Virus record (IMG/VR): IMGVR_UViG_3300037014_000313 | Coordinates: 1 to 60,464 of that record | Direction: 5' to 3' (one strand) | From: a virus | Lineage: Duplodnaviria; Caudoviricetes | Length of the DNA: 60,464 nt | In this document: in pieces, positions 1 through 60,464 of the stretch | How positions within the stretch are numbered: position 1 is the first letter of the stretch | Layout of the letters: every line of letters begins with the position of its first letter | Program-made: the position numbers and the translations under genes | Notes under the pieces: model-generated | What the model was told of the DNA's origin: nothing | The model's input: the letters and a program-made list of their open reading frames with translations, nothing else | Databases searched by the model: none

Positions 1-251
1 CCCGGCGCTGGCCGCTTACAACGCGGCTGGTGAGGCGCACACGGCGGCGTGGGACAAGATGGAGGCCCTGTACAAGGCGTGGACCATCGCCAAGGCCGAG
101 GCGCAGACTAGTTCTAACGTGAAACATGTTTGCGGCGATCCAAGTTCGTCCTGCGATACGAGTTGCGAGGAAAACGCGGCCCGTGGCAGGGAAATCATGA
201 ACCGCCCGACAGCCGCCGACGCGCTCAAGGCGGTGGCTTGTCTGTGCCAAG
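1..251 (+). repeat. Terminal direct repeat, copy 1 (circular overlap)
   Basis: 1-251 matches 60214-60464 except G128 vs A60341. Confidence 0.95.
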
Positions 252-367
252 AAATAAGAGCAAGGCGCGATGCGTGGAATATCCAGATCGGGTGCGTGGA
301 TTTGCTCGCAGGCCACCGCAACACCGACGCGGCCAGGGCGATCATTGGAGGCACCGATGGAGCCTGA
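1..367 (+). CDS. Hypothetical protein spanning the circular junction (3' part)
   Basis: Same reading frame as the 59969 ORF through the repeat. Confidence 0.65.
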   Translation, partial: PALAAYNAAGEAHTAAWDKMEALYKAWTIAKAEAQTSSNVKHVCGDPSSSCDTSCEENAARGREIMNRPTAADALKAVACLCQEIRARRDAWNIQIGCVDLLAGHRNTDAARAIIGGTDGA

Positions 368-647
368 AGAGACTATCCTATGGTTCAAGGCTGTTCTCAC
401 GGCAGGAAGGGAACTTCTGGAGGAGAGGCCCCTTGATTCAGACAACTACGACGTACACGCCACGTTTGAGTTGAATATGTTCTTTATCAATTGGGCAAGG
501 GAATTGAAGCCGTTACCGATTGATGACGAAAGCCATCTGCTCATTCGCACCTTCGAGGTAAGTCTGGAGTGGTTGCTTTTGGACGACGGATACAACACGA
601 AGACGATCACGGGGGAGTCCGAGATAAACTCAAAGGAGACGCCGTGA
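357..647 (+). CDS. Hypothetical protein
   Basis: GGAGG RBS, then ATG at 357 (MEPEETILWF). Confidence 0.7.
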   Translation: MEPEETILWFKAVLTAGRELLEERPLDSDNYDVHATFELNMFFINWARELKPLPIDDESHLLIRTFEVSLEWLLLDDGYNTKTITGESEINSKETP

Positions 648-684
648 AGAAGTCACCGAGGCGTAGTTTTGACGGAGGAGCGCG

Positions 685-873
685 ATGAGCACAGACGGTA
701 AAGGTTGCGACGTGGACGATCTGTTGCGTCAATACTACAACCTGAAGGATGAGATGGAACTACTGGAGGCGAAGCTCCAGATCGTTACGGAAGAGAGGGA
801 CTACTTCAGGATCGCGCTGAAAAAAGCCATGAAGTCATCGAAGAAAAAGTCTGACGCAGGAGGAAGCAAGTGA
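685..873 (+). CDS. Small coiled-coil hypothetical protein
   Basis: GGAGGAG RBS; heptad-like LKDEMELLEAKLQIV. Confidence 0.7.
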   Translation: MSTDGKGCDVDDLLRQYYNLKDEMELLEAKLQIVTEERDYFRIALKKAMKSSKKKSDAGGSK

Positions 874-1028
874 AAAGCACGAAGCGTAGAAAAGCGCAAG
901 AGTGTTGCATCTGCATTAGCAAGCGAGGGTTGCTTGGGCTATGTAAAAGTGGCGTGGGATACCCCCACCACAAGAGATGCTGCATGGCACCGTCAGAGTG
1001 GCGCGTGCTGAGTCGAGGTGCCAAGTGA
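870..1028 (+). CDS. Small Cys-rich hypothetical protein (not in the ORF track)
   Basis: GTGA overlaps at both ends; VKSTKRRKAQECCICISKRG...HHKRCC. Confidence 0.5.
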   Translation: MKSTKRRKAQECCICISKRGLLGLCKSGVGYPHHKRCCMAPSEWRVLSRGAK

Positions 1029-1210
1029 GCCGGAAGAAACGGTCGTGCGCGAATTGCGGACACCAACGTGCCGCGCACCAGTACGGCCAGTGCGTGTACA
1101 ATCACGGGAGATGCTTCTGCCCGTTCTACAAAGAGCGTCCATCGAGGGCGAAGCTAACCCCGAGGGAGTTTCTATTGCGGTATGCAGACCAAATACGGAG
1201 GGAAACGTGA
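1025..1210 (+). CDS. Small zinc-finger-like protein (CANCGH..H..C..C.C)
   Basis: GTGA-coupled start; paralog of the next ORF. Confidence 0.6.
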   Translation: MSRKKRSCANCGHQRAAHQYGQCVYNHGRCFCPFYKERPSRAKLTPREFLLRYADQIRRET

Positions 1211-1383
1211 AACGGTCGTGCGCGAATTGTGGGCGTAGTCCGGCTAATCATGGACGGGACTATGGCGCGAATTGTCAGACCTACCGCGAGCGTCCGTCGA
1301 GGGCTGGATGCAGGGAGTGGGGCTGCCCTCTGTGCAAAGCCGTGGTCAATGGCGTGCTGGGTCCGAAACGTAAGAAGATTTGA
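1207..1383 (+). CDS. Small zinc-finger-like protein (CANCG...H...C)
   Basis: GTGA-coupled start; shares KRSCANCG and Y.ERPSRA with the previous ORF. Confidence 0.6.
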   Translation: MKRSCANCGRSPANHGRDYGANCQTYRERPSRAGCREWGCPLCKAVVNGVLGPKRKKI

Positions 1384-1392
1384 TCTGCGAAA

Positions 1393-2985
1393 ATGAACTA
1401 CTACAACGACAACGATAAATCCTGTTGCGCTTGGTTGCGCGAACTCATCAAGGACGGGTTGATCCCAGAGGGAGATGTAGATGGCAGAAGCATCACGGAA
1501 GTACGAGCAGAAGACCTTCGATCCTACGATCAATGTCACTTCTTCGCCGGGATCGGCGGCTGGAGTCTCGCCCTCAAACTCGCGGGATGGGAAGACAAAG
1601 CTTGGACCGGCTCCTGCCCCTGCCAGCCCTTCAGCACCGCAGGCAAGGGCAAAGGCGAAGCCGATGAGCGTCACCTATGGCCCGCTTTTTTCAAGCTCAT
1701 CAAAGAGTGCCACCCTGGAACTGTCTTTGGTGAACAAGTTGCAGCAGCTATTGCGTATGGGTGGCTCGATGGAGTATTCGCAGACCTGGAAGGAGAAGAT
1801 TACTCCTGCGGGGCGGCAGTATTGGGCGCACACAGCGTCGGGGCACCGCACATCAGGCAGAGACTTTACTGGGTGGCACACTCCGAGAGTGGACGGCGGC
1901 AGGGAGAAATCGGAGACATTCCTGAAAAGGAACCCCAATCGTGGAGCGTACTGCACCAGCGGATTGGGTGCAGAAGCGAAGTTGGCAGGGTGGCCGACGC
2001 CGAACGCAAACAAGAACACGAAGAACAGCAAAGACCCAAAGTGCATGAAGGAGGGGGGAGTACAGACATCGCTGGCGGATGCGACGCATCTGGCCGGCTG
2101 GCCGACCGCTTCAAGTCGGGACTGGAAGGACACGCCGGGGATGGACACGAAGGGGACGAACCCAGACGGGACAGAGAGGATACGGCTGGACCAGCTTCCG
2201 CGAGTCGCGCACCAGGTTGGAACGGCCCCTGCGTCTGGTGGCCCTGCCGGGACGGGGTCAGGCGACGTATACCGGCTGAATCCGTTTTTCAGTTTACATT
2301 TGATGGGATTTCCGGTATCATGGGGGCTGGCTGGATTGAGGTCGTTTCTAAAATCAAAGAGGTGATTTATGGGAAGAAAGCCAACCCCGACACCGATAAA
2401 GCGCTGCGGGAGGTGTGGTGTTCTGTTGCAAAGACATCGCTACAATGGAACGCTGGAAGACAATTCGAGATTCAAGAGCCGGAAATATTGCTCCTTGCGC
2501 TGTGCCAACTCTCGCGGGATACGGAGCCAGAGCGCGTCGGCCCAAAGAAGGATTTCTCATTCCTGCGTGAAGCCACAATGCGAATCCTGTGGTTCAACGC
2601 ATCGCCTTCACGTTCATCATATCAACGGGAATTGGAGAGACCAGGGACCGGAGAACCTAAAAACCCTCTGCATTCGTTGTCATCTTGGATTGCACAACAG
2701 GATGGAAAGGAAGTGCGCTCATTGCTCCAACAAGTCCAGGAAGCACGGGATGTGTCAGAGGCATTTCCAGAGGTGGAAAAGACATGGCGATCCGTTTTTG
2801 GTGAGGAGGCGAAAGTCAGGGACGCCGCACGGTACAAGGCTGGTAAGGGTGCAATCGTAGCCACGAACTGTTTCCCGCTGGCCGTCAATGTTCCCGGCAG
2901 AGTGGGCCTCCTCCGGGGCGCGGGCAATGCAATCGTCCCGCCGCTCGCGGCGGAATTCGTGAAAGCGTTTATGGAGTCATCGTAA
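1393..2985 (+). CDS. C5-cytosine DNA methyltransferase, alpha chain (motifs I-VIII and X)
   Basis: FFAGIGG (I), SCPCQPFSTAG (IV), EQV (VI), PHIRQRLYWVA (VIII), LRGAGNAIVPPLA (X); no motif IX in this frame. Confidence 0.88.
   Translation: MNYYNDNDKSCCAWLRELIKDGLIPEGDVDGRSITEVRAEDLRSYDQCHFFAGIGGWSLALKLAGWEDKAWTGSCPCQPFSTAGKGKGEADERHLWPAFFKLIKECHPGTVFGEQVAAAIAYGWLDGVFADLEGEDYSCGAAVLGAHSVGAPHIRQRLYWVAHSESGRRQGEIGDIPEKEPQSWSVLHQRIGCRSEVGRVADAERKQEHEEQQRPKVHEGGGSTDIAGGCDASGRLADRFKSGLEGHAGDGHEGDEPRRDREDTAGPASASRAPGWNGPCVWWPCRDGVRRRIPAESVFQFTFDGISGIMGAGWIEVVSKIKEVIYGKKANPDTDKALREVWCSVAKTSLQWNAGRQFEIQEPEILLLALCQLSRDTEPERVGPKKDFSFLREATMRILWFNASPSRSSYQRELERPGTGEPKNPLHSLSSWIAQQDGKEVRSLLQQVQEARDVSEAFPEVEKTWRSVFGEEAKVRDAARYKAGKGAIVATNCFPLAVNVPGRVGLLRGAGNAIVPPLAAEFVKAFMESS
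1664..2365 (+). CDS. Putative C5-MTase beta chain (target-recognition region and motif IX) in the +1 frame; start uncertain (1481, 1664 or 1769)
   Basis: Three GW[PH]T repeats and LNPFFSLHLMGFPVSW, a motif IX-like sequence; layout resembles M.EcoHK31I alpha/beta. Confidence 0.7.
   Translation: MSVTYGPLFSSSSKSATLELSLVNKLQQLLRMGGSMEYSQTWKEKITPAGRQYWAHTASGHRTSGRDFTGWHTPRVDGGREKSETFLKRNPNRGAYCTSGLGAEAKLAGWPTPNANKNTKNSKDPKCMKEGGVQTSLADATHLAGWPTASSRDWKDTPGMDTKGTNPDGTERIRLDQLPRVAHQVGTAPASGGPAGTGSGDVYRLNPFFSLHLMGFPVSWGLAGLRSFLKSKR
2369..2860 (+). CDS. HNH endonuclease nested in the +1 frame of the MTase gene
   Basis: GAGGTG RBS before the ATG; CESC...LHVHHINGNWRDQGPENLKTLCIRCH; extra CxxC fingers. 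Confidence 0.8.
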   Translation: MGRKPTPTPIKRCGRCGVLLQRHRYNGTLEDNSRFKSRKYCSLRCANSRGIRSQSASAQRRISHSCVKPQCESCGSTHRLHVHHINGNWRDQGPENLKTLCIRCHLGLHNRMERKCAHCSNKSRKHGMCQRHFQRWKRHGDPFLVRRRKSGTPHGTRLVRVQS

Positions 2986-3002
2986 GATAAAACGAGGACA
3001 CC

Positions 3003-3581
3003 GTGAGAGTCCTGGTGGCGTGCGAGTTCAGCGGGATCGTTCGGGAGGCGTTTCGCATAATTGGGCATGAAGCATACTCATGCGACTTGCTGGCTACGGA
3101 GATTCCGGGGCATCACTACCAAGAGGATGTTTTTAGGGTTATTGACAAAGGTTGGGACTTGATGATTGCCCACCCGCCCTGTACGCACTTGGCCGTAAGC
3201 GGGGCGAGGTACTTCAGCCAGAAGCTGGAGAAACAGCTTGAAGCGTTGGAGTTTGTGCGAATGCTTCTTGATGCGCCGATCCCGCGTATCTGCCTTGAGA
3301 ATCCCGTGTCCATCATCAGCACCAGGATTCGCAAGCCGGATCAAATCATCCAGCCGTGGATGTTCGGTCATCCAGAGTCAAAGGCAACGTGCTTGTGGCT
3401 CAAGAATCTACCGAAGCTGAAGCCGACGAACGTCATTGAGAAGCCTTCATGCGGGCATTGGGATAACCAGACGCCGAGCGGCCAGAACAAGCTTGGGCCG
3501 TCACCGGACAGGGCGAAGAACAGGTCCAAGACGTACCGGGGGATTGCGGACGCAATGGCTAAGCAGTATGGCTGTCTCTGA
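3003..3581 (+). CDS. Compact phage cytosine DNA methyltransferase-like protein
   Basis: VLVACEFSG, DLMIAHPPCT (catalytic PC), LENP, K.TCLWL, RSKTY.GIA.AMA.Q. Confidence 0.75.
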   Translation: MRVLVACEFSGIVREAFRIIGHEAYSCDLLATEIPGHHYQEDVFRVIDKGWDLMIAHPPCTHLAVSGARYFSQKLEKQLEALEFVRMLLDAPIPRICLENPVSIISTRIRKPDQIIQPWMFGHPESKATCLWLKNLPKLKPTNVIEKPSCGHWDNQTPSGQNKLGPSPDRAKNRSKTYRGIADAMAKQYGCL

Positions 3582-3608
3582 AAAATAAGTCGAAGAAAGG
3601 GGTCCGAA

Positions 3609-3908
3609 ATGGGATTCATTGACGACGACAGCATGGTTCGGGTGGATTTCTTCAAGTGTGGAGGCGATGGAAGACCGCACAAGTGGTACTGCACGGAGGG
3701 GGTTAAATGGACGGGCGAGTACGAAAAAGAGAAGCAGCTTATTTACGATGCCTTTAAGAAATCACTTCGGGATCACCTGAAGGGGCGGCTCACCGGGATG
3801 GTTGCAGTCTGCCTTGAGCCGTGCCATGAATACATGTTCCCGTTGATAGCTTATGTGGATGACTTGGAAAATAACTCGAAGACAACGCCTCCCGCATCGG
3901 CGCGGTGA
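3609..3908 (+). CDS. Hypothetical protein
   Basis: ORF with a purine-rich RBS in the + arm. Confidence 0.65.
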   Translation: MGFIDDDSMVRVDFFKCGGDGRPHKWYCTEGVKWTGEYEKEKQLIYDAFKKSLRDHLKGRLTGMVAVCLEPCHEYMFPLIAYVDDLENNSKTTPPASAR

Positions 3909-3987
3909 CTCGGAGGCTGTCACGGAACACGCGACCGATGCGGAGGCGATAAACTGAATTGGGGTTCTGACTCGTAAGTGAGGATTT

Positions 3988-4107
3988 ATGCTTGACGCAT
4001 GGTGGAAAGCGCATGAATTGGAAACGTACTTTGGGTTGGTATGTTTCGGCGTATGCCTTGTGCTGATGGTCGTGTGGATCGCCGTGGGGTGGAATCGCAA
4101 GACTTGA
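3988..4107 (+). CDS. 39-aa single-pass membrane micro-protein (not in the ORF track)
   Basis: GAGG RBS; MLDAWWKAHELETYFGLVCFGVCLVLMVVWIAVGWNRKT. Confidence 0.5.
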   Translation: MLDAWWKAHELETYFGLVCFGVCLVLMVVWIAVGWNRKT

Positions 4108-4286
4108 GATATGCTGACTTTCTCTAGCCTCGCTCTTGAGGTGGGGAACGAAAGCCTCCCAGCCGGGGCGACCAGAAACGGTAGAAAGCGGGGCGAACAA
4201 CCTGTATTGTTACCGAACCAGATAGCCCCGCGCCCCGACTCGGGGGCTTGGGCTGTGTGCCAAAACAATTTCTTAAAGGAGGAACC

Positions 4287-4457
4287 ATGAACGCGAGGAA
4301 GACCAGGATCATCCGGCGCATGACAAAGGCGAAGTACGGGAACGGCTTCTATAGGCACGCGAAGCGTGCTTACTCCAGGCAGCCACACAACAAGAAGGAT
4401 GCGGCTGCGGCGTTCCGGACCGCGGCCAGTGAGCTCTTTACGCGCAGGAGGAAATAA
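4287..4457 (+). CDS. Small basic hypothetical protein
   Basis: AAGGAGG RBS; MNARKTRIIRR. Confidence 0.65.
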   Translation: MNARKTRIIRRMTKAKYGNGFYRHAKRAYSRQPHNKKDAAAAFRTAASELFTRRRK

Positions 4458-4720
4458 TGCCGCTAACGAAACCGGAGGATCATCGGATGAAGATCAAGAA
4501 GAAAGGGTTCATCACAGCCGTTCACTTCTACCGCAGCCTCGAGCAAAGTGCGGCCACCAGGACCTTGACATTTACGCCGGAGAAGCCTATCCCATTCCAT
4601 CGTGGATCATTGGTATCGGTGAACCTCAACACCGGCCACGTCAAGATCAACGGCAGGACGGTGGTCAAAGCCAGGATCAAGAACGCCGGCAACGCCAGCA
4701 TCGACGTCGCATGGGAATGA
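4457..4720 (+). CDS. Hypothetical protein
   Basis: TAATG coupling; AGGAGG RBS. Confidence 0.6.
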   Translation: MPLTKPEDHRMKIKKKGFITAVHFYRSLEQSAATRTLTFTPEKPIPFHRGSLVSVNLNTGHVKINGRTVVKARIKNAGNASIDVAWE

Positions 4721-4723
4721 ACC

Positions 4724-4984
4724 ATGACGAAGAACACAGGACGCTGCCAGCACCACGATCCCGATCACCCGTTCTTTGATGTCGCCAATGAGAAGGACAG
4801 GCGCCAGGATCAACGGCTGTCGGAGGGGATGTGCCCAAACCGGTGCGGACCCATGAAGAAGACGTCAGTCACCTCGGCGGTGTGCGGGTGCTGCCGGCTG
4901 AAGTGGGTGAGCATGAGGGTTGCTGTGGTGTGGGGGGAGAAGAACAAAATGAATGAGGACGCGGGACCTACGTTTTCTTTGTGA
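4724..4984 (+). CDS. Cys-rich hypothetical protein
   Basis: CPNRC...CGCC; fits operon packing. Confidence 0.5.
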   Translation: MTKNTGRCQHHDPDHPFFDVANEKDRRQDQRLSEGMCPNRCGPMKKTSVTSAVCGCCRLKWVSMRVAVVWGEKNKMNEDAGPTFSL

Positions 4985-5438
4985 TCGATTTTTTGGAAGG
5001 GAGAATGCCGTGGATGCCAACAAGTTTCCGGTGCTGTCCAACGAGGAGCTGAAGTCGGGTTTGGAGCGGTTGCCGTGCTGGAAGGACGCGGTGCTGATGG
5101 CGATCCTGGTGCCGTACTACAATCTCGTCGAGTTCAATGCGCTGTCGCCGAAGGATGAGAACGGGGGCAAGACCATCGCGGGCGTGCTCCAGCTCATGGG
5201 CCTGATCGAGCAGGATCTGTCGCGGCGGTTCAAGATGAGCGTCCGCGGGAAGCAGTTCATGCGGTGGGCGATCGACTCCAGGATCATCACCCCCTACGAC
5301 GGCGCCGACTTCATCGTGAAGTACGGTGGCGAGTTCGGGCGCCGGATCATGTACGACTGCGTGTTCGTGCCGTCGTCGACGCCGGCCATCCCCGATGACG
5401 TCAAAGCCGAAGTGGCGGCAGAAGTCTCCAAGGCGTAG
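4953..5438 (+). CDS. Hypothetical protein
   Basis: Typical GC3-rich codon usage; start uncertain. Confidence 0.65.
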   Translation: MRTRDLRFLCDRFFGRENAVDANKFPVLSNEELKSGLERLPCWKDAVLMAILVPYYNLVEFNALSPKDENGGKTIAGVLQLMGLIEQDLSRRFKMSVRGKQFMRWAIDSRIITPYDGADFIVKYGGEFGRRIMYDCVFVPSSTPAIPDDVKAEVAAEVSKA

Positions 5439-5439
5439 G

Positions 5440-5632
5440 TTGCGCAGGATTGTAACGACTTTGCGCAGAACGATAACAGAATTCGTTGAGAGAAAGACAG
5501 TCGACTTCCGAAACAGGATGGAGTCGAATTTTTCGACTCCGACCGAGCCCATCCTGAATCGGAAAGTGCGGAGCGTTTTCTCAAGTAATTCTGTTACGAT
5601 CCTGCGCAAAGTCGATGCAAAGTCGATGCGCG
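5440..5632. repeat. Long imperfect palindromic element, copy A
   Basis: GACTTTGCGCAG/CTGCGCAAAGTC, TAACAGAATT/AATTCTGTTA, TTCCGA/TCGGAA, CAGGATGG/CCATCCTG, GGAGTCGAA/TTCGACTCC; homologous to 44338-44556. Confidence 0.85.
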
Positions 5633-5670
5633 GCTCGGTTCGGAGCCGTATGCTTGGAAAGGAGGGGTAT

Positions 5671-6102
5671 GTGAGCGAGCACGTCTTTTTCATCGCCGGA
5701 AGGATCACGAGCGACAACAAGGGGCGCAGGATGCGCTGGCAAGCCCGCTACTCGAAGGAAAAGAAGGCACGAGAGGTTTGGGCCATACAATTCCAAGCGA
5801 TCGTTCCTAGGGCCATCCTGGTCGATTCTCCGCACCGTCCAAGGGCGATTACCCTCAAGGTCTTCAGGAATCGATCCCTCGACTGGGACAACCTCGTGGC
5901 CGGCCTTAAGCCGTTCATCGACGTCCTCAAGTGCAAGTTCTTCAAGGGGAGGACCTCTGACCCCAACATGCTGACCTGGAGGGGGGTCATCTACGACGAC
6001 AGCCCCAAGTACGTGACCTGGAATGTCCCACAGCGTACAATCCACCCATCCGAGGGTCCGTGGAAGGAGGAAGGCGTGGAAGTGAAAGTGGAGGGTATAT
6101 GA
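5671..6102 (+). CDS. rusA: RusA-like Holliday junction resolvase
   Basis: AAGGAGG RBS and GTG start; DWDNLVAGLKPFID...VIYDDSPKYV catalytic pattern. Confidence 0.7.
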   Translation: MSEHVFFIAGRITSDNKGRRMRWQARYSKEKKAREVWAIQFQAIVPRAILVDSPHRPRAITLKVFRNRSLDWDNLVAGLKPFIDVLKCKFFKGRTSDPNMLTWRGVIYDDSPKYVTWNVPQRTIHPSEGPWKEEGVEVKVEGI

Positions 6103-6914
6103 GAGTCAGACCCAAGTTTAACGCCCTGGGGGATGAACTCGCCATGACCGCTGTCATCCGCGAGCTCAAACGCCAGCGGCCACAGGAAATGATCAGGCCG
6201 GAGCTCCACCGCCGCGAGCTCGTGGAGAACAACCCCCACGTCAACATCGGCATCACCGATGAGGGTAGGTTCGAGCTCGAGGTGCACATGAACGAGGACA
6301 TCGGGAACATCGCCCAATCGTTTGCCAAGCAGCTGGGGATGGACCCCCTGGTGGATGACACGCCGGAGGTGTTCCTGACGCCGGAGGAGATCGCGCGCGC
6401 CGAGGAGAAGCTTCAGGGCATCCCCATGCCGGTCGTCGCCATCGACACCCGGGCGATGTGGGAGTCCAGGAAGTGGGCGCAGGGCAACTTCCAAAGGGTG
6501 ATAGATGAGCTCGAGACCATCTCCTTCGTCGAGATGGGATCCGAAGGTGGCAGCCCCAGCCTGCTCAACAACACCAGGGCCTGCTTCGTCAACAAGTGCT
6601 CGATCAGGGAATCGGCGGCGATCATGTCCGAATGCGACCTCTTCCTGGGGAATGACTCGGGGGGCTTCCACCTTGCCGCCGCGGTTGGCACCCCACAGGT
6701 GGTCCTCTTCGGACCCAAGAAGTGGTATGCCAGGGGGTACTGGAACACGACCCCGGTCTACTCCTTCGAGAAGTGCGCGCCCAACTGCGAGTCCCTGTGC
6801 GGCCGCCGGCGTGAGGGGCCGGAGGGGAAGACCGACAACTGGTGCCTGGGCAAGATCAAGACCATGGCCGTTGAGGATGCGATCTTCCTCGCGCTCAAGC
6901 GCTTCCCGAAGTGA
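6099..6914 (+). CDS. Glycosyltransferase family 9 (heptosyltransferase-like)
   Basis: ALGD near the N-terminus; FLGNDSGGFHLAAAVGTPQVVLFGP. Confidence 0.88.
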   Translation: MRVRPKFNALGDELAMTAVIRELKRQRPQEMIRPELHRRELVENNPHVNIGITDEGRFELEVHMNEDIGNIAQSFAKQLGMDPLVDDTPEVFLTPEEIARAEEKLQGIPMPVVAIDTRAMWESRKWAQGNFQRVIDELETISFVEMGSEGGSPSLLNNTRACFVNKCSIRESAAIMSECDLFLGNDSGGFHLAAAVGTPQVVLFGPKKWYARGYWNTTPVYSFEKCAPNCESLCGRRREGPEGKTDNWCLGKIKTMAVEDAIFLALKRFPK

Positions 6915-7581
6915 GCCCCCCGGCTGACTTCAGCCAGAGGTCTTCTGTCCAGACCCAGGATGCCACGGACTGTTTGTAGCTCTCGGGCTCTGTGGCGATC
7001 CCCTGCATCAACACGACCTCCGGGCACCAGACGATTGATTTCCCGCCTTCTTCAGGGTAATGGACCGACGTGGAGGCGATGAAGTCGAAGTCACCGCAGT
7101 ACCGTCTTCCCCACTGTCCCAGGCGCCCGGGCACGTTCGGTGCGACGAAGTTCTGGTTGGCGACATTCCCCTCCCGAAGCTTCGGATCCCCATCACGCCA
7201 AATCGGAATCCCGCCGATGTAGATCACCCTGAACATGAATGGCCGGCCGGGATGCTGCATGATCTTGCTGCGGATCGTCGCCAGTGCCCACGGCGCCACC
7301 CTGTCGTCATCGTCGACACCCCAGATGTGGGTGCCCTTGGCCTTCGAGATCGCATACTCGCGCTGTGGGTACCCCCAACGCCGGATCGGTTCCATCTCGA
7401 AGTACCTGACGTTGTCACGCCCAAATGCCGCCACCGTCTCCCTGATGGCCGGCGACGGCGCATCCCCCACGAGAATCCATTCGTCGCGATCGCCAAGCTG
7501 GGGCAGCAGATCCTTCGCGAGCTGCAGCAGGGACGACCGGCCGAGGGTTGGCGTGAAGATCGAAATCGCGGGTTCAGGCAT
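6895..7581 (-). CDS. Glycosyltransferase family 2
   Basis: ISIFTPTLGR, LVGD, GVDDDD (DxD), GDFDF. Confidence 0.82.
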   Translation of the reverse strand: MPEPAISIFTPTLGRSSLLQLAKDLLPQLGDRDEWILVGDAPSPAIRETVAAFGRDNVRYFEMEPIRRWGYPQREYAISKAKGTHIWGVDDDDRVAPWALATIRSKIMQHPGRPFMFRVIYIGGIPIWRDGDPKLREGNVANQNFVAPNVPGRLGQWGRRYCGDFDFIASTSVHYPEEGGKSIVWCPEVVLMQGIATEPESYKQSVASWVWTEDLWLKSAGGLTSGSA

Positions 7582-8245
7582 GGTGTCTCCTGTCCATGAT
7601 TCCACGAACCTCCCGTAGCTGCGCAAGCTTCGTGTCGTTTCCGATAATCCAATTCGCGTGGTGCATCGCGATGTCACCGGGAGGGTCGAGGTCCATACCA
7701 GGAGTCCATGGCGAGCCGTGCGTCCAGTAGCGAGAAGGCAAGATCCCCATCTTTGCCTCATGCTCGTCTGCCGTCACGACCCGCAGCGCACCCTGATCGT
7801 CCACGGCCGGGTCGTCTTTGTAGCGCAGATACAACCGCGCCCTGTCGAACAGGTGCCACGATGCGGGCACGGCGCGGATGACCATGAAGCCGGCGCAGAG
7901 CCATTCAAGGACGGGAGCGTGCCACGATCTGCGGTCGTGCTGGAAGAGGACGTCGTAATTTTGCATCAGGGTCCGGATGTCGTCCGCGATCGGATGGAAG
8001 AACTGGATATCGACGTCGCTCATCACAAAGATCGACCCCTCCTGCTGTTGCATAATCTGACTCAGGACAAGGTCGAGTTTTTTCTCCATGATCTTGTGCC
8101 AGGCACCCTGGGCGTAAACAGCAGGGCCTGCGCTGAACAGCCGGATCACGGGGCAGCAGTCGGCCGGCACGGACCGCAGCCAGTGGTTTAGCATCTCCTC
8201 GTACAACCCTGAGGCGAAGGTGACAAGGTTGAGCCTTGGATCCAT
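7574..8245 (-). CDS. Nucleotide-diphospho-sugar transferase (GT-A fold, GT77-like)
   Basis: SDVDIQFF, LCAGFMVIR, DDQGAL, HHANW...K. Confidence 0.78.
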   Translation of the reverse strand: MDPRLNLVTFASGLYEEMLNHWLRSVPADCCPVIRLFSAGPAVYAQGAWHKIMEKKLDLVLSQIMQQQEGSIFVMSDVDIQFFHPIADDIRTLMQNYDVLFQHDRRSWHAPVLEWLCAGFMVIRAVPASWHLFDRARLYLRYKDDPAVDDQGALRVVTADEHEAKMGILPSRYWTHGSPWTPGMDLDPPGDIAMHHANWIIGNDTKLAQLREVRGIMDRRHHA

Positions 8246-8366
8246 GTCGTCTACCCCGAGGGGGATCGGGGCCCGCCCGGGCACAAAACGTGTCCGGGTA
8301 CACAACCGTGGAAGGACGGTCGTGGGAGCCTACGGACCCCGATCCTTTTCAAGGGCTCCTGCAGGA

Positions 8367-9083
8367 TCAGACCACCCCGGTGTCGTTCTTGTCGTAGATG
8401 CGGGAGTTGGCGTCAAGGAGACCCTTGTCGGCCATGACCTTCCTGATGATCTCCTTCAGGCCGTCACCGCTGGGAATCGCCGCGGAGAGTTCCTGCTTCA
8501 GGCCATCGGGAAGACCTGACTTCTGGATCTTGTCGATGGCGTAGCCCTGGATCTTGTCCAACCAGTCCCTCCCCTGATCCACCGCAACCTGAAGGCTTAC
8601 GAGCACGGCTTCGTTCTTGGCGGCGCCATTGCCGAGTCGGGGTGAGATCTTGCTGATGATGGGTCCTACGAACGGGATCGCCCCGAGGCTGCCGCTTCGA
8701 AGTGCAGCACCCAGCAGGGTGAGACCGGCTCCGATCGCAAACGCCATGCCTCCGAAGGTGGTAGCCTGTTTCTTGTGCTCGGCTTCAGACTTCTTTCGTT
8801 CCTCGTCCGATGTCTCGGGGCTGTAGGGCTGGAGACGTGCCGGATCCTTGGGCGGCCCCCAGTTTTCCTTCTGCTTGGCGCTGTTGAGCTCGATGTCCTT
8901 GGCGGCAGCCTTCGCCTTGTCGGGGACGGTGGCATCGGCCTGGATGCGCTTCGCCGCCTCCTCGTTCTGGTGCGCCAGCGCCCTGTCGCCATCCGTCACC
9001 GTGTTCTTCGACGTCGACGCGAAGCATCCCGTGAGAAAGGGAACCAACATGACAAACACCACGACCGCCATGAATCGCCTCAT
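8367..9083 (-). CDS. Putative lipoprotein with an internal membrane segment (possibly lysis- or spanin-related)
   Basis: AGGAGG RBS; signal peptide MRRFMAVVVFVMLVPFLTG-C with lipobox; second hydrophobic stretch FGGMAFAIGAGLTLLG. Confidence 0.6.
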   Translation of the reverse strand: MRRFMAVVVFVMLVPFLTGCFASTSKNTVTDGDRALAHQNEEAAKRIQADATVPDKAKAAAKDIELNSAKQKENWGPPKDPARLQPYSPETSDEERKKSEAEHKKQATTFGGMAFAIGAGLTLLGAALRSGSLGAIPFVGPIISKISPRLGNGAAKNEAVLVSLQVAVDQGRDWLDKIQGYAIDKIQKSGLPDGLKQELSAAIPSGDGLKEIIRKVMADKGLLDANSRIYDKNDTGVV

Positions 9084-9147
9084 CTCATTCCTCCTGAAAA
9101 AGAAATCAACAGATCCCACATGAAAAACGCTTTTGACTGGACCACGT

Positions 9148-9408
9148 CTACTTCGGCACGCCCTTAAACCAATTCCAGGCGCCGATGAGGAAGGTGACGA
9201 TGACAGCGCCCCAGATGGCCATCCACCACTTCTGCGTCTCCTTGTGGTCGTCGAGGTGGCCACGAAGGGTTTCCTTGTGCGCGCCCATGCAGACATGGAT
9301 CTCGGTCACGGTCTTCATGTCCGAGACCATGTGATCCCTGATGTCGACAGAGAGGGAATCGATCTTCGAATGCAAGACCCCGATCGCCTCTCTCAGTTCT
9401 GCGTCCAT
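9148..9408 (-). CDS. Small coiled-coil protein with a C-terminal TM helix (holin/XhlA-like)
   Basis: WWMAIWGAVIVTFLIGAW; lies after the tail genes. Confidence 0.55.
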   Translation of the reverse strand: MDAELREAIGVLHSKIDSLSVDIRDHMVSDMKTVTEIHVCMGAHKETLRGHLDDHKETQKWWMAIWGAVIVTFLIGAWNWFKGVPK

Positions 9409-9417
9409 GGTGCGCTC

Positions 9418-9615
9418 CTATTCCTTTTCAAGACGACGATGGATGGCGTTCATGGCGGTTTCGACGGCAACCTTTTCCTCGGTCGTGAGGTCTTCGGAGG
9501 TTGTAATTGCGGAGAGTCTGTCTCCGTCTTTGTAGACACGGACAACCTTCTCGCACGCCCCCATGGCGGCCATGCACAACTCGGTGCAGTCGTAATCGTA
9601 CTTGTAGGTTGCCAT
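9418..9615 (-). CDS. Hypothetical protein
   Basis: Tightly packed in the late operon. Confidence 0.6.
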   Translation of the reverse strand: MATYKYDYDCTELCMAAMGACEKVVRVYKDGDRLSAITTSEDLTTEEKVAVETAMNAIHRRLEKE

Positions 9616-9616
9616 T

Positions 9617-11221
9617 TCAGTAGGTCTCCACGACGCACACGGTATCGGAACATCCTGTTGACACAGCGGTTTGAAGCTTGAGCGAGACGTCGTCGTTGGC
9701 GGCGAAGCTTGCGCTCACGGCATCGATCGACGCCAGCGTGTTCAGTCCTGTCAGGCTCACCGTAAGGGTGGTGTCGACTCCGTTCTTTCTCACGGTCCAG
9801 GTGTCGGTCTTGCCGACTCCTGGGGGCGTCTGGCTGCGGGCGTGCAGTTTCTTGATAACGCATTTTCGCGGAACGTTAAGCTTGATCTCGGTCGCCGTGA
9901 CCGCGGCAGAACCGGGACGGTAGAATCTCGTGGCATTCGAAGGCGAGCCGCCGGGATCCGCCCAGACGATGGAGAACGAGATCTGTGTCGCCGTGAACCC
10001 ATAGCCATTTGCGTTGGAATGGATGAGATCGATCTGGCCCAGCTCCATGTTCCCCAGGGTCCTGGACACGTCAGCGAGATCTCCATCGGCAACGCCCGTG
10101 ACGGCCCCGAGGAGGCAGCCGGCGAAGTTGGTCTCTATGGCGATGGCATCGATTCCGCCGTGGACGACCCAGTTGCAGTCCCTGACGAAGAAGTTGGAAG
10201 CGGAGACGTTCTGGAGCAGGGCCCGCTTGACTCCGCTTCCTGTTGAATTCACGGTGACTGAACTGGCGTGGATGGCATTGACTTCGCGTGCGGGCATGCC
10301 CGTGCATTGGACGAGGATCCCGGTGACGTTCGAAGCGCCGGGCCCGGCGCCGGAGTTGTCGATTTCGAGATCGACGTGATCCACCTCTGCGGTCAGATTT
10401 GTGGTGCCGCCGAACTTGATCCCCGTCAGCGTGTAATGCCCGGCAGAGGTGAGTTCGAGCTCGAAGTCCTGGATGTACGAGTTCTCACCCATCGTGACAA
10501 GGGTTGTGTCGGCCGTGACGTTCAGGAGCTTGATCCGACAGACGGCTTCGGAGACTCCACGAAGTGAAATACCTGTTGGAATCACAAGCCCGCCCACTGG
10601 AGGCGTATAGATTCCAGGCATCACCAGAACCGCATCCCCGGAGATCGAAGCCGCAAGCGCGGCCTGGATGGTTTGGAATGGGCGTGTCGTGTCTTCTCGG
10701 GCGCCCGTGGCGTCGTTGCCGTAGGTTCCGTCGACGATCGTCAGGTTGCCGCGAAGAAAGGCGGTGGGGCCCAGGTATTCGGATGGCGTGAACCACTTCG
10801 TGGTGCCGTCGTTGTCGATCCAGACCGAACGATACTGCGACACCAGGTCCTTGTAGGCGGCGCCGTTGATGGTGTCGGTGGCATTCTGGATCCTGACGTA
10901 ATTGGCCGAGGCGTCCATCTTCATGATGGCGTACTGCCGCCCCGGCTCGTCGACGGCCTTCGGGATCGTGATCGTGACGTTCCCAGCCGTGGCGTCCACG
11001 GGGATGAAGAAGTCGTTGACGGTGGCGATGTAGTCGGCGGTCTGCGGCCTGACTTTCGAGATCGACAGCAGCGCCTCCACGAGGGCCACGCCTTCGAGCG
11101 CCATCTGATGCCAGCCCTGGGGCTTGGGATAGAGGAACTTGTTGCCGGCAACGAGGCCTGAAGTGGGGGTCTCCTGCTCCAGGCGATCGATCAGGGCGTC
11201 AACGTGTCTCTGGTCCACCAT
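9617..11221 (-). CDS. Tail fibre/spike protein with a beta-helix-like region
   Basis: VDATAGNVTITIP module; DGTYGND...PFQTIQAAL...GDAVLVMPGIY beta-helix start. Confidence 0.75.
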   Translation of the reverse strand: MVDQRHVDALIDRLEQETPTSGLVAGNKFLYPKPQGWHQMALEGVALVEALLSISKVRPQTADYIATVNDFFIPVDATAGNVTITIPKAVDEPGRQYAIMKMDASANYVRIQNATDTINGAAYKDLVSQYRSVWIDNDGTTKWFTPSEYLGPTAFLRGNLTIVDGTYGNDATGAREDTTRPFQTIQAALAASISGDAVLVMPGIYTPPVGGLVIPTGISLRGVSEAVCRIKLLNVTADTTLVTMGENSYIQDFELELTSAGHYTLTGIKFGGTTNLTAEVDHVDLEIDNSGAGPGASNVTGILVQCTGMPAREVNAIHASSVTVNSTGSGVKRALLQNVSASNFFVRDCNWVVHGGIDAIAIETNFAGCLLGAVTGVADGDLADVSRTLGNMELGQIDLIHSNANGYGFTATQISFSIVWADPGGSPSNATRFYRPGSAAVTATEIKLNVPRKCVIKKLHARSQTPPGVGKTDTWTVRKNGVDTTLTVSLTGLNTLASIDAVSASFAANDDVSLKLQTAVSTGCSDTVCVVETY

Positions 11222-11796
11222 CAGATGTTACCTCTTGCGGTCTTGTACGCAAGCTCGATGTCGGAGATCTCCAGCCATTGGCCGGTGGCGTTCGTGTTGG
11301 ATTCGAGCTCGAGGGTGGCGAAGTCGCCTGGGTAGTAGGTGTGGGATGGCGTCAACAGCTTGAGCTCGTAATCGGGAGTCGCGATGGTGGGAAAGATGCT
11401 GATGCCGTTGATGGCGGGATCGGTGACGCTGCCGTGGTACAGGGTCGCGAGGAAGCTGACGGGGGTCGCCGCCGAGCGCCTGACTTTGAAGATGAGAGCG
11501 TCCGCGGGAAAGCGGCCGAAGTCGTCGGGGAGGATGAACGTCTTCCGGATCTTCGACTGCTTCGCGCCGCCGTTCACGGCGGTGACGCGCGTCGTCAGCC
11601 GATGCGGGACCGCGTCGAAGACGGTGTCCATGACGTGACCGCTCACGGCCTGGTAGAAGTGCCACTGCGTCTGCTCGAGGGGGATGTAGTGACGGAGGTT
11701 CTTGATGCCGTCGTGGCCGAACTGCACGTCGGTCAGGAGGTAGACGAACTCCCCCGCCTGGATCTCCTCGTGCCTGATCGGACGCAGGGCTTTCAT
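11221..11796 (-). CDS. Putative tail protein
   Basis: Coupled ORF in the tail module. Confidence 0.6.
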   Translation of the reverse strand: MKALRPIRHEEIQAGEFVYLLTDVQFGHDGIKNLRHYIPLEQTQWHFYQAVSGHVMDTVFDAVPHRLTTRVTAVNGGAKQSKIRKTFILPDDFGRFPADALIFKVRRSAATPVSFLATLYHGSVTDPAINGISIFPTIATPDYELKLLTPSHTYYPGDFATLELESNTNATGQWLEISDIELAYKTARGNI

Positions 11797-12296
11797 TCCG
11801 GCTTAAAGGCAAATGCGTGGCGAAGGGACCAGATTTCGACGCCCTTCGCCATCGGAGTAAAAATGGACGAATTCTTCCTCACCACATAAAGGGTATAGGC
11901 TCGGCCGGAGGAATCGTCAAGATGTCTGAAGGTGGTGACCAGCCTCTTGAAGATCTTGTTGTCGATGTTCGTGGAGTCGAACAGGAAGGCCCTGCCGATG
12001 AACTCCTGCGGCGGGCCGTCATTTTCGAACTCGGCGATGAGGATCTGGAGCTCGAGGAACTCGCCGGGAGGAATGATTTCGGAAACCTTGATCCAGTGCT
12101 CGATCCTGACGGAGCCGTAGCCCACGGGCTTCGAGAACGTCCCCGTCCCCATCGTGTCCTTGCCTTCGACGTAATCGAAGACGTTGACCCTCTGCGTGCC
12201 GCCGGGGGACTGAGGCGGCGCCCAGCCCCACTGGACCTGTTGGGTCGCAGGGCTTGACAGCGTGCATTCTTCGATGGCGATTTCAGGGCTGTTCAT
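11793..12296 (-). CDS. Putative tail protein
   Basis: ATGA-coupled start MNSPEIAIEE. Confidence 0.6.
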   Translation of the reverse strand: MNSPEIAIEECTLSSPATQQVQWGWAPPQSPGGTQRVNVFDYVEGKDTMGTGTFSKPVGYGSVRIEHWIKVSEIIPPGEFLELQILIAEFENDGPPQEFIGRAFLFDSTNIDNKIFKRLVTTFRHLDDSSGRAYTLYVVRKNSSIFTPMAKGVEIWSLRHAFAFKPE

Positions 12297-13984
12297 GGAC
12301 GCTCCGGATTGGGAACCCAGACCCATTTGTTGTTGATGGAGTCCCAAATGTGAGTCCCGAATTCCCGCAGTTGTCCGGGAGTATGAGGTGGCGGCGGCGG
12401 CATGGGAGGACGATTCGTGTTCGAAGGCGGCTTCGTCCCGTCATACTTTCCAGGGGCCGGCGCCGGAGCTCCAGATGCGCCGCCTCCGGATCCGGAATAG
12501 CTGCCGGGATTGTGGTGCCAGCTAAACGACGTGATGTCGCTCCCCCCTCCTCCAGGGCCAGTAGACATGATCATCGGACGCCATTCGCCGCACTCGTGGC
12601 CGATCCGGGTCTCGTGATCCTTGAGGTTGGTGTCGAAGATCATCTCCCCGCAAATCGGCGTCGACGTCGCCGCGGCTTCCTTCTGCTTGGCACTTTCCGT
12701 GGCGACGGCGGGAAGGCTGCCACCAAGGACGACTGTCGGAGGGAATCCTGCGGTCGGAGTCCTTCCTCCGACGTTCGGGCATTGGACGGGCTCGGTGAAG
12801 TAGATGCGGCCGCTCATGCGCTTGCCGATGGGCACGCACTTCGAATCCCCTGACTTCTGGAAGTGGGCGTCGTGGCGAAGGTACGGGATCCCCACGGGCT
12901 GGTTAAAGCGATTGCGCCACCGCGGAAGCCCGGCGTCCTCGCATTCCCTGGCGTCGATGCCGATGATGTCGTTGATCTGGCCGAGGAAGTCTAGATAGCC
13001 TTCGTAAAGCCACCCGCCCTGGAAGTAGGATTCCGTGGAGGGCTTGTCTTTGCCCTGCATTCCACCTTCGATGGAGAGATAGCCGGGGATGTAGAAATGG
13101 GCGGAATAACCTTCGGAATCTGGTCCGTCTTGATGCTCGTTTTCCTGCTTCAGATATCGCTTGAGTGGCCGATCGTCAGCGGTGATGTTCAGGCACGTCT
13201 TCCAGATGCCGTCCGCGTAGGTCTCGAGATCGCCATCAATCGCGCCGTAGCCGGGGCTGCGTTCGATCCCATCGCTGAGCGCGACACCGAATTCGTCGAC
13301 GTCTTCAACGGCCAGCGACGAGTTGATGGTCTGTCCGTCTGATTGCGGCGTTCCAGCGAATGCGCCATCACCAGTGAACCGCATCCGCTTCAGCGGCACA
13401 CTTTGCGTGGACTGTGGAACCATGAGGTCGTTGATCCTGGAGAAGTACCGGCGCGGGAAATCGAAGCCCTTGTCGTCATCGGCAAGTGGCCGGCGCGAGA
13501 TGACGAGGCTGGAGCGATTGAGCCCGTCCATCGACGATGGTTGCCACGATGGATATCCTTTGTGCGGCTCATAGAAGTCCGACACAATGGACATCTCGAA
13601 TCCAACGGTGTCGGAAGGGACGTCCCATGACAGCGCGGCGTCCGATTCCGGTTCTTCAGCCCGATCCGACGCAACGGTGTCGACTCCGCGCGTCAGCCAT
13701 CTCGCTTCGAATGCCTGCTTGCCGGGCTCGGCGAAGTGCCGGTAGTTGACCTGGTCGATGACGAATCCACCGAACTTGGGCCTGAAGTTCCATTCCTTCT
13801 CGCGCATCCACGACCGTTCGCCGGTCTTGCTGACGTAGCCGATGTCGACGAACCGCGAGATGTTCCAGCCGTCGGACTGCACGAGTTCTGGGCCGGCGAA
13901 CGGATCCGATGACGTCTCCCTGATGGGATGAAGCGCGGCATCGAGTTCGTTGTCGGGATAACGGGTGCCCTTGGAGGACGGCAT
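12293..13984 (-). CDS. Putative tail-tip protein with a Gly/Pro-rich C-terminus
   Basis: 563-aa ORF in the tail module. Confidence 0.6.
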   Translation of the reverse strand: MPSSKGTRYPDNELDAALHPIRETSSDPFAGPELVQSDGWNISRFVDIGYVSKTGERSWMREKEWNFRPKFGGFVIDQVNYRHFAEPGKQAFEARWLTRGVDTVASDRAEEPESDAALSWDVPSDTVGFEMSIVSDFYEPHKGYPSWQPSSMDGLNRSSLVISRRPLADDDKGFDFPRRYFSRINDLMVPQSTQSVPLKRMRFTGDGAFAGTPQSDGQTINSSLAVEDVDEFGVALSDGIERSPGYGAIDGDLETYADGIWKTCLNITADDRPLKRYLKQENEHQDGPDSEGYSAHFYIPGYLSIEGGMQGKDKPSTESYFQGGWLYEGYLDFLGQINDIIGIDARECEDAGLPRWRNRFNQPVGIPYLRHDAHFQKSGDSKCVPIGKRMSGRIYFTEPVQCPNVGGRTPTAGFPPTVVLGGSLPAVATESAKQKEAAATSTPICGEMIFDTNLKDHETRIGHECGEWRPMIMSTGPGGGGSDITSFSWHHNPGSYSGSGGGASGAPAPAPGKYDGTKPPSNTNRPPMPPPPPHTPGQLREFGTHIWDSINNKWVWVPNPERP

Positions 13985-16407
13985 TACTGCGCCCCTCCTT
14001 CCCGCGGAAACGGCTTCATGTGCGCGGACTGAGTCGCGACAGCCGGAGGCCGGCCTTCGATCCCGTGCATGAAGCGATTCACGCTTGAGATGGTCGTGGC
14101 TTCAGGAGGATCCTGGAGCGAGAGCTTGAACACAACCTCCGGACGGGTCCCGCACACCGTCAGCGGCCAGAATCCGATGAAGTTGAACTGGCCCCCGGCA
14201 ATCGGCTTCTCGGCCTTGCTGAGATACTGCTGGGCCTGCATCTCCGAAAGCGTGTCCAGGGCCTTCTTGTTCGTGGCGCCGTTTATGGCGATGAACTGGG
14301 TCAAGCCCTTGACCTTGATGGGGAAGGCCGGGGCCTCGGGGAATGAACCGGCGCGATAGCGGTAGTAGTCGTCGCTGCGGCCGTAGCTGCGATACCACGA
14401 CCAGATGCCGATGATCCTGGGCTCGATGACGGTGCATTCCGTGAGGTTGAGGACTTCGCGATCGCCTTCGCCGCCATCGGGCAACGCCACCTTTTCGACC
14501 CTGACGGGTGCGATGTCTTCGGCAAGCTTCGCGAACGTCTTGGGATCGTAAGACAGCGGGATGGAATCGACGTTGATGAAAACGCGCTTCCCCTTGAAGA
14601 ACTCAAGCATCAATTTCCTGATTTCGTAGGTCGAGTCCGTGAAGATCTTCGACTCCTTGTCGCCACCCCTGTAGATGACGCCGTCTATCACTTCTTGGAT
14701 TTTTGTTGAAAGCGCCAGGGCGTCTTCCTTGTAGTTCTCGATCGCGCGCAGCAGCCAGTCCAGATCGTGTCCGTCCCCGAGGGCCTTGAACGCATACGTG
14801 GGCGAGTACACGAGAGTCCCCATCACCTCCTTGAACGTGACCACCCCTTTCTTGGCATCGACCATTGCGAGATCGGTCTCGTCGATGTACATGAGGCTCC
14901 TGTTTCCGAACAGTGCCTTTCTCCCCGGCCTCCGCTCCTGCGTGGGCGTCCATGCGTCCGAAAAGAACGCGGCGCCGCGCGGGAGCGACATGTTGCCGAA
15001 GTTCAGGGCGTGGCTTGCCCCTTCAGCCCTTTCCAGTTGCATGGGCAGGAACTTTCTGAACGCGCCATTGACCATGTAGCTCTTGAAGAGGTGGGCGTGG
15101 AGGCTGCTGATGATCTGCTTCCGGATCTCATCGCTGATGGTTTTCGGGACGACTTCCTCGAACGCGGAGGATTCGTCCTTGTCCCAGTTGGCGATGACGG
15201 CTCTACGGGCGCGCACATTGTCGATGCCGTGGGCGTCCATGAACGTATTCGCTGGGATCCACTGTCCCTGCCGACCGAGAAGCCCATTCTTCTTCTCGAT
15301 GTAGCCGACATCCTTCACAACATTGATCCAATTCGGGCACTGGACTTCTTCGACGACGCGCTCGCCGATGATCTCCACGGACAACGGCTCGAGGTCGAGC
15401 GTGATCGACTTCTCGGCGACGTATCCTTCCTGCCTGTATTCTTCCGGGATCGCGTCTTCGCTGCCGCTGAACTGGGATCTCCCGGCCGGCTTCTGGCTCT
15501 GGACCCTGTCGTAAAGCGAGAACAGGGAGCCATCATACGTGGGACAAAGGACGAGATCATACCTCTGGAAAAGATCGTCAATGGCCTTCTTTGCCAGCAA
15601 CCCGCCACCGTACTTCAGGTTGTACGGCACTTTGCCGTCGATGTTCTTGGAGATGATCTCGAGCTTCGGCGGGCCCGGGAGTTGCTGAAAGAACTTGTCG
15701 ACCAAAGCCCTCAGGGACCATGGCAAGCTTTTCTTCTTGGGGCCGATGTTCTTCATGATCGATTCCGGATCAAGAAGAGGACGCCATGGATCTCCCCCCG
15801 TCAGTGCTTCATCCATGTCCTTCGTGTTTGTCAATTTGAGAGTTTGTGGATCCCAGACCAAAAGGTCGCCCCAGGCTGATTCCTCCAGGGCGTTGACGGT
15901 GCGGTTGTAGTCCCCGAAGACGTAGCCGCCCATCCCCCAGATGATGCGTTCGTCGGCGAGCTCGATCTTCACGATCGCCACGCTGGAGTCGACCGCGCTG
16001 ACGTCTTCGATGACGGCTTCGGTCCAGAAGATATTCTTCAGCGTCACCCACGACGTTTCGGCGATCTGGTTTGTGCTTTCAAGTAGAAATCTGAGATCGC
16101 CGAATGGCCCACGGAGCTTCGTCGATGGCGGCGGATTTTCGACACTGGGCCTTTCCTCGGCTACGGTCTCTCCTTTGGAATACTTCAGCGTGGGCTCCCA
16201 GGACTTCTGAATCTCTGCCTTGGTGTTGTCCTTTTCCCTCGCGCGGAGATAGAAGGCCTTCATCATTTGGAGCTTGGCCGATTTCGGGAGAGACCCGCCA
16301 AGATCTGACAGGAGGACTCGACACCATCCGCGCCCGGGCTCCATTCCAGCCCGATGCGAGAACTCGCCATCCAGGATCGGGACGTCTTGATATGTCCCGC
16401 GAATCAT
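13984..16407 (-). CDS. Putative tail hub/baseplate protein
   Basis: Large ORF two genes after the tape measure; ATGA-coupled start MIRGTY. Confidence 0.6.
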   Translation of the reverse strand: MIRGTYQDVPILDGEFSHRAGMEPGRGWCRVLLSDLGGSLPKSAKLQMMKAFYLRAREKDNTKAEIQKSWEPTLKYSKGETVAEERPSVENPPPSTKLRGPFGDLRFLLESTNQIAETSWVTLKNIFWTEAVIEDVSAVDSSVAIVKIELADERIIWGMGGYVFGDYNRTVNALEESAWGDLLVWDPQTLKLTNTKDMDEALTGGDPWRPLLDPESIMKNIGPKKKSLPWSLRALVDKFFQQLPGPPKLEIISKNIDGKVPYNLKYGGGLLAKKAIDDLFQRYDLVLCPTYDGSLFSLYDRVQSQKPAGRSQFSGSEDAIPEEYRQEGYVAEKSITLDLEPLSVEIIGERVVEEVQCPNWINVVKDVGYIEKKNGLLGRQGQWIPANTFMDAHGIDNVRARRAVIANWDKDESSAFEEVVPKTISDEIRKQIISSLHAHLFKSYMVNGAFRKFLPMQLERAEGASHALNFGNMSLPRGAAFFSDAWTPTQERRPGRKALFGNRSLMYIDETDLAMVDAKKGVVTFKEVMGTLVYSPTYAFKALGDGHDLDWLLRAIENYKEDALALSTKIQEVIDGVIYRGGDKESKIFTDSTYEIRKLMLEFFKGKRVFINVDSIPLSYDPKTFAKLAEDIAPVRVEKVALPDGGEGDREVLNLTECTVIEPRIIGIWSWYRSYGRSDDYYRYRAGSFPEAPAFPIKVKGLTQFIAINGATNKKALDTLSEMQAQQYLSKAEKPIAGGQFNFIGFWPLTVCGTRPEVVFKLSLQDPPEATTISSVNRFMHGIEGRPPAVATQSAHMKPFPREGGAQ

Positions 16408-17540
16408 TCCGGGCCGCCTTCTTTCCTCGCGAAGGGCCTGATCCATTCGCCGCGGTCGGGGCCGGACTCGCCGAACTCGCAGGAGACGTTGTAGTCCATG
16501 CCCCAGATTTGGGGGACGCTGTCATCTGCAGGTTCAGAAGGTTCAGATTTCGGGAGCCCGAGTTCGCCATCAACCCCAAATCCAAAGCTGAACCCGCCTC
16601 CCTTGGACGTGGGCGTCTTCCTCTTCCACTTGGCGACGTAGACGGCGCCGAGCTTGATGTCGGTGACGACATCGGTGACGTTGTTGGTCGCCTGGCTGAT
16701 GATGCCGTTGACGATGTCGCTCGGCCCGGGCATGGCGCTGACGTCGTAGGTTTCGACGTGTCCGTCGGCGTCAATCCTTGTCGTCCCAAGTCCTCCACGA
16801 ATGAGAACTGGAGCTCCCCCCGTGCGATAGAATCTGCTGCTTCTTTCCCCGGGGGCCCTGGTGACACGCTCTCTCCAGAGCCGCATCTTCAACTCGATGG
16901 GTTCACCGTTGCTGGAAATGTCCGGGGTCTCGTATTCCCACACCCCCGTCACGATCCCGTCGTATTCCACCTTCTTGATGGACTCGCGGGTGAACCCTTC
17001 CCAGGTCGGCCTCTGCGCGACGACGAAATCATACGGGGCCACAAGGTCTCCGTTTTGCCCCGTCGCAGATGCTTCCCGGCGCAGCGTGTACTTGACTTTT
17101 CCCGTCACGAAATCGGTGTCGATGAACTGCTCGTCACTCCTGGTGACGTCGACGATCCCGGGGATCCGCACCGCCCGTTCCTCTTCGACGTCAAACGTGA
17201 AGTTGATGTGGTTGACGAACCCTCCACCCTCTTCCTTCGAGACGAGGTTGAGGATGTGGCCTCTGGTGAACTTGTAAAGGACGGCGCCGGCCGGGGAGAT
17301 CCTGAACGTGACCGTTGCCGGCCTTCCGGAATGCGCGATGTTTCTCAGCAGATTCCATTTCGTCCACAAGACGGCGGGGTCGTTTTCGCTGAACCATCCC
17401 TCGACGGGAAGGCTGTCGACGACGTTGACCTCGTGCCCGCTGCGCTTCCACGCAAACTGCATCCGAGGGAAGAACTTCGGCGTAATGTCGAAGAGGATGT
17501 CCCCCAACGCGCTCTGGATGTACATCTCGTAGTTTGACAT
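16404..17540 (-). CDS. Putative distal tail protein
   Basis: Immediately follows the tape measure gene. Confidence 0.55.
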   Translation of the reverse strand: MSNYEMYIQSALGDILFDITPKFFPRMQFAWKRSGHEVNVVDSLPVEGWFSENDPAVLWTKWNLLRNIAHSGRPATVTFRISPAGAVLYKFTRGHILNLVSKEEGGGFVNHINFTFDVEEERAVRIPGIVDVTRSDEQFIDTDFVTGKVKYTLRREASATGQNGDLVAPYDFVVAQRPTWEGFTRESIKKVEYDGIVTGVWEYETPDISSNGEPIELKMRLWRERVTRAPGERSSRFYRTGGAPVLIRGGLGTTRIDADGHVETYDVSAMPGPSDIVNGIISQATNNVTDVVTDIKLGAVYVAKWKRKTPTSKGGGFSFGFGVDGELGLPKSEPSEPADDSVPQIWGMDYNVSCEFGESGPDRGEWIRPFARKEGGPE

Positions 17541-17543
17541 TCT

Positions 17544-19550
17544 TCACGCAATCCCAGGGGCCGATGCCCCTTGAATCAGGATGTTCCGAACCACAGTGTC
17601 AGCCGCTCTCCGAGTTTCGGTGTAAAGCTGTTGAAGCGGTTCCTGCATGGCAGAAGTAGTCGCGGCACCGATTTCTTTCGTCGACAAGTAGGCGGCGCCA
17701 CCTATCGCGCCAATAACGGGAAGCGCGCCCTGGAGAAGTTTCATGCCACCGCTGACGGCGGCGCCACCGGGGACAAGCAACGACAGCAATGGCAACAGGC
17801 CGGCTGCCAGTTTCCCGATCTGCAACCCGGCGAATACTCCGACCAGCTTGGTGGCGTTCTCTGCGACCAAGAGCAGGCCCTGCGCAAGCATCGTCATCAT
17901 GGGGATCAACTTTGCGATCGAGTCCACGATCTTGTTGAAAAACTGGGCGCCTTCGTCTCCCTTCATCCTATCCATGAGCCCGCTGAGCGAGCTCTTGAGG
18001 ATGTCGACGAGCCGCGCCGCGGCGCCGCTTTCAACGAACACCTTCCCCAGCTCGGAGACGAAGTCGGTGACGACCTTGTTGATCTGGAGAACGGAGGCAG
18101 CAAGCCCCCAGTTCACGTTGGAGAAAGTCTTTGTTTTCGTGTTGATGGCGTCAAGCACAAACGAGAGGAACGCCTGGACTTTCTGGCTTCTGTCGAGCTC
18201 GTTCGTGGCTTCTCCGATGGAGTCGGCATAAGCCGCGAACGCATCCTTTGACTGCAGGATGATCCCGAGTTCGTCGAGAAGCCTGCGCTCACCTTTCGTG
18301 ATACCGAAGACCAGGCGCTGGAACGCCTCGGCGGTGTCGCGGCCCATGACGATACCAAGTTTCGTCGCGCCATCGACGAGTTGAAGCATCTGGCCATCTG
18401 TGACCTTCAGCCCGGAGGTGAGGGCTGCGTTCGACATCCGCATCAGCTCGAACTTGGAGATGGTCCCAAGCGATGCGGCTTCCAGTTGTGGAAGCAGCGA
18501 CGACGACATGGTGCCCATCGCAGAGGACGACGTTTCGAACTGCTGTCCCGTCACGATCATCTTCGCGCCAAATTCACCCAGCCTCTTCGTGGCCTCGAAC
18601 AGGCTGTATGAAAGCCCGGCGAAGACAAATCCGAAGTAGGACACGCGGCCGATGACGTGCTCGACGGTTGAGCCGATATTCCTCAAGCTCGAAGCCGCAA
18701 CTGCGATGGACTTGCTCCACGTGGAAGTCGAAGCCGTGACTTCCGCCATCCTCGCCCTGAGGGATCCGATCCTGGCCTCGGTTGCGGAGATGGCGTTTTG
18801 GAGATTCGCCTGCACTGCAAGCCCTGCCGCCCCGCTTCCGATCGGCTGCCGCGCCAGGCCCTGGAACACGCGAAGCCGCTGCTCCAGCGTGGCCAGCAGA
18901 TTTTCTTGGGCTGAGAGCCCGGTCATTGATTTTCCCGCAGCTCCTGTCGCGGAAACGCCAAGTTGCACCCCGGGGGATGGCATCATCAACGCCGCGGGAG
19001 TTCTGAGCTGCCTCAGTTTCGCAGCGTTCGCCGCAAGTTGCCCGACTGGAGTCTGTGCGGCCATCGCCATTCTGGCGAATCTTTCACCCTCAAGATTTGT
19101 GTCTTTCAGGTCGATGGCCATCGCGCCGACCGTGAGGCCAAGCTGCGCCAGGTTGTTCCTGAGCGGATTGGCCACCTCGGCAAGCCGCGCGGCATTGCGA
19201 GACATCTGGAAAAGCGGAGTGTTCGCGGCCTGAGCGTTTTTCGCAAGCTGCGACATCTGCCATTGAAGACCCATCTCTCTTCCAAATAGCTGCGTGGTTT
19301 TATGCAGCCCAAGAAGAGACTTGTTCATCTTGGCGGTTTCAAGCATCTGGCTTGCCAACGCCAACACGTCGGATCTTGTTTCGCTGGTTATTCCAGATGT
19401 GAGCCCATAGGCGCCAAGCGGCATCCTTGTGGACATCTTCGTCGCTATGGTGCCAAGGCCTTGGATCTTTGTATGGAGTACATCGATGGAGGCGCTGAGC
19501 TGCGCCATGCCCTGTTCGCTGAACCGGATGATGATCTGGTCAACAGCCAT
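17544..19550 (-). CDS. Tail tape measure protein
   Basis: Ala/Leu-rich helical sequence; GITKGERRLLDELGI motif; follows the chaperone pair. Confidence 0.85.
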   Translation of the reverse strand: MAVDQIIIRFSEQGMAQLSASIDVLHTKIQGLGTIATKMSTRMPLGAYGLTSGITSETRSDVLALASQMLETAKMNKSLLGLHKTTQLFGREMGLQWQMSQLAKNAQAANTPLFQMSRNAARLAEVANPLRNNLAQLGLTVGAMAIDLKDTNLEGERFARMAMAAQTPVGQLAANAAKLRQLRTPAALMMPSPGVQLGVSATGAAGKSMTGLSAQENLLATLEQRLRVFQGLARQPIGSGAAGLAVQANLQNAISATEARIGSLRARMAEVTASTSTWSKSIAVAASSLRNIGSTVEHVIGRVSYFGFVFAGLSYSLFEATKRLGEFGAKMIVTGQQFETSSSAMGTMSSSLLPQLEAASLGTISKFELMRMSNAALTSGLKVTDGQMLQLVDGATKLGIVMGRDTAEAFQRLVFGITKGERRLLDELGIILQSKDAFAAYADSIGEATNELDRSQKVQAFLSFVLDAINTKTKTFSNVNWGLAASVLQINKVVTDFVSELGKVFVESGAAARLVDILKSSLSGLMDRMKGDEGAQFFNKIVDSIAKLIPMMTMLAQGLLLVAENATKLVGVFAGLQIGKLAAGLLPLLSLLVPGGAAVSGGMKLLQGALPVIGAIGGAAYLSTKEIGAATTSAMQEPLQQLYTETRRAADTVVRNILIQGASAPGIA

Positions 19551-19890
19551 CTATCGTCTCTCCCTGGCCGCGCGCTGCGCCTCTTCCATCTGGCGCTGCT
19601 CCACGTGGGACCGAATCGTCTTCACGGCCACACAGGTCCATGAATCCGAAAGGATTATATCATCGTTTTCGGGGATTCCCAATCTGAAGAGAAGGATGGC
19701 CTTGGTGATGCGTTCGTCCCCGAGGGCGTCCATCTCTCGGACCTTGGGACACCTCGAGCAAATCGGATGATCCCCTGGAGGCCTTTGCCGGCCAACATTC
19801 CCGTCCTGTCCGATGGCGTGCGTCTTGCATGTTTCGCAGGGCGTCCACAGGAACGGACTCTTGCTGGCCTCGAACGCCCTCAGGATTTTT
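19551..19890 (-). CDS. Tail assembly chaperone, -1 frameshift extension (GT-like)
   Basis: The -1 frame is open from A AAA AAA T (KKILRAFE...) to a stop abutting the tape measure start. Confidence 0.7.
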
Positions 19891-20263
19891 TTGTCTCTTC
19901 CTGATTCGGGAACGCTTTCGCCAGGAATTCGCTGAAACAGTTCACGATCGCGGCGGCGTCGGTCTTCAGCAGTTCCTCGATCGCATCGGGCTTGGGATCC
20001 TCGGCGAACCTTGACAGGCTTCTGGTGATCTCCGAAATCTGGATGTCCAGTTTCGCGACCCTGTCCACAGCGCCAAGGTACTCGTCGGCGTTCCGCTGCA
20101 GCACCGGCATGGCCTCGAGCCCCTCGATGGCGCGCATGAGCGCCTCGCGGTAGGTGACCCTGGCCTTGATCCTTGAAGACCACTCGATGGCCTCCTCGAT
20201 CGACATCGTCCTGAACTTGAAGACGACGTCTCCTGACCTGAGTTTGACGGGAACTTCGATCAT
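19880..20263 (-). CDS. Tail assembly chaperone (G-like)
   Basis: GGAGG RBS; ends ACA AAA AAA TCC TGA; upstream of the tape measure. Confidence 0.75.
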   Translation of the reverse strand: MIEVPVKLRSGDVVFKFRTMSIEEAIEWSSRIKARVTYREALMRAIEGLEAMPVLQRNADEYLGAVDRVAKLDIQISEITRSLSRFAEDPKPDAIEELLKTDAAAIVNCFSEFLAKAFPNQEETKKS

Positions 20264-20295
20264 GGCTGCCTCCCTTCCAAAAGGCGTTTCCGATC

Positions 20296-21777
20296 TTAAC
20301 TGACGTCGAGGATGTGTTCGGCTCCTTCCTCGATTAATGCGTCCGGGAGCTTGGCCGGCGCCGCGGCCTGGGGGAATGGGATCCCCCAGACATCGGCCAT
20401 CAGGCTCTGGATTTTTCCGGCCCTGTCGCTGGTGATGTCGACGTAGATCTCGTCATCTGCGTAGAACGGATTGAGGTTGACGATGATGTCGAGATCGTCG
20501 CTGGCGTAGGTGATGTCGCAGGATCCGGAGAGCCCGCTGGTGTTTTGCTCCACCATCGTTACGGTGCCGTTGCCGGTGCGCTCGCCGCGCGCGACCAGAA
20601 GCGTCTTCGCGGAATCCGAGTACCAGTTGACACGGCGATTGCCGCCGGTGAATACGCCGGCGACGAGCTCCTCGTAGAGCTTGCCCACGTCTGTGTTGGA
20701 CAGGGACTCGCCGGTGACGACGTAGTTCGTGACCTGGGCGCCGACGTCGTTGGTGTCGGTGATCGTCCTCACGATCTTCAGCCTGGCGCCGATGAGGTTG
20801 CTCTCCCACTCGTTCTTGATGATCAACGACAACCCGCCGCGGATGGTCCTGCCGTCGATGGCCGTAAGCGCGACGTCGAACGTCTCCTCAAGCGTGGTGT
20901 CGGCGCCGGCGGTGCAGGAGATGAGGATCCGGCCGCTGGGCGCGTTCTGCCTGAGCGCGACGACGGACAGAACGCCGATGCCGACGTTCTCGGGATCGTA
21001 GTCGGGGGATCCGTTCGTGATCGTGTTCTGGTCAATGGTCTGAGCTCCGGCGCCGCTGCCTTCATCGCCCATGGCATCCACGAGCTCCTGCAGGAGGCCG
21101 GTTCTTGTGGTGACGGCGGCTCCGTTCTCGTCGACGGAGTCGGAAGCGGAATAGATCGAAGTCGTCGGGCTCTGCATGAACTCCTTGATCCGCGTCCTGA
21201 TGAAGTTCGTCTCGATGTCCGACTTCATTGTCGTTGCCTGTGAAGCCAGCGCGGACGCGATCGAATTCAGGCGATCGGTGAATTTCCTGGAGGCATAGGT
21301 CCCGCCAAGGCCGGAATCGAATGCGCGCGACCCCTTCAGGCCTTCGTCGATGTCGAGGGCAAGGATGATGTTGCCGTCGCTGGCCGAAATCGGATTCTTG
21401 AGCTTGACCGTCCCAGTCAGCCCCGAATTCGCGAATTCCGCAAGGGTCACGACTGCGCCGTCAACGGCGGATCCACTGGCGACCTTCAGCGTCTTGGCCG
21501 AGTCCATGAAGACTTCGACAAGAGCCGACCCGGGGGCGGGGTTTTCGTCCGTCAGCGTGATCCAAAGCCGGCCATCCTCCGAAGTGTTCACCCCGCGCTG
21601 GGCGCCGGAGAACGTCCACAGGCTCAGGAATCCGGAGAGGTCGAGCATCTCGAAGGTGCGGGTGCGGCCTTCGATGAACCGACGCCTGAAGTCGCGGAGC
21701 TGGCGCCACGGCCGGAGGTACTGGATGAACTCCCTGAAGAGGTTCGTCCACTGGGCCTGGCTCTTGTTCAGATCCAT
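20296..21777 (-). CDS. Putative virion structural protein
   Basis: Beta-rich; carries two copies of a module also present in the tail tube protein. Confidence 0.6.
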   Translation of the reverse strand: MDLNKSQAQWTNLFREFIQYLRPWRQLRDFRRRFIEGRTRTFEMLDLSGFLSLWTFSGAQRGVNTSEDGRLWITLTDENPAPGSALVEVFMDSAKTLKVASGSAVDGAVVTLAEFANSGLTGTVKLKNPISASDGNIILALDIDEGLKGSRAFDSGLGGTYASRKFTDRLNSIASALASQATTMKSDIETNFIRTRIKEFMQSPTTSIYSASDSVDENGAAVTTRTGLLQELVDAMGDEGSGAGAQTIDQNTITNGSPDYDPENVGIGVLSVVALRQNAPSGRILISCTAGADTTLEETFDVALTAIDGRTIRGGLSLIIKNEWESNLIGARLKIVRTITDTNDVGAQVTNYVVTGESLSNTDVGKLYEELVAGVFTGGNRRVNWYSDSAKTLLVARGERTGNGTVTMVEQNTSGLSGSCDITYASDDLDIIVNLNPFYADDEIYVDITSDRAGKIQSLMADVWGIPFPQAAAPAKLPDALIEEGAEHILDVS

Positions 21778-21779
21778 TT

Positions 21780-23072
21780 CTAGAGCTCCACAGTGACGGC
21801 CAGAGGAGTCGTCACGCCATCGTAGAGGACGTCGAAATCGAGCTCCACCTTCTCGATCAGCTCCGCGGAGAAGCCGGGCTCCTTGAGGCGGGGCCGAACC
21901 TTGACCGGCATCTCCAGCCGGAACGTCTTCGAAGTGCCGATGACAAGTGCGTAGTCGGCGCGCATCTTGATCATGCCGCCGGCCACGTCAGTGTTCGCCC
22001 GGGCGTCGTCCACGAGGCCCAGGGTCTCCAGACACGCCTCTCCGCTCAGGGATCCGCCGAGTGAGACGAATCCGCGCTTGATCAGCTTTTGAGGAGTCGG
22101 GGAGTTGGCGATGTACTGGTGGACGTTGTTGGTGATGTGGAAGGAGAAGTTGTCGACCACGGGCGTGACCGCGGCCGAAGGGTTCTTCGTCAGCGTCAGC
22201 TCCGAATGCGAGTACGACACGAGGTCGAGCTCGGGCTCGGGGATGACCAGGTTCGTTCCCGTGACCTTGGCGAGGCGCTTGCCCATGATCGAGGCCGTGA
22301 CGGACATCTCCGCGTTCTCGGCGCTCTCGATCTTGAGGTCACTGACGACGCAGTCGGAGAGGACGTAGATGTCGGCGCCGTCCTCGTAGAACATCCTGAA
22401 GAACCGGGTGAACTGGTTCTCGAAGAAGAACTCGATCTTTTGTGGAAAGGCGAATGCAACGCCTGCGGCGGCACCGACTCCGAGCGTGATGGACCCGGTG
22501 AGACCGCTGCCACCGGCAGCGACGAGCGGAGTCGGCGTGGCAGCCGCGGCAACGACGGCGCTGGCCACGAGATCCGTCAGAAGCGCATCACGATAGAAGT
22601 TGACCGTGAGCGGGAATCCACCGCCGACGATGTCGATGTACACCGTGGTGGCGGCAGCCGGGAACGTCGACGGCCCGCGCGTGTTGTGATGCGGCCGGAT
22701 GCCGGTGAACGACAGCGCGGTGATGTTCGGCGCCTGGGCGCCGGAAAGCGTCATGTTCGCCATCGAGCAGACGGGGCTTCCCGACATCACGCTCTCGAGG
22801 AAGGGGAGAAGCTGGAACCGCGACCCCCACATCTTCATTTCCCTCTTGAACGCCTGGCTGATGATCCTGTCGCCGTCGAAGCGTTCGAAGATGGAGCCGT
22901 GCGTGCCGTTGGGGCGCAAGTACGTCGGGTCAGGATCACGGCTCAGCGACTGCGCGACGATGAACTGCTTGGGCGTGTAGGGAGGGGCAAGCGCCACGCC
23001 TTCTGCGCTCTGCCAGTCGATCCCGACTGACGCCGCAGAAATGACTCGAGGATTCGTAACAGTTCCAGGCAT
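21780..23072 (-). CDS. Major tail (tube) protein
   Basis: Position after the terminator-like gene; beta-rich; AGGAGG RBS. Confidence 0.7.
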   Translation of the reverse strand: MPGTVTNPRVISAASVGIDWQSAEGVALAPPYTPKQFIVAQSLSRDPDPTYLRPNGTHGSIFERFDGDRIISQAFKREMKMWGSRFQLLPFLESVMSGSPVCSMANMTLSGAQAPNITALSFTGIRPHHNTRGPSTFPAAATTVYIDIVGGGFPLTVNFYRDALLTDLVASAVVAAAATPTPLVAAGGSGLTGSITLGVGAAAGVAFAFPQKIEFFFENQFTRFFRMFYEDGADIYVLSDCVVSDLKIESAENAEMSVTASIMGKRLAKVTGTNLVIPEPELDLVSYSHSELTLTKNPSAAVTPVVDNFSFHITNNVHQYIANSPTPQKLIKRGFVSLGGSLSGEACLETLGLVDDARANTDVAGGMIKMRADYALVIGTSKTFRLEMPVKVRPRLKEPGFSAELIEKVELDFDVLYDGVTTPLAVTVEL

Positions 23073-23090
23073 GTCAAGCCCTCCTTTGTT

Positions 23091-23534
23091 TTATTCTATC
23101 CTGACAACTTCAAACGTCAACGCCTTTTCGACAAGATGGATGTTTCCTTCAACGAGCGACGTCGGAGCATCCTCGCTTTGGAGGAAAACGCTGGTGTATT
23201 TTCCGCCGTGTCTCCACATGTCCAGGACGTTCCGAACGTCCTTTGCCATATCCTCGATGCCCTTTTGGGACGCAGCGCCCATGATGACGCCTTCCTTGTC
23301 GAAGACACGCTGGACGACGTGGACGCCTACGGTGAATGGCATCCGTCTCTTGTAGCTGGACAGATGACTGATGCCCGCTGTCCCGCCATCGGTCAGGTAG
23401 ATGTACGGCGTCTTCTCCTGCAAGGGGATGACTTCTCTCGACGTCGCGATGACGATGCCACCGCCGGCTTTGATGTACTCAAGCCTGGGATCCGACAACA
23501 GGTAATTCGTGAAATCAGCAAGGACTTCCTTCAT
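23091..23534 (-). CDS. Tail terminator/completion protein
   Basis: Size, synteny and PYIYL pattern. Confidence 0.6.
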   Translation of the reverse strand: MKEVLADFTNYLLSDPRLEYIKAGGGIVIATSREVIPLQEKTPYIYLTDGGTAGISHLSSYKRRMPFTVGVHVVQRVFDKEGVIMGAASQKGIEDMAKDVRNVLDMWRHGGKYTSVFLQSEDAPTSLVEGNIHLVEKALTFEVVRIE

Positions 23535-24331
23535 CTTTGCCTCATACCAGCGAGGAGATCAAACTTGACCATGATGATGATCGCCGTCTTGACCTCCTCT
23601 GGCATTTGCCTGAACCACGTTCTTTTCGGGATATTGCAGGTGATAGGATACCTCTTTTCGGCCCAATTCCAAAGAACATAAAATGAACGGGCATTGTATA
23701 GCCTCTTGTTGTACTCTTTATCCGACATCCTCTTCCTGCCGGTGCCGGCACTGGTCGTGATCATGTCGCCGTCGAAATTCCGAATGTACCGAAGTTTTCT
23801 GATCTTGGCAACGCGCGCCTCGTCTGGCTTCTTCACACGCTCGATGAGGCGTTGTTTTTCTTGCGGACCAAAACGAAAGGTATGCGTGTAATCGCCTTTC
23901 GTCGTCTGGAGATGCTTGTCGGCGTAAGGGACAGAGGTCCCGATTACAATGGCATTACGGCGATAGCCGATTCTGAAGTCAGGGTCTGTGGACTGCGTAG
24001 CAGACTTGAACAGCCTTTTCGTGTCAAACAGCCTTTTTGTCCTGGCAGGAAGCCTGCGAATCATCCCCAAAGTGGCGCCTGGGGAAAATCGCGTGAGGCC
24101 AGATCCCACATACGGCAACTGCCTAGTGAAGAGAATTTCAGGAACAGTAATCCTTGGCCATTTACCTCTCATGCCCAGCGTGTAGTTGGCCCTGTTCCAT
24201 CTCGCGACAGCGGAGGCGATTGAGCTGATCGCGGTTTTGCTGAGATTTCTTGCGGAGTTTCTTACCTTGTCTTCAAGTTGCGCAAGAGTTCTCGCGTATG
24301 CCTTGTAGCCTTCGACTCGAATCCTGATCAC
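23531..24331 (-). CDS. Neck / virion morphogenesis protein (Mu gpG-like, basic)
   Basis: LFDTKRL..S, IGTSVPYA..H, IPKR.W motifs; GTGA-coupled start. Confidence 0.65.
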   Translation of the reverse strand: MIRIRVEGYKAYARTLAQLEDKVRNSARNLSKTAISSIASAVARWNRANYTLGMRGKWPRITVPEILFTRQLPYVGSGLTRFSPGATLGMIRRLPARTKRLFDTKRLFKSATQSTDPDFRIGYRRNAIVIGTSVPYADKHLQTTKGDYTHTFRFGPQEKQRLIERVKKPDEARVAKIRKLRYIRNFDGDMITTSAGTGRKRMSDKEYNKRLYNARSFYVLWNWAEKRYPITCNIPKRTWFRQMPEEVKTAIIIMVKFDLLAGMRQR

Positions 24332-24804
24332 ACAACATCCAAAGATCCCTGCTCCTCCGAGTTGATGACGTTCCCGGAGTGGTCGTACTTCGACCTCGTG
24401 AAGATCTTTTCCTGGTCTTCGGTGGAGGAGCGCGGAAGACCCGTGGAGGATGGCAGCGGAAGCAGGAGCTCTCCTGCGGAGATCTTCTCCAAGACGTTGT
24501 GGAAGTATTCGCACTGGCTCTTGTAGTCTTCGGGAATGACGCCGCGGCGCGCCGCGAGTCCGCAGACGGCAAGCCAGAGCGTGGCTGCTTTGATGATGCC
24601 GGCGCCGGCCGGGATGGGAAGCGCCACCGGGACGGTGTATCCGGCGGCTGAAAGCGCGGCGTTGACTTCGCCCTCGGCGTTGTCGAGATGAAGCGAGGAG
24701 ACGGCGTCGTTGACCTGACCGATCTCGGAGTCGTCGGTCAGTTGAACCATGATCGCTTTCGAGATCAGGTTCTCGAGGTCCGTGACGGTGGCGTAGACAG
24801 GCAT
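24328..24804 (-). CDS. Head-tail adaptor (Mu gp36/DUF1320-like)
   Basis: YATVTDL...QLTDD...AEGEVNAAL...YTVP...LEKISAG. Confidence 0.75.
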   Translation of the reverse strand: MPVYATVTDLENLISKAIMVQLTDDSEIGQVNDAVSSLHLDNAEGEVNAALSAAGYTVPVALPIPAGAGIIKAATLWLAVCGLAARRGVIPEDYKSQCEYFHNVLEKISAGELLLPLPSSTGLPRSSTEDQEKIFTRSKYDHSGNVINSEEQGSLDVV

Positions 24805-24825
24805 CCTTCCATTCTCCCGTCAGGG

Positions 24826-24898
24826 CCGCGGAGGGGAGCCGCCCTCGTGTCGAAGGAGGAGTCGATCGCTCATCGAGCGACGACTCCCCTCCCCGCGG
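24826..24898 (-). promoter_or_regulatory. GC-rich stem-loop downstream of the capsid gene (mRNA stabiliser or attenuator)
   Basis: CCGCGGAGGGGAG/CTCCCCTCCCCGCGG and GGAGTCG/CGACTCC; no clear U-tract. Confidence 0.45.
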
Positions 24899-24916
24899 TC
24901 GGACTGACTGTCTTGC

Positions 24917-25849
24917 TTACGAGATCACGGTCCGGGCGATGTAGCCGGCCCCTTGCGAGACCAGCTTCGGCACGTCCTTGTACGACGTGCGGATGACGTC
25001 GCCCTTGCGCTCCTCGTCGCGCCACCGATCCGTGAGCATGGCCTGGCTCTGGATGTGGTAGCCCCAGGAGAGCTGCTTCAGCCCGGGCCGCGGCGCGACG
25101 TAGCCGAAGAAGATCTGTTTGCCCCAGATGTAGGACAGCACATCGGACTGCCCCTCGAGCGCCGTGTTCTCGATGCCGCCGGCGACGATGATCTTGGGGA
25201 TGTCCCACAGGGTCGCCAGGAGATCGGGCGTGATGACGCCGATCTGGGTGTACTTGATCCGCTCCAGGACCTTGGGGTGCTCGCGGGCCTTCTCGTACAC
25301 CATGCGCGGCAGCACCATGACGTTCGGGGACTTCCCGGTCATGGAGTTGATCTTCGCGCGCGCTGAGGCCACGTCGACGCTGGGATCGCTGGTCGCGGAG
25401 GTGTAGTTGTCCCACCGCTCGGCCACGGCGATGTTGACGTCGGCGCCGGCGCCGTAGGTGCCGGAGGCGAGGAGCACGGCCGCGAGACGCTTCTCGCGCC
25501 GGATCATCAGCTTCTCGGCGATGATCGAAGCGCTGTCGGCCATGACGTCGATCGGGGAATCCTGGTTCGCCTTCTCGTCGTCCTCGACGAGCTCTGCGAG
25601 GGCGTGACGCTCGGTCTTGTAGCCCTCGTGCGTGACGTTCCAGTTGATCTCTTTGGCACTCGTCTTCGGCGCCCAGCGCGTCTCTTCGACGCGGAGGTTG
25701 GACTTGTCGTAGACGTAGAAGATGTCGGAGTCCTTCTTGACCGGGACCACGGGCCAGATCTGGGGCGCGACCAGCGCCTTGTCGTTGGACAGCGCCAACG
25801 AAATGTTCGTCAGGACTACGTCCTGATGGATGTTTTTCACCAGAGGCAT
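24917..25849 (-). CDS. Major capsid protein
   Basis: 310 aa; HQDVVLTNIS, IWPVVPVKK, PNVMVL; follows the protease and decoration genes. Confidence 0.85.
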   Translation of the reverse strand: MPLVKNIHQDVVLTNISLALSNDKALVAPQIWPVVPVKKDSDIFYVYDKSNLRVEETRWAPKTSAKEINWNVTHEGYKTERHALAELVEDDEKANQDSPIDVMADSASIIAEKLMIRREKRLAAVLLASGTYGAGADVNIAVAERWDNYTSATSDPSVDVASARAKINSMTGKSPNVMVLPRMVYEKAREHPKVLERIKYTQIGVITPDLLATLWDIPKIIVAGGIENTALEGQSDVLSYIWGKQIFFGYVAPRPGLKQLSWGYHIQSQAMLTDRWRDEERKGDVIRTSYKDVPKLVSQGAGYIARTVIS

Positions 25850-25919
25850 CTTTTGCCCCCCTTACTTTCGGGTTTTCGTTCCAACAGGATCGGAACCGCT
25901 CCGATCCATGCCGCCAGAT

Positions 25920-26324
25920 CTACGTCGTGATCGGGCTCTGAAGGATCATGGCCTCGATGACGTCGCCATCGGCCGTCGCGACCTCGAGGGCGATGGCCCA
26001 GTTGACGTCGGCGCCAGCGCCACCCTGGACGAACTTGCCATCCGCGGCGCCCAGCTTCAGGAAGCTGTTGATCGTGCAGCCGCCGATGCCGATCCGGACC
26101 TTCGACGTCCCGATCCGGGTGACCGTGGCCAGCTCATCGGCCGCGGGAAGGTTCTTGAGGATGCCGATCATCTTGTCCGTGGCACCCGCGCACTCCACGA
26201 TCTGCCGCGCCACGGTGTGGAGCTTCACGGCCCGATACCGCTTGGAGGTCGTGGAGGCAGCGTCGCTCGACAGGTCCGCGCCGGCGACGAAGGTCAGGTC
26301 TTGAATGACGTTTTCCTGGGACAT
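25920..26324 (-). CDS. Capsid cement/decoration protein (DUF2190-like)
   Basis: IGIL.N...A.....V...G...AIALE.ATADGDVIE pattern. Confidence 0.7.
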   Translation of the reverse strand: MSQENVIQDLTFVAGADLSSDAASTTSKRYRAVKLHTVARQIVECAGATDKMIGILKNLPAADELATVTRIGTSKVRIGIGGCTINSFLKLGAADGKFVQGGAGADVNWAIALEVATADGDVIEAMILQSPITT

Positions 26325-26385
26325 CTTCGGTCCCTCCTTTTTTCAGTTCCAACCGAACACACACGCCGAAAGAACAGTCGGCCGG

Positions 26386-27585
26386 TTACTCCACCAGGGC
26401 CGGGTTCGCCTTCGCGACCTCGCGGACGGCTTCCACGTAGGTCATGGAACGCCCCTTCTTCAGCTCATCGGCCAGGTGGACCTGGGTGGCCTTGTCCAAC
26501 ATCTTGGACTTGGACTCGCCTTCCGCCTTCATGTTGGCGATGAGATCGGGGTTCTGCGTGGCGATCTCTTCCAGCTTCACGATCTGGGGGAGGCCGCGCA
26601 TGAACTCCTTCATCCAGCCCAGGGGCGACAGCTCCTTGGCTTCCTTGGCCTCGGAGAACTTCATCGGCTTGGAGTCCGTCAGGGTCTCCAAGAACCGCGA
26701 AATGCCCATCTCCTGCCAACGGGGCAGGAAGCGACCTTCACGCTTCAGCTCCTCGCAGAACGAGGAGATCGACGCGCGATGTTTCTCGACGCTTTCCTTG
26801 GCCAGCTCCGCGGTGAGCTCCTGGTTGCGCTTCTCGAGCTCGGCCACGCGGCCGACCAGACCGGCATGATCTTCCGCCATCTTCGTCCCTCCTTCGTCCG
26901 AAAAAACCGTGATCACATTGTCGTTCTCGCTCATGGCGGCGACATCCGCCAGGGTTTTCACTTCCGGGACGTCGGCGCCCAGGAGCGCCACGCGGCGCAG
27001 GGCCAGGCCGAACGCCTTTCCGCCGTCCATGAAGTTCTGGTACAGCTCCGCGGAGATGCGCTTGTAGCGCCCCGCCTTCACGGCCGTGATCGCGGCCTCG
27101 GGGACGTCGTCGAACTTGGCGACGAGGACGGCGCCGTCACCCTTCTTCTTGACCTCGACGTGCTTGAGCCAGCCCAGGGCGGGCAGCCCCGAGTTCTGGA
27201 GGATGGTCTGCTTCTCGTCGTGGCCGAGGACCATGGGCGGCTTCAGCTTCTCGCCGAAACGCTTGAAGTTGTCGGCGATCGTGTTGAGGTCGGCCTCGGT
27301 GAAGGTCCTGTCGCGATGGGTGCCGGTGGCAAAGATCTCGACGTTGTCGAGCTCGGCGCACTTCACGAAAGGTTTCTTGTCCTCGATGGGCTTCTTGTCT
27401 TCGGCGAGTTTCTTGTCCTTGGCATCCAGGGCGGCCTTTGCGGCCTTGGCGGCTTCCTCTTCCTCCCGCTTTTTCTTCTGCTCGGGAGTCTCGTCCTTGC
27501 CCGGCTCCTTCATCTCGGTCTCTTCGTCGGGCATGATGTCAACCTTGGTGTCCTTCTCCTTGTCGTCTTCCTCTTTCTTGGTCAT
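26386..27585 (-). CDS. Prohead protease/scaffold (Mu-like)
   Basis: VEIFATGTH, PMVLGHD, PALGW, YKRISAEL, VALLGADVPEVKTL; coiled-coil C-terminus. Confidence 0.82.
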   Translation of the reverse strand: MTKKEEDDKEKDTKVDIMPDEETEMKEPGKDETPEQKKKREEEEAAKAAKAALDAKDKKLAEDKKPIEDKKPFVKCAELDNVEIFATGTHRDRTFTEADLNTIADNFKRFGEKLKPPMVLGHDEKQTILQNSGLPALGWLKHVEVKKKGDGAVLVAKFDDVPEAAITAVKAGRYKRISAELYQNFMDGGKAFGLALRRVALLGADVPEVKTLADVAAMSENDNVITVFSDEGGTKMAEDHAGLVGRVAELEKRNQELTAELAKESVEKHRASISSFCEELKREGRFLPRWQEMGISRFLETLTDSKPMKFSEAKEAKELSPLGWMKEFMRGLPQIVKLEEIATQNPDLIANMKAEGESKSKMLDKATQVHLADELKKGRSMTYVEAVREVAKANPALVE

Positions 27586-27682
27586 TCCAAGGTCTCCATA
27601 AACAGGACTTGTCGGACAAAGAACCTACTTCCAAAGGAATACCCCGTAAACCAATCAATGTCAATGGAAAACTGAAAATTCT

Positions 27683-27814
27683 CTATCCGTACTGGATCAG
27701 CGTCAGGGCACCACTCCTTACGACGAGAGCATAGTCGAGGATGGGGCGCCCGCATTTCCTGCACGCGAGGAGGCCATCGATGAGCTCGATGGGCTCACGA
27801 TGCTCCTTGCACAT
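27683..27814 (-). CDS. 43-aa zinc-ribbon micro-protein
   Basis: TGATG coupling to the Dam gene; MCKEH...CRKCG. Confidence 0.5.
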   Translation of the reverse strand: MCKEHREPIELIDGLLACRKCGRPILDYALVVRSGALTLIQYG

Positions 27815-29259
27815 CAGGCGAACTTCACTTCCAAGATCAAGACCTGGGGGTCTTTGGATCTCTGGATCCTTCGCGGCTCCTGGAACGGCTTCCATTCTTC
27901 CACCTTGTAGCAGTAGAGCTTTTTGTTGGTGTCGTCGAAGTTGACCGAGACCTGGTGCTCTGACTTTCTGCGCTCGAACTCGATCGGGGTGATCGTCTCA
28001 GGCTGCGACAAGACAATCTCCCCGAGAGCCATGGCGCCTTCAATGAGAAGCATGGTTCTCCCGGAGATGTCCATCTGCGACGTCTTCACGATCGCCTTCT
28101 TCTTGCCGTCGGCAATCATCTTCCCGTAGGGGGCTTTTAGGACGAGCCCGTTGATGACGTCGGGCTGCCCGTCTTCGTCCGAATACCACATCAGCAATTC
28201 AGAGAATTTGTTCTTGGGGTCGATCGGGAAGTTCGCGGCTAGGATCTCCGTCCTCTTCTTCCCACTCGTGCGGTGCTCGAATGATCCTGACTGGATCGGC
28301 GTCCTGACAAACTTGATCTCGAGCTTGCTCAGGCGCTCCCTGTTGCCGGGCGTGTCGTCATACGACACCATGACTTTGCCCTTGGTGCTCGAAGCCATCT
28401 GCGCGAACTTCTTGTGATCGAATCCCGTTTCTTCCAGGATGAGGGAGGGGTCGAGATCGCGCTCATACGGGGGGTCCATGTAAAAGAACGTGGACGGCGA
28501 ATCGTACTTCTTGATGACGTCCACGAAGTCCATATTCTCAACGATCACGTTGCGAAGACGCTCCACGTACTGGGGAAGCTTTCTCTCGAGCCAGCTCTTG
28601 CAGTTTTCGATCGTCTTGTCCGGCTTGAATCCGAATCGAAGCCCGGTGTTTCCCCGCGAGAACCTCTTCAGGTAGAAAAACCGGTAGAACCGCTTGGCCG
28701 GCGACAGCCTGGCGGGGTCGAGCGCCTTGACCTTCATGAAGTATTCTTTGTTGTTGTCCCATGGCATAGACAGGATTTCTTTCGCGTCTTTCCCGGTTGC
28801 GGTCTTAAGGAATGCGTACCCAGCCGCGATGTCAGGGTTCTTGTCGTTAAGCACCTCGCGCTTCGATGGCGTGGGCCTGTAGAAAAAGACTGCGGCGCCG
28901 CCGGCAAAAACCTCGACGTAGGTTTCGTGAACGGGGATCAGGGGAACAATGACGGGCGCAAGCCATCTCTTGCCGCCAGGAGAACCCCATGCGCCGGACC
29001 TCACACCACCTTCTGCGAAGATATCCGCCTCGAGGCCCAGTTCGTCCTCCATGTACTCGGACAGCATGGACATCTTTTTCATCCTGTCCATGAACTCGGC
29101 GTAGGTTTCCAAGCCTGGGACCCCCATCTCCTTCTTCATGCCGAGGACGCACTGCTCGAATTTGGCGTCACCCCAGCCGTGCTTCTTCTGCATGGCGCGG
29201 CACACGGCCCAGGGATTGACGCCAGATTCCTTGATCTTTTCCTTCTCTGAGTCGGTCAC
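27814..29259 (-). CDS. Dam-family N6-adenine DNA methyltransferase fused to a small N-terminal domain and an ASCH-like C-terminal domain
   Basis: GGKRWLA, YVEVFAGGAAVF, EVLND, FYMDPPY; C-terminal GLVLKAPYGKMIADGKKKAIVK. Confidence 0.85.
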   Translation of the reverse strand: MTDSEKEKIKESGVNPWAVCRAMQKKHGWGDAKFEQCVLGMKKEMGVPGLETYAEFMDRMKKMSMLSEYMEDELGLEADIFAEGGVRSGAWGSPGGKRWLAPVIVPLIPVHETYVEVFAGGAAVFFYRPTPSKREVLNDKNPDIAAGYAFLKTATGKDAKEILSMPWDNNKEYFMKVKALDPARLSPAKRFYRFFYLKRFSRGNTGLRFGFKPDKTIENCKSWLERKLPQYVERLRNVIVENMDFVDVIKKYDSPSTFFYMDPPYERDLDPSLILEETGFDHKKFAQMASSTKGKVMVSYDDTPGNRERLSKLEIKFVRTPIQSGSFEHRTSGKKRTEILAANFPIDPKNKFSELLMWYSDEDGQPDVINGLVLKAPYGKMIADGKKKAIVKTSQMDISGRTMLLIEGAMALGEIVLSQPETITPIEFERRKSEHQVSVNFDDTNKKLYCYKVEEWKPFQEPRRIQRSKDPQVLILEVKFA

Positions 29260-31028
29260 TTCACCACCTCCTTACAAGCAGTCACCTTCAGGAACAGCCT
29301 CAATGCCTCGGAGTGGCTCATCCACTTTCCGTGCTTGACCCTGTACTGTCGCTCGAGTCCTGCAAGGTCGAAGCCAACGGGCTCGGCCTCGCTGAATCTT
29401 TTCATGCCATGTTTGCTGTCGTGCATCCTGAACAGCCAGGCGTACATCTCCTTCAGCTTTCCGATCTTCTGCGGCTCATCTGGAAGCATGGACTTCCGCA
29501 TCTCCGAGAAGTTCTCGGGGACATCCTCGTCCTCGTCTTTGTCGTCATCTCCAGGAACAGCGTCTTCCTCGATGGCGGGCGCGGCATCCTGTGGCGGCTG
29601 CTGTTCCGGCTGTGGCTGCAGATTGTTGGGGTCGACGCTGGCATTGGGATCCGCGGCAGCATTGGGATCCGCGGCAGCATTGGGATCGCCACCGGGAATG
29701 CCGAGCTCCGGCTCATCGGGGCCGACCTCGAGCGTGGCCGATGATTCGGACGGAGTGGGGCGCCCGTACTTCCTGTAGAAGTATGCGGGGTCAAGCTTGA
29801 GGTTGAGATCCTTGACCAAGCTCTTGTCGAGATCGAGCTCGACGATGAGGTCTTCGGCCCGTGACGTCTCGAACTTGAACTTCGGGTACTCCTCGACGTT
29901 GTAGTTGAGATCGACGATGCGCCTGATGTACTGGCGGTTCATGACGTCTTCGATGACGCCGGCCAGGTACTCGACGAACATCTTCGACACCTTGAAGTGG
30001 ACTTCGCCCTGGGCCCGGGCTCCGGTGCGCTTGCCTTCCTCGGCCCAGAGGAAGCTGCCCATGATGCCGATTAGGATCTCCTTGTTGAGATCGGCGATCG
30101 CGCGTTCGTACTCCGTGGTCCTGCCCTCCTGGGCGACCTTGAGGATCTCGATCTTCAAGTCCTCGGGAATGGTGATGACGGTTTCGTTCTGGATGGACTC
30201 CAGAACCTCCTCGAGCTTCTGCCGGCGCTGCTCCGTCGTGCCAGTGGGGAAGGTGCCGACGATGGGCGGCATCCCCCACTTCTCCATGAAGATGGCCCTG
30301 AACTTCCACGCCCAGTCCTTGATGAAGAAGGCGCGGTAGGCGGAGCGGAGATCGGACTGGCCGTAGGGATTGCCATAGAGCGGCTGGAACGCGCTGATGA
30401 TGAACTTGTCTGGATTGAACTCCGTCTGCCCCATGGAATTCTCTTGGATGCCTTCGCCGGCGATCTCGTAGCCGCCGATGCGCTGGACGATGGAGACAAT
30501 GTTGCCGTAGTCGTCGATCCTGAACGTGAAGACGTAGGGGTCCTTCGACTTCACGGACTTGACGCCGAGCTTGCCATCGAAGGCGCCTGAGTCGACGACG
30601 CGGAAGTTCATCTCGCCGATGGAGTACCCGACATCGACGCAGTTCATGATCCCCCAGAGCATGGTGTAGACCGACGTCTCCATGTTCTCGAGGTTGTACT
30701 CGACGAACTTGGCGATGTTCTGATCTTCCTCGGAATCCGATGCCGGCAGGATCTGGATGGGAAGCCGGGCCACGGAGAACTTCTTCAGGTTGATCGCGGC
30801 CTTGACGTATGGATCGCGAATCATGTCCTGGTAGATCTTGACGCCCTGCCCCTTGGAGAGAACGAGATCGTCGGGGTTGTAGTCACTAAGGCCGCCGAGC
30901 ATGGCCAGAGCCGATCGCGTCCACTCCTTCATCAGCATCTGCGCGGACTGCATGCGCGTCGTGCCGGAGTTCGATGGATCTGCGTACTCGGTGTGTTTTA
31001 TCCTGCCGGGTTTCTTCTTCTTCACCAC
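29256..31028 (-). CDS. Portal protein (DUF935 / Mu gp29-like)
   Basis: VGYSIGE, NPYGQSDLRSAY, FMEKWGMP, GARAQGEVH; follows TerL. Confidence 0.87.
   Translation of the reverse strand: MVKKKKPGRIKHTEYADPSNSGTTRMQSAQMLMKEWTRSALAMLGGLSDYNPDDLVLSKGQGVKIYQDMIRDPYVKAAINLKKFSVARLPIQILPASDSEEDQNIAKFVEYNLENMETSVYTMLWGIMNCVDVGYSIGEMNFRVVDSGAFDGKLGVKSVKSKDPYVFTFRIDDYGNIVSIVQRIGGYEIAGEGIQENSMGQTEFNPDKFIISAFQPLYGNPYGQSDLRSAYRAFFIKDWAWKFRAIFMEKWGMPPIVGTFPTGTTEQRRQKLEEVLESIQNETVITIPEDLKIEILKVAQEGRTTEYERAIADLNKEILIGIMGSFLWAEEGKRTGARAQGEVHFKVSKMFVEYLAGVIEDVMNRQYIRRIVDLNYNVEEYPKFKFETSRAEDLIVELDLDKSLVKDLNLKLDPAYFYRKYGRPTPSESSATLEVGPDEPELGIPGGDPNAAADPNAAADPNASVDPNNLQPQPEQQPPQDAAPAIEEDAVPGDDDKDEDEDVPENFSEMRKSMLPDEPQKIGKLKEMYAWLFRMHDSKHGMKRFSEAEPVGFDLAGLERQYRVKHGKWMSHSEALRLFLKVTACKEVVK
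29638..29688 (-). repeat. 18-bp tandem repeat in the portal C-terminus (DPNAAA, about 3 copies)
   Basis: GCATTGGGATCCGCGGCA repeated. Confidence 0.8.
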
Positions 31029-32548
31029 TTTGATCCTCCAAATCCGACGCGCCGGCGCGATCCCGAGCCGACGGCATCACCTGTTTCCCTGGCCCTTGGA
31101 TTGTCGGTGGCGACTACGCCCGGGGTGAACACGCGCGCCCCCGTGGACCTGAACTGCCCGGGATCGAACGGCCGACCCATCTTCTCGATACCACGAAGGG
31201 CTGCTTGCGTCAAGGCGTCAACCATGTCGTCATGGGATCCCTTGGGAAAGCCGAGGAGCTCGTTGATGACTTTCTCGCACGTCCCATCCTGGAACGTGAT
31301 GAATCCACGTTCGTAGAACACGGCCGTCTGCTTGACCCGCTGCTCCTTCCCGACTGATGGAACGACCTTCCTGATGGGGAGCGTCATGATCCTTTCGTCG
31401 CGGCCCATGATGACCTGGAATCCCGTGGACTCGATGAGGATTTCGTCCGGTGTCCAGGTCGCGAAGTCCGAGATCAAAAGCTCGATCATCTCGTTGTACG
31501 TCATCCCGCGCCAGCGATCGACGCGAAGAACACGCATCGTGTTTTCGTTGGTGTTGACGTCCATGAGCGCGCGCGCGGTCCAGTCGCCTTCGCCTCCGCT
31601 GGCGGCGAAGTCCCACGACGACAGCCGAAGCTGCCCGCGCGGGGGAGGGGTGACAAACTTCCGAATCCACGCCTCCTGGACGATGCGCTCCCTGTCGGGA
31701 TGCAGGATGTTCCGCATCGAGCGGTCGAATTCGATCGACCCCATTTCGGCCTGACGCGACAGCAGCGCCGACGTCGACCACTTCTCGGGCCAGTGCGAAA
31801 CCGGGGGATCTCCCGTCACGGAAAGGCCGATCCAGTTCCACTCCTTGTTCTTCATGAGTTCGTGCGTGAGATCGTCCTCATGGTGGAGCGTGGCGAGGTA
31901 GGCCGCCCGGCCCTGCGGACCCAGGAGCGGGATCCACACGTTCTGAAACGTCTCCTTCACCTGTTTGCGCTGGGTGGGGTACTTGATCGCGTTCATGAAG
32001 TCGACGACGTCGTCGAAGAGGATCTCGTCAGCGCGGCCGCCGGTGCCGGAGGTCAGGATCCCACAGGCCTCGACGGATGAATCCTTGGAGAAGACGTTGC
32101 GCTTGATCGTCAACGACTTCTTCCCCCAGTCGTCGATCCACGGCGACTTCACCAGATTCGGAAACACGATCTTCAGGTACTTGTTCCTGGAGATGAGATC
32201 GCGAATCAGCATCACGCGGTCGACGGCGAGTTCGTCGCTGGCGCACAGGAGCTTGATGAGCATGTCGGGATGGTTGCCTAGGCGGTGGAGAAGACGGGCC
32301 ACGGCCTGGGAGGTCTTCCCGAGCTCCTTCTGCGCGAGGATGCCGGCGCGCTTGTGCGTGTCCATGTGCGCTTGCATCTTCTTGTGGCATTCCGCCTGTT
32401 TGAAGCGGAACACGAACTCGATGAAGACGTTGATGTCCTGGCGGGCGACTACGGCGATCTTCTTGTAGAGGGCGTGCGCGGCGACGGCAAGCTGCTTCTT
32501 CTTCTTGATCTTGGCGTCTTCTTCGGTCCAGCCGGTGGGGTCGGCCAT
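31022..32548 (-). CDS. terL: Terminase large subunit
   Basis: AQKELGKT Walker A-like, GGRADEILFDD Walker B, SWDFA and HDDMVDALTQ nuclease motifs. Confidence 0.92.
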   Translation of the reverse strand: MADPTGWTEEDAKIKKKKQLAVAAHALYKKIAVVARQDINVFIEFVFRFKQAECHKKMQAHMDTHKRAGILAQKELGKTSQAVARLLHRLGNHPDMLIKLLCASDELAVDRVMLIRDLISRNKYLKIVFPNLVKSPWIDDWGKKSLTIKRNVFSKDSSVEACGILTSGTGGRADEILFDDVVDFMNAIKYPTQRKQVKETFQNVWIPLLGPQGRAAYLATLHHEDDLTHELMKNKEWNWIGLSVTGDPPVSHWPEKWSTSALLSRQAEMGSIEFDRSMRNILHPDRERIVQEAWIRKFVTPPPRGQLRLSSWDFAASGGEGDWTARALMDVNTNENTMRVLRVDRWRGMTYNEMIELLISDFATWTPDEILIESTGFQVIMGRDERIMTLPIRKVVPSVGKEQRVKQTAVFYERGFITFQDGTCEKVINELLGFPKGSHDDMVDALTQAALRGIEKMGRPFDPGQFRSTGARVFTPGVVATDNPRARETGDAVGSGSRRRVGFGGSKW

Positions 32549-32585
32549 GCGCCACGCTCCTTCTACGAAGACCGGCAGAACCGGC

Positions 32586-33011
32586 CTATATCGTGAGTCC
32601 GGGCTTTGTCAACGCGAATCCAAAGACGATCCTGTAAACGGGCTCGGTGGTTCCGCTCGGGGTGAAGACGAACTCGGAGTAGCCGTAGTCGACGGCGAAG
32701 TTGACGGATGCCTTCGCGACCTCGAAGCGCATCTTGCCGTTCACGGCGTCGGTGATGACGCCGGCGACATCCCACTTCTTGGCGGCGTCGGCGTCATCGA
32801 CGTCGGCTTTCGCAATCCAGCGGCCGGCCCATCCGGTGATGTTGATCGGGAGATAGGTCGGCGGGATCGTGGGCTGAAGCTTCTCGAGCGTGACGTCGAT
32901 GACAAGGCGCTCGTTGGAGACGAACCTGTTGCCGAACGCGCTAAGGCCGGCTGATGGACGATTGCGTTCGTCGAATCGAATCGCGAAGTCAAGATTTGAG
33001 GGGATGGGCAT
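32586..33011 (-). CDS. Putative structural adaptor (BppU N-terminal-like)
   Basis: PINITGW...ITDAVNGK pattern. Confidence 0.5.
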   Translation of the reverse strand: MPIPSNLDFAIRFDERNRPSAGLSAFGNRFVSNERLVIDVTLEKLQPTIPPTYLPINITGWAGRWIAKADVDDADAAKKWDVAGVITDAVNGKMRFEVAKASVNFAVDYGYSEFVFTPSGTTEPVYRIVFGFALTKPGLTI

Positions 33012-33287
33012 CTATAGCCACTCCCTGCGCTTGATCCCGCTTTCGAAGATGCGGGCCTTGAGTCCGCTCACGAACGGGCGCTTCCGGATCGCCGTCGTGG
33101 GATAGATCTCCACTTCGATTCCCATGAGGACGGGAGAGGGACGCGGAGCCGGATAGACATCCACTTCTACGCCTTGAAGGGACGGAGTCACGGCGAAGGT
33201 TTCGATCCCGATCCCTCTCAGGATCGGAGTCGATGGATACGTCTCGATCCCGATTCCCTTGAGCGTTGGAGTATTTGCGGCCGGCAT
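33012..33287 (-). CDS. Small repeat protein
   Basis: About five P-x-L-x-G-[IV]-x-[IV]-[ED] repeats. Confidence 0.65.
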   Translation of the reverse strand: MPAANTPTLKGIGIETYPSTPILRGIGIETFAVTPSLQGVEVDVYPAPRPSPVLMGIEVEIYPTTAIRKRPFVSGLKARIFESGIKRREWL

Positions 33288-33288
33288 C

Positions 33289-34551
33289 TTAGGCGTCGTT
33301 TCTCAAGGTGACACGGATCTTCATCTTCTGCACGGGATAGAGATTGAGATCGTCGAACAGGTTGACGTCCTGGTAGCCGAGATATCCTGAGCCATCGGGA
33401 TCGACGTTGACCTCGTACTCCCACGTCTCCGGAAGGGTGTCGCTCTTGTCCTTGTCGAGAATGCCCGCAGGGCCACCTCCGGCGCCACCACCCAGGTTGG
33501 CGTAGTCGTGGATGGCCAGGAGCTTCCGAATCCTCTGCGGCGTCACCAAATCGAGCTCGAACTCGACCGAGCCTTCCGTGTAGCCGGTGGCCAGGACCCA
33601 GTCGCCGTTGACATCCTGCTCGACGCTGGATGCGGGGCTGACGACACCAGCGTCCCAGATGGCGCCGTTGTAGTTTTCGCTGCAGCCTTCCCCGAATTTC
33701 GAGTAGGCCCCGAGGATCTGGCCCGAGATGGAGGCCGGAGTCGTCTTCTTCGTCATGTAGACGCGCCTGGCCTGATCCAGGAACTGAGGATCCGCGGAAA
33801 CTGAATCCAAGTCCATTCCAGGAACCGCGGCCTGCCACGCCGAGAGCGACGTCTTGTCCACTGCGGACTTGGCGCACTTGCCGGCACCGAAGTCGATGTC
33901 GTTCGTCCCGGAGGCGGAGTATCCGTAGGAATAGAGATGGTAGGTGTTGTCGTGGAAGATGCAACGCCTGACGAGGTGTGTTGAGTTGGCGCCTCCACCC
34001 CTCATCCCATAGAGATTGTCAGAGAACGTGCAGTTGTAGGCGTAGGCGGTTTCTCCATACGTCCCGCCACCATTGTAGGCGCCAGCCTGGGTGAGGTGGT
34101 GGAACAGACAATTGGTAACGACGATGTAGATGTACCCGTTCGTGTTCGAGAAAATCCCGTATGGCATGTCCTCGAAGATGCAGTTGTTGAATATGCCTCT
34201 CTGGGAGCTTGAATTTCCGGCAGAGGGCATCAGGAATCCTGCGTTCGTGTAATTCCTGAAACGGAATCCGTTGAACGTCAGGATTCCGGCAGAATTTCCG
34301 GTGGTGCCGGCCGTGATCGCGTTCGCGAGCGTGCTGTTGCCGTCCATGATCGCGAAGCCGACCGCGGTGAACGTCAGTGACTTGCTCTCGATCGGGACGT
34401 TCACGGCCTCGTTGAACACGCCCGTGCAGAAGAGAACGTCGGTGCCAGCTGCCGAGGACACCAGTGCCGCGAGGGTCTTCTTGGCGTTGGCCCAGGACAA
34501 GCCATCGTTGGCGTCGTTCCCGTTCCTGGCATCCACGTAACGATTGGTCAT
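33289..34551 (-). CDS. Right-handed beta-helix (pectin-lyase-like) protein, paralog 2
   Basis: YVDARNGNDANDGLSWANAKKTL; NCIF/NCLF/NCTF rungs; DPQF. Confidence 0.75.
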   Translation of the reverse strand: MTNRYVDARNGNDANDGLSWANAKKTLAALVSSAAGTDVLFCTGVFNEAVNVPIESKSLTFTAVGFAIMDGNSTLANAITAGTTGNSAGILTFNGFRFRNYTNAGFLMPSAGNSSSQRGIFNNCIFEDMPYGIFSNTNGYIYIVVTNCLFHHLTQAGAYNGGGTYGETAYAYNCTFSDNLYGMRGGGANSTHLVRRCIFHDNTYHLYSYGYSASGTNDIDFGAGKCAKSAVDKTSLSAWQAAVPGMDLDSVSADPQFLDQARRVYMTKKTTPASISGQILGAYSKFGEGCSENYNGAIWDAGVVSPASSVEQDVNGDWVLATGYTEGSVEFELDLVTPQRIRKLLAIHDYANLGGGAGGGPAGILDKDKSDTLPETWEYEVNVDPDGSGYLGYQDVNLFDDLNLYPVQKMKIRVTLRNDA

Positions 34552-34563
34552 CGAATCCTCGCT

Positions 34564-35844
34564 TTACATGTCACGCCGGAGAGTCGCCTCGACCTTGATG
34601 GCCCAGATGCCAGTGAGGTTGAGATCCTCGTTGATGTTCTTCGCCGTGAACGCGCCGAACGCGATCCCATCCACGGACGTCGCGATTCTGTACTCCCACG
34701 TCTCGTATCCGAGAGGGATCGTCTTGTCGTAGTCCAGGACGGACGTGGGCCCGCCTCCGGTCCCAACCATAAGGCCGCCGAAGGTATGCGACAGATTCAG
34801 CTTCCGGATGTTGAAGAGACCGCCGAAGTCGATCTTGAACGTGATGGCTCCGACGTCGTATCCATCGGCGAGAACCCAGTCCCCGTTCGAGTTCTGGATG
34901 ACGCTTCCCACGGGACTCACGGAATCCGGGGTGTCCCAGACGGTGGCGTTGAAGTTGTCGCTGCAGCCGTCAGCCAATAGGAGGTTGTATGCCCCGAGAA
35001 TCCTGGCGTCGATCACCGCCGGAGACGTATTCTTCAGACGATGAAGATTCTTGGCCTCGTCCAAGAACAACGGATCCACCGAGATTGAATTCTGGTCATA
35101 TATGGCGATTGCCGCTTTCCACGCAGACAGGCTTGTGTACGCGCCCCCAAAGTAGAGCGTGTTCGACCCCGTGAAATCGTAGCAGTTGAAATCGAACGGC
35201 CCGGCCCAGTACCCGGCAGTGACTGCATAGATCATATAGCCGGGGATGTTGTGGAAGATGGACCTTAAGACTGCTACGGAGGTGCCAGTGGCGGGCCAAT
35301 GCCTGATTCCGTTGCCGCAATTCACAAACGTGCACTGACTGACGCGGTAAGTGATCTGGCATCCTGATCCTTCCACGTAGACTGCCCAAAGACGGCACCC
35401 CCTCATGATCGTATTTGTCAGCGTAAGGGGTACAATGGGACCGCTACTGGCTGGCATGTACATTCCATAAGGAATACCCTCGACAATACAGTTTTCGAGG
35501 GTAACACCACCGCCATTTCCAACGAGGTAGAAGCCGATGGAATAGAAATTTCTAAACGTAAAGCCTACGAACTTCAGCGTTCCCGCTCCTACGCCTGTCA
35601 GCGTAACACCAGTGGGCAAATCGAGCTGGCCATCCAATATGGCAAAGCCTACAGCCTGGAAGGTTATTGATCCTTTTGTGTTCCACGGATAGAAAACAGC
35701 TTCATGGAAGACGCCAACGCAATAGATGGTATCTCCCGTAGAGGCGGCAGTAACAGAGGAGCCCAGCGTCTTCTTGGCGGTCGCCCAACTCAACCCATCG
35801 TTTGAGTCGTTACCGTTTCTGGCGTCGGCGTAGCGATTTGCCAT
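34564..35844 (-). CDS. Right-handed beta-helix protein, paralog 1
   Basis: YADARNGNDSNDGLSWATAKKTL; NCIV/QCTF rungs; DPLF. Confidence 0.75.
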   Translation of the reverse strand: MANRYADARNGNDSNDGLSWATAKKTLGSSVTAASTGDTIYCVGVFHEAVFYPWNTKGSITFQAVGFAILDGQLDLPTGVTLTGVGAGTLKFVGFTFRNFYSIGFYLVGNGGGVTLENCIVEGIPYGMYMPASSGPIVPLTLTNTIMRGCRLWAVYVEGSGCQITYRVSQCTFVNCGNGIRHWPATGTSVAVLRSIFHNIPGYMIYAVTAGYWAGPFDFNCYDFTGSNTLYFGGAYTSLSAWKAAIAIYDQNSISVDPLFLDEAKNLHRLKNTSPAVIDARILGAYNLLLADGCSDNFNATVWDTPDSVSPVGSVIQNSNGDWVLADGYDVGAITFKIDFGGLFNIRKLNLSHTFGGLMVGTGGGPTSVLDYDKTIPLGYETWEYRIATSVDGIAFGAFTAKNINEDLNLTGIWAIKVEATLRRDM

Positions 35845-35857
35845 TTTTCATCCCACG

Positions 35858-36310
35858 TTAGACAATACTCTCCTCGATCCCAGCCACTGCTCCCCATGCC
35901 GGATCCGACGGAGGGTGGACATACATCCAATCCATTCGGTAGGTCTTCCCGACCTGAACGGTCGCGCTCGAATAATCCTGACGGATGATCCGCTTGGTAC
36001 CCGGTGCGGCGTGAGGCTCCGTGATGTCCTCGAAGGTCTCCACGCACTGCACGTCCGGCGCAGCCACGATGTCGTTCCGGACATTCTGCTGCGAAAGGAC
36101 CGCCCCGCTTCCCGTGGGAATCACGGCATGATGCGGGTTGAGGAGAACAACGCTGACGCCCGCATTCACCGTTCCGATTTCGAGGGCGGGGCCTTCCATC
36201 TGGGACTTCTGAATGAAATCCCCGGCTTGCGCTCCGGAGGTGTCATCAGACAGGACCGTCGTCGTCCCGTCCCACGTCCACGTCCCAACCAAGGGCTTGA
36301 AAAGACTCAT
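35858..36310 (-). CDS. Hypothetical structural protein
   Basis: AGGAG RBS; in the late operon. Confidence 0.65.
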   Translation of the reverse strand: MSLFKPLVGTWTWDGTTTVLSDDTSGAQAGDFIQKSQMEGPALEIGTVNAGVSVVLLNPHHAVIPTGSGAVLSQQNVRNDIVAAPDVQCVETFEDITEPHAAPGTKRIIRQDYSSATVQVGKTYRMDWMYVHPPSDPAWGAVAGIEESIV

Positions 36311-36325
36311 GGCGTCTCCTGTTCG

Positions 36326-36790
36326 TCAGCTCTTCATCGCGGCTTCCACGAGTCCGATCATGGCCGTGTTCGCGCTGAAGGGGGTTCCCACATCCGACAT
36401 CCCCCGAATCCTGAGGTAGATGACGGTGCCGGCGGTGAACGTCCCCGTCAACGCGGAGTCGAGCACGTTCAGGACCGACTTCGCCACGTTTTGGACCGCC
36501 GCGGGAAGCCCGGCCACCTGTTCGACGCCGGCGGAATCGAGGATGCCCATGAGCTGCACCCAGGACGCGGCACCGATGGTCTTGTACGTGATCTTGAACG
36601 CCGTCGTCTGGAAGTCGGAGAATCCCGCCGGGAGCTCGATGGGGACGACCATGTCGATGTGATGCTGGGGGACGGCGGTCGCGCGCGGAGTGATCTTGTT
36701 CCACACCACCTTGTCGGCGGCGTCCCATTCGCGGACGACGTCGCAGTTGTTGTTGCCGCCGTCGGCGTAGAACTCAACGGGAAGAGGCAT
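36326..36790 (-). CDS. Hypothetical structural protein
   Basis: AAGGAG RBS; beta-rich. Confidence 0.65.
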   Translation of the reverse strand: MPLPVEFYADGGNNNCDVVREWDAADKVVWNKITPRATAVPQHHIDMVVPIELPAGFSDFQTTAFKITYKTIGAASWVQLMGILDSAGVEQVAGLPAAVQNVAKSVLNVLDSALTGTFTAGTVIYLRIRGMSDVGTPFSANTAMIGLVEAAMKS

Positions 36791-36802
36791 GGATGTCTCC
36801 TT

Positions 36803-37651
36803 CTACCCTGCGAAAGTCGAAAACGTCGCCTGCACCGCGCTCTGCCAGGTGCCGTCGTCGCGAAGAAACAGGCCCGTGGGTGACGCCGAGTAGACGTCGG
36901 CGGCGACGTGGGAATGCGCGACCGGCGTGCGGGCATCGCTGAGCCTGGCGTCGTCGCCTTCGCAGACATCGCCGGCGCCGGCACCGAAGCTGGCTACGGC
37001 GATGGCGGTCAGGCCAAGCGTGGTGCGCTGCGCGGCGGCATCGAGATCGTCCAGAAGGTCGCGGCCGGCGGCGGTGCAGTCGATCTCCTCGATGATGCCC
37101 GCCAGGAGTGAGACCCGGCCGAGGATCTTGTCCGTCGCGGTGACGTTCTGGATCTTGTCGTAGGTGACGCCGTCGGCGGGGATCTCGATGACGTGGGTCA
37201 AGGCGTTGACCACGATCGTGGAGCCGTCGACCTTGGCGTCGAGGTAGCCGCTGGCGGGATCGGTGGCGTCGCTCTTGACCTTGTCGTCCACGATGGTGAT
37301 GGTCACCCAGGTGCTGTCGTCGCGCAGGAACTGGCCCGAAGGAACCGGGGCAGCGGGAACGCCGCCCCTCTTCGTCGTGGTGTGGGCCGCAAGACGATCG
37401 CCATCGAGCGTGCCGGCGGTGACGTGGCCGGCGTTGATCTCGCTCCAGCTGCCGTCGCCGCGGACATACTTCGTCCCTGTCGCGGTTCCGGTGGCGAGCT
37501 GCGCGAGGATGGCCTTGCCGGCTCCGTCAAGCTTGAGGACGCCGTTGGCCGCGCCCTTCTCCACCTGTTGGATGGGATCCAGCGGCTCCTTGTTGCCGAA
37601 CAGAAGCTGGAGATAACTCTCCAGGGAAGGGTCCGCGCGAAGATCGGTCAT
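36803..37651 (-). CDS. Fibre-like protein
   Basis: KGAANGVLKLD, three [FY][LV]R[GD]D[GS][ST]W-like repeats, AAAQRTTLGL, EGDDARLSDARTP. Confidence 0.65.
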   Translation of the reverse strand: MTDLRADPSLESYLQLLFGNKEPLDPIQQVEKGAANGVLKLDGAGKAILAQLATGTATGTKYVRGDGSWSEINAGHVTAGTLDGDRLAAHTTTKRGGVPAAPVPSGQFLRDDSTWVTITIVDDKVKSDATDPASGYLDAKVDGSTIVVNALTHVIEIPADGVTYDKIQNVTATDKILGRVSLLAGIIEEIDCTAAGRDLLDDLDAAAQRTTLGLTAIAVASFGAGAGDVCEGDDARLSDARTPVAHSHVAADVYSASPTGLFLRDDGTWQSAVQATFSTFAG

Positions 37652-37735
37652 TGGCGTGCCCTCCTACGGTCCCTTGATGCGGCTCCGATGAATAAGTAAC
37701 CCGAAATGGGGCGAAAGTCAAACGGATTCCGCAAA

Positions 37736-39142
37736 TCAGCGCTCGTGTAGGAAGGGGCCGTCGACAGGAATGGCGCCGGGAAACTCCGAAAGGTCGGTTT
37801 CTGGATTGGGAACCCAGCGCTTGAACGTCCAGATTTTCGTGGCGTTTCCGAAGAACATCGCCCACCACGAGAAGGTGGAGTTCGACAGCAGCACGCGGTC
37901 GAACCGCCGGAGCATGTCCCAGGACGCCTTCGGCCCCGGGGCGGTGACGATGGGATCGTAGCCCTTGAAGGAGTCGAGGATCCCGGAGTCGATCGCGTCG
38001 GCCACGATGTGAAGCCGGCCGAATTTCTGCGTCTTGAGGATGTCGAGATACCAGGATGGGTGGATGATCCACCGCAAGCCGTTGTAGTCGCTGTCGACGC
38101 GGAGGTTGACGAGAATGTCGCGATGGTTGATCTCGTCTGCGGGCACGGGCTCGGGGATGAAGAATTTTTCAATCCTGTCCCGGCGGTCCCAGTACCACCG
38201 GCTCTGCTGGAAGAATCCCCAGAAGAGGACGCGCTCCTCCCTCGGGGGGGGGAACTTCGGCTGCCCCGGGGCCCAGTTCCTCGCCACCCATTCGCGCGCG
38301 ACCTCGAATCTGCGGCCTCCGCGCCATGGCTCGACCTTGACGATGCCTTCGCCGTCGAAGTAATTCTCCATCGACAGGTCGCGGTCCTCGGCGAAGATCC
38401 GCGCCATCGCGTACTCGAACATGCAGTTGCCGAACCGACCCTCGTACTTAACACCGACGTTGGGCTCGCCCTGAAGTGGGGCGCCGTACTCGGCGTGCCA
38501 GTGGCAGTCGCCACGGACGCCGGCGTCGGCGTACATCCTCGCCACGATCATGCTGTTCCGACGCAGGGAATCATCCACGCCCGTGGCGTAATGCGCGGAG
38601 CAGATGCTGCGGTCGTGAGGGATGTGCCGGAACCGGCGGTTTGAAATCGTGCGCGGACGCAGCAGCTTGCGCTTCGACAGGTACCAGCACATCTCGTCGT
38701 CCTCGTAGCCGTAGCCGTCGAATCCTGAGTAGCCGCGGGGGAGGATCTTCGAAGCCGGCGCGACGAGGATGCCGCCATAGCCTTCGATCCATTCCGATGC
38801 CGTGAAGAATTCGTCCTCGTTCAGCAACGGCGTGATCCAGGACATGAACTCGCCGGGATCGTTGAGAATGACGTCGGCGTCGAGGATGAGGATCCATTTC
38901 CCACGGGCTGCGAGAAGGCCCATGTCCAGCGCGTGCGATTTGTTGAAGACCGGCATCGCGCCGGTGCGGATGCAGACGGCGTCGGGAATGTTCTCGCGGC
39001 ACCACGAGTAGGTGCCATCTGGACAGTCGGCATCCACGATGACGTGCTCGAGGCCGGGGATGCCCTGAAGACGCAGGGCCGTGCGCTTCAGGAATTCGAG
39101 ACGGCCCTTGCACGCCGTGATGACGGACAGGATCGGCGTCAC
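37736..39142 (-). CDS. Bifunctional glycosyltransferase: GT2-like N-terminal domain plus GT11 (alpha-1,2-fucosyltransferase)-like C-terminal domain
   Basis: SVITACKGR, ILDADV, GYGYEDDE; then GRFGNCMFEYA, NLRVDSDY, SNSTFSWWA. Confidence 0.78.
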   Translation of the reverse strand: MTPILSVITACKGRLEFLKRTALRLQGIPGLEHVIVDADCPDGTYSWCRENIPDAVCIRTGAMPVFNKSHALDMGLLAARGKWILILDADVILNDPGEFMSWITPLLNEDEFFTASEWIEGYGGILVAPASKILPRGYSGFDGYGYEDDEMCWYLSKRKLLRPRTISNRRFRHIPHDRSICSAHYATGVDDSLRRNSMIVARMYADAGVRGDCHWHAEYGAPLQGEPNVGVKYEGRFGNCMFEYAMARIFAEDRDLSMENYFDGEGIVKVEPWRGGRRFEVAREWVARNWAPGQPKFPPPREERVLFWGFFQQSRWYWDRRDRIEKFFIPEPVPADEINHRDILVNLRVDSDYNGLRWIIHPSWYLDILKTQKFGRLHIVADAIDSGILDSFKGYDPIVTAPGPKASWDMLRRFDRVLLSNSTFSWWAMFFGNATKIWTFKRWVPNPETDLSEFPGAIPVDGPFLHER

Positions 39143-40284
39143 GGCATCGGATCCTTCGGCGGCGGAATCGGCGCCACGGGGAAGACGAACGGCGCCTTCA
39201 GCGAATTCTGCGTCGGCTGGGAGTCCTCATTGTGCACGGGGAACTCGGGGTCCGGAGGCGTCAGGTCGGGGTGCTCCCCGGGTTGGAACTCGACACGGCG
39301 CCCTTCCTTCTGGGGCATCCTGTCGCTCACCAGGCTCGCCATCTCCGCAAGCCCCATCATCTTCGCGCGCTCGATGTCCTCCTCCATCTCCTCGAGGTCG
39401 TCGGGAGTCGTGATGGAGCTGCCGCCGTCGCCCTTGTTCAGGCCGCTGATGATCGCGTGCAGCCGGTGCGCGATGATCTTCGAGTCCAGGGCCTTGATCT
39501 GCACGCGCGCGATCGCACTCAAAGCACGGGCCTTGCCGATCGGGATCCAGTTCTTGTAGACGGCAAAGTTGACACGGCTCAGGAAGTCCATCACGTCCTG
39601 CGCGTTCTTGAAGAAAAAATTCTCCTTCGACAGGTCCTGGAACTGGCTGACCTCCTCGTCCATGATCTTGCGCGCCTTGTTCTCCTCGCGCTTGTCCACC
39701 CAAAACTGGACGTGCTCGCGACAGAATGGCGCCGTCCCGCTCCACCTCTCCTTGATGCACACCTCCCGCTTCTCCACGGGATCAATGTGCTTGCACTTCC
39801 CCCACCCCAAATCAGGACGCTGGTACGCGAGGACGTCGTCGCCGCCGGCGTTCTTCATCACCGCGCCAGCCACCAGGGTGGCTTCGGCAGTCTGTCCTCC
39901 ACTCCCGACATCCCTCACCTTCGGCGGACGGCCGCGCTTCTTCTTGATCTCGCCTTCCTTCGAAGGCTCAACGCCAGCACGCTCCTGGTTCATCGCAACC
40001 TCCATCTCCCTCACGGCGGCGTCAAGCGAACGATGCGGAATCGGACTCGCCTCCGAAGGAATCCTGTCCTTGTCGATCTTGCCGCCGGCGTACATGTTCA
40101 TGCGCATACGGCCACGCACCTTGCCGGCGGTCTCAAGCTCCCCTGTCCCCGCCACCAGGCCGTCTTTGCGCGTCGTGCCGTGAATCTGCGGCGGACTGCA
40201 TGTGAAACAATACATCCGCCCACGCGATGCGCATCGGAACTCGTTCCCACAGGCGGGACAGTTGCGGCGCAGGGGACGGCTCAT
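39139..40284 (-). CDS. Hypothetical protein, possibly terminase small subunit
   Basis: N-terminal CPAC..YC..C finger, KKRGRPPK AT-hook-like motif, helical C-terminal domain; near the start of the late operon. Confidence 0.4.
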   Translation of the reverse strand: MSRPLRRNCPACGNEFRCASRGRMYCFTCSPPQIHGTTRKDGLVAGTGELETAGKVRGRMRMNMYAGGKIDKDRIPSEASPIPHRSLDAAVREMEVAMNQERAGVEPSKEGEIKKKRGRPPKVRDVGSGGQTAEATLVAGAVMKNAGGDDVLAYQRPDLGWGKCKHIDPVEKREVCIKERWSGTAPFCREHVQFWVDKREENKARKIMDEEVSQFQDLSKENFFFKNAQDVMDFLSRVNFAVYKNWIPIGKARALSAIARVQIKALDSKIIAHRLHAIISGLNKGDGGSSITTPDDLEEMEEDIERAKMMGLAEMASLVSDRMPQKEGRRVEFQPGEHPDLTPPDPEFPVHNEDSQPTQNSLKAPFVFPVAPIPPPKDPMP

Positions 40285-40339
40285 GTCAGACTCTCCACGG
40301 ATTCCGATCCCCGACACGGGAGATCAGATGCCCACGGCA

Positions 40340-40711
40340 TCACTTCTTCGCGGCCTTGGGCGCGGGAAATGGCAGAGTCGGCTTCGGGTCGGCCTCGGAC
40401 TCGATGTACTTCACCTGGCCGGCGTCGCTGACCTCGTAGGCCCGGCGGATGTCAATGCCACAGCTGCGGGCGAAACGCAAAAGCTCAAGCTCGTGCTTCT
40501 TCGCGTCCTCGATCGCGGCTTCCGCCGCTGCCTCGGTTTGCTGCGCACGGTAGAAAAATGCACGCTTCTTCCACATCAGCGATTCCAGACGCAGACGCTG
40601 CAGCTCGTCCAGCTTCGGAGGCGCGGTGGGCTCGGGCTCGAGGGTGTCGGGCTTCGGGGGCACGGTGACGTCGGGCTTCGAAGTTTCGGTGTCGGCGACT
40701 TCGTCGGACAT
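40340..40711 (-). CDS. Hypothetical protein (first gene of the late arm)
   Basis: AAGGAG RBS before MSDEVADTET. Confidence 0.65.
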   Translation of the reverse strand: MSDEVADTETSKPDVTVPPKPDTLEPEPTAPPKLDELQRLRLESLMWKKRAFFYRAQQTEAAAEAAIEDAKKHELELLRFARSCGIDIRRAYEVSDAGQVKYIESEADPKPTLPFPAPKAAKK

Positions 40712-41210
40712 GAGGATCTCCTTCCAAAGATTCCTGCGATGGGCTCCTGGTCGAAGTGTAGGTCGCTTGATGGCTGATGTCAAGCGCTGATGCTGAGATT
40801 TTCGACGTGACAGAATAGGTCACATAGAAGAAGGGGTTTCAAAGTGGCGGCTAGGCCCTTGGAGAATTCACCAGAAAAAGCCCGCGAGAAGGGTTTTTGG
40901 GGAGTGGACCGTGGAGTCAAAATTTTCCCAGACCCTTCCTGAAGGGCATTATTCTTTGTGATCCTGTGATGAAACTGCGCAGAGAGACTTTGATTTTCCG
41001 GGGGACGGGATTTGATTTTTCTGGGCGGGGAATGAGTTTGAACTACCCCCCCCTGGCAGACCCCCTATCTGCGGGAATATGGGGAGAATTCAGCTGCGGG
41101 CAATGGGTAAATCGGAATTTGACGTATACAAAGCGTGGATATGGCAGTTCTTTAGAAAGGAGCTCGAAAAGAATGGCGTACTAAACGACACAGAAAAATA
41201 GGTGTATATG
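40712..41210. promoter_or_regulatory. Divergent control region between the late and early arms
   Basis: More AT-rich, with homopolymer tracts and no convincing ORF; gene arms diverge from here. Confidence 0.6.
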
Positions 41211-41215
41211 GATCA

Positions 41216-41560
41216 GATACTTCGAAATGCGAGGTATCCGCGACAACGGAGAATCCTGTAGCCCGGGACATACGGTGTGGATTGATGTCCGCCGCGCTCC
41301 CAAAGAGGCTCGGGACCAGATGCTCGCTAGTTCAGGAAGCCTGGGTCAGTAGGCTGGGACAAGGTTCTCTCCGGACGCGGCGGACGGGGAATTAAAGTAC
41401 TCCGTCTAGAGGATGACGTCGATCATCTGAGCAAAGGTGATGACGGGCATAGTACGGACTGAACCGTGGTCCGACTGAACCTTGGGAAGTGTTCTTCCTT
41501 GAAAAGTGGCGCGTCGAATCATAATAGAGGATTCGATGAAACGTCACATTCAAGGAAACA
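41216..41560 (+). ncRNA. Candidate large structured leader or ncRNA
   Basis: At least eight complementary segments, several with G-U pairs on the + strand (see findings). Confidence 0.5.
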
Positions 41561-41564
41561 AAAC

Positions 41565-42023
41565 ATGACCGAAACCAAAACCGCTCAACCCACGGCGCGT
41601 TACACGGCTGACGAACTCAAGAAGCTGGCCAACAGCACACCATTCGAGAAATGGGCGGATGTCTTCAACAAGACAGAGGCGGCCATGCTTCGCGGGATCA
41701 TGAAGGCAACGGGATTCCTGCCGACCGCCGAGTACTCCCCCAAGCCGATGGATGGGCTGATCCTGAAGCTGAAGGTCGATGCGTCCGATGACGCCAAGAA
41801 GCTGCTCGCCGCCATCGAAACGGTGGTGCAGCTCGGCACGTCCCATGTCAAGGAAGGGTTCGTGTTCGATCTCCGCTTCGACAACAAGAGGAAGGGATAC
41901 TGCAAGGTAACGGCGCAGCAGCGCAAGGTCATTCAGTCGGACGGCGAGCTGAAGACGGTCCTGGTGATCGGCTTCAACGAGTGGAAGGGTCTGCCCACGC
42001 TGGACCTGAACAAGTCCTTCTGA
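41565..42023 (+). CDS. Hypothetical protein (first early gene)
   Basis: AAGGA RBS; MTETKTAQ. Confidence 0.75.
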   Translation: MTETKTAQPTARYTADELKKLANSTPFEKWADVFNKTEAAMLRGIMKATGFLPTAEYSPKPMDGLILKLKVDASDDAKKLLAAIETVVQLGTSHVKEGFVFDLRFDNKRKGYCKVTAQQRKVIQSDGELKTVLVIGFNEWKGLPTLDLNKSF

Positions 42024-42107
42024 GGATCCAGGTCCCAATCCTGTCGGATACGTAGATGCGACCACTTTTCAATGAAGAACATTTCCTCTTTTTTAAGGAG
42101 CTGGCGC

Positions 42108-42386
42108 ATGGGCGTTTCCATGAAGGCCAAGTTCCTGTACCTGGACAGCGTTCTGGCATTCCGTGAGCATCAGGCTGACGTGATGTCCAATCTGGACGCT
42201 GAAGCGGTCAGGAATGCGGCGGCGGTGCTTCTGAAGGCGAGTCGGGACATCTCCCTCAAGATGGGGGAGGACATCAGCATCGTGGTGACGGCGACGGGGG
42301 GGCATAAGCACGTTGACTTCCGCAATGCCACAGTGGGGGTCCACAACCATCTTGGGGGCGTGATTCATTCCGAGACCATCCGTTAG
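42108..42386 (+). CDS. Hypothetical protein
   Basis: TTTTAAGGAG RBS. Confidence 0.7.
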   Translation: MGVSMKAKFLYLDSVLAFREHQADVMSNLDAEAVRNAAAVLLKASRDISLKMGEDISIVVTATGGHKHVDFRNATVGVHNHLGGVIHSETIR

Positions 42387-42451
42387 GCAGTCACCCGGCC
42401 CACGGTCGTGGGCCTGGATGATTCCCTCCGGACTTTGAAAGGAGATGCGTC

Positions 42452-42589
42452 ATGTACAACCTCTGGATCGTTCTTCCATGCGGATGCATCCGCAACGTGT
42501 GGACAAAGGGCCGTCTTCTCGGCGATCTGTGCGTCAGTCTTCCGCATTCATTTTCCGCCACTGGTTTAGTCGCGACCCATTACCATTAA
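42452..42589 (+). CDS. 45-aa micro-protein, MYNLWI family (not in the ORF track)
   Basis: AAGGAG RBS; MYNLWIVLPCGCIRNVWTKG... Confidence 0.6.
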   Translation: MYNLWIVLPCGCIRNVWTKGRLLGDLCVSLPHSFSATGLVATHYH

Positions 42590-42676
42590 CAACCATTCCT
42601 TCAGGCAATCCCCCGGCCCACGTCCTGGCGATCACATCTTCGTGGGCCGTGATGACTGCTTTTAAGGAGATGGGAG

Positions 42677-42793
42677 ATGTACAACCTCTGGATCAGGCTG
42701 TCCTGTGGGTGCTCCAAGAACCTGTGGACCAGGGAGTATCAGATCTGCCGCATGTGTATGCCGTTTCCGATCATGCGCTATCCAATCTGGTGA
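42677..42793 (+). CDS. 38-aa micro-protein, MYNLWI family (not in the ORF track)
   Basis: TAAGGAG RBS; MYNLWIRLSCGCSKNLWTREYQICRMC... Confidence 0.6.
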   Translation: MYNLWIRLSCGCSKNLWTREYQICRMCMPFPIMRYPIW

Positions 42794-42875
42794 AGAATTT
42801 CCAATCGGGCGGCGAGCACCGAATGTTTCATCACCGGCCGCCGCCCCATTGGTGATTCTTTTAAGGAGATGGATC

Positions 42876-43259
42876 ATGTCCTGGACAGAGTTTCACGACA
42901 TGTCGAGCGGTGGCGGCTCGAAGGAGCCGTGGCGCCACATCGCCATCGAGGCCGTGGAGTCCGAGGCACGGCTGGTGTTCTGGCACAAGTTCGGACACAA
43001 CCCCGACCGTGTGACCTGCACCTGCTGTGGCCCCGACTACTCCGTGATGGAGTCCAATACTCTGGAGGACGTCACGGCGTATGAGCGCAAGTGCGAGTGG
43101 GACAACGACGCACAGGAGTGGGTGGAGAATCAGGACTCCATGCGGCTTGAGGAGTTCCTCTCGAAAGCCAAGGACTGGCTGGTCATCCGTGCGGTAGATA
43201 TCAAGCCCGAGGAGAGGGAAGGGGAAGTGCCCGTCCAAGGCTACGTCTGGCACGAGTAG
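42876..43259 (+). CDS. Hypothetical protein
   Basis: TTTTAAGGAG RBS; FHDMSSGG, CTCCGPDY. Confidence 0.75.
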   Translation: MSWTEFHDMSSGGGSKEPWRHIAIEAVESEARLVFWHKFGHNPDRVTCTCCGPDYSVMESNTLEDVTAYERKCEWDNDAQEWVENQDSMRLEEFLSKAKDWLVIRAVDIKPEEREGEVPVQGYVWHE

Positions 43260-43281
43260 AAACTTTTTAAGGAGATGGATC

Positions 43282-43434
43282 ATGGCATGGCAAGTGAAGC
43301 GTGTGGTGTGTCCGGGGTGCAAGGGCATCAACTTCCTGAACATCAGGGACCCCAAGAATCCCGGCGTCATCGGGTCCAGGTTCTGTGCCGACTGCAAGCA
43401 CCAGTGGTCGGTGAAGCTGGTTCCGGCGAAGTGA
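43282..43434 (+). CDS. 50-aa zinc-ribbon micro-protein (not in the ORF track)
   Basis: TTTTAAGGAG RBS; CPGC...CADCKHQW. Confidence 0.65.
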   Translation: MAWQVKRVVCPGCKGINFLNIRDPKNPGVIGSRFCADCKHQWSVKLVPAK

Positions 43435-43500
43435 AAGCAATCTGCCATGTCCACACAGGCGTGGGCATGGATGACTGCTTTTATGAAAGGAGGCTGACTC

Positions 43501-43656
43501 ATGGGAACGTGGTGGATCATCGTACTGCGGCCATTCAATCCTCCTCATCTTGAGGGGCCGTGGTCTACTCCGGCCAAGGCGCGTGAGGCCAAGGCGACTG
43601 CGAAGAAGATCATCAAGGGCGCCAGCTTCATCATCGTGAGGTCCATTCCGGGATGA
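43501..43656 (+). CDS. 51-aa micro-protein (not in the ORF track)
   Basis: AAGGAGG RBS; MGTWWIIVLRP...EGPWST. Confidence 0.6.
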   Translation: MGTWWIIVLRPFNPPHLEGPWSTPAKAREAKATAKKIIKGASFIIVRSIPG

Positions 43657-43740
43657 CTTCCTTGAGTAGAAACATTCCGGCTGCGGGCGTTCCGCGGCCG
43701 CATTCGTTTCCGTTTCATTTCCACACAGGAGGGCTGACCC

Positions 43741-43971
43741 ATGGCAGGCACACGGGAGGACACCGTCATCAAGGCATTCCCGCCGATCGGGAAGTATCGC
43801 ATCCGGCTGTTGCAGGATGCGAAAGGGAACGAGGCGCTGGACATCCGCGAGTACATCGAGGCCGACAGCTTCGAAGGGTTCACGCGCCGCGGCATCCGGC
43901 TGGACCTGGAGCAGTCGGCGTTCCTGGCCGCCATCCTGAAGGATGTCTGCGCGACCGAGGTGCGGCGATGA
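43741..43971 (+). CDS. PC4-like ssDNA-binding protein
   Basis: G..ALDIREY......TRRGIRL signature. Confidence 0.75.
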   Translation: MAGTREDTVIKAFPPIGKYRIRLLQDAKGNEALDIREYIEADSFEGFTRRGIRLDLEQSAFLAAILKDVCATEVRR

Positions 43972-44174
43972 CGGCGGCGGTTCAGGCGCCGGCACAGACA
44001 CGAGGCTATGCAAAGGTGGAGTGGGATGCTGAGGACGTGATGGGCCTCAATCCTGGGATGACGGCTGCCGAGGCGGGGGCATTCATGGCATCCATCGAAG
44101 GCGACCTCATCGACGTCATGATCGAGGCCGGATGGGACCGCATCCACGCCGGGTTGGAGAAGCTCAAGGCCTGA
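43968..44174 (+). CDS. Hypothetical protein
   Basis: ATGA coupling; VEWDAEDV. Confidence 0.65.
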   Translation: MTAAVQAPAQTRGYAKVEWDAEDVMGLNPGMTAAEAGAFMASIEGDLIDVMIEAGWDRIHAGLEKLKA

Positions 44175-44337
44175 GTGGATCCTGCCGCCTGACTCCGCTT
44201 GGAGTCAGGCCCAGGACACACCCTGCCGATGCGTTTGCAAAAAGGATCTTAGAACTCCGGCGTCATCGGCATCAGCCGAAAACGTGCAGCGACTTTGCGC
44301 TAGAATCCTACACCGCTTGGCCAGCCCAGCGTCAAGT

Positions 44338-44556
44338 TTGCGCAGAGTCGTAACGCGGTTGCGCAATCTCATCACAGAATTACTTGAGAAAATGGCAGTC
44401 AACTTGCGAAATGGGATGAGAATTTTTTCGGCTCCGGTTTCGACCAGACTTTTTTCTGGAGCCAAGTATGAGTTCGTCTTGCTCCGGCATTCTCTCAAGT
44501 AATCTTGTTACGGCTCCGCGCAAAGCCGCTGCAATCTCTGCACAACCCTGCGCAAA
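44338..44556. repeat. Long imperfect palindromic element, copy B
   Basis: TTGCGCAGAGTCGTAAC/GTTACGGCTCCGCGCAA and ATTACTTGAGAAAATG/CATTCTCTCAAGTAAT; colinear with 5440-5632. Confidence 0.85.
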
Positions 44557-44684
44557 GTATCCGCATTGTTCAAACGCTGTAAAACTTTTGTGTACGTTTC
44601 GGGGATGAGGGGGTCGTCGGCTCCATGCAAGTTCAAACAGAGTTCAGTTTCGGTTTTAACCACCTATCTTTTAAGGAGATGCGA

Positions 44685-45212
44685 ATGCCCAAGTGCAAGT
44701 GCGGGATCGAACCCGCGCCATTCAGGAAGTACATTGGCGACCTCAAGTTCGAGGACCAGTGCGCTTTCTGCTACGCCAGGGTCTGCGCCACGGATGAGCT
44801 GACTCGTCAGGACGAAGTCAGAAGAAGCACGGTCGATGCCATCGCCGTGATGGAGGAGGCCATCGCGCGGATGCGTGTGGCCAACGTCATTCCCGATCAG
44901 GTCTTGATGGCGACGTGGGACGTCAACATCATCATGAGGGATCACACCAAGGCGCTGAAGTTGACGGGGATCCTGGGTGGTCTCCTGCTGGAGCAGAACT
45001 CGTGGGACAGGCGCCAGCAGTCCGACTGCTCCCCGGACATGACCTACAGAGGCAGGGCCGCCGGAACGGACGCCACCGACATCAAGATCATGGGCGTGCC
45101 GCCGCCGGACACCTGCAGGGTGGAGGTGGAGGAGGTGGAGATCCCAGCGCACAAGCAGAAGAAGTTCAAGGTCGTGTGCGGTGACACCAAGAAGGAGGCG
45201 GCCCATGCGTGA
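44685..45212 (+). CDS. Hypothetical protein with an N-terminal Cys cluster
   Basis: TTTTAAGGAG RBS; MPKCKCG...CAFC. Confidence 0.7.
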   Translation: MPKCKCGIEPAPFRKYIGDLKFEDQCAFCYARVCATDELTRQDEVRRSTVDAIAVMEEAIARMRVANVIPDQVLMATWDVNIIMRDHTKALKLTGILGGLLLEQNSWDRRQQSDCSPDMTYRGRAAGTDATDIKIMGVPPPDTCRVEVEEVEIPAHKQKKFKVVCGDTKKEAAHA

Positions 45213-45540
45213 CTACCTGACCATCGGCTGCAGCCCCGCGGATGAGCCCTGTGTCCAAGTGGGCGAGGACAACTACACGTCCCGCGCCCGCGCGGAATGC
45301 CGCCGCTTCGCTGAGCTCATCCAGAAGAAGTTCGGTCCGCCGCCCGGCATGGCCGCGATCATCATCAAGAGCTTCCCGCACGACTTCGGGTCGTACCTGG
45401 AGGTGTGCATCAGCTACGACGACGACGACATCGAGGGCGTGGAGTACGCCTACGCCGTGGAAGCGCACGCGCCCCAGACGTGGGCGGATGAAACGCCCTT
45501 CGACTGGCGCGCGGCCAAGAAGGAGACCGCCGATGCGTGA
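45205..45540 (+). CDS. Phage hypothetical protein
   Basis: AGGAGG RBS; EPCVQVG...PHDFGSYLEV. Confidence 0.75.
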   Translation: MRDYLTIGCSPADEPCVQVGEDNYTSRARAECRRFAELIQKKFGPPPGMAAIIIKSFPHDFGSYLEVCISYDDDDIEGVEYAYAVEAHAPQTWADETPFDWRAAKKETADA

Positions 45541-45730
45541 CCACCACGAGGTCCTGGATCAGACGCAGATGTACGTGGACGGGCTGGGCTTCGAGTACAC
45601 CGCCCGCATCCGCATCGACATGCAGCGCCTGAAGCGGCGGCTGTTCAGCCGCGCGCTGTCGAACCGGACCCACAAGGCACGCCAGCTCCGCGGCATCATC
45701 GAGGTGGGCATCAAGCCCAAAGACGCATGA
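45533..45730 (+). CDS. Hypothetical protein
   Basis: AAGGAG RBS; coupled. Confidence 0.6.
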   Translation: MRDHHEVLDQTQMYVDGLGFEYTARIRIDMQRLKRRLFSRALSNRTHKARQLRGIIEVGIKPKDA

Positions 45731-45897
45731 GGCAGAAGCCGCACGAGCCGTGGCCGCGCCTTGAGCGAGACCTCGACGACAGCACGCTCGTGGAACGCAC
45801 GCGCGCCGAGATCGACTTCCTGCTGACCCAGCGCCGATACGTGGAGGCCGAGGTGCTGGACGTCCTCCTCGACAACTGGCTGGCGGCTTGCATCTGA
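45727..45897 (+). CDS. Hypothetical micro-protein (not in the ORF track)
   Basis: ATGA coupling; MRQKPHEPWP. Confidence 0.5.
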   Translation: MRQKPHEPWPRLERDLDDSTLVERTRAEIDFLLTQRRYVEAEVLDVLLDNWLAACI

Positions 45898-45993
45898 CAT
45901 GACCTCTCTCTCCGGATGGCGCTGTGCCCTCTGGACCCGGCCCCTGCAGGCGTGGGGGCCGGGACTATAGGACATCACGAAAGGAGATGGCAA

Positions 45994-46206
45994 ATGCTTG
46001 AGAAAACGGGATACGTGGCAGTCAGGAATCTGCCGGACGAAGGCAGGAACAGGGAGTGGCTGGACATGACGACGTTCTCCCAAATCATCTCGATCACCAG
46101 AGTCAAGGCCGATTCAGCCGACTTCGCCTGTGACCCGCTATGGGTCGATGACAATCGCGTCATCAGGATTGCCCGTGTGAAGATCGTGGAGGTGCCCGCG
46201 CCATGA
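45994..46206 (+). CDS. Hypothetical protein
   Basis: AAGGAG RBS; MLEKTGYV. Confidence 0.65.
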   Translation: MLEKTGYVAVRNLPDEGRNREWLDMTTFSQIISITRVKADSADFACDPLWVDDNRVIRIARVKIVEVPAP

Positions 46207-46706
46207 CCGACTACGACAAGATCGTGCGGGACATCCGCGGCTTCCTGCCGCAGGATCCGCCGCACTCAGGACGGTTCGACATCATGGAGCTGCCGCGCCG
46301 TGAGTTCTACCCGCGCGCGGCGATGTACGGCGCCGAGTTTTCACGCGCCTACTACCATCCCACGTATCGGGAGGCGGCATTCCAGAAGCCGGTGGAGCCC
46401 GAAACGGTGGTCCACGAGCTCACGCACGCGGTGATGGACGTGGACTGGGCGATCTACAGGCCGGAGTGGTTCTGCGAAGGCTTCGCGGAGATGATGGTCC
46501 ACGTCCTCTGTCGCGGCCGCTTCCCGCGTCACGTCCGCAAGCCACCGGCTGTCGTGGGAGCGCCGCGCGCGCTGCTCTACGGCATGGACTTCGAGACGAA
46601 CTACCACGCGCTGGCCGGCCACGTGGCCTGGCTGGCTTGGAATGAGGGCATGCGCCCTCTTCTACAAAGGTTCTCGGCTGCGAAAGGAGGTCTCGGTGGG
46701 AGATGA
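46203..46706 (+). CDS. Zincin-like metallopeptidase
   Basis: VHELTH (HExxH) and downstream WFCEGFAE. Confidence 0.7.
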   Translation: MTDYDKIVRDIRGFLPQDPPHSGRFDIMELPRREFYPRAAMYGAEFSRAYYHPTYREAAFQKPVEPETVVHELTHAVMDVDWAIYRPEWFCEGFAEMMVHVLCRGRFPRHVRKPPAVVGAPRALLYGMDFETNYHALAGHVAWLAWNEGMRPLLQRFSAAKGGLGGR

Positions 46707-46956
46707 AAACTGTGCGGTGATCCTCGGCCGTCTGCGTGAAGGCCCGATGTGTCCTGATGGTCGAGGCTTCGTGTCGTTCCACATCTGCCACAGCAACGGC
46801 ATGATCATCGAGATCAGGTGTGGAGGCAGGCTGGGAGAGGTCTGCATGGACCACCTGAAGCCGAACGATCCCATCCTCGTGTGCGGCGAGCTTCTGAAGG
46901 ATGAGGAATCCGGCCAGATCTTCGTCGAGGCCAGGACAGTCCAGTTCATGAGCTAG
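46696..46956 (+). CDS. Short SSB-like OB-fold protein
   Basis: AAGGAGG RBS; N.AVILGRL...P, HLKPND.ILV.GEL, VEARTVQF. Confidence 0.55.
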   Translation: MGDENCAVILGRLREGPMCPDGRGFVSFHICHSNGMIIEIRCGGRLGEVCMDHLKPNDPILVCGELLKDEESGQIFVEARTVQFMS

Positions 46957-46967
46957 GAGGCCATGAC

Positions 46968-47276
46968 ATGATGATCGTCTTCGTCATCGTCCTCGGCATC
47001 GTCATCGCGATCTGGGTGTCGGCGTCAGCACGTCATCCCAAGAGCGAGGCCGAGATCCGCACCATCAACCGTGCGGCAGAGGCCGAACTCAAGGTCGTGA
47101 ACGGAATCGAACGCTGCCTCCGCATCCGCGTCATCGCCGGGATGCTGCAGGGCCAGAAGTGCAAGGGCTGCGCCACGATCGTCAAGCGCGATGAACTCGA
47201 TGAAGCCGGGGAGGATTCACGCGGCCGGCCGATTCTGCTGTGCAAGAAGTGCCGCAACCTCATCGGCCTGGAATAA
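46968..47276 (+). CDS. Membrane-anchored protein with a C-terminal zinc finger
   Basis: N-terminal TM helix; CKGC...CKKC. Confidence 0.65.
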   Translation: MMIVFVIVLGIVIAIWVSASARHPKSEAEIRTINRAAEAELKVVNGIERCLRIRVIAGMLQGQKCKGCATIVKRDELDEAGEDSRGRPILLCKKCRNLIGLE

Positions 47277-47374
47277 TTCGCATCTCCTGACTCGAGTGCT
47301 TGTGCAAGCACCCGAACCAGCGCCGTTCTGCGGACGGCGCTGTGTTGGGTTCTTTCATGTAAGGAGGGCAAGTC

Positions 47375-47659
47375 ATGAGGCGACTGATCGTGACCGCGAA
47401 CGCCTGCGAGATCCCATCGGTGGGAGCCAGGGCCAGGATCGTCTTCGAGTGCTCGCCGCTGTCGATGGGCAACGAGCGCCACCGCTTCGACCATGGCATC
47501 GACCCCGTGGATGGCGTCATCGTCTACATCAACGGCACCATTGAGAAGTCGGACCTGTCCATCCGCGGCGACCTCGAAAGCATGGAGAAGCTGGGGCTGG
47601 AGATCAGGCGCGCCTGCCGCAGCCTTCGAGTGGAGGAATCCAGAAGGGAGGCGGTGTGA
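47375..47659 (+). CDS. Hypothetical protein
   Basis: AAGGAGG RBS. Confidence 0.65.
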   Translation: MRRLIVTANACEIPSVGARARIVFECSPLSMGNERHRFDHGIDPVDGVIVYINGTIEKSDLSIRGDLESMEKLGLEIRRACRSLRVEESRREAV

Positions 47660-47922
47660 CAGAATGTGACACAAGAGCGGTGTACTATGCCGTCTTCGAC
47701 GTGGAAGGGATATCGGTGGTTCGAGGCATCCGTTCACACACACCGCAGAAGGCATCGACGATCGCGCAGTCACACGCGGAGTCGGCATCGCTTCTGACCG
47801 GGAGGGAGTGGCAGTTCAAGAAGCTGCGCATCAGCTTTCCTGACTCGCTGGTCTACGATTCCGACAGCGTCACCGCCATGTCAATGTTCTCGAAGAGGTT
47901 CCAGATCCCGCGTGAGCGATGA
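47656..47922 (+). CDS. Hypothetical protein
   Basis: GTGA coupling. Confidence 0.55.
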   Translation: MTECDTRAVYYAVFDVEGISVVRGIRSHTPQKASTIAQSHAESASLLTGREWQFKKLRISFPDSLVYDSDSVTAMSMFSKRFQIPRER

Positions 47923-47977
47923 CTCACGCGGAGTCCGGAGCCCCGTGAAAGGTTCCGAGAAAGAAAGGAGGTTGACG

Positions 47978-49012
47978 ATGAACGTCAACTCGACGGCAGC
48001 CCGGGCATTCGCCCGCATGAATGCGGATGAAGCCCAGACCTTCAAGGACATGCCTTCCTTGTGGAAGGAGTTGTCCGACCTGAAGAACAGGCAGCGTGAT
48101 CAGCGCGGAACGCTGGAGGCGTTCAGGCCCAGCGTGGAGGTCGCGCAGGACAAGACGTGGTCGCTCAAGGCCATGGAGCCGGGGACGGATGCGAACGCCC
48201 TCGCCTTCAGGGAACGCGCCTTCGACCAGTTCTGCCAGACCATCGACTTCCCGTCGCGCACGCTCACGGCGTGTCCCGGGGAACTGGCGAGCCAGAGCGT
48301 CGCCTACTTCTCGTTCGCATCCGGTGGCAAGGGCAGCTTCGTGCGGATGGAGGACAACCAGATCCGGGCGTGGCTCTCGGACAAGTACGAAGCCGTGAAC
48401 CACGGCGAGATCGTGAGCCGTCTCATGGAGTCGGGGGTGCGGTGGAACGTCAACTTCGCCGGCCTCACGCCCAAGCGGATGTTCATCCTCGGCGTCGATC
48501 CCGACACGAAGTGGGACGGGCCCGATGGGTCGAAGCTCAGCCACTGCACGCTCGTGGGCAACAGCGAGACCGGGGAGGGAACCTTCTTCGCCCAGGACCT
48601 GTGGTTCGACCACATCTGCGCCAACAGGAACATCTGGGGTTGGCAGCTCCGAGGTGGAAGGTTCGACCGCATCCACAAGGGCAACGTCAGGGACGGCCTG
48701 AAGGAGATGTTCCAGTGGATCACGGCCGGCCGCACCAAGGCCGAGGAGGAGGCGAAGACCGCCTTCATCGCCGCTGCGAAGGACTTCGTGCCGGAGACCG
48801 ATGAGAAGATCATCGAGTGGGTCCGGAACTTCGGCATCGGCGCCTGGGACGCCAAGGGCGCGGTGAAGTCCGCGCACGACCGCTGGCCGGGGAAGCGACT
48901 CAGCCGCTTCAACATCGTCAGCGGCCTCACCGCGATCGCGCAGAAGAAGGACATGGATGCGCGGTACGACCTGGAGATGGCGGCCGGAGCACTCGTGATG
49001 GCGAAGAAGTAG
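47978..49012 (+). CDS. DUF932-like protein
   Basis: RAWLSDKY, NSETGEG, ICANRNIW...H, NIVSGLTAIAQ...LEMAAG. Confidence 0.7.
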   Translation: MNVNSTAARAFARMNADEAQTFKDMPSLWKELSDLKNRQRDQRGTLEAFRPSVEVAQDKTWSLKAMEPGTDANALAFRERAFDQFCQTIDFPSRTLTACPGELASQSVAYFSFASGGKGSFVRMEDNQIRAWLSDKYEAVNHGEIVSRLMESGVRWNVNFAGLTPKRMFILGVDPDTKWDGPDGSKLSHCTLVGNSETGEGTFFAQDLWFDHICANRNIWGWQLRGGRFDRIHKGNVRDGLKEMFQWITAGRTKAEEEAKTAFIAAAKDFVPETDEKIIEWVRNFGIGAWDAKGAVKSAHDRWPGKRLSRFNIVSGLTAIAQKKDMDARYDLEMAAGALVMAKK

Positions 49013-49098
49013 AGCGATCGAGGCCCGCTCATGGCGGCACCTTCGACTGGAGGGTGCCGCCACAGGGAGTCTCGATTGAAAACGAAAGGAGAAGCGAC

Positions 49099-49542
49099 AT
49101 GAAGCCAGAGTTCAGTGTGGAGCAACACCCGGTCGGGATGAGAACATTCATGAAGCTCAGGGCTTCGTTTCCACGACACCCGCTCAGCACTGCCGAAGCC
49201 CTGGAGTGGTCCATCGAGAAGTGGAGGTTCATCGAGGAGAACATCGACACCAACGTCGGCTTCTCCGATGGCGGCGATAGCACGTGCGCGCTCTGCCATC
49301 GGTTCCTCAGCACAAACTGCATCGGCTGTCCGGTGTCCCAGTTGTCCGGGCAAACGTCCTGCCTTAACACGCCATACGAAGATTTCGTGGCGTACAAGCG
49401 CAAGCTGCTGAAGAGAGGAGGACGGAAGCGTGCGATGGCCGAGCGCAAGTTCCTGGAGGGGCTGCGAGACATCGCCAAAGGCCTTGACGATGGCAGCATC
49501 AAGCCGAGTGAAGGCGCAGAAGAAGAAAAGGAGGACTGCTGA
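49099..49542 (+). CDS. Cys-rich hypothetical protein, tandem paralog A
   Basis: ALEWSIEKW, CALC, CIGCPV. Confidence 0.75.
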   Translation: MKPEFSVEQHPVGMRTFMKLRASFPRHPLSTAEALEWSIEKWRFIEENIDTNVGFSDGGDSTCALCHRFLSTNCIGCPVSQLSGQTSCLNTPYEDFVAYKRKLLKRGGRKRAMAERKFLEGLRDIAKGLDDGSIKPSEGAEEEKEDC

Positions 49543-50015
49543 TGCCAAGGTTCGAGCATTCAATGGACACGGCCGGGGACACGAAGTTGTACATCCGCAG
49601 GGAGGAGCGGCCGCCAATCGAGCTGCTTGGGGAAAACATACCCGTCATGGAGCCGTGGCCGACAACGGCTGTGGCAGCGCTGGAGTGGTCGATCCAGAAG
49701 TGGGAGTACATCGTCAAGATCCTCGAGGCCGGCGGCATCGGAAAGTCCTTCTTTGACCGCGGCTACCAGACGTGTGCGCTCTGCCAACTCTACGGCGAAA
49801 ACCATGGCAAGTCAGATGAGTGCTACGGCTGCCCAGTGGCGCATGAGGTCAACTGCACGGGATGTGGCTGCACTCCATGGATCCTATTCAGCAGCATTCC
49901 ATCGGCTGAAAACGCCAAGGCAGAACTGGATTTCCTGAAGGGGCTGCGGCAGCTCGCCAAGGATCTGGACGATGGGACGGTCAAGCCGACGCACATCGAA
50001 ATCGAAGAGGATTGA
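49542..50015 (+). CDS. Cys-rich hypothetical protein, tandem paralog B
   Basis: ALEWSIQKW, CALC, CYGCPV. Confidence 0.75.
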   Translation: MPRFEHSMDTAGDTKLYIRREERPPIELLGENIPVMEPWPTTAVAALEWSIQKWEYIVKILEAGGIGKSFFDRGYQTCALCQLYGENHGKSDECYGCPVAHEVNCTGCGCTPWILFSSIPSAENAKAELDFLKGLRQLAKDLDDGTVKPTHIEIEED

Positions 50016-50115
50016 AAGCCGCATGCACCGCGGCTCCTACGGACGGGTTCAGGATCGTGAAGAATCCTTTGCCGTTCCTGGAGCCGCGTCCATGTTGCTT
50101 TTGAAAGGAGAAGAC

Positions 50116-50502
50116 ATGATCGAGGCCAAGGCGTTCAAGGTGTTCGACGACGGCACCGTGATCCCCATCGTCGCATTCAAGGCGAGGCCCATCAGCGGTG
50201 GACCTGGCATGACCATGGAGAAGGAACAGAAAATCATGGCTCGTGCGGGCTACTATGGCAGCGCCGTGGAACAGGTTGTCGTGGTCGATCTCATCAACCA
50301 CGAGACCCAAAGCGACCCGTTCGGATGGAAGAAGTCCCATGGAAGGACGATGCACCTGGCGCACATGGCGTTGTCTGGACGTGAACATCCGGACTTCAAG
50401 TTCGTTGCCAAGAACTTCGCCTTCGATGAGTTGGAATCCGGAGCCGTCATCGACGTGGAGTACATCCTGGGAGAAACCAACGAGATCAAGAAATTCGAAT
50501 AG
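50116..50502 (+). CDS. Hypothetical protein
   Basis: AAGGAG RBS; DVEYILGE. Confidence 0.7.
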   Translation: MIEAKAFKVFDDGTVIPIVAFKARPISGGPGMTMEKEQKIMARAGYYGSAVEQVVVVDLINHETQSDPFGWKKSHGRTMHLAHMALSGREHPDFKFVAKNFAFDELESGAVIDVEYILGETNEIKKFE

Positions 50503-50513
50503 GAGGGAACCGC

Positions 50514-51011
50514 ATGGGCTACACGACGGAGTTCTCGGGTCAGATCGATGTCGTCCCTCCGCTGGACAAGGACGAGATCGCGTTCCTGAAGAAGTTCAAC
50601 CAGTCCAGGAGGATGGACAGGGAGAAGGGGCCGTACTTCGTGGACGGCACGGACAGTTACGGACAGGGTCGTGACGCCGACATCCGCAACTACAACGAGC
50701 CGCCTGAAGGCCAGCCGGGGCTGTGGTGCCAGTGGGTTCCCACGGAGTGCGGATGCGCCATCGAGTGGGACGGGGGCGAGAAGTTCTACGATTCCGCGGA
50801 GTGGATGAAGTACATCGTGGAACACTTCCTCAAGCCGGGTGCGCTGGCGATTGGCAAGGTGCCGGCGATCAAGGGCGGGCACGTCCTGAACGGCGAGATC
50901 ATGGCGCAAGGAGAGGACAGCGATGACCGCTGGAAGCTCATCGTCAAGGACAACGTCGTCATGACAGCGAGACGGTCAGAAGAGGTGTTCGAAGAACCAC
51001 AACCCGTTTAA
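50514..51011 (+). CDS. Phage hypothetical protein
   Basis: AGGAGG RBS; QPGLWCQW, WDGGEKFY. Confidence 0.75.
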   Translation: MGYTTEFSGQIDVVPPLDKDEIAFLKKFNQSRRMDREKGPYFVDGTDSYGQGRDADIRNYNEPPEGQPGLWCQWVPTECGCAIEWDGGEKFYDSAEWMKYIVEHFLKPGALAIGKVPAIKGGHVLNGEIMAQGEDSDDRWKLIVKDNVVMTARRSEEVFEEPQPV

Positions 51012-51020
51012 GGAGGAGCC

Positions 51021-51236
51021 ATGTCAGTCCTTGGAAGGCGTGGAGTCAAGCCCGACATGGAGTTCGTCTGCTGCGACTGCGACGAGAAGTTCACCGGCCA
51101 ACAGGTCATCGGCAACAGCGTCACGCTCCATATCGTGAAGGTCAACAAGGAGGAGCCGCTGAAATCCCAGTTCCGATGCGAGTGCTGCCAGGACGACCAC
51201 CACGAGAAACATTGCACCTGTGAGTGCGACGACTGA
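51021..51236 (+). CDS. Small Cys-rich protein
   Basis: AAGGAGG RBS; CCDC, CECC, CTCEC. Confidence 0.65.
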   Translation: MSVLGRRGVKPDMEFVCCDCDEKFTGQQVIGNSVTLHIVKVNKEEPLKSQFRCECCQDDHHEKHCTCECDD

Positions 51237-51246
51237 AAGGAGGCGC

Positions 51247-51606
51247 ATGATGAAGTTCCCGGTCAAGTCCGTTGGTGGGAACCTTCGAGGGGTGATTTCC
51301 GTCCACAAGATCGTGGAGAAGTACGGAGACTGCAAGGGAGATTACCTGACGAACACGATCGACCTGCTGGTCGACATCCACCACTACTGCGATGCACAGG
51401 GATGGAGCCTGGACGAACTCATTCGGCGAGTGCATGATCACTACGTGGAGGAGATCGGATCCAAGTGCGTGAGATGCAGCATCACATTCGATCCCACGGA
51501 TGAGGGATGCGAGGGAGATCCGGACATCTGCGTGGAGTGCCGAAAGAGCGCGGTCAAGGTGGCGCGCCTCATGAGAGATTTGGCAAAACTGAAAGGAGGA
51601 AAGTAG
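51247..51606 (+). CDS. Hypothetical protein with a zinc finger
   Basis: DLLVDIHHYCD; CVRC...CVEC. Confidence 0.65.
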   Translation: MMKFPVKSVGGNLRGVISVHKIVEKYGDCKGDYLTNTIDLLVDIHHYCDAQGWSLDELIRRVHDHYVEEIGSKCVRCSITFDPTDEGCEGDPDICVECRKSAVKVARLMRDLAKLKGGK

Positions 51607-51607
51607 G

Positions 51608-51913
51608 ATGGCGGAAGCGAAGGAGAACCTGAACGTGCTGGAGAACATCCGCTGCCCTGCGCGTGAGAGCCTGGAGCCGTTCGTGATCCGCGCCAGCGTG
51701 AGATGCGAGGTCACGGATGATGGCATCCAGGACGTGGAGGACTTCGAGTGGGATGAGAAGTCGTACATCTGCTGCATCGAGTGTGGGCGCGAAGGCAAGA
51801 TCAAGGACTTCATGATCAAGGAGAACGGAGATGGCAAAGGCCAAGAAGAAACGAAACCTGAATCCAACGGGGCTGGTGAATCTGTTCAAGGACAAGAGAA
51901 AGATCGCTCTTGA
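51608..51913 (+). CDS. Hypothetical protein
   Basis: AAGGAGG RBS; CIECG. Confidence 0.6.
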   Translation: MAEAKENLNVLENIRCPARESLEPFVIRASVRCEVTDDGIQDVEDFEWDEKSYICCIECGREGKIKDFMIKENGDGKGQEETKPESNGAGESVQGQEKDRS

Positions 51914-52025
51914 CACGGCCGCGAATAGGGCCGGAGATCCGATCCGCCACGCCTATTGGTGTGGACAGTTCGTGGGGTTGCAACGGGCGATCGACATCGT
52001 GAAGCGAGAGACGGGGGTGATCTGA
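51831..52025 (+). CDS. Small hypothetical protein
   Basis: GGAG RBS; stop coupled to the helicase start. Confidence 0.5.
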   Translation: MAKAKKKRNLNPTGLVNLFKDKRKIALDTAANRAGDPIRHAYWCGQFVGLQRAIDIVKRETGVI

Positions 52026-53437
52026 TGGAGATCGGCAGGCCTGCGCTCATGGAGCATCAGCGACAGGGCGTGGCGTTCCAAGCCGAGCAGCCGGCCGCGT
52101 ACCTGTGCTGTGACCGCGGGACCGGGAAGACGGCGATGGCGCTGGCGAACATGTCCGCGCTCGTGGAGAGGGGCCTGGTCAAGCGCATCCTCTACGTGGC
52201 GCCGCTGTCAACGCTCGACAACATCGTCAGGGAGGCGTACCGGTTCACTGACAACGTGAGGGCGCGCGCCGTCTTCGGCTCCAGGGTTGACAGGGAGCGG
52301 ATGCTGAAGAACCCCGGCGTCTACAACTGCGACGTCATCAACTTCGACGCCCTGCGCATCCTGCCGGAGGCGCTCACGGCCGTGGGCTACGACGCCATGG
52401 TGATCGACGAAGCCAGCCGCATCAAGGAGCGGCGCACCCAGGTGGCCCAGATCGCCATCCTCCTGGGCCGTCGCGCCAGGTATCGAAGGTGCCTGTCGGG
52501 GATGCCGTTCACCGAGGGCGTGGAGGACTTGTGGAGCCAGTTCTACTTCCTCGACGCCACGATCCTGGGCAACAACTTCTTCGGCTTCAGGAACAAGTTC
52601 TGCGTGATGGCGGAACGACGCAACTTCAAGACCGGCAAGAAGTTCCACACCATCGTGGGATACCACAACCTTGACGAGCTCGAGCGCAGGGTCAGCGGCG
52701 TCACGTTCAGGGTCAGGAAGGAGGACTGCCTGGACTTGCCGCCGAAGACGTACCAGGTGCTGAAGATCAAGATGCTGGAGGAGCAGGAGAAGGCGTACAG
52801 GCGCGTGATGAAGACCGAGTTCTCCGACATCGGCGACCACGAGATCACGCACGCGATGGCGCTGACCAAGATCGCCAAGCTCAGACAGGTCGCCGCAGGA
52901 TTCCTGTACGACGACGACCACGAGCCCGTGCTCGTGCCCACGGCGAAGTATGGCGAGCTTCGGGATCTCTTCACCGACACCCTGTACGGATCCAAGAAGA
53001 TGGTGGTCTTCACCGCGTTCAAGGCCGAGCCCGACATGGTGGAGGCCTGTGCCGGTGAATGCCAGAAGCCGATCAAAGTGTTCAGGCTTCCTGAGAACCC
53101 CGCGATCCGACAGAGCTGCGTCGACGCATGGAAGGCTTGGAAGCAGTCGCCGGCCATCCTCGTCGCCAACGTCCGAAGCGGAGGCACCGGCCTGAACCTC
53201 GAAGCCGCCGACACCGCCGTCTTCGTGTCGAACGACTGGAGGATGGAGGACCGGGTCCAGGCCGAGGACCGCATCCATCGCATGGGCAGCGAGATCCATT
53301 CCAAGATCACCATCGTCGACATCGTGACCGAGGACAGCGTCGAGGAGGACATCCTTCAGGCGCTGAAGGAGAAGAAGGATCTTGTGGACGTGTTCCTCTC
53401 GCGGATGAGGGGAGTGAAGAAAGGAGACGTGATGTGA
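52025..53437 (+). CDS. SNF2-family helicase
   Basis: HQRQGV, DRGTGKT, IDEAS, LSGMP, GGTGLNL, QAEDRIHRMG. Confidence 0.9.
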   Translation: MEIGRPALMEHQRQGVAFQAEQPAAYLCCDRGTGKTAMALANMSALVERGLVKRILYVAPLSTLDNIVREAYRFTDNVRARAVFGSRVDRERMLKNPGVYNCDVINFDALRILPEALTAVGYDAMVIDEASRIKERRTQVAQIAILLGRRARYRRCLSGMPFTEGVEDLWSQFYFLDATILGNNFFGFRNKFCVMAERRNFKTGKKFHTIVGYHNLDELERRVSGVTFRVRKEDCLDLPPKTYQVLKIKMLEEQEKAYRRVMKTEFSDIGDHEITHAMALTKIAKLRQVAAGFLYDDDHEPVLVPTAKYGELRDLFTDTLYGSKKMVVFTAFKAEPDMVEACAGECQKPIKVFRLPENPAIRQSCVDAWKAWKQSPAILVANVRSGGTGLNLEAADTAVFVSNDWRMEDRVQAEDRIHRMGSEIHSKITIVDIVTEDSVEEDILQALKEKKDLVDVFLSRMRGVKKGDVM

Positions 53438-53664
53438 TCGAGTTCAAGGCCGGCAACTTCAAGCATCTCTTCAACGAAGAATTGATCCAGCACGTTGCGA
53501 TGAATCATTCGACCGGGGACATAACCATCTGTTGTGGACGAAATGAAGACTGGGTCTTTTCGAAAGATTGCATCGACACCGACGCGCTCTGGCGCACGCT
53601 CCAGATCGCGATGTCGAATCGAAAGAATGTTTACCGGGTTGATCCCGGAGAAAGGAAAGCATGA
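53434..53664 (+). CDS. Hypothetical protein
   Basis: GTGA coupling; VIEFKAG. Confidence 0.55.
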   Translation: MIEFKAGNFKHLFNEELIQHVAMNHSTGDITICCGRNEDWVFSKDCIDTDALWRTLQIAMSNRKNVYRVDPGERKA

Positions 53665-54209
53665 CGGAGGGAATCGGAGCGACGACCCCGAAGGGACCGG
53701 AGAGCTTCATCAACGAGATGAAGTCTACGCTGGAACGCGAGGCAGACAGCATCAAGACTGCGACGGGGCGGGACATCACCAAGGCCGAGAATACTCCGGA
53801 GGATGCCCCGAGCCTGACCCTGGAAAGCATCCTCAAGATGCGGGCCACGCTCGTGACGGCGATGGAAGTCAAGGAGCAGGAAGCGGACGCGCTGAAGAAG
53901 GAGCTGGCCACGATCGACGAAGCCGTGTGCGCCCGCTTCGAAGCCGAGGGCATGACGTCGGCGAAGATCCCGGGGCTGGGAAGCTTCATCATGCAGCGGC
54001 GCACGTTCGCGTCGATCCTGCCCGACAGGAAGGTCGAAGCCATCGGACTCTTCGAGACCCATTACCCCGATCTCGTGCAGAAGACCGTGAACGCGCAGAC
54101 GCTGGGAGCGTTCTGGCGTGAGGCCAAGAAGACGGGGACGGAGATCCCGGCCGAGATCGTGGCCTGTGTCAAGGAGTCTGAGACCAAGTTCATCCAGTGG
54201 AGGAGGTAG
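53661..54209 (+). CDS. Coiled-coil replication-module protein
   Basis: Coiled coil and KTVNAQTL motif. Confidence 0.7.
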   Translation: MTEGIGATTPKGPESFINEMKSTLEREADSIKTATGRDITKAENTPEDAPSLTLESILKMRATLVTAMEVKEQEADALKKELATIDEAVCARFEAEGMTSAKIPGLGSFIMQRRTFASILPDRKVEAIGLFETHYPDLVQKTVNAQTLGAFWREAKKTGTEIPAEIVACVKESETKFIQWRR

Positions 54210-54212
54210 CCC

Positions 54213-54461
54213 ATGATCGTGATGGGAACGCTGACGGCAGCATTCGGCATCAAGTGTCCTGGATGCGGGACCGAGTACGAGACGCCGCAGGGCATCAATC
54301 CCACGACCGGCAATTTCGAGCGCATGATCCTTGTTGAAGACCATCGCGGGGGATGCTACAACTGTCCGTGCGGGATGTCATTCGCGATTTCGAAGGCTGA
54401 CTGCCGCCGGCACAACCATCACTTCTTTCCGGACGCCAAGGAATACATGGAGGAGGCATGA
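54213..54461 (+). CDS. Zinc-ribbon protein
   Basis: CPGCG...CPCG. Confidence 0.65.
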   Translation: MIVMGTLTAAFGIKCPGCGTEYETPQGINPTTGNFERMILVEDHRGGCYNCPCGMSFAISKADCRRHNHHFFPDAKEYMEEA

Positions 54462-54682
54462 ACAATCAGGAGGTTTCGATCGCCACGGCCGTCAGGGGAT
54501 CCATGCGCGTGAGGTCGGTCTTCAGCAGCTTCAAGATGTCGGACAGCATGAGCTGCCCTCACGTCGCCGCCGCTCTCGATGAGATCGGAAGGATGGACCC
54601 CTGGACCAGCGCCGACATCACGAGAACCTTCGACCGACACGGGCTTGGAGTCGGACCGGATGGGATCGCAAGGAGGACGTGA
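54458..54682 (+). CDS. Hypothetical protein
   Basis: GGAGG RBS; ATGA coupling. Confidence 0.55.
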   Translation: MNNQEVSIATAVRGSMRVRSVFSSFKMSDSMSCPHVAAALDEIGRMDPWTSADITRTFDRHGLGVGPDGIARRT

Positions 54683-54683
54683 C

Positions 54684-54890
54684 GTGGGCGACGACTACTG
54701 GAAGAAGTACGCCAAGGAGCAGCGACTCCTGGACATCAAGAAGCCAAGGAAGGGTGGATGGGTCACAACGTCCCCGAGCGAGTACGACATCAACCGCGGC
54801 AACAGGGCGTGGCGCGGCAAGGGATCGGTGGGCTCGCGGCCGGGGATGCTGGCCCGATCAACTCCGGGTGAGATGAACGCCGCGGAGTAA
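54684..54890 (+). CDS. Hypothetical protein
   Basis: AAGGAGG RBS; GTG start. Confidence 0.5.
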   Translation: MGDDYWKKYAKEQRLLDIKKPRKGGWVTTSPSEYDINRGNRAWRGKGSVGSRPGMLARSTPGEMNAAE

Positions 54891-54925
54891 AGAAAAAGTA
54901 AAACCGGGTTCTAAGCGGGTTTTAC

Positions 54926-54954
54926 TTGCTTCCGCCTTTCCGCCGCGTTATACT
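54926..54954 (+). promoter_or_regulatory. Sigma70-type promoter for the replication genes
   Basis: TTGCTT-N17-TATACT, preceded by the inverted repeat AGTAAAACC/GGTTTTACT. Confidence 0.65.
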
Positions 54955-55104
54955 TGTCCCGGCGATCGAGAAGCAGCCCGCTCTTTCAAATCTAACAAGA
55001 CCATGCGATTCATTCTCCCCTATCTCTGCGCCCCCTTGCCGGGGAAGGACAAGAGGACGCAGCTTAGGTAAGAGTCGATCGTTTCTATTTTCAAGGAGGA
55101 GCGC

Positions 55105-55902
55105 ATGACAGACCCCGCGTCGGAGAAGAAGGGACTGACCTTCTTCCAACAGATCGGAGGCGAGCTCTCCATCACGCCTGAGCAGCAGGCGGCTGTGGAA
55201 GAGATGCGGAAGGAGGGGCTGAAGGAGTCACTGGGCCTTCCGCTCGTCTACCCCAAGATCAAGCTGCTGCACCAGGACACGGCCGCATTCCAGTTCGTCG
55301 AGGAGGACGTGCTCGTCAAGTCCTTCAAGGCCATCATCATCGCCGTCGAGCCGTCACGGGTGTGGTGGCGGTCGAAGCTGGGGAGCGGAGAAGACGGGAG
55401 CGGTGGCATGCCCCAGTGCTTCAGCCGCAACCTCATCATGCCCGATGCCCAGGCCGAGGACAGACAGGCGCCGCGCTGTGCCGAGTGCTCCCAGAACGCG
55501 TGGGGCAGCGACATCAAGCAGGATGGAAGCCCCGGCCGCGGGAAGTCCTGCAAGGAGATCCGGCGCGTCTTCGTGCTGCCGGAGAACCACATGTCTCCGC
55601 ACTGGCTCGCGATTCCGCCGTCCTCTCTCAGGGCGCTGTCGAGCTTCATCATCTCCGTCGTGGACAAGGGCTTCAAGAAGCCCCAGGAGGTGGTGTGCAG
55701 CTTCTCCGCGAAGACGCAGGAGAACAAGGACGGCGTGAGCTTCTCCGAGCTCAGCCTGGCCTTGGGTGAGAGGGTTCCCGAGACCGTCTTGGCGATGATC
55801 GCCATGATGAAGAAGAACATCGAGAAGGTCTTGGAGACCGCGGCGCCGGTGTCGCAGGACGACTACTCCGGCAAGGAAGCCGTCCCCGGCGAGAACACCT
55901 AG
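55105..55902 (+). CDS. Putative ssDNA-binding or annealing protein
   Basis: PQCFS, CAECSQNAWGS, GKSCK, IPPSSL; lies just upstream of the primase gene. Confidence 0.6.
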   Translation: MTDPASEKKGLTFFQQIGGELSITPEQQAAVEEMRKEGLKESLGLPLVYPKIKLLHQDTAAFQFVEEDVLVKSFKAIIIAVEPSRVWWRSKLGSGEDGSGGMPQCFSRNLIMPDAQAEDRQAPRCAECSQNAWGSDIKQDGSPGRGKSCKEIRRVFVLPENHMSPHWLAIPPSSLRALSSFIISVVDKGFKKPQEVVCSFSAKTQENKDGVSFSELSLALGERVPETVLAMIAMMKKNIEKVLETAAPVSQDDYSGKEAVPGENT

Positions 55903-56122
55903 CCCTGTTCACGGAGCCCTCCTCCCCACCGATGCGGGCCTCGATCGCCTCGTCGCAAGGGGAGGGCTCCTCTTCCGGTGTCCATCCGTCCGCGCGCGTT
56001 TGATGTGGACCATGACGGATGGATGCCTGAAAAGGAGTCGCAAGGTCGCGTGAACAGGAAGGAGAAATCCATGGCATCCAATCACAGGGACGGTCCATCC
56101 GCTGGGCCGAGAAGGGAGGTCG

Positions 56123-59100
56123 ATGCAAGGGTTCAGGTCTGAGTACGTCTACGTCGACGTACATTCATCGGCGCAGAAGCAATGGCGCCGGGTCAAGATC
56201 GACCAGGTCGATGAGAAGCTGCTGAAGCCATCCAAGAACTTCAAGTGCTTCAAGTCGGTGCAGCGCTACAACAAGGCGCACGCCGAGCCCGGGGAGCACG
56301 TGTGGATGCCGCTGTTCTTCGATCTCGACAACGAGAAGGATCCCGGCATCACCATCGACGACGTCAAGAAGCTGTACGGATACATGACCGAGGTCCTGCA
56401 GATTCATCACCACTTCGTGAGGATGTACTTCAGCGGCAAGAAGGGATTCCACGTCGTCATCGAGCCGGAATGCTTCGACATCAGGCCGCACCACGAGATC
56501 CATCTCAAGATCAGGAAGGCGGCGCTCAACATCTCCGAGCATCTCGACCTGAAGACATTCGACTCCAAGGTCTACAGCGTCAGGCGGGTGCTCAGGATCC
56601 ACAACAGCATCCACGAGGGCACCAAGCTGTTCAAGATCGAAGTCAGCCTCGGCGATCTCGCCAAGGGCATCGACTTCATCAAGGAGAAGGCGAAGCGGCC
56701 ACAGGAGGACGTCACGCCGGAGGAACCCAGCGAGGAGGTCTCAATCTCCCAGGAAGCAAAGGAGTTCTGGGACGGCATCAGGCTTGAGGTCGAGGAAGCG
56801 GAGGAGCTGTCCAACCTCAAGCCGGACCACATGATCCATGACTTCGGCGAGCTGCCGGTGTGCATCAAGCACATGCTGTCGCTGCCGGCTCTGCCGACAT
56901 CCCACTCCGGCAACCGCACCATCCTGTCGCTGGCCGCCTACATGAAGGACATCGGCTGGACGGAGCAGAAGACCGTGGAGACGCTCGTGCCGTGGCTGGT
57001 CAAGCTTCCGAACATCGGCAACGCCGGCAACCCGAAGGCCATCGAGGCCGGCGCCAGGGCCACCATCGCCTTCGTCTACAGGAAGTCCACGGACGACAAG
57101 GGCGATCGCTACCACTTCGCGTGCAAGTACATCCTCGCGCTGTCAACGCCTGATCACAAGATCCCGTGCCAGAACGTCCAGTGCCCGGCCGTGAAGGGCA
57201 AGATGCAGGAGACGAAGGAGACCATCGATCTCAGCCTCGATGGATTCTCGAAGTCCATCTACCTTGGCGAGAAGGTGAGGGTGCCGACGCTCATCAGCGG
57301 AAAGGCCGGCACGCCCTACGTCGTTCCCAAGCGTGTCCGCTTCACCTGTCCTCCGGATGAGGATGGCGAGTTCTGCAAGAACTGCCCCATCGCGCAGTTC
57401 AACGGCGAGGCCAGCTTCGAGTTCGACGTCAAGGACCCCGAGATCCTGGAGATCGTGAACACATCCAACAAGTTCCAGTGGGAAGCCATCAGGAGGAAGT
57501 TCAGGTTCCCACCAGCGTGCAGCCGGTGCAAGACCAGGGTCGAGGAGTACATGAACATCGAGGAGGTGCGGATGTCGCCGGCGGCTGTTGACGTCAGCGA
57601 CTTCCAGAAATCGGAGTTCGTCAACCGCAAGGGATTCTTCATCGGCTATCCCCTGCAGTCGAACAAGCGCTTCATGGTGACAGGGTTTCCGGTGAAGGAT
57701 CCGAAAACGCAGACGTCGGCGTTCCTGTTCCAGGAGCACGAGAAGCTCGAGACCGAGATCGAGACCTTCACGATGACGCCTGAGATCAAGGCCGAGCTCG
57801 AAGTCTTCTGCGCCAAGGAAGGAGATGTCGAGGGCAAGTTCGAGGATATCCACAACGACCTTTCCACGAACGTCTACCGCATCTGGAATCGACGCGACCT
57901 CGCATGGGCCGCGGACCTCGTCGTCCATTCCGTGAGAGGATTCAAGTTCAGATCGGAGCCGTTCGTCAAGGGATGGATCGAGCTCCTGGTTGTGGGTGAC
58001 TCCGGACAGGGGAAGACCGCTTGCGTGCGCCGGCTCGTGCAGGGCCACTACAAGGTCGGAGAGTACGTCAGCGGCGGCGCCAGCAAGCGCACAGGCCTCC
58101 TCTACTCCTACCAGGAGAACGGGAAGACGTGGATGCTGATCTGGGGTGCCATGCCCCTGAACGATCTCGGACTCCTCGTCGTCGATGAATTCGGCGACAT
58201 GGCCGAGGAAGAATTCGCGCTCATGACGGACGTGCGATCGAGCGGGATCGTGAAGGCCGTAGGAGTCGTCACCGCCGAGACCTTCGCCAGGGTGCGCTTG
58301 ATCGCGCTGTCGAATGCGAAGAAGGGCAAGCACCTGGCCGAGTACGATCTCCCGGTCGTCGCCATCAAGGAGCTCGTGCCGGCAGCGGAGGATATCAGGA
58401 GATTCGACTTCGCCCTCTGCGTGGCGTCAGGAGAAGTCCCCGTCGAGACCATCAACAGGGCCGACTTCGAACACGTCCACCACGTCTACACGTCCAGCCT
58501 CTGCCGCAACCTCATCAGGTGGGCGTGGTCGCGCAAGGAGACAGAGGTTGAGTTCACCGACGGCGCGTCGAAGTTCATCCTCCACGAAGCCACCAGGATG
58601 GCCAAGGACTTCTACGCCGGCGACATCCCGCTCGTGGAGCCCGCGGACCAGAGGTTCAAGCTCGCACGACTGGCGGCTGCAGCCGCCGCACGCGTCTTCT
58701 CCACCGATGAGAAGGGCGACAAGATCGTCGTCAAGGAAGAACACGTTGGCTTCATCATGGGACTGCTGTACGAGATCTACAACAACCACAACTTCAAGTA
58801 CGGTGAGTGGTCGCGGACGCAGAGGAAGACGGAGTCGTCTGGAGTCGAAGACCTCAGAGGCTGCCTCGACCGCATCATGGACCTTCCGCAATGGAAACGC
58901 ATCTTCGGTCTCCTGACTCTTCCCGGCCAGATTGACGGCCGCGAAGTCGAAGGCGTCATGAGCGGCGACAGATCCAAGTCCTCCCAGGTGCTGGCCCTGC
59001 TACGAATCGTCGGCCTCGTCGAAAAGAAGTGGGGCAAGTACGCAAAGACGTCGAAGTGCAATCAGCTCGTGAGCTGGGCATTCTTGAATGGACATGTGAA

Positions 59101-59194
59101 GAAGGAAGACATCGAGCGCGAGATGATGGGGCCCGGTGGCGCACTTTCGAATCCCACCGGGCAGAAGACCTTTGAGGAAGGAGGCGATCGATGA
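56123..59194 (+). CDS. AEP primase-polymerase fused to an MCM-like AAA+ helicase
   Basis: FFDLD, FSGKKGFH, RRVLRI (AEP); GDSGQGKT, VVDEF, IALSN, RRFD (MCM-like); Cys-rich zinc segment between. Confidence 0.85.
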   Translation: MQGFRSEYVYVDVHSSAQKQWRRVKIDQVDEKLLKPSKNFKCFKSVQRYNKAHAEPGEHVWMPLFFDLDNEKDPGITIDDVKKLYGYMTEVLQIHHHFVRMYFSGKKGFHVVIEPECFDIRPHHEIHLKIRKAALNISEHLDLKTFDSKVYSVRRVLRIHNSIHEGTKLFKIEVSLGDLAKGIDFIKEKAKRPQEDVTPEEPSEEVSISQEAKEFWDGIRLEVEEAEELSNLKPDHMIHDFGELPVCIKHMLSLPALPTSHSGNRTILSLAAYMKDIGWTEQKTVETLVPWLVKLPNIGNAGNPKAIEAGARATIAFVYRKSTDDKGDRYHFACKYILALSTPDHKIPCQNVQCPAVKGKMQETKETIDLSLDGFSKSIYLGEKVRVPTLISGKAGTPYVVPKRVRFTCPPDEDGEFCKNCPIAQFNGEASFEFDVKDPEILEIVNTSNKFQWEAIRRKFRFPPACSRCKTRVEEYMNIEEVRMSPAAVDVSDFQKSEFVNRKGFFIGYPLQSNKRFMVTGFPVKDPKTQTSAFLFQEHEKLETEIETFTMTPEIKAELEVFCAKEGDVEGKFEDIHNDLSTNVYRIWNRRDLAWAADLVVHSVRGFKFRSEPFVKGWIELLVVGDSGQGKTACVRRLVQGHYKVGEYVSGGASKRTGLLYSYQENGKTWMLIWGAMPLNDLGLLVVDEFGDMAEEEFALMTDVRSSGIVKAVGVVTAETFARVRLIALSNAKKGKHLAEYDLPVVAIKELVPAAEDIRRFDFALCVASGEVPVETINRADFEHVHHVYTSSLCRNLIRWAWSRKETEVEFTDGASKFILHEATRMAKDFYAGDIPLVEPADQRFKLARLAAAAAARVFSTDEKGDKIVVKEEHVGFIMGLLYEIYNNHNFKYGEWSRTQRKTESSGVEDLRGCLDRIMDLPQWKRIFGLLTLPGQIDGREVEGVMSGDRSKSSQVLALLRIVGLVEKKWGKYAKTSKCNQLVSWAFLNGHVKKEDIEREMMGPGGALSNPTGQKTFEEGGDR

Positions 59195-59589
59195 CTGAGA
59201 ATCTGCGCTGGGGATTAAACGGCAAGGTGTTGGCTGTCATCCAGTCAGATGGCTCGTGGATGGCAAACGATGACATCACCCTTAAGGAGGCAAAGCTGAT
59301 TCTTCGGGATGTCGCGCTGACGGCCGCGCGCTTACTCAAGGATCGCGATGCCGCCATCGCCAAGGCAGAGATCCTGGACGAGCTCTGCCACAAGAAGGAA
59401 TCCGTCAACAAGGGCATGAACAGGGCCGTCTACATGCTCGTGAAGAAGGCCGGCGGATCAGTCGTCATCACGCCCGAAGAGATCATCTCCATGAACATGG
59501 ACGACTGGCTTTACGAGACCTCGAACTCCATCGAGGGCATGAAGCTGTGGACTCACAAGAAGGCCGAGAAGGAAGGAGCCAGCTCATGA
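59191..59589 (+). CDS. Hypothetical protein
   Basis: ATGA coupling; GGAGG RBS. Confidence 0.65.
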   Translation: MTENLRWGLNGKVLAVIQSDGSWMANDDITLKEAKLILRDVALTAARLLKDRDAAIAKAEILDELCHKKESVNKGMNRAVYMLVKKAGGSVVITPEEIISMNMDDWLYETSNSIEGMKLWTHKKAEKEGASS

Positions 59590-59747
59590 TGCTGTCCCTG
59601 CTCTGGGCCGCGGTGTGCGTCGGCGCCATCGTCGGAACGCTGACGAGTTCGATGCGGCCTGTCGTCGCTGCAACAATATGCACCTGGACTGCATGGGCCG
59701 TGGCCGGCGTGTCTTACTGGATCTATCTCAGGTACGGAAAGAAATAA
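59586..59747 (+). CDS. Small two-TM membrane protein
   Basis: Two hydrophobic stretches and a basic C-terminus. Confidence 0.55.
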   Translation: MMLSLLWAAVCVGAIVGTLTSSMRPVVAATICTWTAWAVAGVSYWIYLRYGKK

Positions 59748-59756
59748 GGAGGAAGG

Positions 59757-59969
59757 ATGAAGAAGCGTTGTGGATGTCACGCCCAGGGCGGGAAGTGCAA
59801 GCGCGAGATGGCGGTGTCGTTCGCTGTGAGGGTCGAGAAGGGCTTTGTCTACTTTGCCTTCTGCGAGGGCCATCTCTGGCTCGTGGCAAAGTTGATGAAG
59901 AAGTTGCAGGGCAAGGTCAAGCTGCCGATGCTGCCTCCGGAACAGACTACCAATAAGGAGAAAGTGTGA
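59757..59969 (+). CDS. Small Cys-containing hypothetical protein
   Basis: AAGGAGG RBS. Confidence 0.6.
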   Translation: MKKRCGCHAQGGKCKREMAVSFAVRVEKGFVYFAFCEGHLWLVAKLMKKLQGKVKLPMLPPEQTTNKEKV

Positions 59970-60464
59970 TGCCGACGAAGGAAGACTACGAGTACGTCAA
60001 GGAACTAAAGGAGCAGATTGAGAGCATGAATTCGTGTCACCAAGGCACAGTCGCGGAACTCGTTGGAATGACCTACGACCGCGACCGCCTCCGCGCCCCG
60101 AACGAGGAGATGCTGGGGATCGTGGAAGCCGTTGGCGAGATGTTGAGGACGAGCAAAGCCATGGGGAAACTGTGGAACGCCGTGGACTGGAACACTGATC
60201 TGGGGGACAAAGACCCGGCGCTGGCCGCTTACAACGCGGCTGGTGAGGCGCACACGGCGGCGTGGGACAAGATGGAGGCCCTGTACAAGGCGTGGACCAT
60301 CGCCAAGGCCGAGGCGCAGACTAGTTCTAACGTGAAACATATTTGCGGCGATCCAAGTTCGTCCTGCGATACGAGTTGCGAGGAAAACGCGGCCCGTGGC
60401 AGGGAAATCATGAACCGCCCGACAGCCGCCGACGCGCTCAAGGCGGTGGCTTGTCTGTGCCAAG
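59969..60464 (+). CDS. Hypothetical protein spanning the circular junction (5' part; continues to the stop at 367)
   Basis: ATG at 59969 after AAGGAG; MPTKEDYEYV... reads in frame into ...MEALYKAWTIAK of ORF 59..367. Confidence 0.7.
   Translation, partial: MPTKEDYEYVKELKEQIESMNSCHQGTVAELVGMTYDRDRLRAPNEEMLGIVEAVGEMLRTSKAMGKLWNAVDWNTDLGDKDPALAAYNAAGEAHTAAWDKMEALYKAWTIAKAEAQTSSNVKHICGDPSSSCDTSCEENAARGREIMNRPTAADALKAVACLCQ
60214..60464 (+). repeat. Terminal direct repeat, copy 2
   Basis: Begins CCCGGCGCTGGCCGCTTACAAC and ends CTGTGCCAAG, as does 1-251. Confidence 0.95.

Follow-up and report, generated by a model that had tools for sequence, protein, structure and literature searches.

A probable homing-type, selfish HNH nuclease gene nested out of frame in a two-chain phage C5 methylase gene

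Introduction

How can a complete nuclease gene lie inside a methylase gene whose own reading frame stays open from one end of the nuclease to the other? The question is raised by a 60,464-nucleotide stretch of DNA from a Caudoviricetes virus (the window), which contains the following arrangement:

1393 to 2985, plus strand: alpha ORF, frame 1, 530 aa; the large-domain chain of a C5 cytosine methylase, which reads through the HNH gene
1481 to 2365, plus strand: beta ORF, frame 2, 294 aa; a WPTP-repeat recognition region and LNPxxSxxLMGFPxxW, an analogue of motif IX
2359 to 2364, plus strand: GAGGTG, read directly as a Shine-Dalgarno-like sequence ahead of the HNH gene; it overlaps the stop of beta
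2369 to 2860, plus strand: HNH endonuclease ORF, 163 aa; an N-terminal Cys4 module, the HNH core and a C-terminal Cys/His module

Group I introns are frequent carriers of HNH genes, and free-standing homing endonucleases split phage genes without an intron, as mobE does in nrdA of Aeromonas phage Aeh1. A nuclease gene that occupies a conserved site within a conserved phage gene, apparently with no self-splicing, is common to the latter kind and the window. There, however, the insertion divides the host into two ORFs, the products of which come together again, whereas here the host frame is continuous by dual coding. A reading of this locus made from its letters alone (the sequence-only reading) had proposed that dual coding, rather than splicing, spares the host gene.

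Results

The host is a C5 methylase gene read in two frames

Alpha matches Pfam PF00145 over residues 72–176 (E 1.1e-16) and PHROG 363 (E 3.5e-68), and its AF2 model resembles M.HhaI and M.HaeIII (Foldseek E 4e-7). Beta matches PHROG 1008 'DNA methyltransferase' (E 7.9e-22) and was found by tblastn in 43 phage records; AGAGGGAG stands 6 nt ahead of its ATG. The first half of alpha is divided as follows:

1393 to 1917, plus strand: catalytic part of alpha, aa 1–175, motifs I–VIII; block-mean pLDDT 73–97 over aa 1–170
1933 to 2217, plus strand: low-confidence linker of alpha, aa 181–275, overprinted on the beta recognition domain; pLDDT below 50

FxGxGGW, PCQxFS, EQV and RxR are among the invariant alpha columns of 60 sequences; the linker is of variable length and poorly conserved in the alignment of relatives. 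Alignments and a comparison with mycobacteriophage Rita gp76, a single-frame homologue with motifs I–VIII, LLPTP repeats, IX and X in that order, assign motifs I–VIII and X to alpha and the WPTP repeats and motif IX to beta. Motif X is the C-terminal CFPLAVNVPGRVGLLRGAGNAIVPP segment of alpha.

Alpha has no stop over the whole beta ORF in 69 of 85 untruncated relatives, against none of the 85 for the third frame, which has a mean of 13.1 stops there. The remaining 16 have their alpha stop or stops mostly at either end of the range of beta, alpha ending 4–247 nt before beta in 12 and beginning after the beta open stretch in 4. In 61 of 62 loci beta could first start 13–133 nt past the start of alpha, and Xanthomonas and Kagunavirus phages have the two ORFs annotated as CDS that overlap. 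By these comparisons, the two-frame alpha/beta host gene is a trait of the family.

The predicted complex of alpha and beta has an ipSAE of 0.76 (best control, 0.06). Of 80 solved complexes 58 reach that mark, as do 2 of 110 mismatched pairs. At least 61% of the contacts are common to the runs, with a partner pLDDT of at least 56. Alpha residues 490–517 touch beta residues 262–293 in this model, and residues 312–486 give two interface residues (405 and 410). The score may reflect resemblance to solved single-chain C5 methylases; we infer that the host enzyme would act as an alpha/beta heterodimer.

M.EcoHK31I is reportedly a natural alpha/beta C5 methylase, described by Lee et al. in 1995. Its beta is written wholly in a different frame of the alpha gene, and the enzyme needs both chains (PMC2836561); it is also described as an alpha/beta C5 methylase in a further paper (PMC3404938). 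The placing of beta in another frame of alpha is common to M.EcoHK31I and the window, and association of the chains, a requirement there, is predicted here. The recognition domain of M.EcoHK31I is located on alpha in that account, whereas the window has its WPTP-repeat region in beta and only the low-confidence linker in alpha. The accessible portions of both sources mention no nested nuclease, and the window is likened to M.EcoHK31I by description, not by sequence.

The nested ORF encodes an HNH nuclease and starts at the beta stop

The nested ORF matches PHROG 1271 'HNH endonuclease' (E 5.5e-10) and the Pfam HNH family (E 8e-4; 19.9 bits, under the curated cut-off of 21.4 bits). Its Cys pairs and H-N-H residues are invariant in all four aligned relatives. 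A PDB sequence search with the HNH profile gave the ZRANB3 HNH domain as a weak best match (E 0.023), and the AF2 model of the ORF is poor (pLDDT 60). A metagenome scan with the same profile recovered only two relatives, both distant and free-standing.

A second nested case was found in Staphylococcus phage CUB-EPI_14 (ON325435), where an unannotated HNH ORF in the DNA-cytosine methyltransferase gp45 is 34% identical to that of the window over its full length (161 columns, E 2e-24). The two are of the same HNH family and both stand in the +1 frame of a methylase that remains open through the HNH gene. The Staphylococcus host, however, is a classical single-chain methylase rather than an alpha/beta one, and its insert lies before motif IX, whereas that of the window lies between IX and X. 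Unlike the HNH gene of the window, the Staphylococcus copy has its own AGGAGG, 8 nt upstream of the start, and no upstream ORF stop for coupling.

In the window beta ends with TGA at 2363–2365 and the HNH ATG follows 3 nt further at 2369, in the frame common to both and +1 relative to alpha; this start, with GAGGTG just before it, is as the sequence-only reading had described it. In all seven homologous nested copies the beta stop lies 0–6 nt before the HNH ATG and in its frame, and SD-like purine-rich runs precede the ATG in nested copies. A promoter scan gave one sigma-70-like site at 2293–2321, just upstream of the HNH gene, where 1.1 would be expected. The HNH protein would be translated by ribosomes that finish beta and restart from the nuclease's own SD sequence and ATG.

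Selection holds the alpha frame open across the HNH gene

The claim that the HNH ORF is nested in alpha with the host frame open is borne out: there are zero alpha stops over 2369–2860, and past the HNH ORF alpha arrives at the motif X segment, as had been stated. The picture of three proteins within 1.6 kb is right as a description. A nested HNH gene in a stop-free methylase frame is real.

Alpha-frame stops in HNH-bearing homologues had been named in advance as the observation that would speak against dual coding, and all seven homologous nested copies are stop-free. The Staphylococcus phage case is open as well, against none of eight free-standing HNH relatives, in which the equivalent frame is open for only 0–26 codons around the core. 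As a null, 20000 synonymous-codon shuffles of the HNH ORF were made, with protein and codon usage preserved. For the window the shuffles have a mean of 8.85 alpha-frame stops and 0/20000 are stop-free; the third frame over the real ORF has 5 stops. The probability of zero stops is 0.0003 for L005, 0.0031 for L007, 0.0111 for L008, 0/20000 for L014, 0.0009 for L098 and 0.0014 for L099, with 3.3–8.9 stops expected across the seven nested copies and 0 observed. One further locus, L013, has an alpha-frame stop within the HNH range; with the HNH ORF ending 10 nt after it, this stop is the terminator of alpha itself. For the Staphylococcus phage gene, at 35% GC, 11 stops are expected and 0 observed. 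L098 and L099 are from MAGs and their upstream methylase frames look shifted, so these methylase genes may be broken by the look of their sequences; the HNH-overlapping frame is still open in both. We conclude that the alpha frame is held open by selection across the HNH gene, and not by chance.

Over the same bases in the five carriers, identity is 42–62% in the HNH frame versus 24–38% in the alpha frame, in 10 of 10 pairs. Contig X4, about 95% identical to the window, has 19 listed substitutions, none of which makes a stop; 13 are synonymous and 6 nonsynonymous in the beta/HNH frame, versus 5 and 14 in the alpha frame. A tblastn search of phages with the alpha-frame insert peptide (2278–2868) gave no match. 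A word-indexed protein search with alpha residues 296–492 returned, among 2200 candidates, only the window's own protein, and the alpha-frame reading therefore has no detectable family. The alpha insert has block-mean pLDDT values of 31–67 between two confident flanks (79–95 over residues 511–530). These patterns argue that constraint at the protein level falls on the nuclease frame and that alpha is kept open only.

The insert sits at a dual-read segment that now appears to be present in two copies

Alignment with insert-free alleles, as had been suggested, gave the boundaries of the insert at 2281–2868:

2273 to 2323, plus strand: copy D1 of the dual-coded segment, with an intact beta motif IX and a degenerate alpha reading, VFQFTFDGISG
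2281 to 2868, plus strand: block in alpha, aa 297–492, 588 nt, that is a gap in the insert-free alleles L001, L002 and L003
2869 to 2985, plus strand: copy D2; alpha pre-X, motif X (CFPLAVNVPGRVGLLRGAGNAIVPP...) and the alpha stop, with a degenerate beta-frame reading, SRWPSMFPAEW

The alpha stop lies 509–641 nt past the beta stop in the five carriers and −28 to +83 nt from it in nearly all other members. In insert-free alleles the same bases give both beta motif IX and alpha pre-X. In carriers the alpha C-terminal profile matches twice with overlapping profile coordinates (5/5). In the window the first match, at D1, covers nt 2236–2316 and profile positions 1–25 (8.7 bits), and the second, at D2, covers profile positions 7–52 (52 bits). 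The beta motif-IX profile scores 18.6 bits at D1, nt 2273–2323; a second match past the HNH gene is significant only in L008 (15.5 bits). At nucleotide level, four of the five loci show no more likeness between D1 and D2 than codon-position shuffles do (p 0.14–0.85). These short profile matches suggest that the insert sits at the dual-read segment of beta motif IX and alpha pre-motif-X, which is now in two copies. The sequence-only reading had placed the insert in a tolerant linker of the split methylase; it does lie inside the split methylase, but at the dual-read segment and not in the poorly conserved linker of alpha.

Neither an Rfam intron match nor conserved intein-type junction residues were found at the insert

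The earlier statement that no intron or intein signature is visible agrees with an Rfam cmscan of 1000–4000, which gave 0 matches at E<=1, and with the residues on either side of the insert junctions, which vary across four alleles (N/C, G/G, N/L and A/F). The intein-type residues are not conserved, although the window's own insert end, ...ATN then C, is intein-like. An intein with an endonuclease domain does not fit, the HNH frame being +1 to alpha and the junction residues unconserved. A group I intron carrying the HNH ORF is likewise disfavoured, there being no match to an intron RNA core around the ORF in 1000–4000 at E<=1. The gene is present in two metatranscriptome runs, with contigs covering 1353–2038 (X1) and 2070–2238 and 2467–2631 (X2). 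This coverage stops short of both insert boundaries (2281 and 2868), no joint is listed there, and carry-over of DNA is possible.

The insert is rare in the methylase family, and its carriers are scattered on a weakly resolved tree

Of the 85 untruncated family members that were examined, five have the insert. Carriers were seen in a sediment virus, in Komagataeibacter phages, and in Verrucomicrobiota and Bacillota MAGs. The five family members with the insert are scattered on the alpha ML tree, which needs 5 changes to place them (shuffled mean 4.9); the nearest tree relative of each is insert-free. The starred branches demand at least two changes; 8 of 61 branches are starred and the resolution is weak. 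An AU test did not reject a single clade of the five carriers (p 0.101).

The insert is of the same kind as the ShiLan domain

The ShiLan domain is a hidden out-of-frame HNH in the mycobacteriophage DNA methylase gp65, as described by Arsenault, Gosselin & Gogarten (2025, Genes 16:178; PMC11855218). That paper reports a disjunct distribution of the element, no intron or intein signature and no ribosome-binding site, and proposes leaderless initiation. ShiLan and the window both have a stop-free host frame with an HNH ORF and its flanking zinc-finger modules in another frame. An intron or intein signature was found in neither; both fold at low confidence in the host-frame reading and have an insert start that resembles the host sequence directly after the insertion site. 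The host genes differ, however, gp65 being a single-frame methylase with a DPPY amino-methylase motif and the window's a two-frame alpha/beta C5 methylase. The HNH frame is +2 in ShiLan and +1 in the window, and the nucleases have only the 20-residue HNH core in common (11/20 identities, E 2e-4). No ribosome-binding site was seen in ShiLan, whereas the window family has a conserved SD sequence and a beta stop 0–6 nt upstream. The hosts of window-type carriers also appear non-actinobacterial, unlike those of ShiLan. The window's insert is the same kind of element as the ShiLan domain but not the same element, since host family and nuclease lineage differ.

A nested out-of-frame HNH, a kind of element first reported in 2025, and an alpha/beta two-frame methylase are thus each already published (PMC11855218; PMC2836561). 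We found no description of a three-protein nesting, and the ShiLan survey of other phages and prokaryotes may already include relatives of these loci (PMC11855218). Nor did we find a description of an HNH start coupled to a beta stop with a Shine-Dalgarno sequence, or of an insertion that splits an alpha/beta dual-coded segment into two copies.

Discussion

We hold, at a probability of roughly 0.7, that the locus contains an HNH gene, most likely selfish and of the homing type, nested at +1 in a two-chain phage C5 methylase gene by dual coding. Alpha (frame 1) would supply motifs I–VIII and the far C-terminal motif X, and beta (frame 2) the recognition region and motif IX. Insertion at the dual-read segment would have resulted in two copies, the upstream one keeping the ending of beta and the downstream one that of alpha. 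Because motif X lies past the insert, alpha can reach it only if translation continues over the whole 588-nt block, so that selection would purge alpha-frame stops. The amino acids of the alpha insert may then drift as a low-confidence surface loop, with the nuclease frame under protein constraint, and ribosomes ending beta could reinitiate at the nuclease's own SD sequence and ATG 0–6 nt past the beta stop. A fuller account, to which we give somewhat less than even odds, is that a mobile nuclease invaded the dual-read stretch, bringing or creating the second copy and killing neither gene, that its translation is started by beta's terminating ribosomes, and that alpha carries a passenger loop of about 196 residues constrained solely to lack stops. 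If true, this would answer an open question of the ShiLan paper, namely how hidden HNH genes get translated, and would suggest the boundary repeat seen in ShiLan as a general signature of such insertion.

The nuclease might instead be a working partner of the methylase in a compact restriction-modification-like or anti-competitor module, with methylation protecting the phage DNA and the HNH protein cutting unmodified DNA of the host or of rival phages. One HNH family does occur in two unrelated C5 methylases (the alpha/beta enzyme and the single-chain Staphylococcus phage enzyme, 34% identity between the nucleases), its catalytic residues are conserved, and the coupling of its start to the beta stop in 7/7 copies would co-express it with the methylase. 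Yet only 5/85 of the untruncated members examined carry the HNH gene, so the methylase works without it. The nearest tree relative of every carrier is insert-free, and a disjunct distribution is reported for the ShiLan element (PMC11855218). The insert, moreover, breaks up a conserved host segment and doubles it, in the manner of homing elements, and we regard a partnership as unlikely. An open alpha frame that is simply the product of composition has next to no probability. GC contents of 52–58% in the proteobacterial-type copies do lower the stop frequency, but the shuffle probabilities run from 0/20000 to 0.011 per locus over seven stop-free loci that are 42–62% identical and not near-identical copies. 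The Staphylococcus case at 35% GC, with 11 stops expected and none present, and the closed frame in 8/8 free-standing relatives speak against chance as well.

Removal of the insert at the RNA or protein stage, by way of an intron that escaped recognition or an intein of non-canonical type, with the open alpha frame incidental to function, is very improbable in our judgement. It would suit the frequent carriage of HNH genes by group I introns, the intein-like ...ATN then C of the window and RNA contigs that leave the insert boundaries uncovered. Against it stand the empty Rfam scan of 1000–4000 at E<=1 and the unconserved junctions, and the nuclease cannot be an intein domain because it is out of frame. 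A spliced intron needs no stop-free host frame, yet 7/7 copies are stop-free where 3.3–8.9 stops are expected; for ShiLan, too, no intron or intein signature is reported (PMC11855218). Slightly less probable again is a single methylase chain made by two ribosomal frameshifts, from frame 1 to 2 after motif VIII and back before X, which the insertion split or inactivated. The frame order 1/2/1 mirrors the one-frame order of motifs I–VIII, LLPTP repeats, IX and X in Rita gp76. Such a chain, however, does not call for alpha to be open over beta or for beta to be open from close to the start of alpha, and both hold family-wide (69/85 for alpha over beta vs 0/85 for frame 3; beta start 13–133 nt past the alpha start in 61/62). 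One chain cannot hold both beta motif IX and alpha pre-X because the same bases encode both, and M.EcoHK31I works as two separate chains (PMC2836561).

A selfish homing-type nuclease nested by dual coding is thus the reading we prefer. These loci would form an independent set of non-actinobacterial cases in which homing-type nucleases can persist inside genes via dual coding instead of splicing, with comparative statistics for a host frame that selection keeps open even as it drifts in sequence. In database methylases with such inserts, one stretch would be a nuclease gene's shadow. The nuclease itself is overlooked by annotators, being unannotated in Komagataeibacter phage phiKX1 and Staphylococcus phage CUB-EPI_14. 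Both of these carriers are cultured, so tests are feasible, and through the coupled start site the way in which the nuclease is expressed can be tested.

An HNH nuclease ORF lies within an open methylase frame

Three ORFs occupy 1393-2985 of the window, an IMG/VR virus record of 60,464 bases with an estimated completeness of 64%.

1393-2985, plus strand: alpha ORF, frame 1, 530 aa
1481-2365, plus strand: beta ORF, frame 2, 294 aa
2359-2364, plus strand: GAGGTG, preceding the HNH ATG at 2369
2363-2365, plus strand: beta stop codon TGA
2369-2860, plus strand: HNH ORF, in the beta frame, 163 aa

Alpha contains no stop codon across the HNH ORF, and its C-terminal end reads ...CFPLAVNVPGRVGLLRGAGNAIVPP... 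Direct reading of the ORFs and the start context thus bears out the sequence-only reading, which had placed the HNH ORF inside a methylase gene whose own frame stays open. Alpha belongs to the C5 cytosine methylases (Pfam PF00145, E 1.1e-16; PHROG 363, E 3.5e-68), and its structural model is matched by M.HhaI and M.HaeIII (Foldseek E 4e-7). Beta matches PHROG 1008, likewise named DNA methyltransferase (E 7.9e-22). The HNH ORF matches PHROG 1271 (E 5.5e-10), its Pfam HNH match (E 8e-4) being below the cut-off; all of the 4 aligned relatives preserve its Cys pairs and the H/N/H columns. No Rfam family matched within 1000-4000 of the window and, in a check for splicing, no RNA-library contig spanned the insert boundaries. 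An ATG TAG ATG at 1475-1483 forms a start-stop mini-ORF in the beta frame that abuts the beta start codon, behind AGAGGGAG.

The two-frame methylase is a family trait

A tblastn search with beta against the collected loci gave 89 matches, of which 85, the window included, have a beta ORF uncut by a contig end. Alpha is stop-free over the entire beta ORF in 69 of these 85 family members and the third frame in none (mean 13.1 stops; GC 0.52-0.70). In the 16 exceptions the alpha stops lie mostly near the ends of the beta range: 12 alpha ORFs terminate 4-247 nt ahead of the beta end and four do not begin until the beta open stretch is under way. Beta could first start 13-133 nt after the alpha start in 61 of 62 loci and 277 nt after it in the other. 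Co-extensive alpha/beta pairs are also found in insert-free relatives from cultured phages, including Xanthomonas phage PhiXhv-5, Kagunavirus fKuEco01 and Rhodobacter phage RcPescado, and in some cases the annotation shows a pair of overlapping CDS; in RcPescado the beta-like match sits +1 relative to the annotated CDS.

Mycobacteriophage Rita gp76, a single-frame homologue, carries motifs I-VIII, LLPTP repeats, motif IX and motif X in order, whereas the window gene spreads the same order over frame 1, frame 2 and frame 1. In insert-free alleles the same bases encode beta motif IX (LNPxHSRWLMGYPxxW) and the alpha sequence before motif X (PVEPGxFPLAxGxPxRVG); therefore no single frameshifted chain could hold both. 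M.EcoHK31I offers a tested precedent, with motifs I-VIII and X on alpha, IX on beta, and both chains required (PMC2836561, PMC3404938). In Mycobacterium phage Jarcob, the methylase (2300-3470 of its locus) has 100.0% listed identity to Rita gp76 over two joined tblastn pieces; its annotation comprises two CDS, gp69 and gp70, that share 17 nt, and the gene appears to be split or frameshifted.

When alpha was folded with beta residues 80-294, the predicted complex reached an ipSAE of 0.76 (best control 0.06); the benchmark mark for this score is attained by 58/80 solved complexes vs 2/110 mismatched pairs. At least 61% of contacts were common to runs, partner pLDDT was at least 56, and beta 262-293 was placed against alpha 490-517 and the alpha N-terminal helix. 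The prediction favours, short of demonstrating, a heterodimer of alpha and beta, and the score may stem from resemblance to solved single-chain C5 methylases.

The nuclease is flanked by two probable copies of the dual-coded segment

Aligned with insert-free alleles, alpha contains an extra block at aa 297-492 (nt 2281-2868). It occurs in five of the 85 family members, namely the window, three further loci with a nested HNH (L005, L007 and L008) and Komagataeibacter phage phiKX1 (L013); their beta stop precedes the alpha stop by 509-641 nt, vs -28 to +83 nt in nearly all others. Its position coincides exactly with the dual-coded segment, which appears twice, once on each side of the nuclease. 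The 5' copy retains beta motif IX, with matches of 17.9-43.4 bits to the insert-free beta profile in 5/5 carriers, and its alpha reading is degenerate (VFQFTFDGISG vs consensus GxFPLAxGxPx). The 3' copy retains alpha FPLAxGxPxRVGxLRGxGNAIVP, and its beta-frame reading is degenerate (SRWPSMFPAEW). Consistently, an alpha C-terminal profile built from 23 insert-free rows gave two alpha-frame matches with overlapping profile coordinates in 5/5 carriers. A second beta motif-IX match 3' of the nuclease reached significance in L008 (15.5 bits) but in none of the other four carriers, and nucleotide likeness between the copies was not significant in 4/5 loci. Taken together, the profile matches, the one significant second beta match and the nucleotide test make duplication of the segment likely rather than proven.

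A sigma-70-like site (TTTACA, 17 nt, TATCAT; 10/12 matches) lies at 2293-2321 of the window, in the inserted block and ~48 nt 5' of the HNH start; one such site was found vs 1.1 expected, which is not above chance.

Within the insert the nuclease is the conserved protein

Synonymous codons were permuted within each HNH ORF, leaving the nuclease protein and codon usage unchanged. The shuffled sequences had 3.3-11.1 expected alpha-frame stops per locus.

Alpha-frame stops within the HNH ORF under synonymous shuffling (locus; probability of no stop; stops observed)
Window; 0 of 20000; 0
L005; 0.0003; 0
L007; 0.0031; 0
L008; 0.0111; 0
L014 (Staphylococcus phage CUB-EPI_14, 35% GC); 0 of 20000; 0
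L098 (MAG contig); 0.0009; 0
L099 (MAG contig); 0.0014; 0

The one alpha-frame stop within the phiKX1 HNH ORF range is where alpha itself ends, the HNH ORF extending 10 nt farther. This 3' end falls within the beta-frame shadow of motif X. The phiKX1 locus (LC644975, 1363-3019) is annotated only as fragments, hypothetical proteins at 1889-2497 and 2803-3009; its 548-aa alpha ORF and 172-aa HNH ORF are unannotated as such. As a natural control, free-standing, more distant HNH relatives have the frame open over only 0-26 codons around the core (8/8). Shuffles and control alike indicate that selection keeps the alpha frame open.

Over the first 115 HNH codons, identity is 42-62% in the nuclease frame vs 24-38% in alpha (10/10 pairs of the five carriers). 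A contig from sequencing run X4 spans 2316-2773 with 21 differences from the window, 19 of them listed; the listed ones are 13 synonymous and 6 nonsynonymous in the beta/HNH frame, and 5 and 14, respectively, in alpha. None introduces a stop codon; at the beta terminator the window's TGA is replaced by TAA. AF2 block-mean pLDDT of alpha is 73-97 (aa 1-170), <50 (aa 181-275), 87 in a hairpin at ~281-290, 31-67 across the insert and 79-95 at the C-terminus. The frame identities, the X4 substitutions and the alpha pLDDT together show that protein-level conservation in the insert is that of the nuclease, alpha being kept there merely as an open frame.

Neighbourhood of the cassette

In one contig of RNA-library run X2, positions 1382 and 3000 are connected by 9 letters of other sequence, the 1617 nt left out being the entire alpha/beta/HNH cassette; the sample seems to contain a related genome without the methylase module. 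A pair of neighbouring small ORFs at 977-1383 specifies Cys-rich proteins that resemble each other (KRSCANCG...ERPSRA), and a 24-nt repeat occurs at 1036-1059 and 1209-1232 (96% alike). Contigs from X2 are shorter by 218-219 nt in this region (1059 to 1279, 1063 to 1282), as though one copy were present in some variants. A second, small DNA methyltransferase gene at 3003-3581 (PHROG 757, E 2.6e-69), 17 nt past the alpha stop, had no Pfam or NCBIfam match.

Recurrence and probable mobility of the nested element

A comparable element, published in 2025, is the ShiLan domain, described in PMC11855218 as a 202-aa insertion in the methylase gp65 of mycobacteriophage ShiLan, with a host frame without stops, a hidden HNH of 195 aa and a like boundary resemblance 11 residues long. 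ShiLan gp65 is a single-frame methylase with a DPPY amino-methylase motif, whereas the window host is a two-frame C5 methylase; the HNH frame is +2 in ShiLan and +1 in the window; and the nucleases share only the HNH core (11/20 residues, E 2e-4). The window insert is thus an element of the ShiLan kind, not the ShiLan element itself. Nesting in an alpha/beta two-frame methylase, an HNH start apparently coupled to the beta stop and splitting of a dual-coded segment are undescribed in the papers searched. Immediately 5' of gp65, ShiLan has an annotated free-standing HNH endonuclease, gp64 (1933-2289 of the locus).

The nested arrangement was found in the window, three other IMG/VR viruses, phiKX1 and two MAG contigs (L098, Lacunisphaera; L099, Bacillota); phiKX2 also matched, outside these seven copies. 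In 7/7 the HNH ATG lies 0-6 nt past the beta stop, in frame, after purine-rich SD-like runs. The methylase frames 5' of HNH look shifted in the MAG contigs: the open 'alpha' frame reads as beta-frame shadow and then as alpha-type sequence, which suggests a frameshift, in a decaying prophage gene or by assembly error.

On the alpha tree the five carriers need 5 changes vs a shuffled mean of 4.9, and well-supported branches require at least two; an AU test did not reject a single clade of the five (p 0.101). In CUB-EPI_14 a member of the same nuclease family (34% full-length identity, E 2e-24) lies +1 within gp45, a single-chain methylase, there before motif IX and behind its own AGGAGG, whereas the window HNH lies at the dual-coded segment after the beta stop. 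Finding one nuclease family in two methylase genes that are unrelated is the strongest sign here that the HNH element is probably mobile, and homing is predicted.

Follow-up and report, generated by a model that had tools for sequence, protein, structure and literature searches.

In this work, we analysed a window of 60,464 nucleotides (positions 1 to 60,464 of the Caudoviricetes record IMGVR_UViG_3300037014_000313) and find that it encodes a Dam-like adenine methylase within its head module, the methylase gene overlapping that of the portal in the slot that normally holds MuF. We also find that long forms of this methylase are linked to portals across a clade of metagenomic relatives, an association that is new here. 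The portal-adjacent position suggests that the methylase travels in the capsid to protect injected DNA. Judging from sequence, we infer a head-associated enzyme that would be ejected with the genome and act against restriction, a variant of the theme of polyvalent proteins and DarB, and we regard this reading as plausible, at slightly less than even likelihood.

Pfam and PHROG profile searches place the genes on the minus strand in the order terminase large subunit (TerL), Mu-type portal, 481-aa methylase fusion, protease/scaffold and capsid protein. TerL (31022..32548, minus strand; phrog_38, 5.6e-58; PF17289, 6.7e-12) precedes the 590-aa portal (29256..31028, minus strand; PF06074, 2.3e-71; phrog_113, 5e-82), the core of which (residues 64-422) continues into a C-terminal extension of DPNAAA repeats, an acidic tract and a final stretch of about 80 aa. 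The methylase fusion follows (27814..29259, minus strand; PF02086, 1.2e-24, residues 94-308); the portal stop TGA and the methylase start GTG share 4 nt as GTGA, preceded by the strong ribosome-binding site AAGGAGG, which bears out the original prediction that the two genes are translationally coupled. Equally correct was the claim that the methylase lies far from the replication genes, as the helicase (51956-53437) and the primase-helicase (56123-59194) are more than 20 kb away. The methylase was further said to lie just upstream of the protease: the order is as described, but the two are not directly adjacent, being separated by a 228-nt gap in which no sigma-70-like promoter was called. This gap holds a possible 43-aa CxxH..CxxC ORF (27686..27814, minus strand), whose ATG overlaps the methylase stop (TGATG) and whose weak zinc-finger match (E 0.012) falls short of the cut-off.

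Beyond the gap, the head maturation protease with its scaffold-like C-terminal half (26386..27585, minus strand; phrog_976, 1.5e-41) has its protease domain at about residues 75-231, the remainder being scaffold-like. It gives no Pfam match, and shares 30% identity with the phiT1 'scaffold protein', itself matching PF10123 (Mu-like_Pro) at 5.1e-06. A small head protein, scaffold or decoration (25920..26324, minus strand; phrog_673, 1.3e-06), and the major capsid protein (24917..25849, minus strand; phrog_1005, 9.1e-69) complete the module; residues 3-308 of the latter align to profile positions 6-313 of 315, and this end-to-end family match leaves no long propeptide evident.

MuF, which the accessible part of PMC5512222 describes as part of the head, with effector domains fused to it, also occurs in SPP1 as gp7, and it is this slot after the portal that the methylase fusion shares. 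In all three related head modules examined (L002, phiT1 and Riggi), MuF (PF04233) follows the portal or is fused to it, in agreement with the claim that the slot is ordinarily a MuF slot, whereas the record contains no PF04233 match at E<=1 and no match at E<=0.1 to a three-seed profile built from the MuF domains of relatives. Because the record is estimated to be 64% complete, MuF could sit in the missing part of the phage; and because MuF occurs alongside the methylase protein in three loci (L010, L016 and L017), the methylase does not generally replace it.

As read from its sequence, the 481-aa protein is a fusion of an N-domain, an EcoDam-like methylase core and an ASCH-like C-domain. The D12-class (Dam-like) N6-adenine DNA methylase core (residues 94-346; 28222..28980, minus strand) scores 87.8 bits with PF02086, for which the cut-off is 22, and residues 94-308 cover profile positions 2-237 of 253. 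Its translation contains FAGGAAV, presumably the AdoMet-binding FxGxG motif, and FFYMDPPY, in which we take DPPY to be the catalytic motif; D262, P263 and P264 are invariant in alignment A4. A Foldseek search with the AF2 model of the core matches E. coli Dam (4rtj_A; E 2e-16, TM 0.78 by target), as well as DpnM and T4 Dam. The modelled sequence was that of the near-identical P0001, whose residues 1 and 202 are not those of the window protein. Residue 202 is W in P0001 and F/Y/W in homologues, where it forms part of an F/Y/W-G loop, and R in the window protein; because R202 replaces an aromatic residue, the activity of the window copy may be impaired. No full-length relative of the fusion was found in viral contigs, and none of 192 cultured-phage records covers 80% of its length. 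Neither is the fusion simply the sole methylase of this phage, because a second one is encoded at 1393-2985 (phrog_363).

The C-terminal domain (residues 370-481; 27817..28152, minus strand) is recognised through profile A5 and homologues, and the original prediction that it is ASCH-like gains indirect support from these relatives. Profile A5, built from 7 sequences, aligns end to end with PDB 1wk2/2dp9 (E 0.022), and 3 of the 7 aligned homologues match PF04266 (ASCH), the best at 6.4e-4. The window domain itself does not match PF04266, either directly at E<=10 or in a six-frame search of the record at E<=1. ASCH domains adopt a PUA-like β-barrel fold and conserve a GxKxxExR-type motif; comparing TTHA0113, which we take to be an ASCH protein, with the methylase fusion (DGRKVWEIRRRK and DGKKKAIVKTSQ, respectively), the G and K are retained and the E and R substituted. 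As a lead, 21 of 30 matches in an ESM Atlas search fall in the ASCH set, while the AF2 model of the domain, β-rich at pLDDT 48.8 and made from 2 sequences, is too weak for a fold search; a word-based search returned no stand-alone relatives of the domain. Bacterial fusions of an N6-adenine methylase with an ASCH domain are comparable, pairing, in the part of PMC4738411 available (Iyer, Zhang, Aravind 2016), a writer of modified bases with a predicted reader, and by this likeness the window domain is a predicted reader of methylated bases. They differ in being set in bacterial or R-M/ParB-linked contexts, as far as that part of the source goes, rather than in a head module, and in that the window domain is too divergent for a direct Pfam match.

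The small N-terminal domain claimed for the methylase was found (residues 14-47, NPWAVCRAMQKK..KFEQCV; 29119..29220, minus strand; AF2 and phmmer). It is modelled as two short helices, 18-27 and 31-44, with one conserved Cys apiece and a block pLDDT of 87-90, and phmmer returns 22 non-self matches among 1.84 billion representatives; there is no Pfam match at E<=10. Among these relatives, the domain recurs as the C-terminus of P0007, an S78 prohead protease. Stand-alone versions are strongly basic, as a simple DNA-binding module would also be. An HMM of the domain at E<=0.01 finds none in the 80 metagenome loci considered below and none elsewhere in the window; a scan of viral contigs with its alignment gave 26 pattern matches, none confirmed, a degenerate DNA pattern gave none in the same contigs, and P0002 has no relative there. 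Three sets of candidates were set aside: P0005, a repeat protein by its look, in which 6 stretches matched at 24% identity and which we treat as spurious; two degenerate-pattern matches in genome contigs (NPCAIC and NPCAMC), which lack an HMM match and are put down to chance; and a Cys stretch after the protease domain of L088, a P0007 relative, which is similar by eye and gains no support from BLASTP (E=18) or the HMM. Two linkers, marked by low pLDDT and by motif positions, flank the methylase core: an acidic one (residues 48-93; 28981..29118, minus strand) with YAE, LSE and FAE, and a second (residues 347-369; 28153..28221, minus strand) with KFSE and YSD. Residues 59-84 and 351-379 have pLDDT below 50.

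Relatives place this architecture in a broader context. From the best 80 of 237 metagenomic relatives, 54 loci extended 1500 bp or more beyond the methylase ORF on its upstream side, and a portal-like ORF was counted if it lay upstream on the same strand. Within this sample, such a portal link is seen for 20 of the 25 long forms (at least 400 aa), 15 of them with the portal-like ORF within 300 bp and mostly overlapping the methylase, and for 1 of 29 short stand-alone forms; counting an overlapping portal-MuF ORF in L017 raises the long-form count to 21. These 80 loci are not independent, L007 and L049 being close copies, as are L005 and L006. The portal and TerL profiles used for the scan were built by our own iteration; of 4 upstream ORFs checked, 3 were recognised as portals by Pfam. 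Related loci share the order TerL, portal, methylase.

The long forms also accumulate domains. Eight long ORFs scanned all match PF02086, and five carry an ATP-dependent DNA ligase, four an MBL fold and one an XkdF prohead-protease domain; an ASCH-like domain is also among the additions. Proteins encoded by relatives of the methylase gene can be as long as 1200-1600 aa, with 3-4 domains identifiable in them, and P0030 is a methylase-XkdF fusion; neither it nor the L007 giant protein has a full-length match in cultured phages. In the phrog_13242 profile, positions 24-275 match the window methylase and positions 316-425 the P0007 protease. Portal linkage, XkdF fusions and an N-domain shared with an S78 protease thus lend comparative support to the claim that the methylase belongs to head assembly.

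On this evidence, an ordinary late cytoplasmic enzyme, one that methylates replicated DNA before packaging and is itself never packaged, its slot a tolerated insertion point and its MuF lost or unsequenced, has an appreciable probability, if on the improbable side. Late-operon methylases that remain cytoplasmic are common, one phage match (H28) adjoins a terminase gene, and synteny alone would be a weak sign of virion association. The core is that of a complete EcoDam-like enzyme, the short relatives are almost never portal-linked and the record is incomplete, all of which such an enzyme would accommodate. The record has 559 GATC sites against 219 expected, hence no avoidance, a count that fits methylation of progeny DNA and that codon bias may explain; Dam-ASCH fusions, moreover, exist in bacteria outside any head context (PMC4738411, in the part available). 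A cytoplasmic role leaves unexplained, however, why 20 of 25 long forms are coupled to portals, mostly with overlapping stop and start codons, why some are fused to an XkdF prohead protease and why the N-domain is common to the C-terminus of another.

Placement next to the packaging genes could instead serve regulation rather than delivery, with the methylase modifying sites that terminase needs or reads; P1 Dam, for example, methylates sites at pac. The methylase does lie within 3 kb of TerL, coupled to the portal, in an order that related loci keep. With no pac or cos site identified, and with the ligase, MBL and protease fusions of relatives left unexplained, we consider this highly improbable.

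Should the head-delivered reading be correct, a Dam-ASCH gene would have taken the portal-adjacent place held in related heads by MuF or MuF-linked cargo, and the fusion would be produced with the portal, late in infection. Its N-terminal region, a two-Cys module of about 50 aa plus the acidic linker, would bring it into or onto the prohead, from which it would exit with the DNA and, where S-adenosylmethionine is available, methylate the incoming genome ahead of host restriction. The methylase and ASCH parts would probably act as one working unit.

The original prediction went further: once inside the prohead, the fusion would serve as a polyprotein from which the Mu-type protease, cutting after [FYML]-[AS]-[ED], releases N-domain, methylase and ASCH units. 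Every motif instance that it listed is present where described; in the methylase they stand at positions 53, 66 and 81 of the acidic linker and at 352 and 359 of the second linker. For a motif defined post hoc from these same proteins, its frequency in portal, methylase and protease together is nominally 2-3 fold raised, at 16 of 1464 positions against 56 of 15303 in 69 other rough ORFs (Fisher p=3.9e-4), or 10.9 per 1000 against 4.9 in 25 other late ORFs (p=0.0087). Whole-protein shuffles give 7 motifs against 1.87 expected for the protease (P=0.0016), 5 against 1.70 for the methylase (P=0.022) and 4 against 2.29 for the portal (P=0.19). In segments chosen after seeing the matches, the excess is larger, with all 5 methylase motifs in the two linkers against 0.59 expected in a linker-only shuffle (P=1e-4), and 4 against 0.27 in protease residues 200-245. 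Control motifs show no enrichment (reversed, 0.25x; [GT] in the middle, 1.05x; Q/N or K/R in last position, 0.7-0.76x). Two out-of-sample relatives that share the protease family have a nominal excess, L002 in its protease (5 vs 2.02, P=0.044) and portal-MuF (7 vs 2.82, P=0.026), and L003 in its protease (6 vs 2.26, P=0.021) and portal (4 vs 1.48, P=0.052), with none in the capsid, decoration, MuF or collagen-like proteins of the two. In P0002, EEFAE stands just before the ASCH-like domain.

Against cleavage, the motif is more frequent across the late proteins in general than their composition predicts (40 vs 25.7), and the closest relatives (P0002, 3 vs 3.24; P0003, 2 vs 1.22) and Riggi show no motif excess. 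A hydrophobic residue followed by Ser or Ala and then an acidic residue is a frequent look of a helix N-terminus, and the modelled helix 53-74 begins exactly at YAE (AF2); a helix-start motif would give the same enrichment pattern. The precedent invoked, that T4 and phiKZ proteases cut after Glu, is itself sound, but these enzymes belong to a different family and recognize A/S-X-E, with a small residue at P3 (PMC5694885, in the part available), a motif not enriched in the proteins of this phage (p=0.55). For Mu-type proteases, a literature search of main texts found no cleavage site. Processing into separate methylase and ASCH units is unsupported, and the two domains are contiguous in six further loci. 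The case for cleavage is weak, and we consider the polyprotein reading distinctly unlikely.

Head delivery of the uncleaved fusion has its closest parallel in polyvalent proteins, multi-domain products encoded among virion genes in portal-terminase phages and proposed to be packaged and injected against host defence (PMC5512222, Iyer, Burroughs, Anand, de Souza, Aravind 2017; part of the text). Like them, the window fusion joins at least two disparate domains among virion genes, here between portal and protease; unlike them, it lacks a MuF domain and is a minimal 481-aa form. The methylase in the accessible part of that source is a DarB-type methylase-SF2 helicase dyad with LPD36, whereas the window core is a D12 Dam; the same part of the text contains neither ASCH nor XkdF, 'mbl' only as the mreB/mbl gene in a reference title, and 'ligase' as RNA ligases. 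DarB of P1/P7, the archetype of the class, is a head-packaged methylase-helicase that protects incoming DNA (PMC5512222, in the same part). The window fusion resembles it as a DNA methylase and candidate anti-restriction factor that may likewise be carried in the head, and differs in its methylase class and in having no helicase, PF02086 being its sole domain match. DarB is also about five times its size. In T4, phiKZ and SPN3US (gp21/gp175/gp245), cargo enters the prohead by way of an N-terminal propeptide, which is then cut off after Glu (PMC5694885, in the part available); the idea of N-terminal loading followed by removal is similar, suggested here by motif statistics, whereas those proteases are S77/S80 enzymes specific for A/S-X-E and that of the window is Mu I-type (phrog_976). 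A literature search of main texts found no paper on a Dam methylase in a virion or on XkdF-methylase fusions.

A bolder extension, which we think unlikely, is that the long forms make up an unnamed, widespread class of portal-coupled DNA-care polyproteins combining MBL, Dam, ASCH-like and ligase domains and sometimes a prohead protease, which would form part of the capsid and pass into the cell along with the genome, methylating and repairing it at once. The window protein would be a minimal member that took the MuF slot, its new two-Cys helical NPWAVC module, which a prohead protease also has, acting as a capsid-targeting handle. Head carriage of the methylase, our main reading, would already make the portal-linked giants (MBL, Dam, ASCH-like, ligase, XkdF) a compact kit for protecting and mending incoming DNA, and the small N-domain a possible tag with which foreign proteins might be brought into capsids. 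It would also add Dam-class enzymes to DarB as injected anti-restriction cargo, such that phage host range would be set by a virion protein as well as by the methylation state of the DNA; if not packaged, the enzyme would be an ordinary late methylase in an unusual location. At least one archaeal virus in GenBank has a ligase protein at the equivalent position.

The window is a linear virus record from IMG/VR (60,464 bp, estimated completeness 64%), and its head module lies on the minus strand. There TerL (31022-32548; phrog_38, 5.6e-58) is followed by a Mu-type portal (29256-31028; PF06074, 2.3e-71), the 481-aa methylase protein (27814-29259; PF02086 over residues 94-308, 1.2e-24), a protease/scaffold (26386-27585; phrog_976, 1.5e-41, without a Pfam match), a small head protein (25920-26324; phrog_673) and the major capsid protein (24917-25849; phrog_1005, 9.1e-69). 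The portal stop overlaps the methylase GTG start in GTGA, with AAGGAGG in front, which bears out the original prediction of translational coupling. The methylase gene does precede the protease, as was claimed, but does not abut it: the 228-nt gap holds a possible 43-aa ORF (27686-27814, minus) with CxxH..CxxC spacing, whose ATG overlaps the methylase stop and whose weak zinc-finger match (E 0.012) is under the cut-off. Its remoteness from replication genes was also correctly seen: helicase and primase-helicase are encoded on the opposite strand at 52-59 kb. A second DNA methyltransferase of 530 aa (1393-2985, plus; phrog_363, 3.5e-68; phrog_116, 2.9e-23) is distant from the head module, and the phage therefore has at least two methylases. 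Against base composition only, GATC is 2.6-fold over-represented in the window (559 observed, 219 expected), as is TCGA (550), while CTAG is nearly missing (15 against 219) and TATA and TTAA are rare.

An AlphaFold2 model was built from a 25-row alignment for the cluster representative P0001, whose sequence departs from that of the window protein at two residues, 1 and 202. It has a confident core spanning roughly residues 90-345, for which Foldseek gave matches to E. coli Dam (4rtj; E 2e-16, TM 0.78 by target), DpnM and T4 Dam. FAGGAAV and DPPY motifs are found in the protein. Ahead of the core, two helices (residues 18-27 and 31-44; block pLDDT 87-90) carry one conserved Cys apiece, and pLDDT falls below 50 at residues 59-84 and 351-379. 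Codon 202 (window 28654-28656) is CGG (Arg); near-identical P0001 encodes Trp here, and F, Y or W stands at this position in aligned homologues, in a loop preceding a conserved Gly. The Arg could reflect natural variation, an error in sequencing or an impaired copy. The C-domain has no direct Pfam match, and folded alone it reached a pLDDT of 48.8, too weak for use. We nevertheless consider the predicted label 'ASCH-like' a fair call from sequence profiles, because a 7-row profile, including five homologues added from metagenome loci, aligned end to end with TTHA0113 (PDB 1wk2/2dp9; E 0.022), three of its seven members matched PF04266 ASCH (best 6.4e-4), and the ESM Atlas agrees, as a lead only. 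The E and R usual in the ASCH N-terminal motif are replaced.

The portal-adjacent slot is indeed the usual place of MuF, which occupies it in all three related head modules found: an 817-aa portal-MuF fusion in the IMG/VR contig L002 (PF04233, 5.1e-13), whose protease and capsid protein are each 30% identical to those of the window, gp60 of Rossellomorea phage phiT1 (1.3e-18) and gp12 of Bacillus phage Riggi (2.2e-17). In the 64% complete window record, MuF was found neither by PF04233 (E<=1) nor by a profile of the three relatives' MuF domains (E<=0.1). L002, the closest viral-contig relative of the head module, encodes a 686-aa collagen-repeat protein (3722-5782; PF01391, 5.3e-34) between its portal-MuF fusion and protease. 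Related portals either have MuF attached or stop at around residue 440-490; the window portal has a long C-terminal extension (about residues 430-590; 29256-29740, minus) of three DPNAAA-like repeats, a Q/P-rich, very acidic tract and a folded-looking part of about 80 aa.

An alignment-based scan of metagenome contigs returned 237 methylase relatives, and ORFs were called in the best 80, partly redundant loci (L007 and L049 are close copies, as are L005 and L006), with portal and TerL profiles built in an iterative procedure that started from the window and from seeds checked with Pfam. By this home-made portal profile, among the 54 of these best 80 loci with at least 1500 bp in front of the methylase ORF, a portal-like ORF lay upstream on the same strand in 20 of 25 loci with a methylase ORF of at least 400 aa, at no more than 300 bp and mostly overlapping in 15, compared with 1 of 29 loci with shorter ORFs, a locus whose contig ends within the methylase ORF. 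Counting L017, in which a portal-MuF ORF overlaps the called methylase start, would raise the 20 to 21. In L010, L016 and L017 a MuF domain stands between portal and methylase protein, so the methylase is not invariably the replacement of MuF. Domain scans of eight long ORFs (724-1612 aa) found PF02086 in all eight, ATP-dependent DNA ligase in five, an MBL fold in four, XkdF prohead protease in one and MuF in none (E<=0.001). P0030 is a further methylase-XkdF fusion. Likewise, phrog_13242 unites methylase and protease parts, and methylase or prohead-protease domains match phrog_13242 and phrog_1530 at different profile positions, implying that such fusions already exist among sequenced phages, under the label 'unknown function' or 'DNA methyltransferase'. 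The whole fusion reached 80% coverage in none of 192 matching records from cultured phages. In the GenBank archaeal virus ANMV-1 (KP703175.1; 3200-5800 of locus L085), an 867-aa 'ATP-dependent DNA ligase' directly follows a 427-aa ORF annotated 'MutT-like phage hydrolase' and matches residues 900-1488 of the giant L007 protein (E 6e-21), a layout that resembles the portal-then-polyprotein order.

Residues 1-90, searched with phmmer against 1.84 billion representatives (E<=1e-3), gave 22 non-self hits, among which P0005 looks spurious. P0002 (1027 aa) joins the N-domain to Dam, ATP-dependent DNA ligase and the C-domain of the window protein; P0003 joins it to Dam; and P0007 is an S78 prohead protease (PF04586, 4e-10) that carries the module C-terminally. 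A further ten hits have 47-113 aa and are for the most part strongly basic, and the remainder are larger, with all Pfam families under the cut-off. In HK97, the protease is targeted to the capsid by its C-terminal tail, and by analogy the position of the module in P0007 would fit a targeting role; DNA binding also agrees with the basic stand-alone forms. In locus L088, a 557-aa protease-scaffold (4918-6591), 53% identical to P0007 in its protease part, continues into CVRAMMNDGYSLDSAKRIC, N-domain-like by eye but unsupported by BLASTP (E=18) and the N-domain HMM.

Our favoured reading, to which we give not quite even chances, is a head-associated enzyme: it would be made together with the portal, taken up through its N-terminal region and delivered alongside the DNA, so that the genome could be methylated ahead of restriction. 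The protein would then parallel P1 DarB and the polyvalent proteins (PMC5512222), but with a Dam-class enzyme. A serious though somewhat less probable contender is a methylase that is expressed late, stays in the cytoplasm and never enters the head; the coupling to the portal and the P0007 arrangement speak for the head. That methylation serves packaging itself, a role the same gene position would allow, strikes us as very improbable. The methylase and its ASCH-like companion probably work jointly as writer and reader. They remain joined in six further loci, and Dam-ASCH-type fusions are known from bacteria (PMC4738411).

Separation of the two parts by the prohead protease at [FYML]-[AS]-[ED], as proposed, we regard as possible but unlikely. 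The motif is nominally enriched over the proteome, with 16 in 1464 positions of portal, methylase and protease against 56 in 15303 positions in 69 further ORFs from a rough call (p=3.9e-4), and less steeply over 25 other late ORFs (10.9 against 4.9 per 1000, p=0.0087), late proteins overall exceeding the composition-based expectation (40 against 25.7). All five methylase hits fall within the two linkers (5 against 0.59 on within-linker shuffles) and four cluster at protease residues 200-245 (4 against 0.27), both in segments picked post hoc; control motifs were flat or depleted. Out of sample, a nominal excess recurs in L002 (protease 5 against 2.02, portal 7 against 2.82) and L003 (6 against 2.26, 4 against 1.48), relatives that have the protease family of the window and whose other head proteins lack the excess, but not in Riggi, P0002, P0003 or five other relatives. 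The precedent invoked holds in that the proteases of T4, phiKZ and SPN3US cleave behind a Glu, but their motif is another one, A/S-X-E (PMC5694885), and A/S-X-E was not enriched here; no Mu-type protease cleavage site was found in the searchable literature. There is also a mundane reading, on which a hydrophobic residue followed by Ser or Ala and an acidic residue would mark the starts of helices: the helix at residues 53-74 of the model starts at YAE.

Injected head cargo is a known concept. In the main texts of the searchable literature, the portal-coupled Dam/ASCH-like/ligase/MBL/XkdF family, its MuF-less minimal member in the window and the two-Cys N-module are apparently undescribed. Just upstream of the terminase region, two adjacent paralogous genes (33289-34551 and 34564-35844, minus) encode proteins of about 420 aa each that share the N-terminus M.NRY.DARNGND.NDGLSWA.AKKTL; a receptor-binding or depolymerase-like function is probable.
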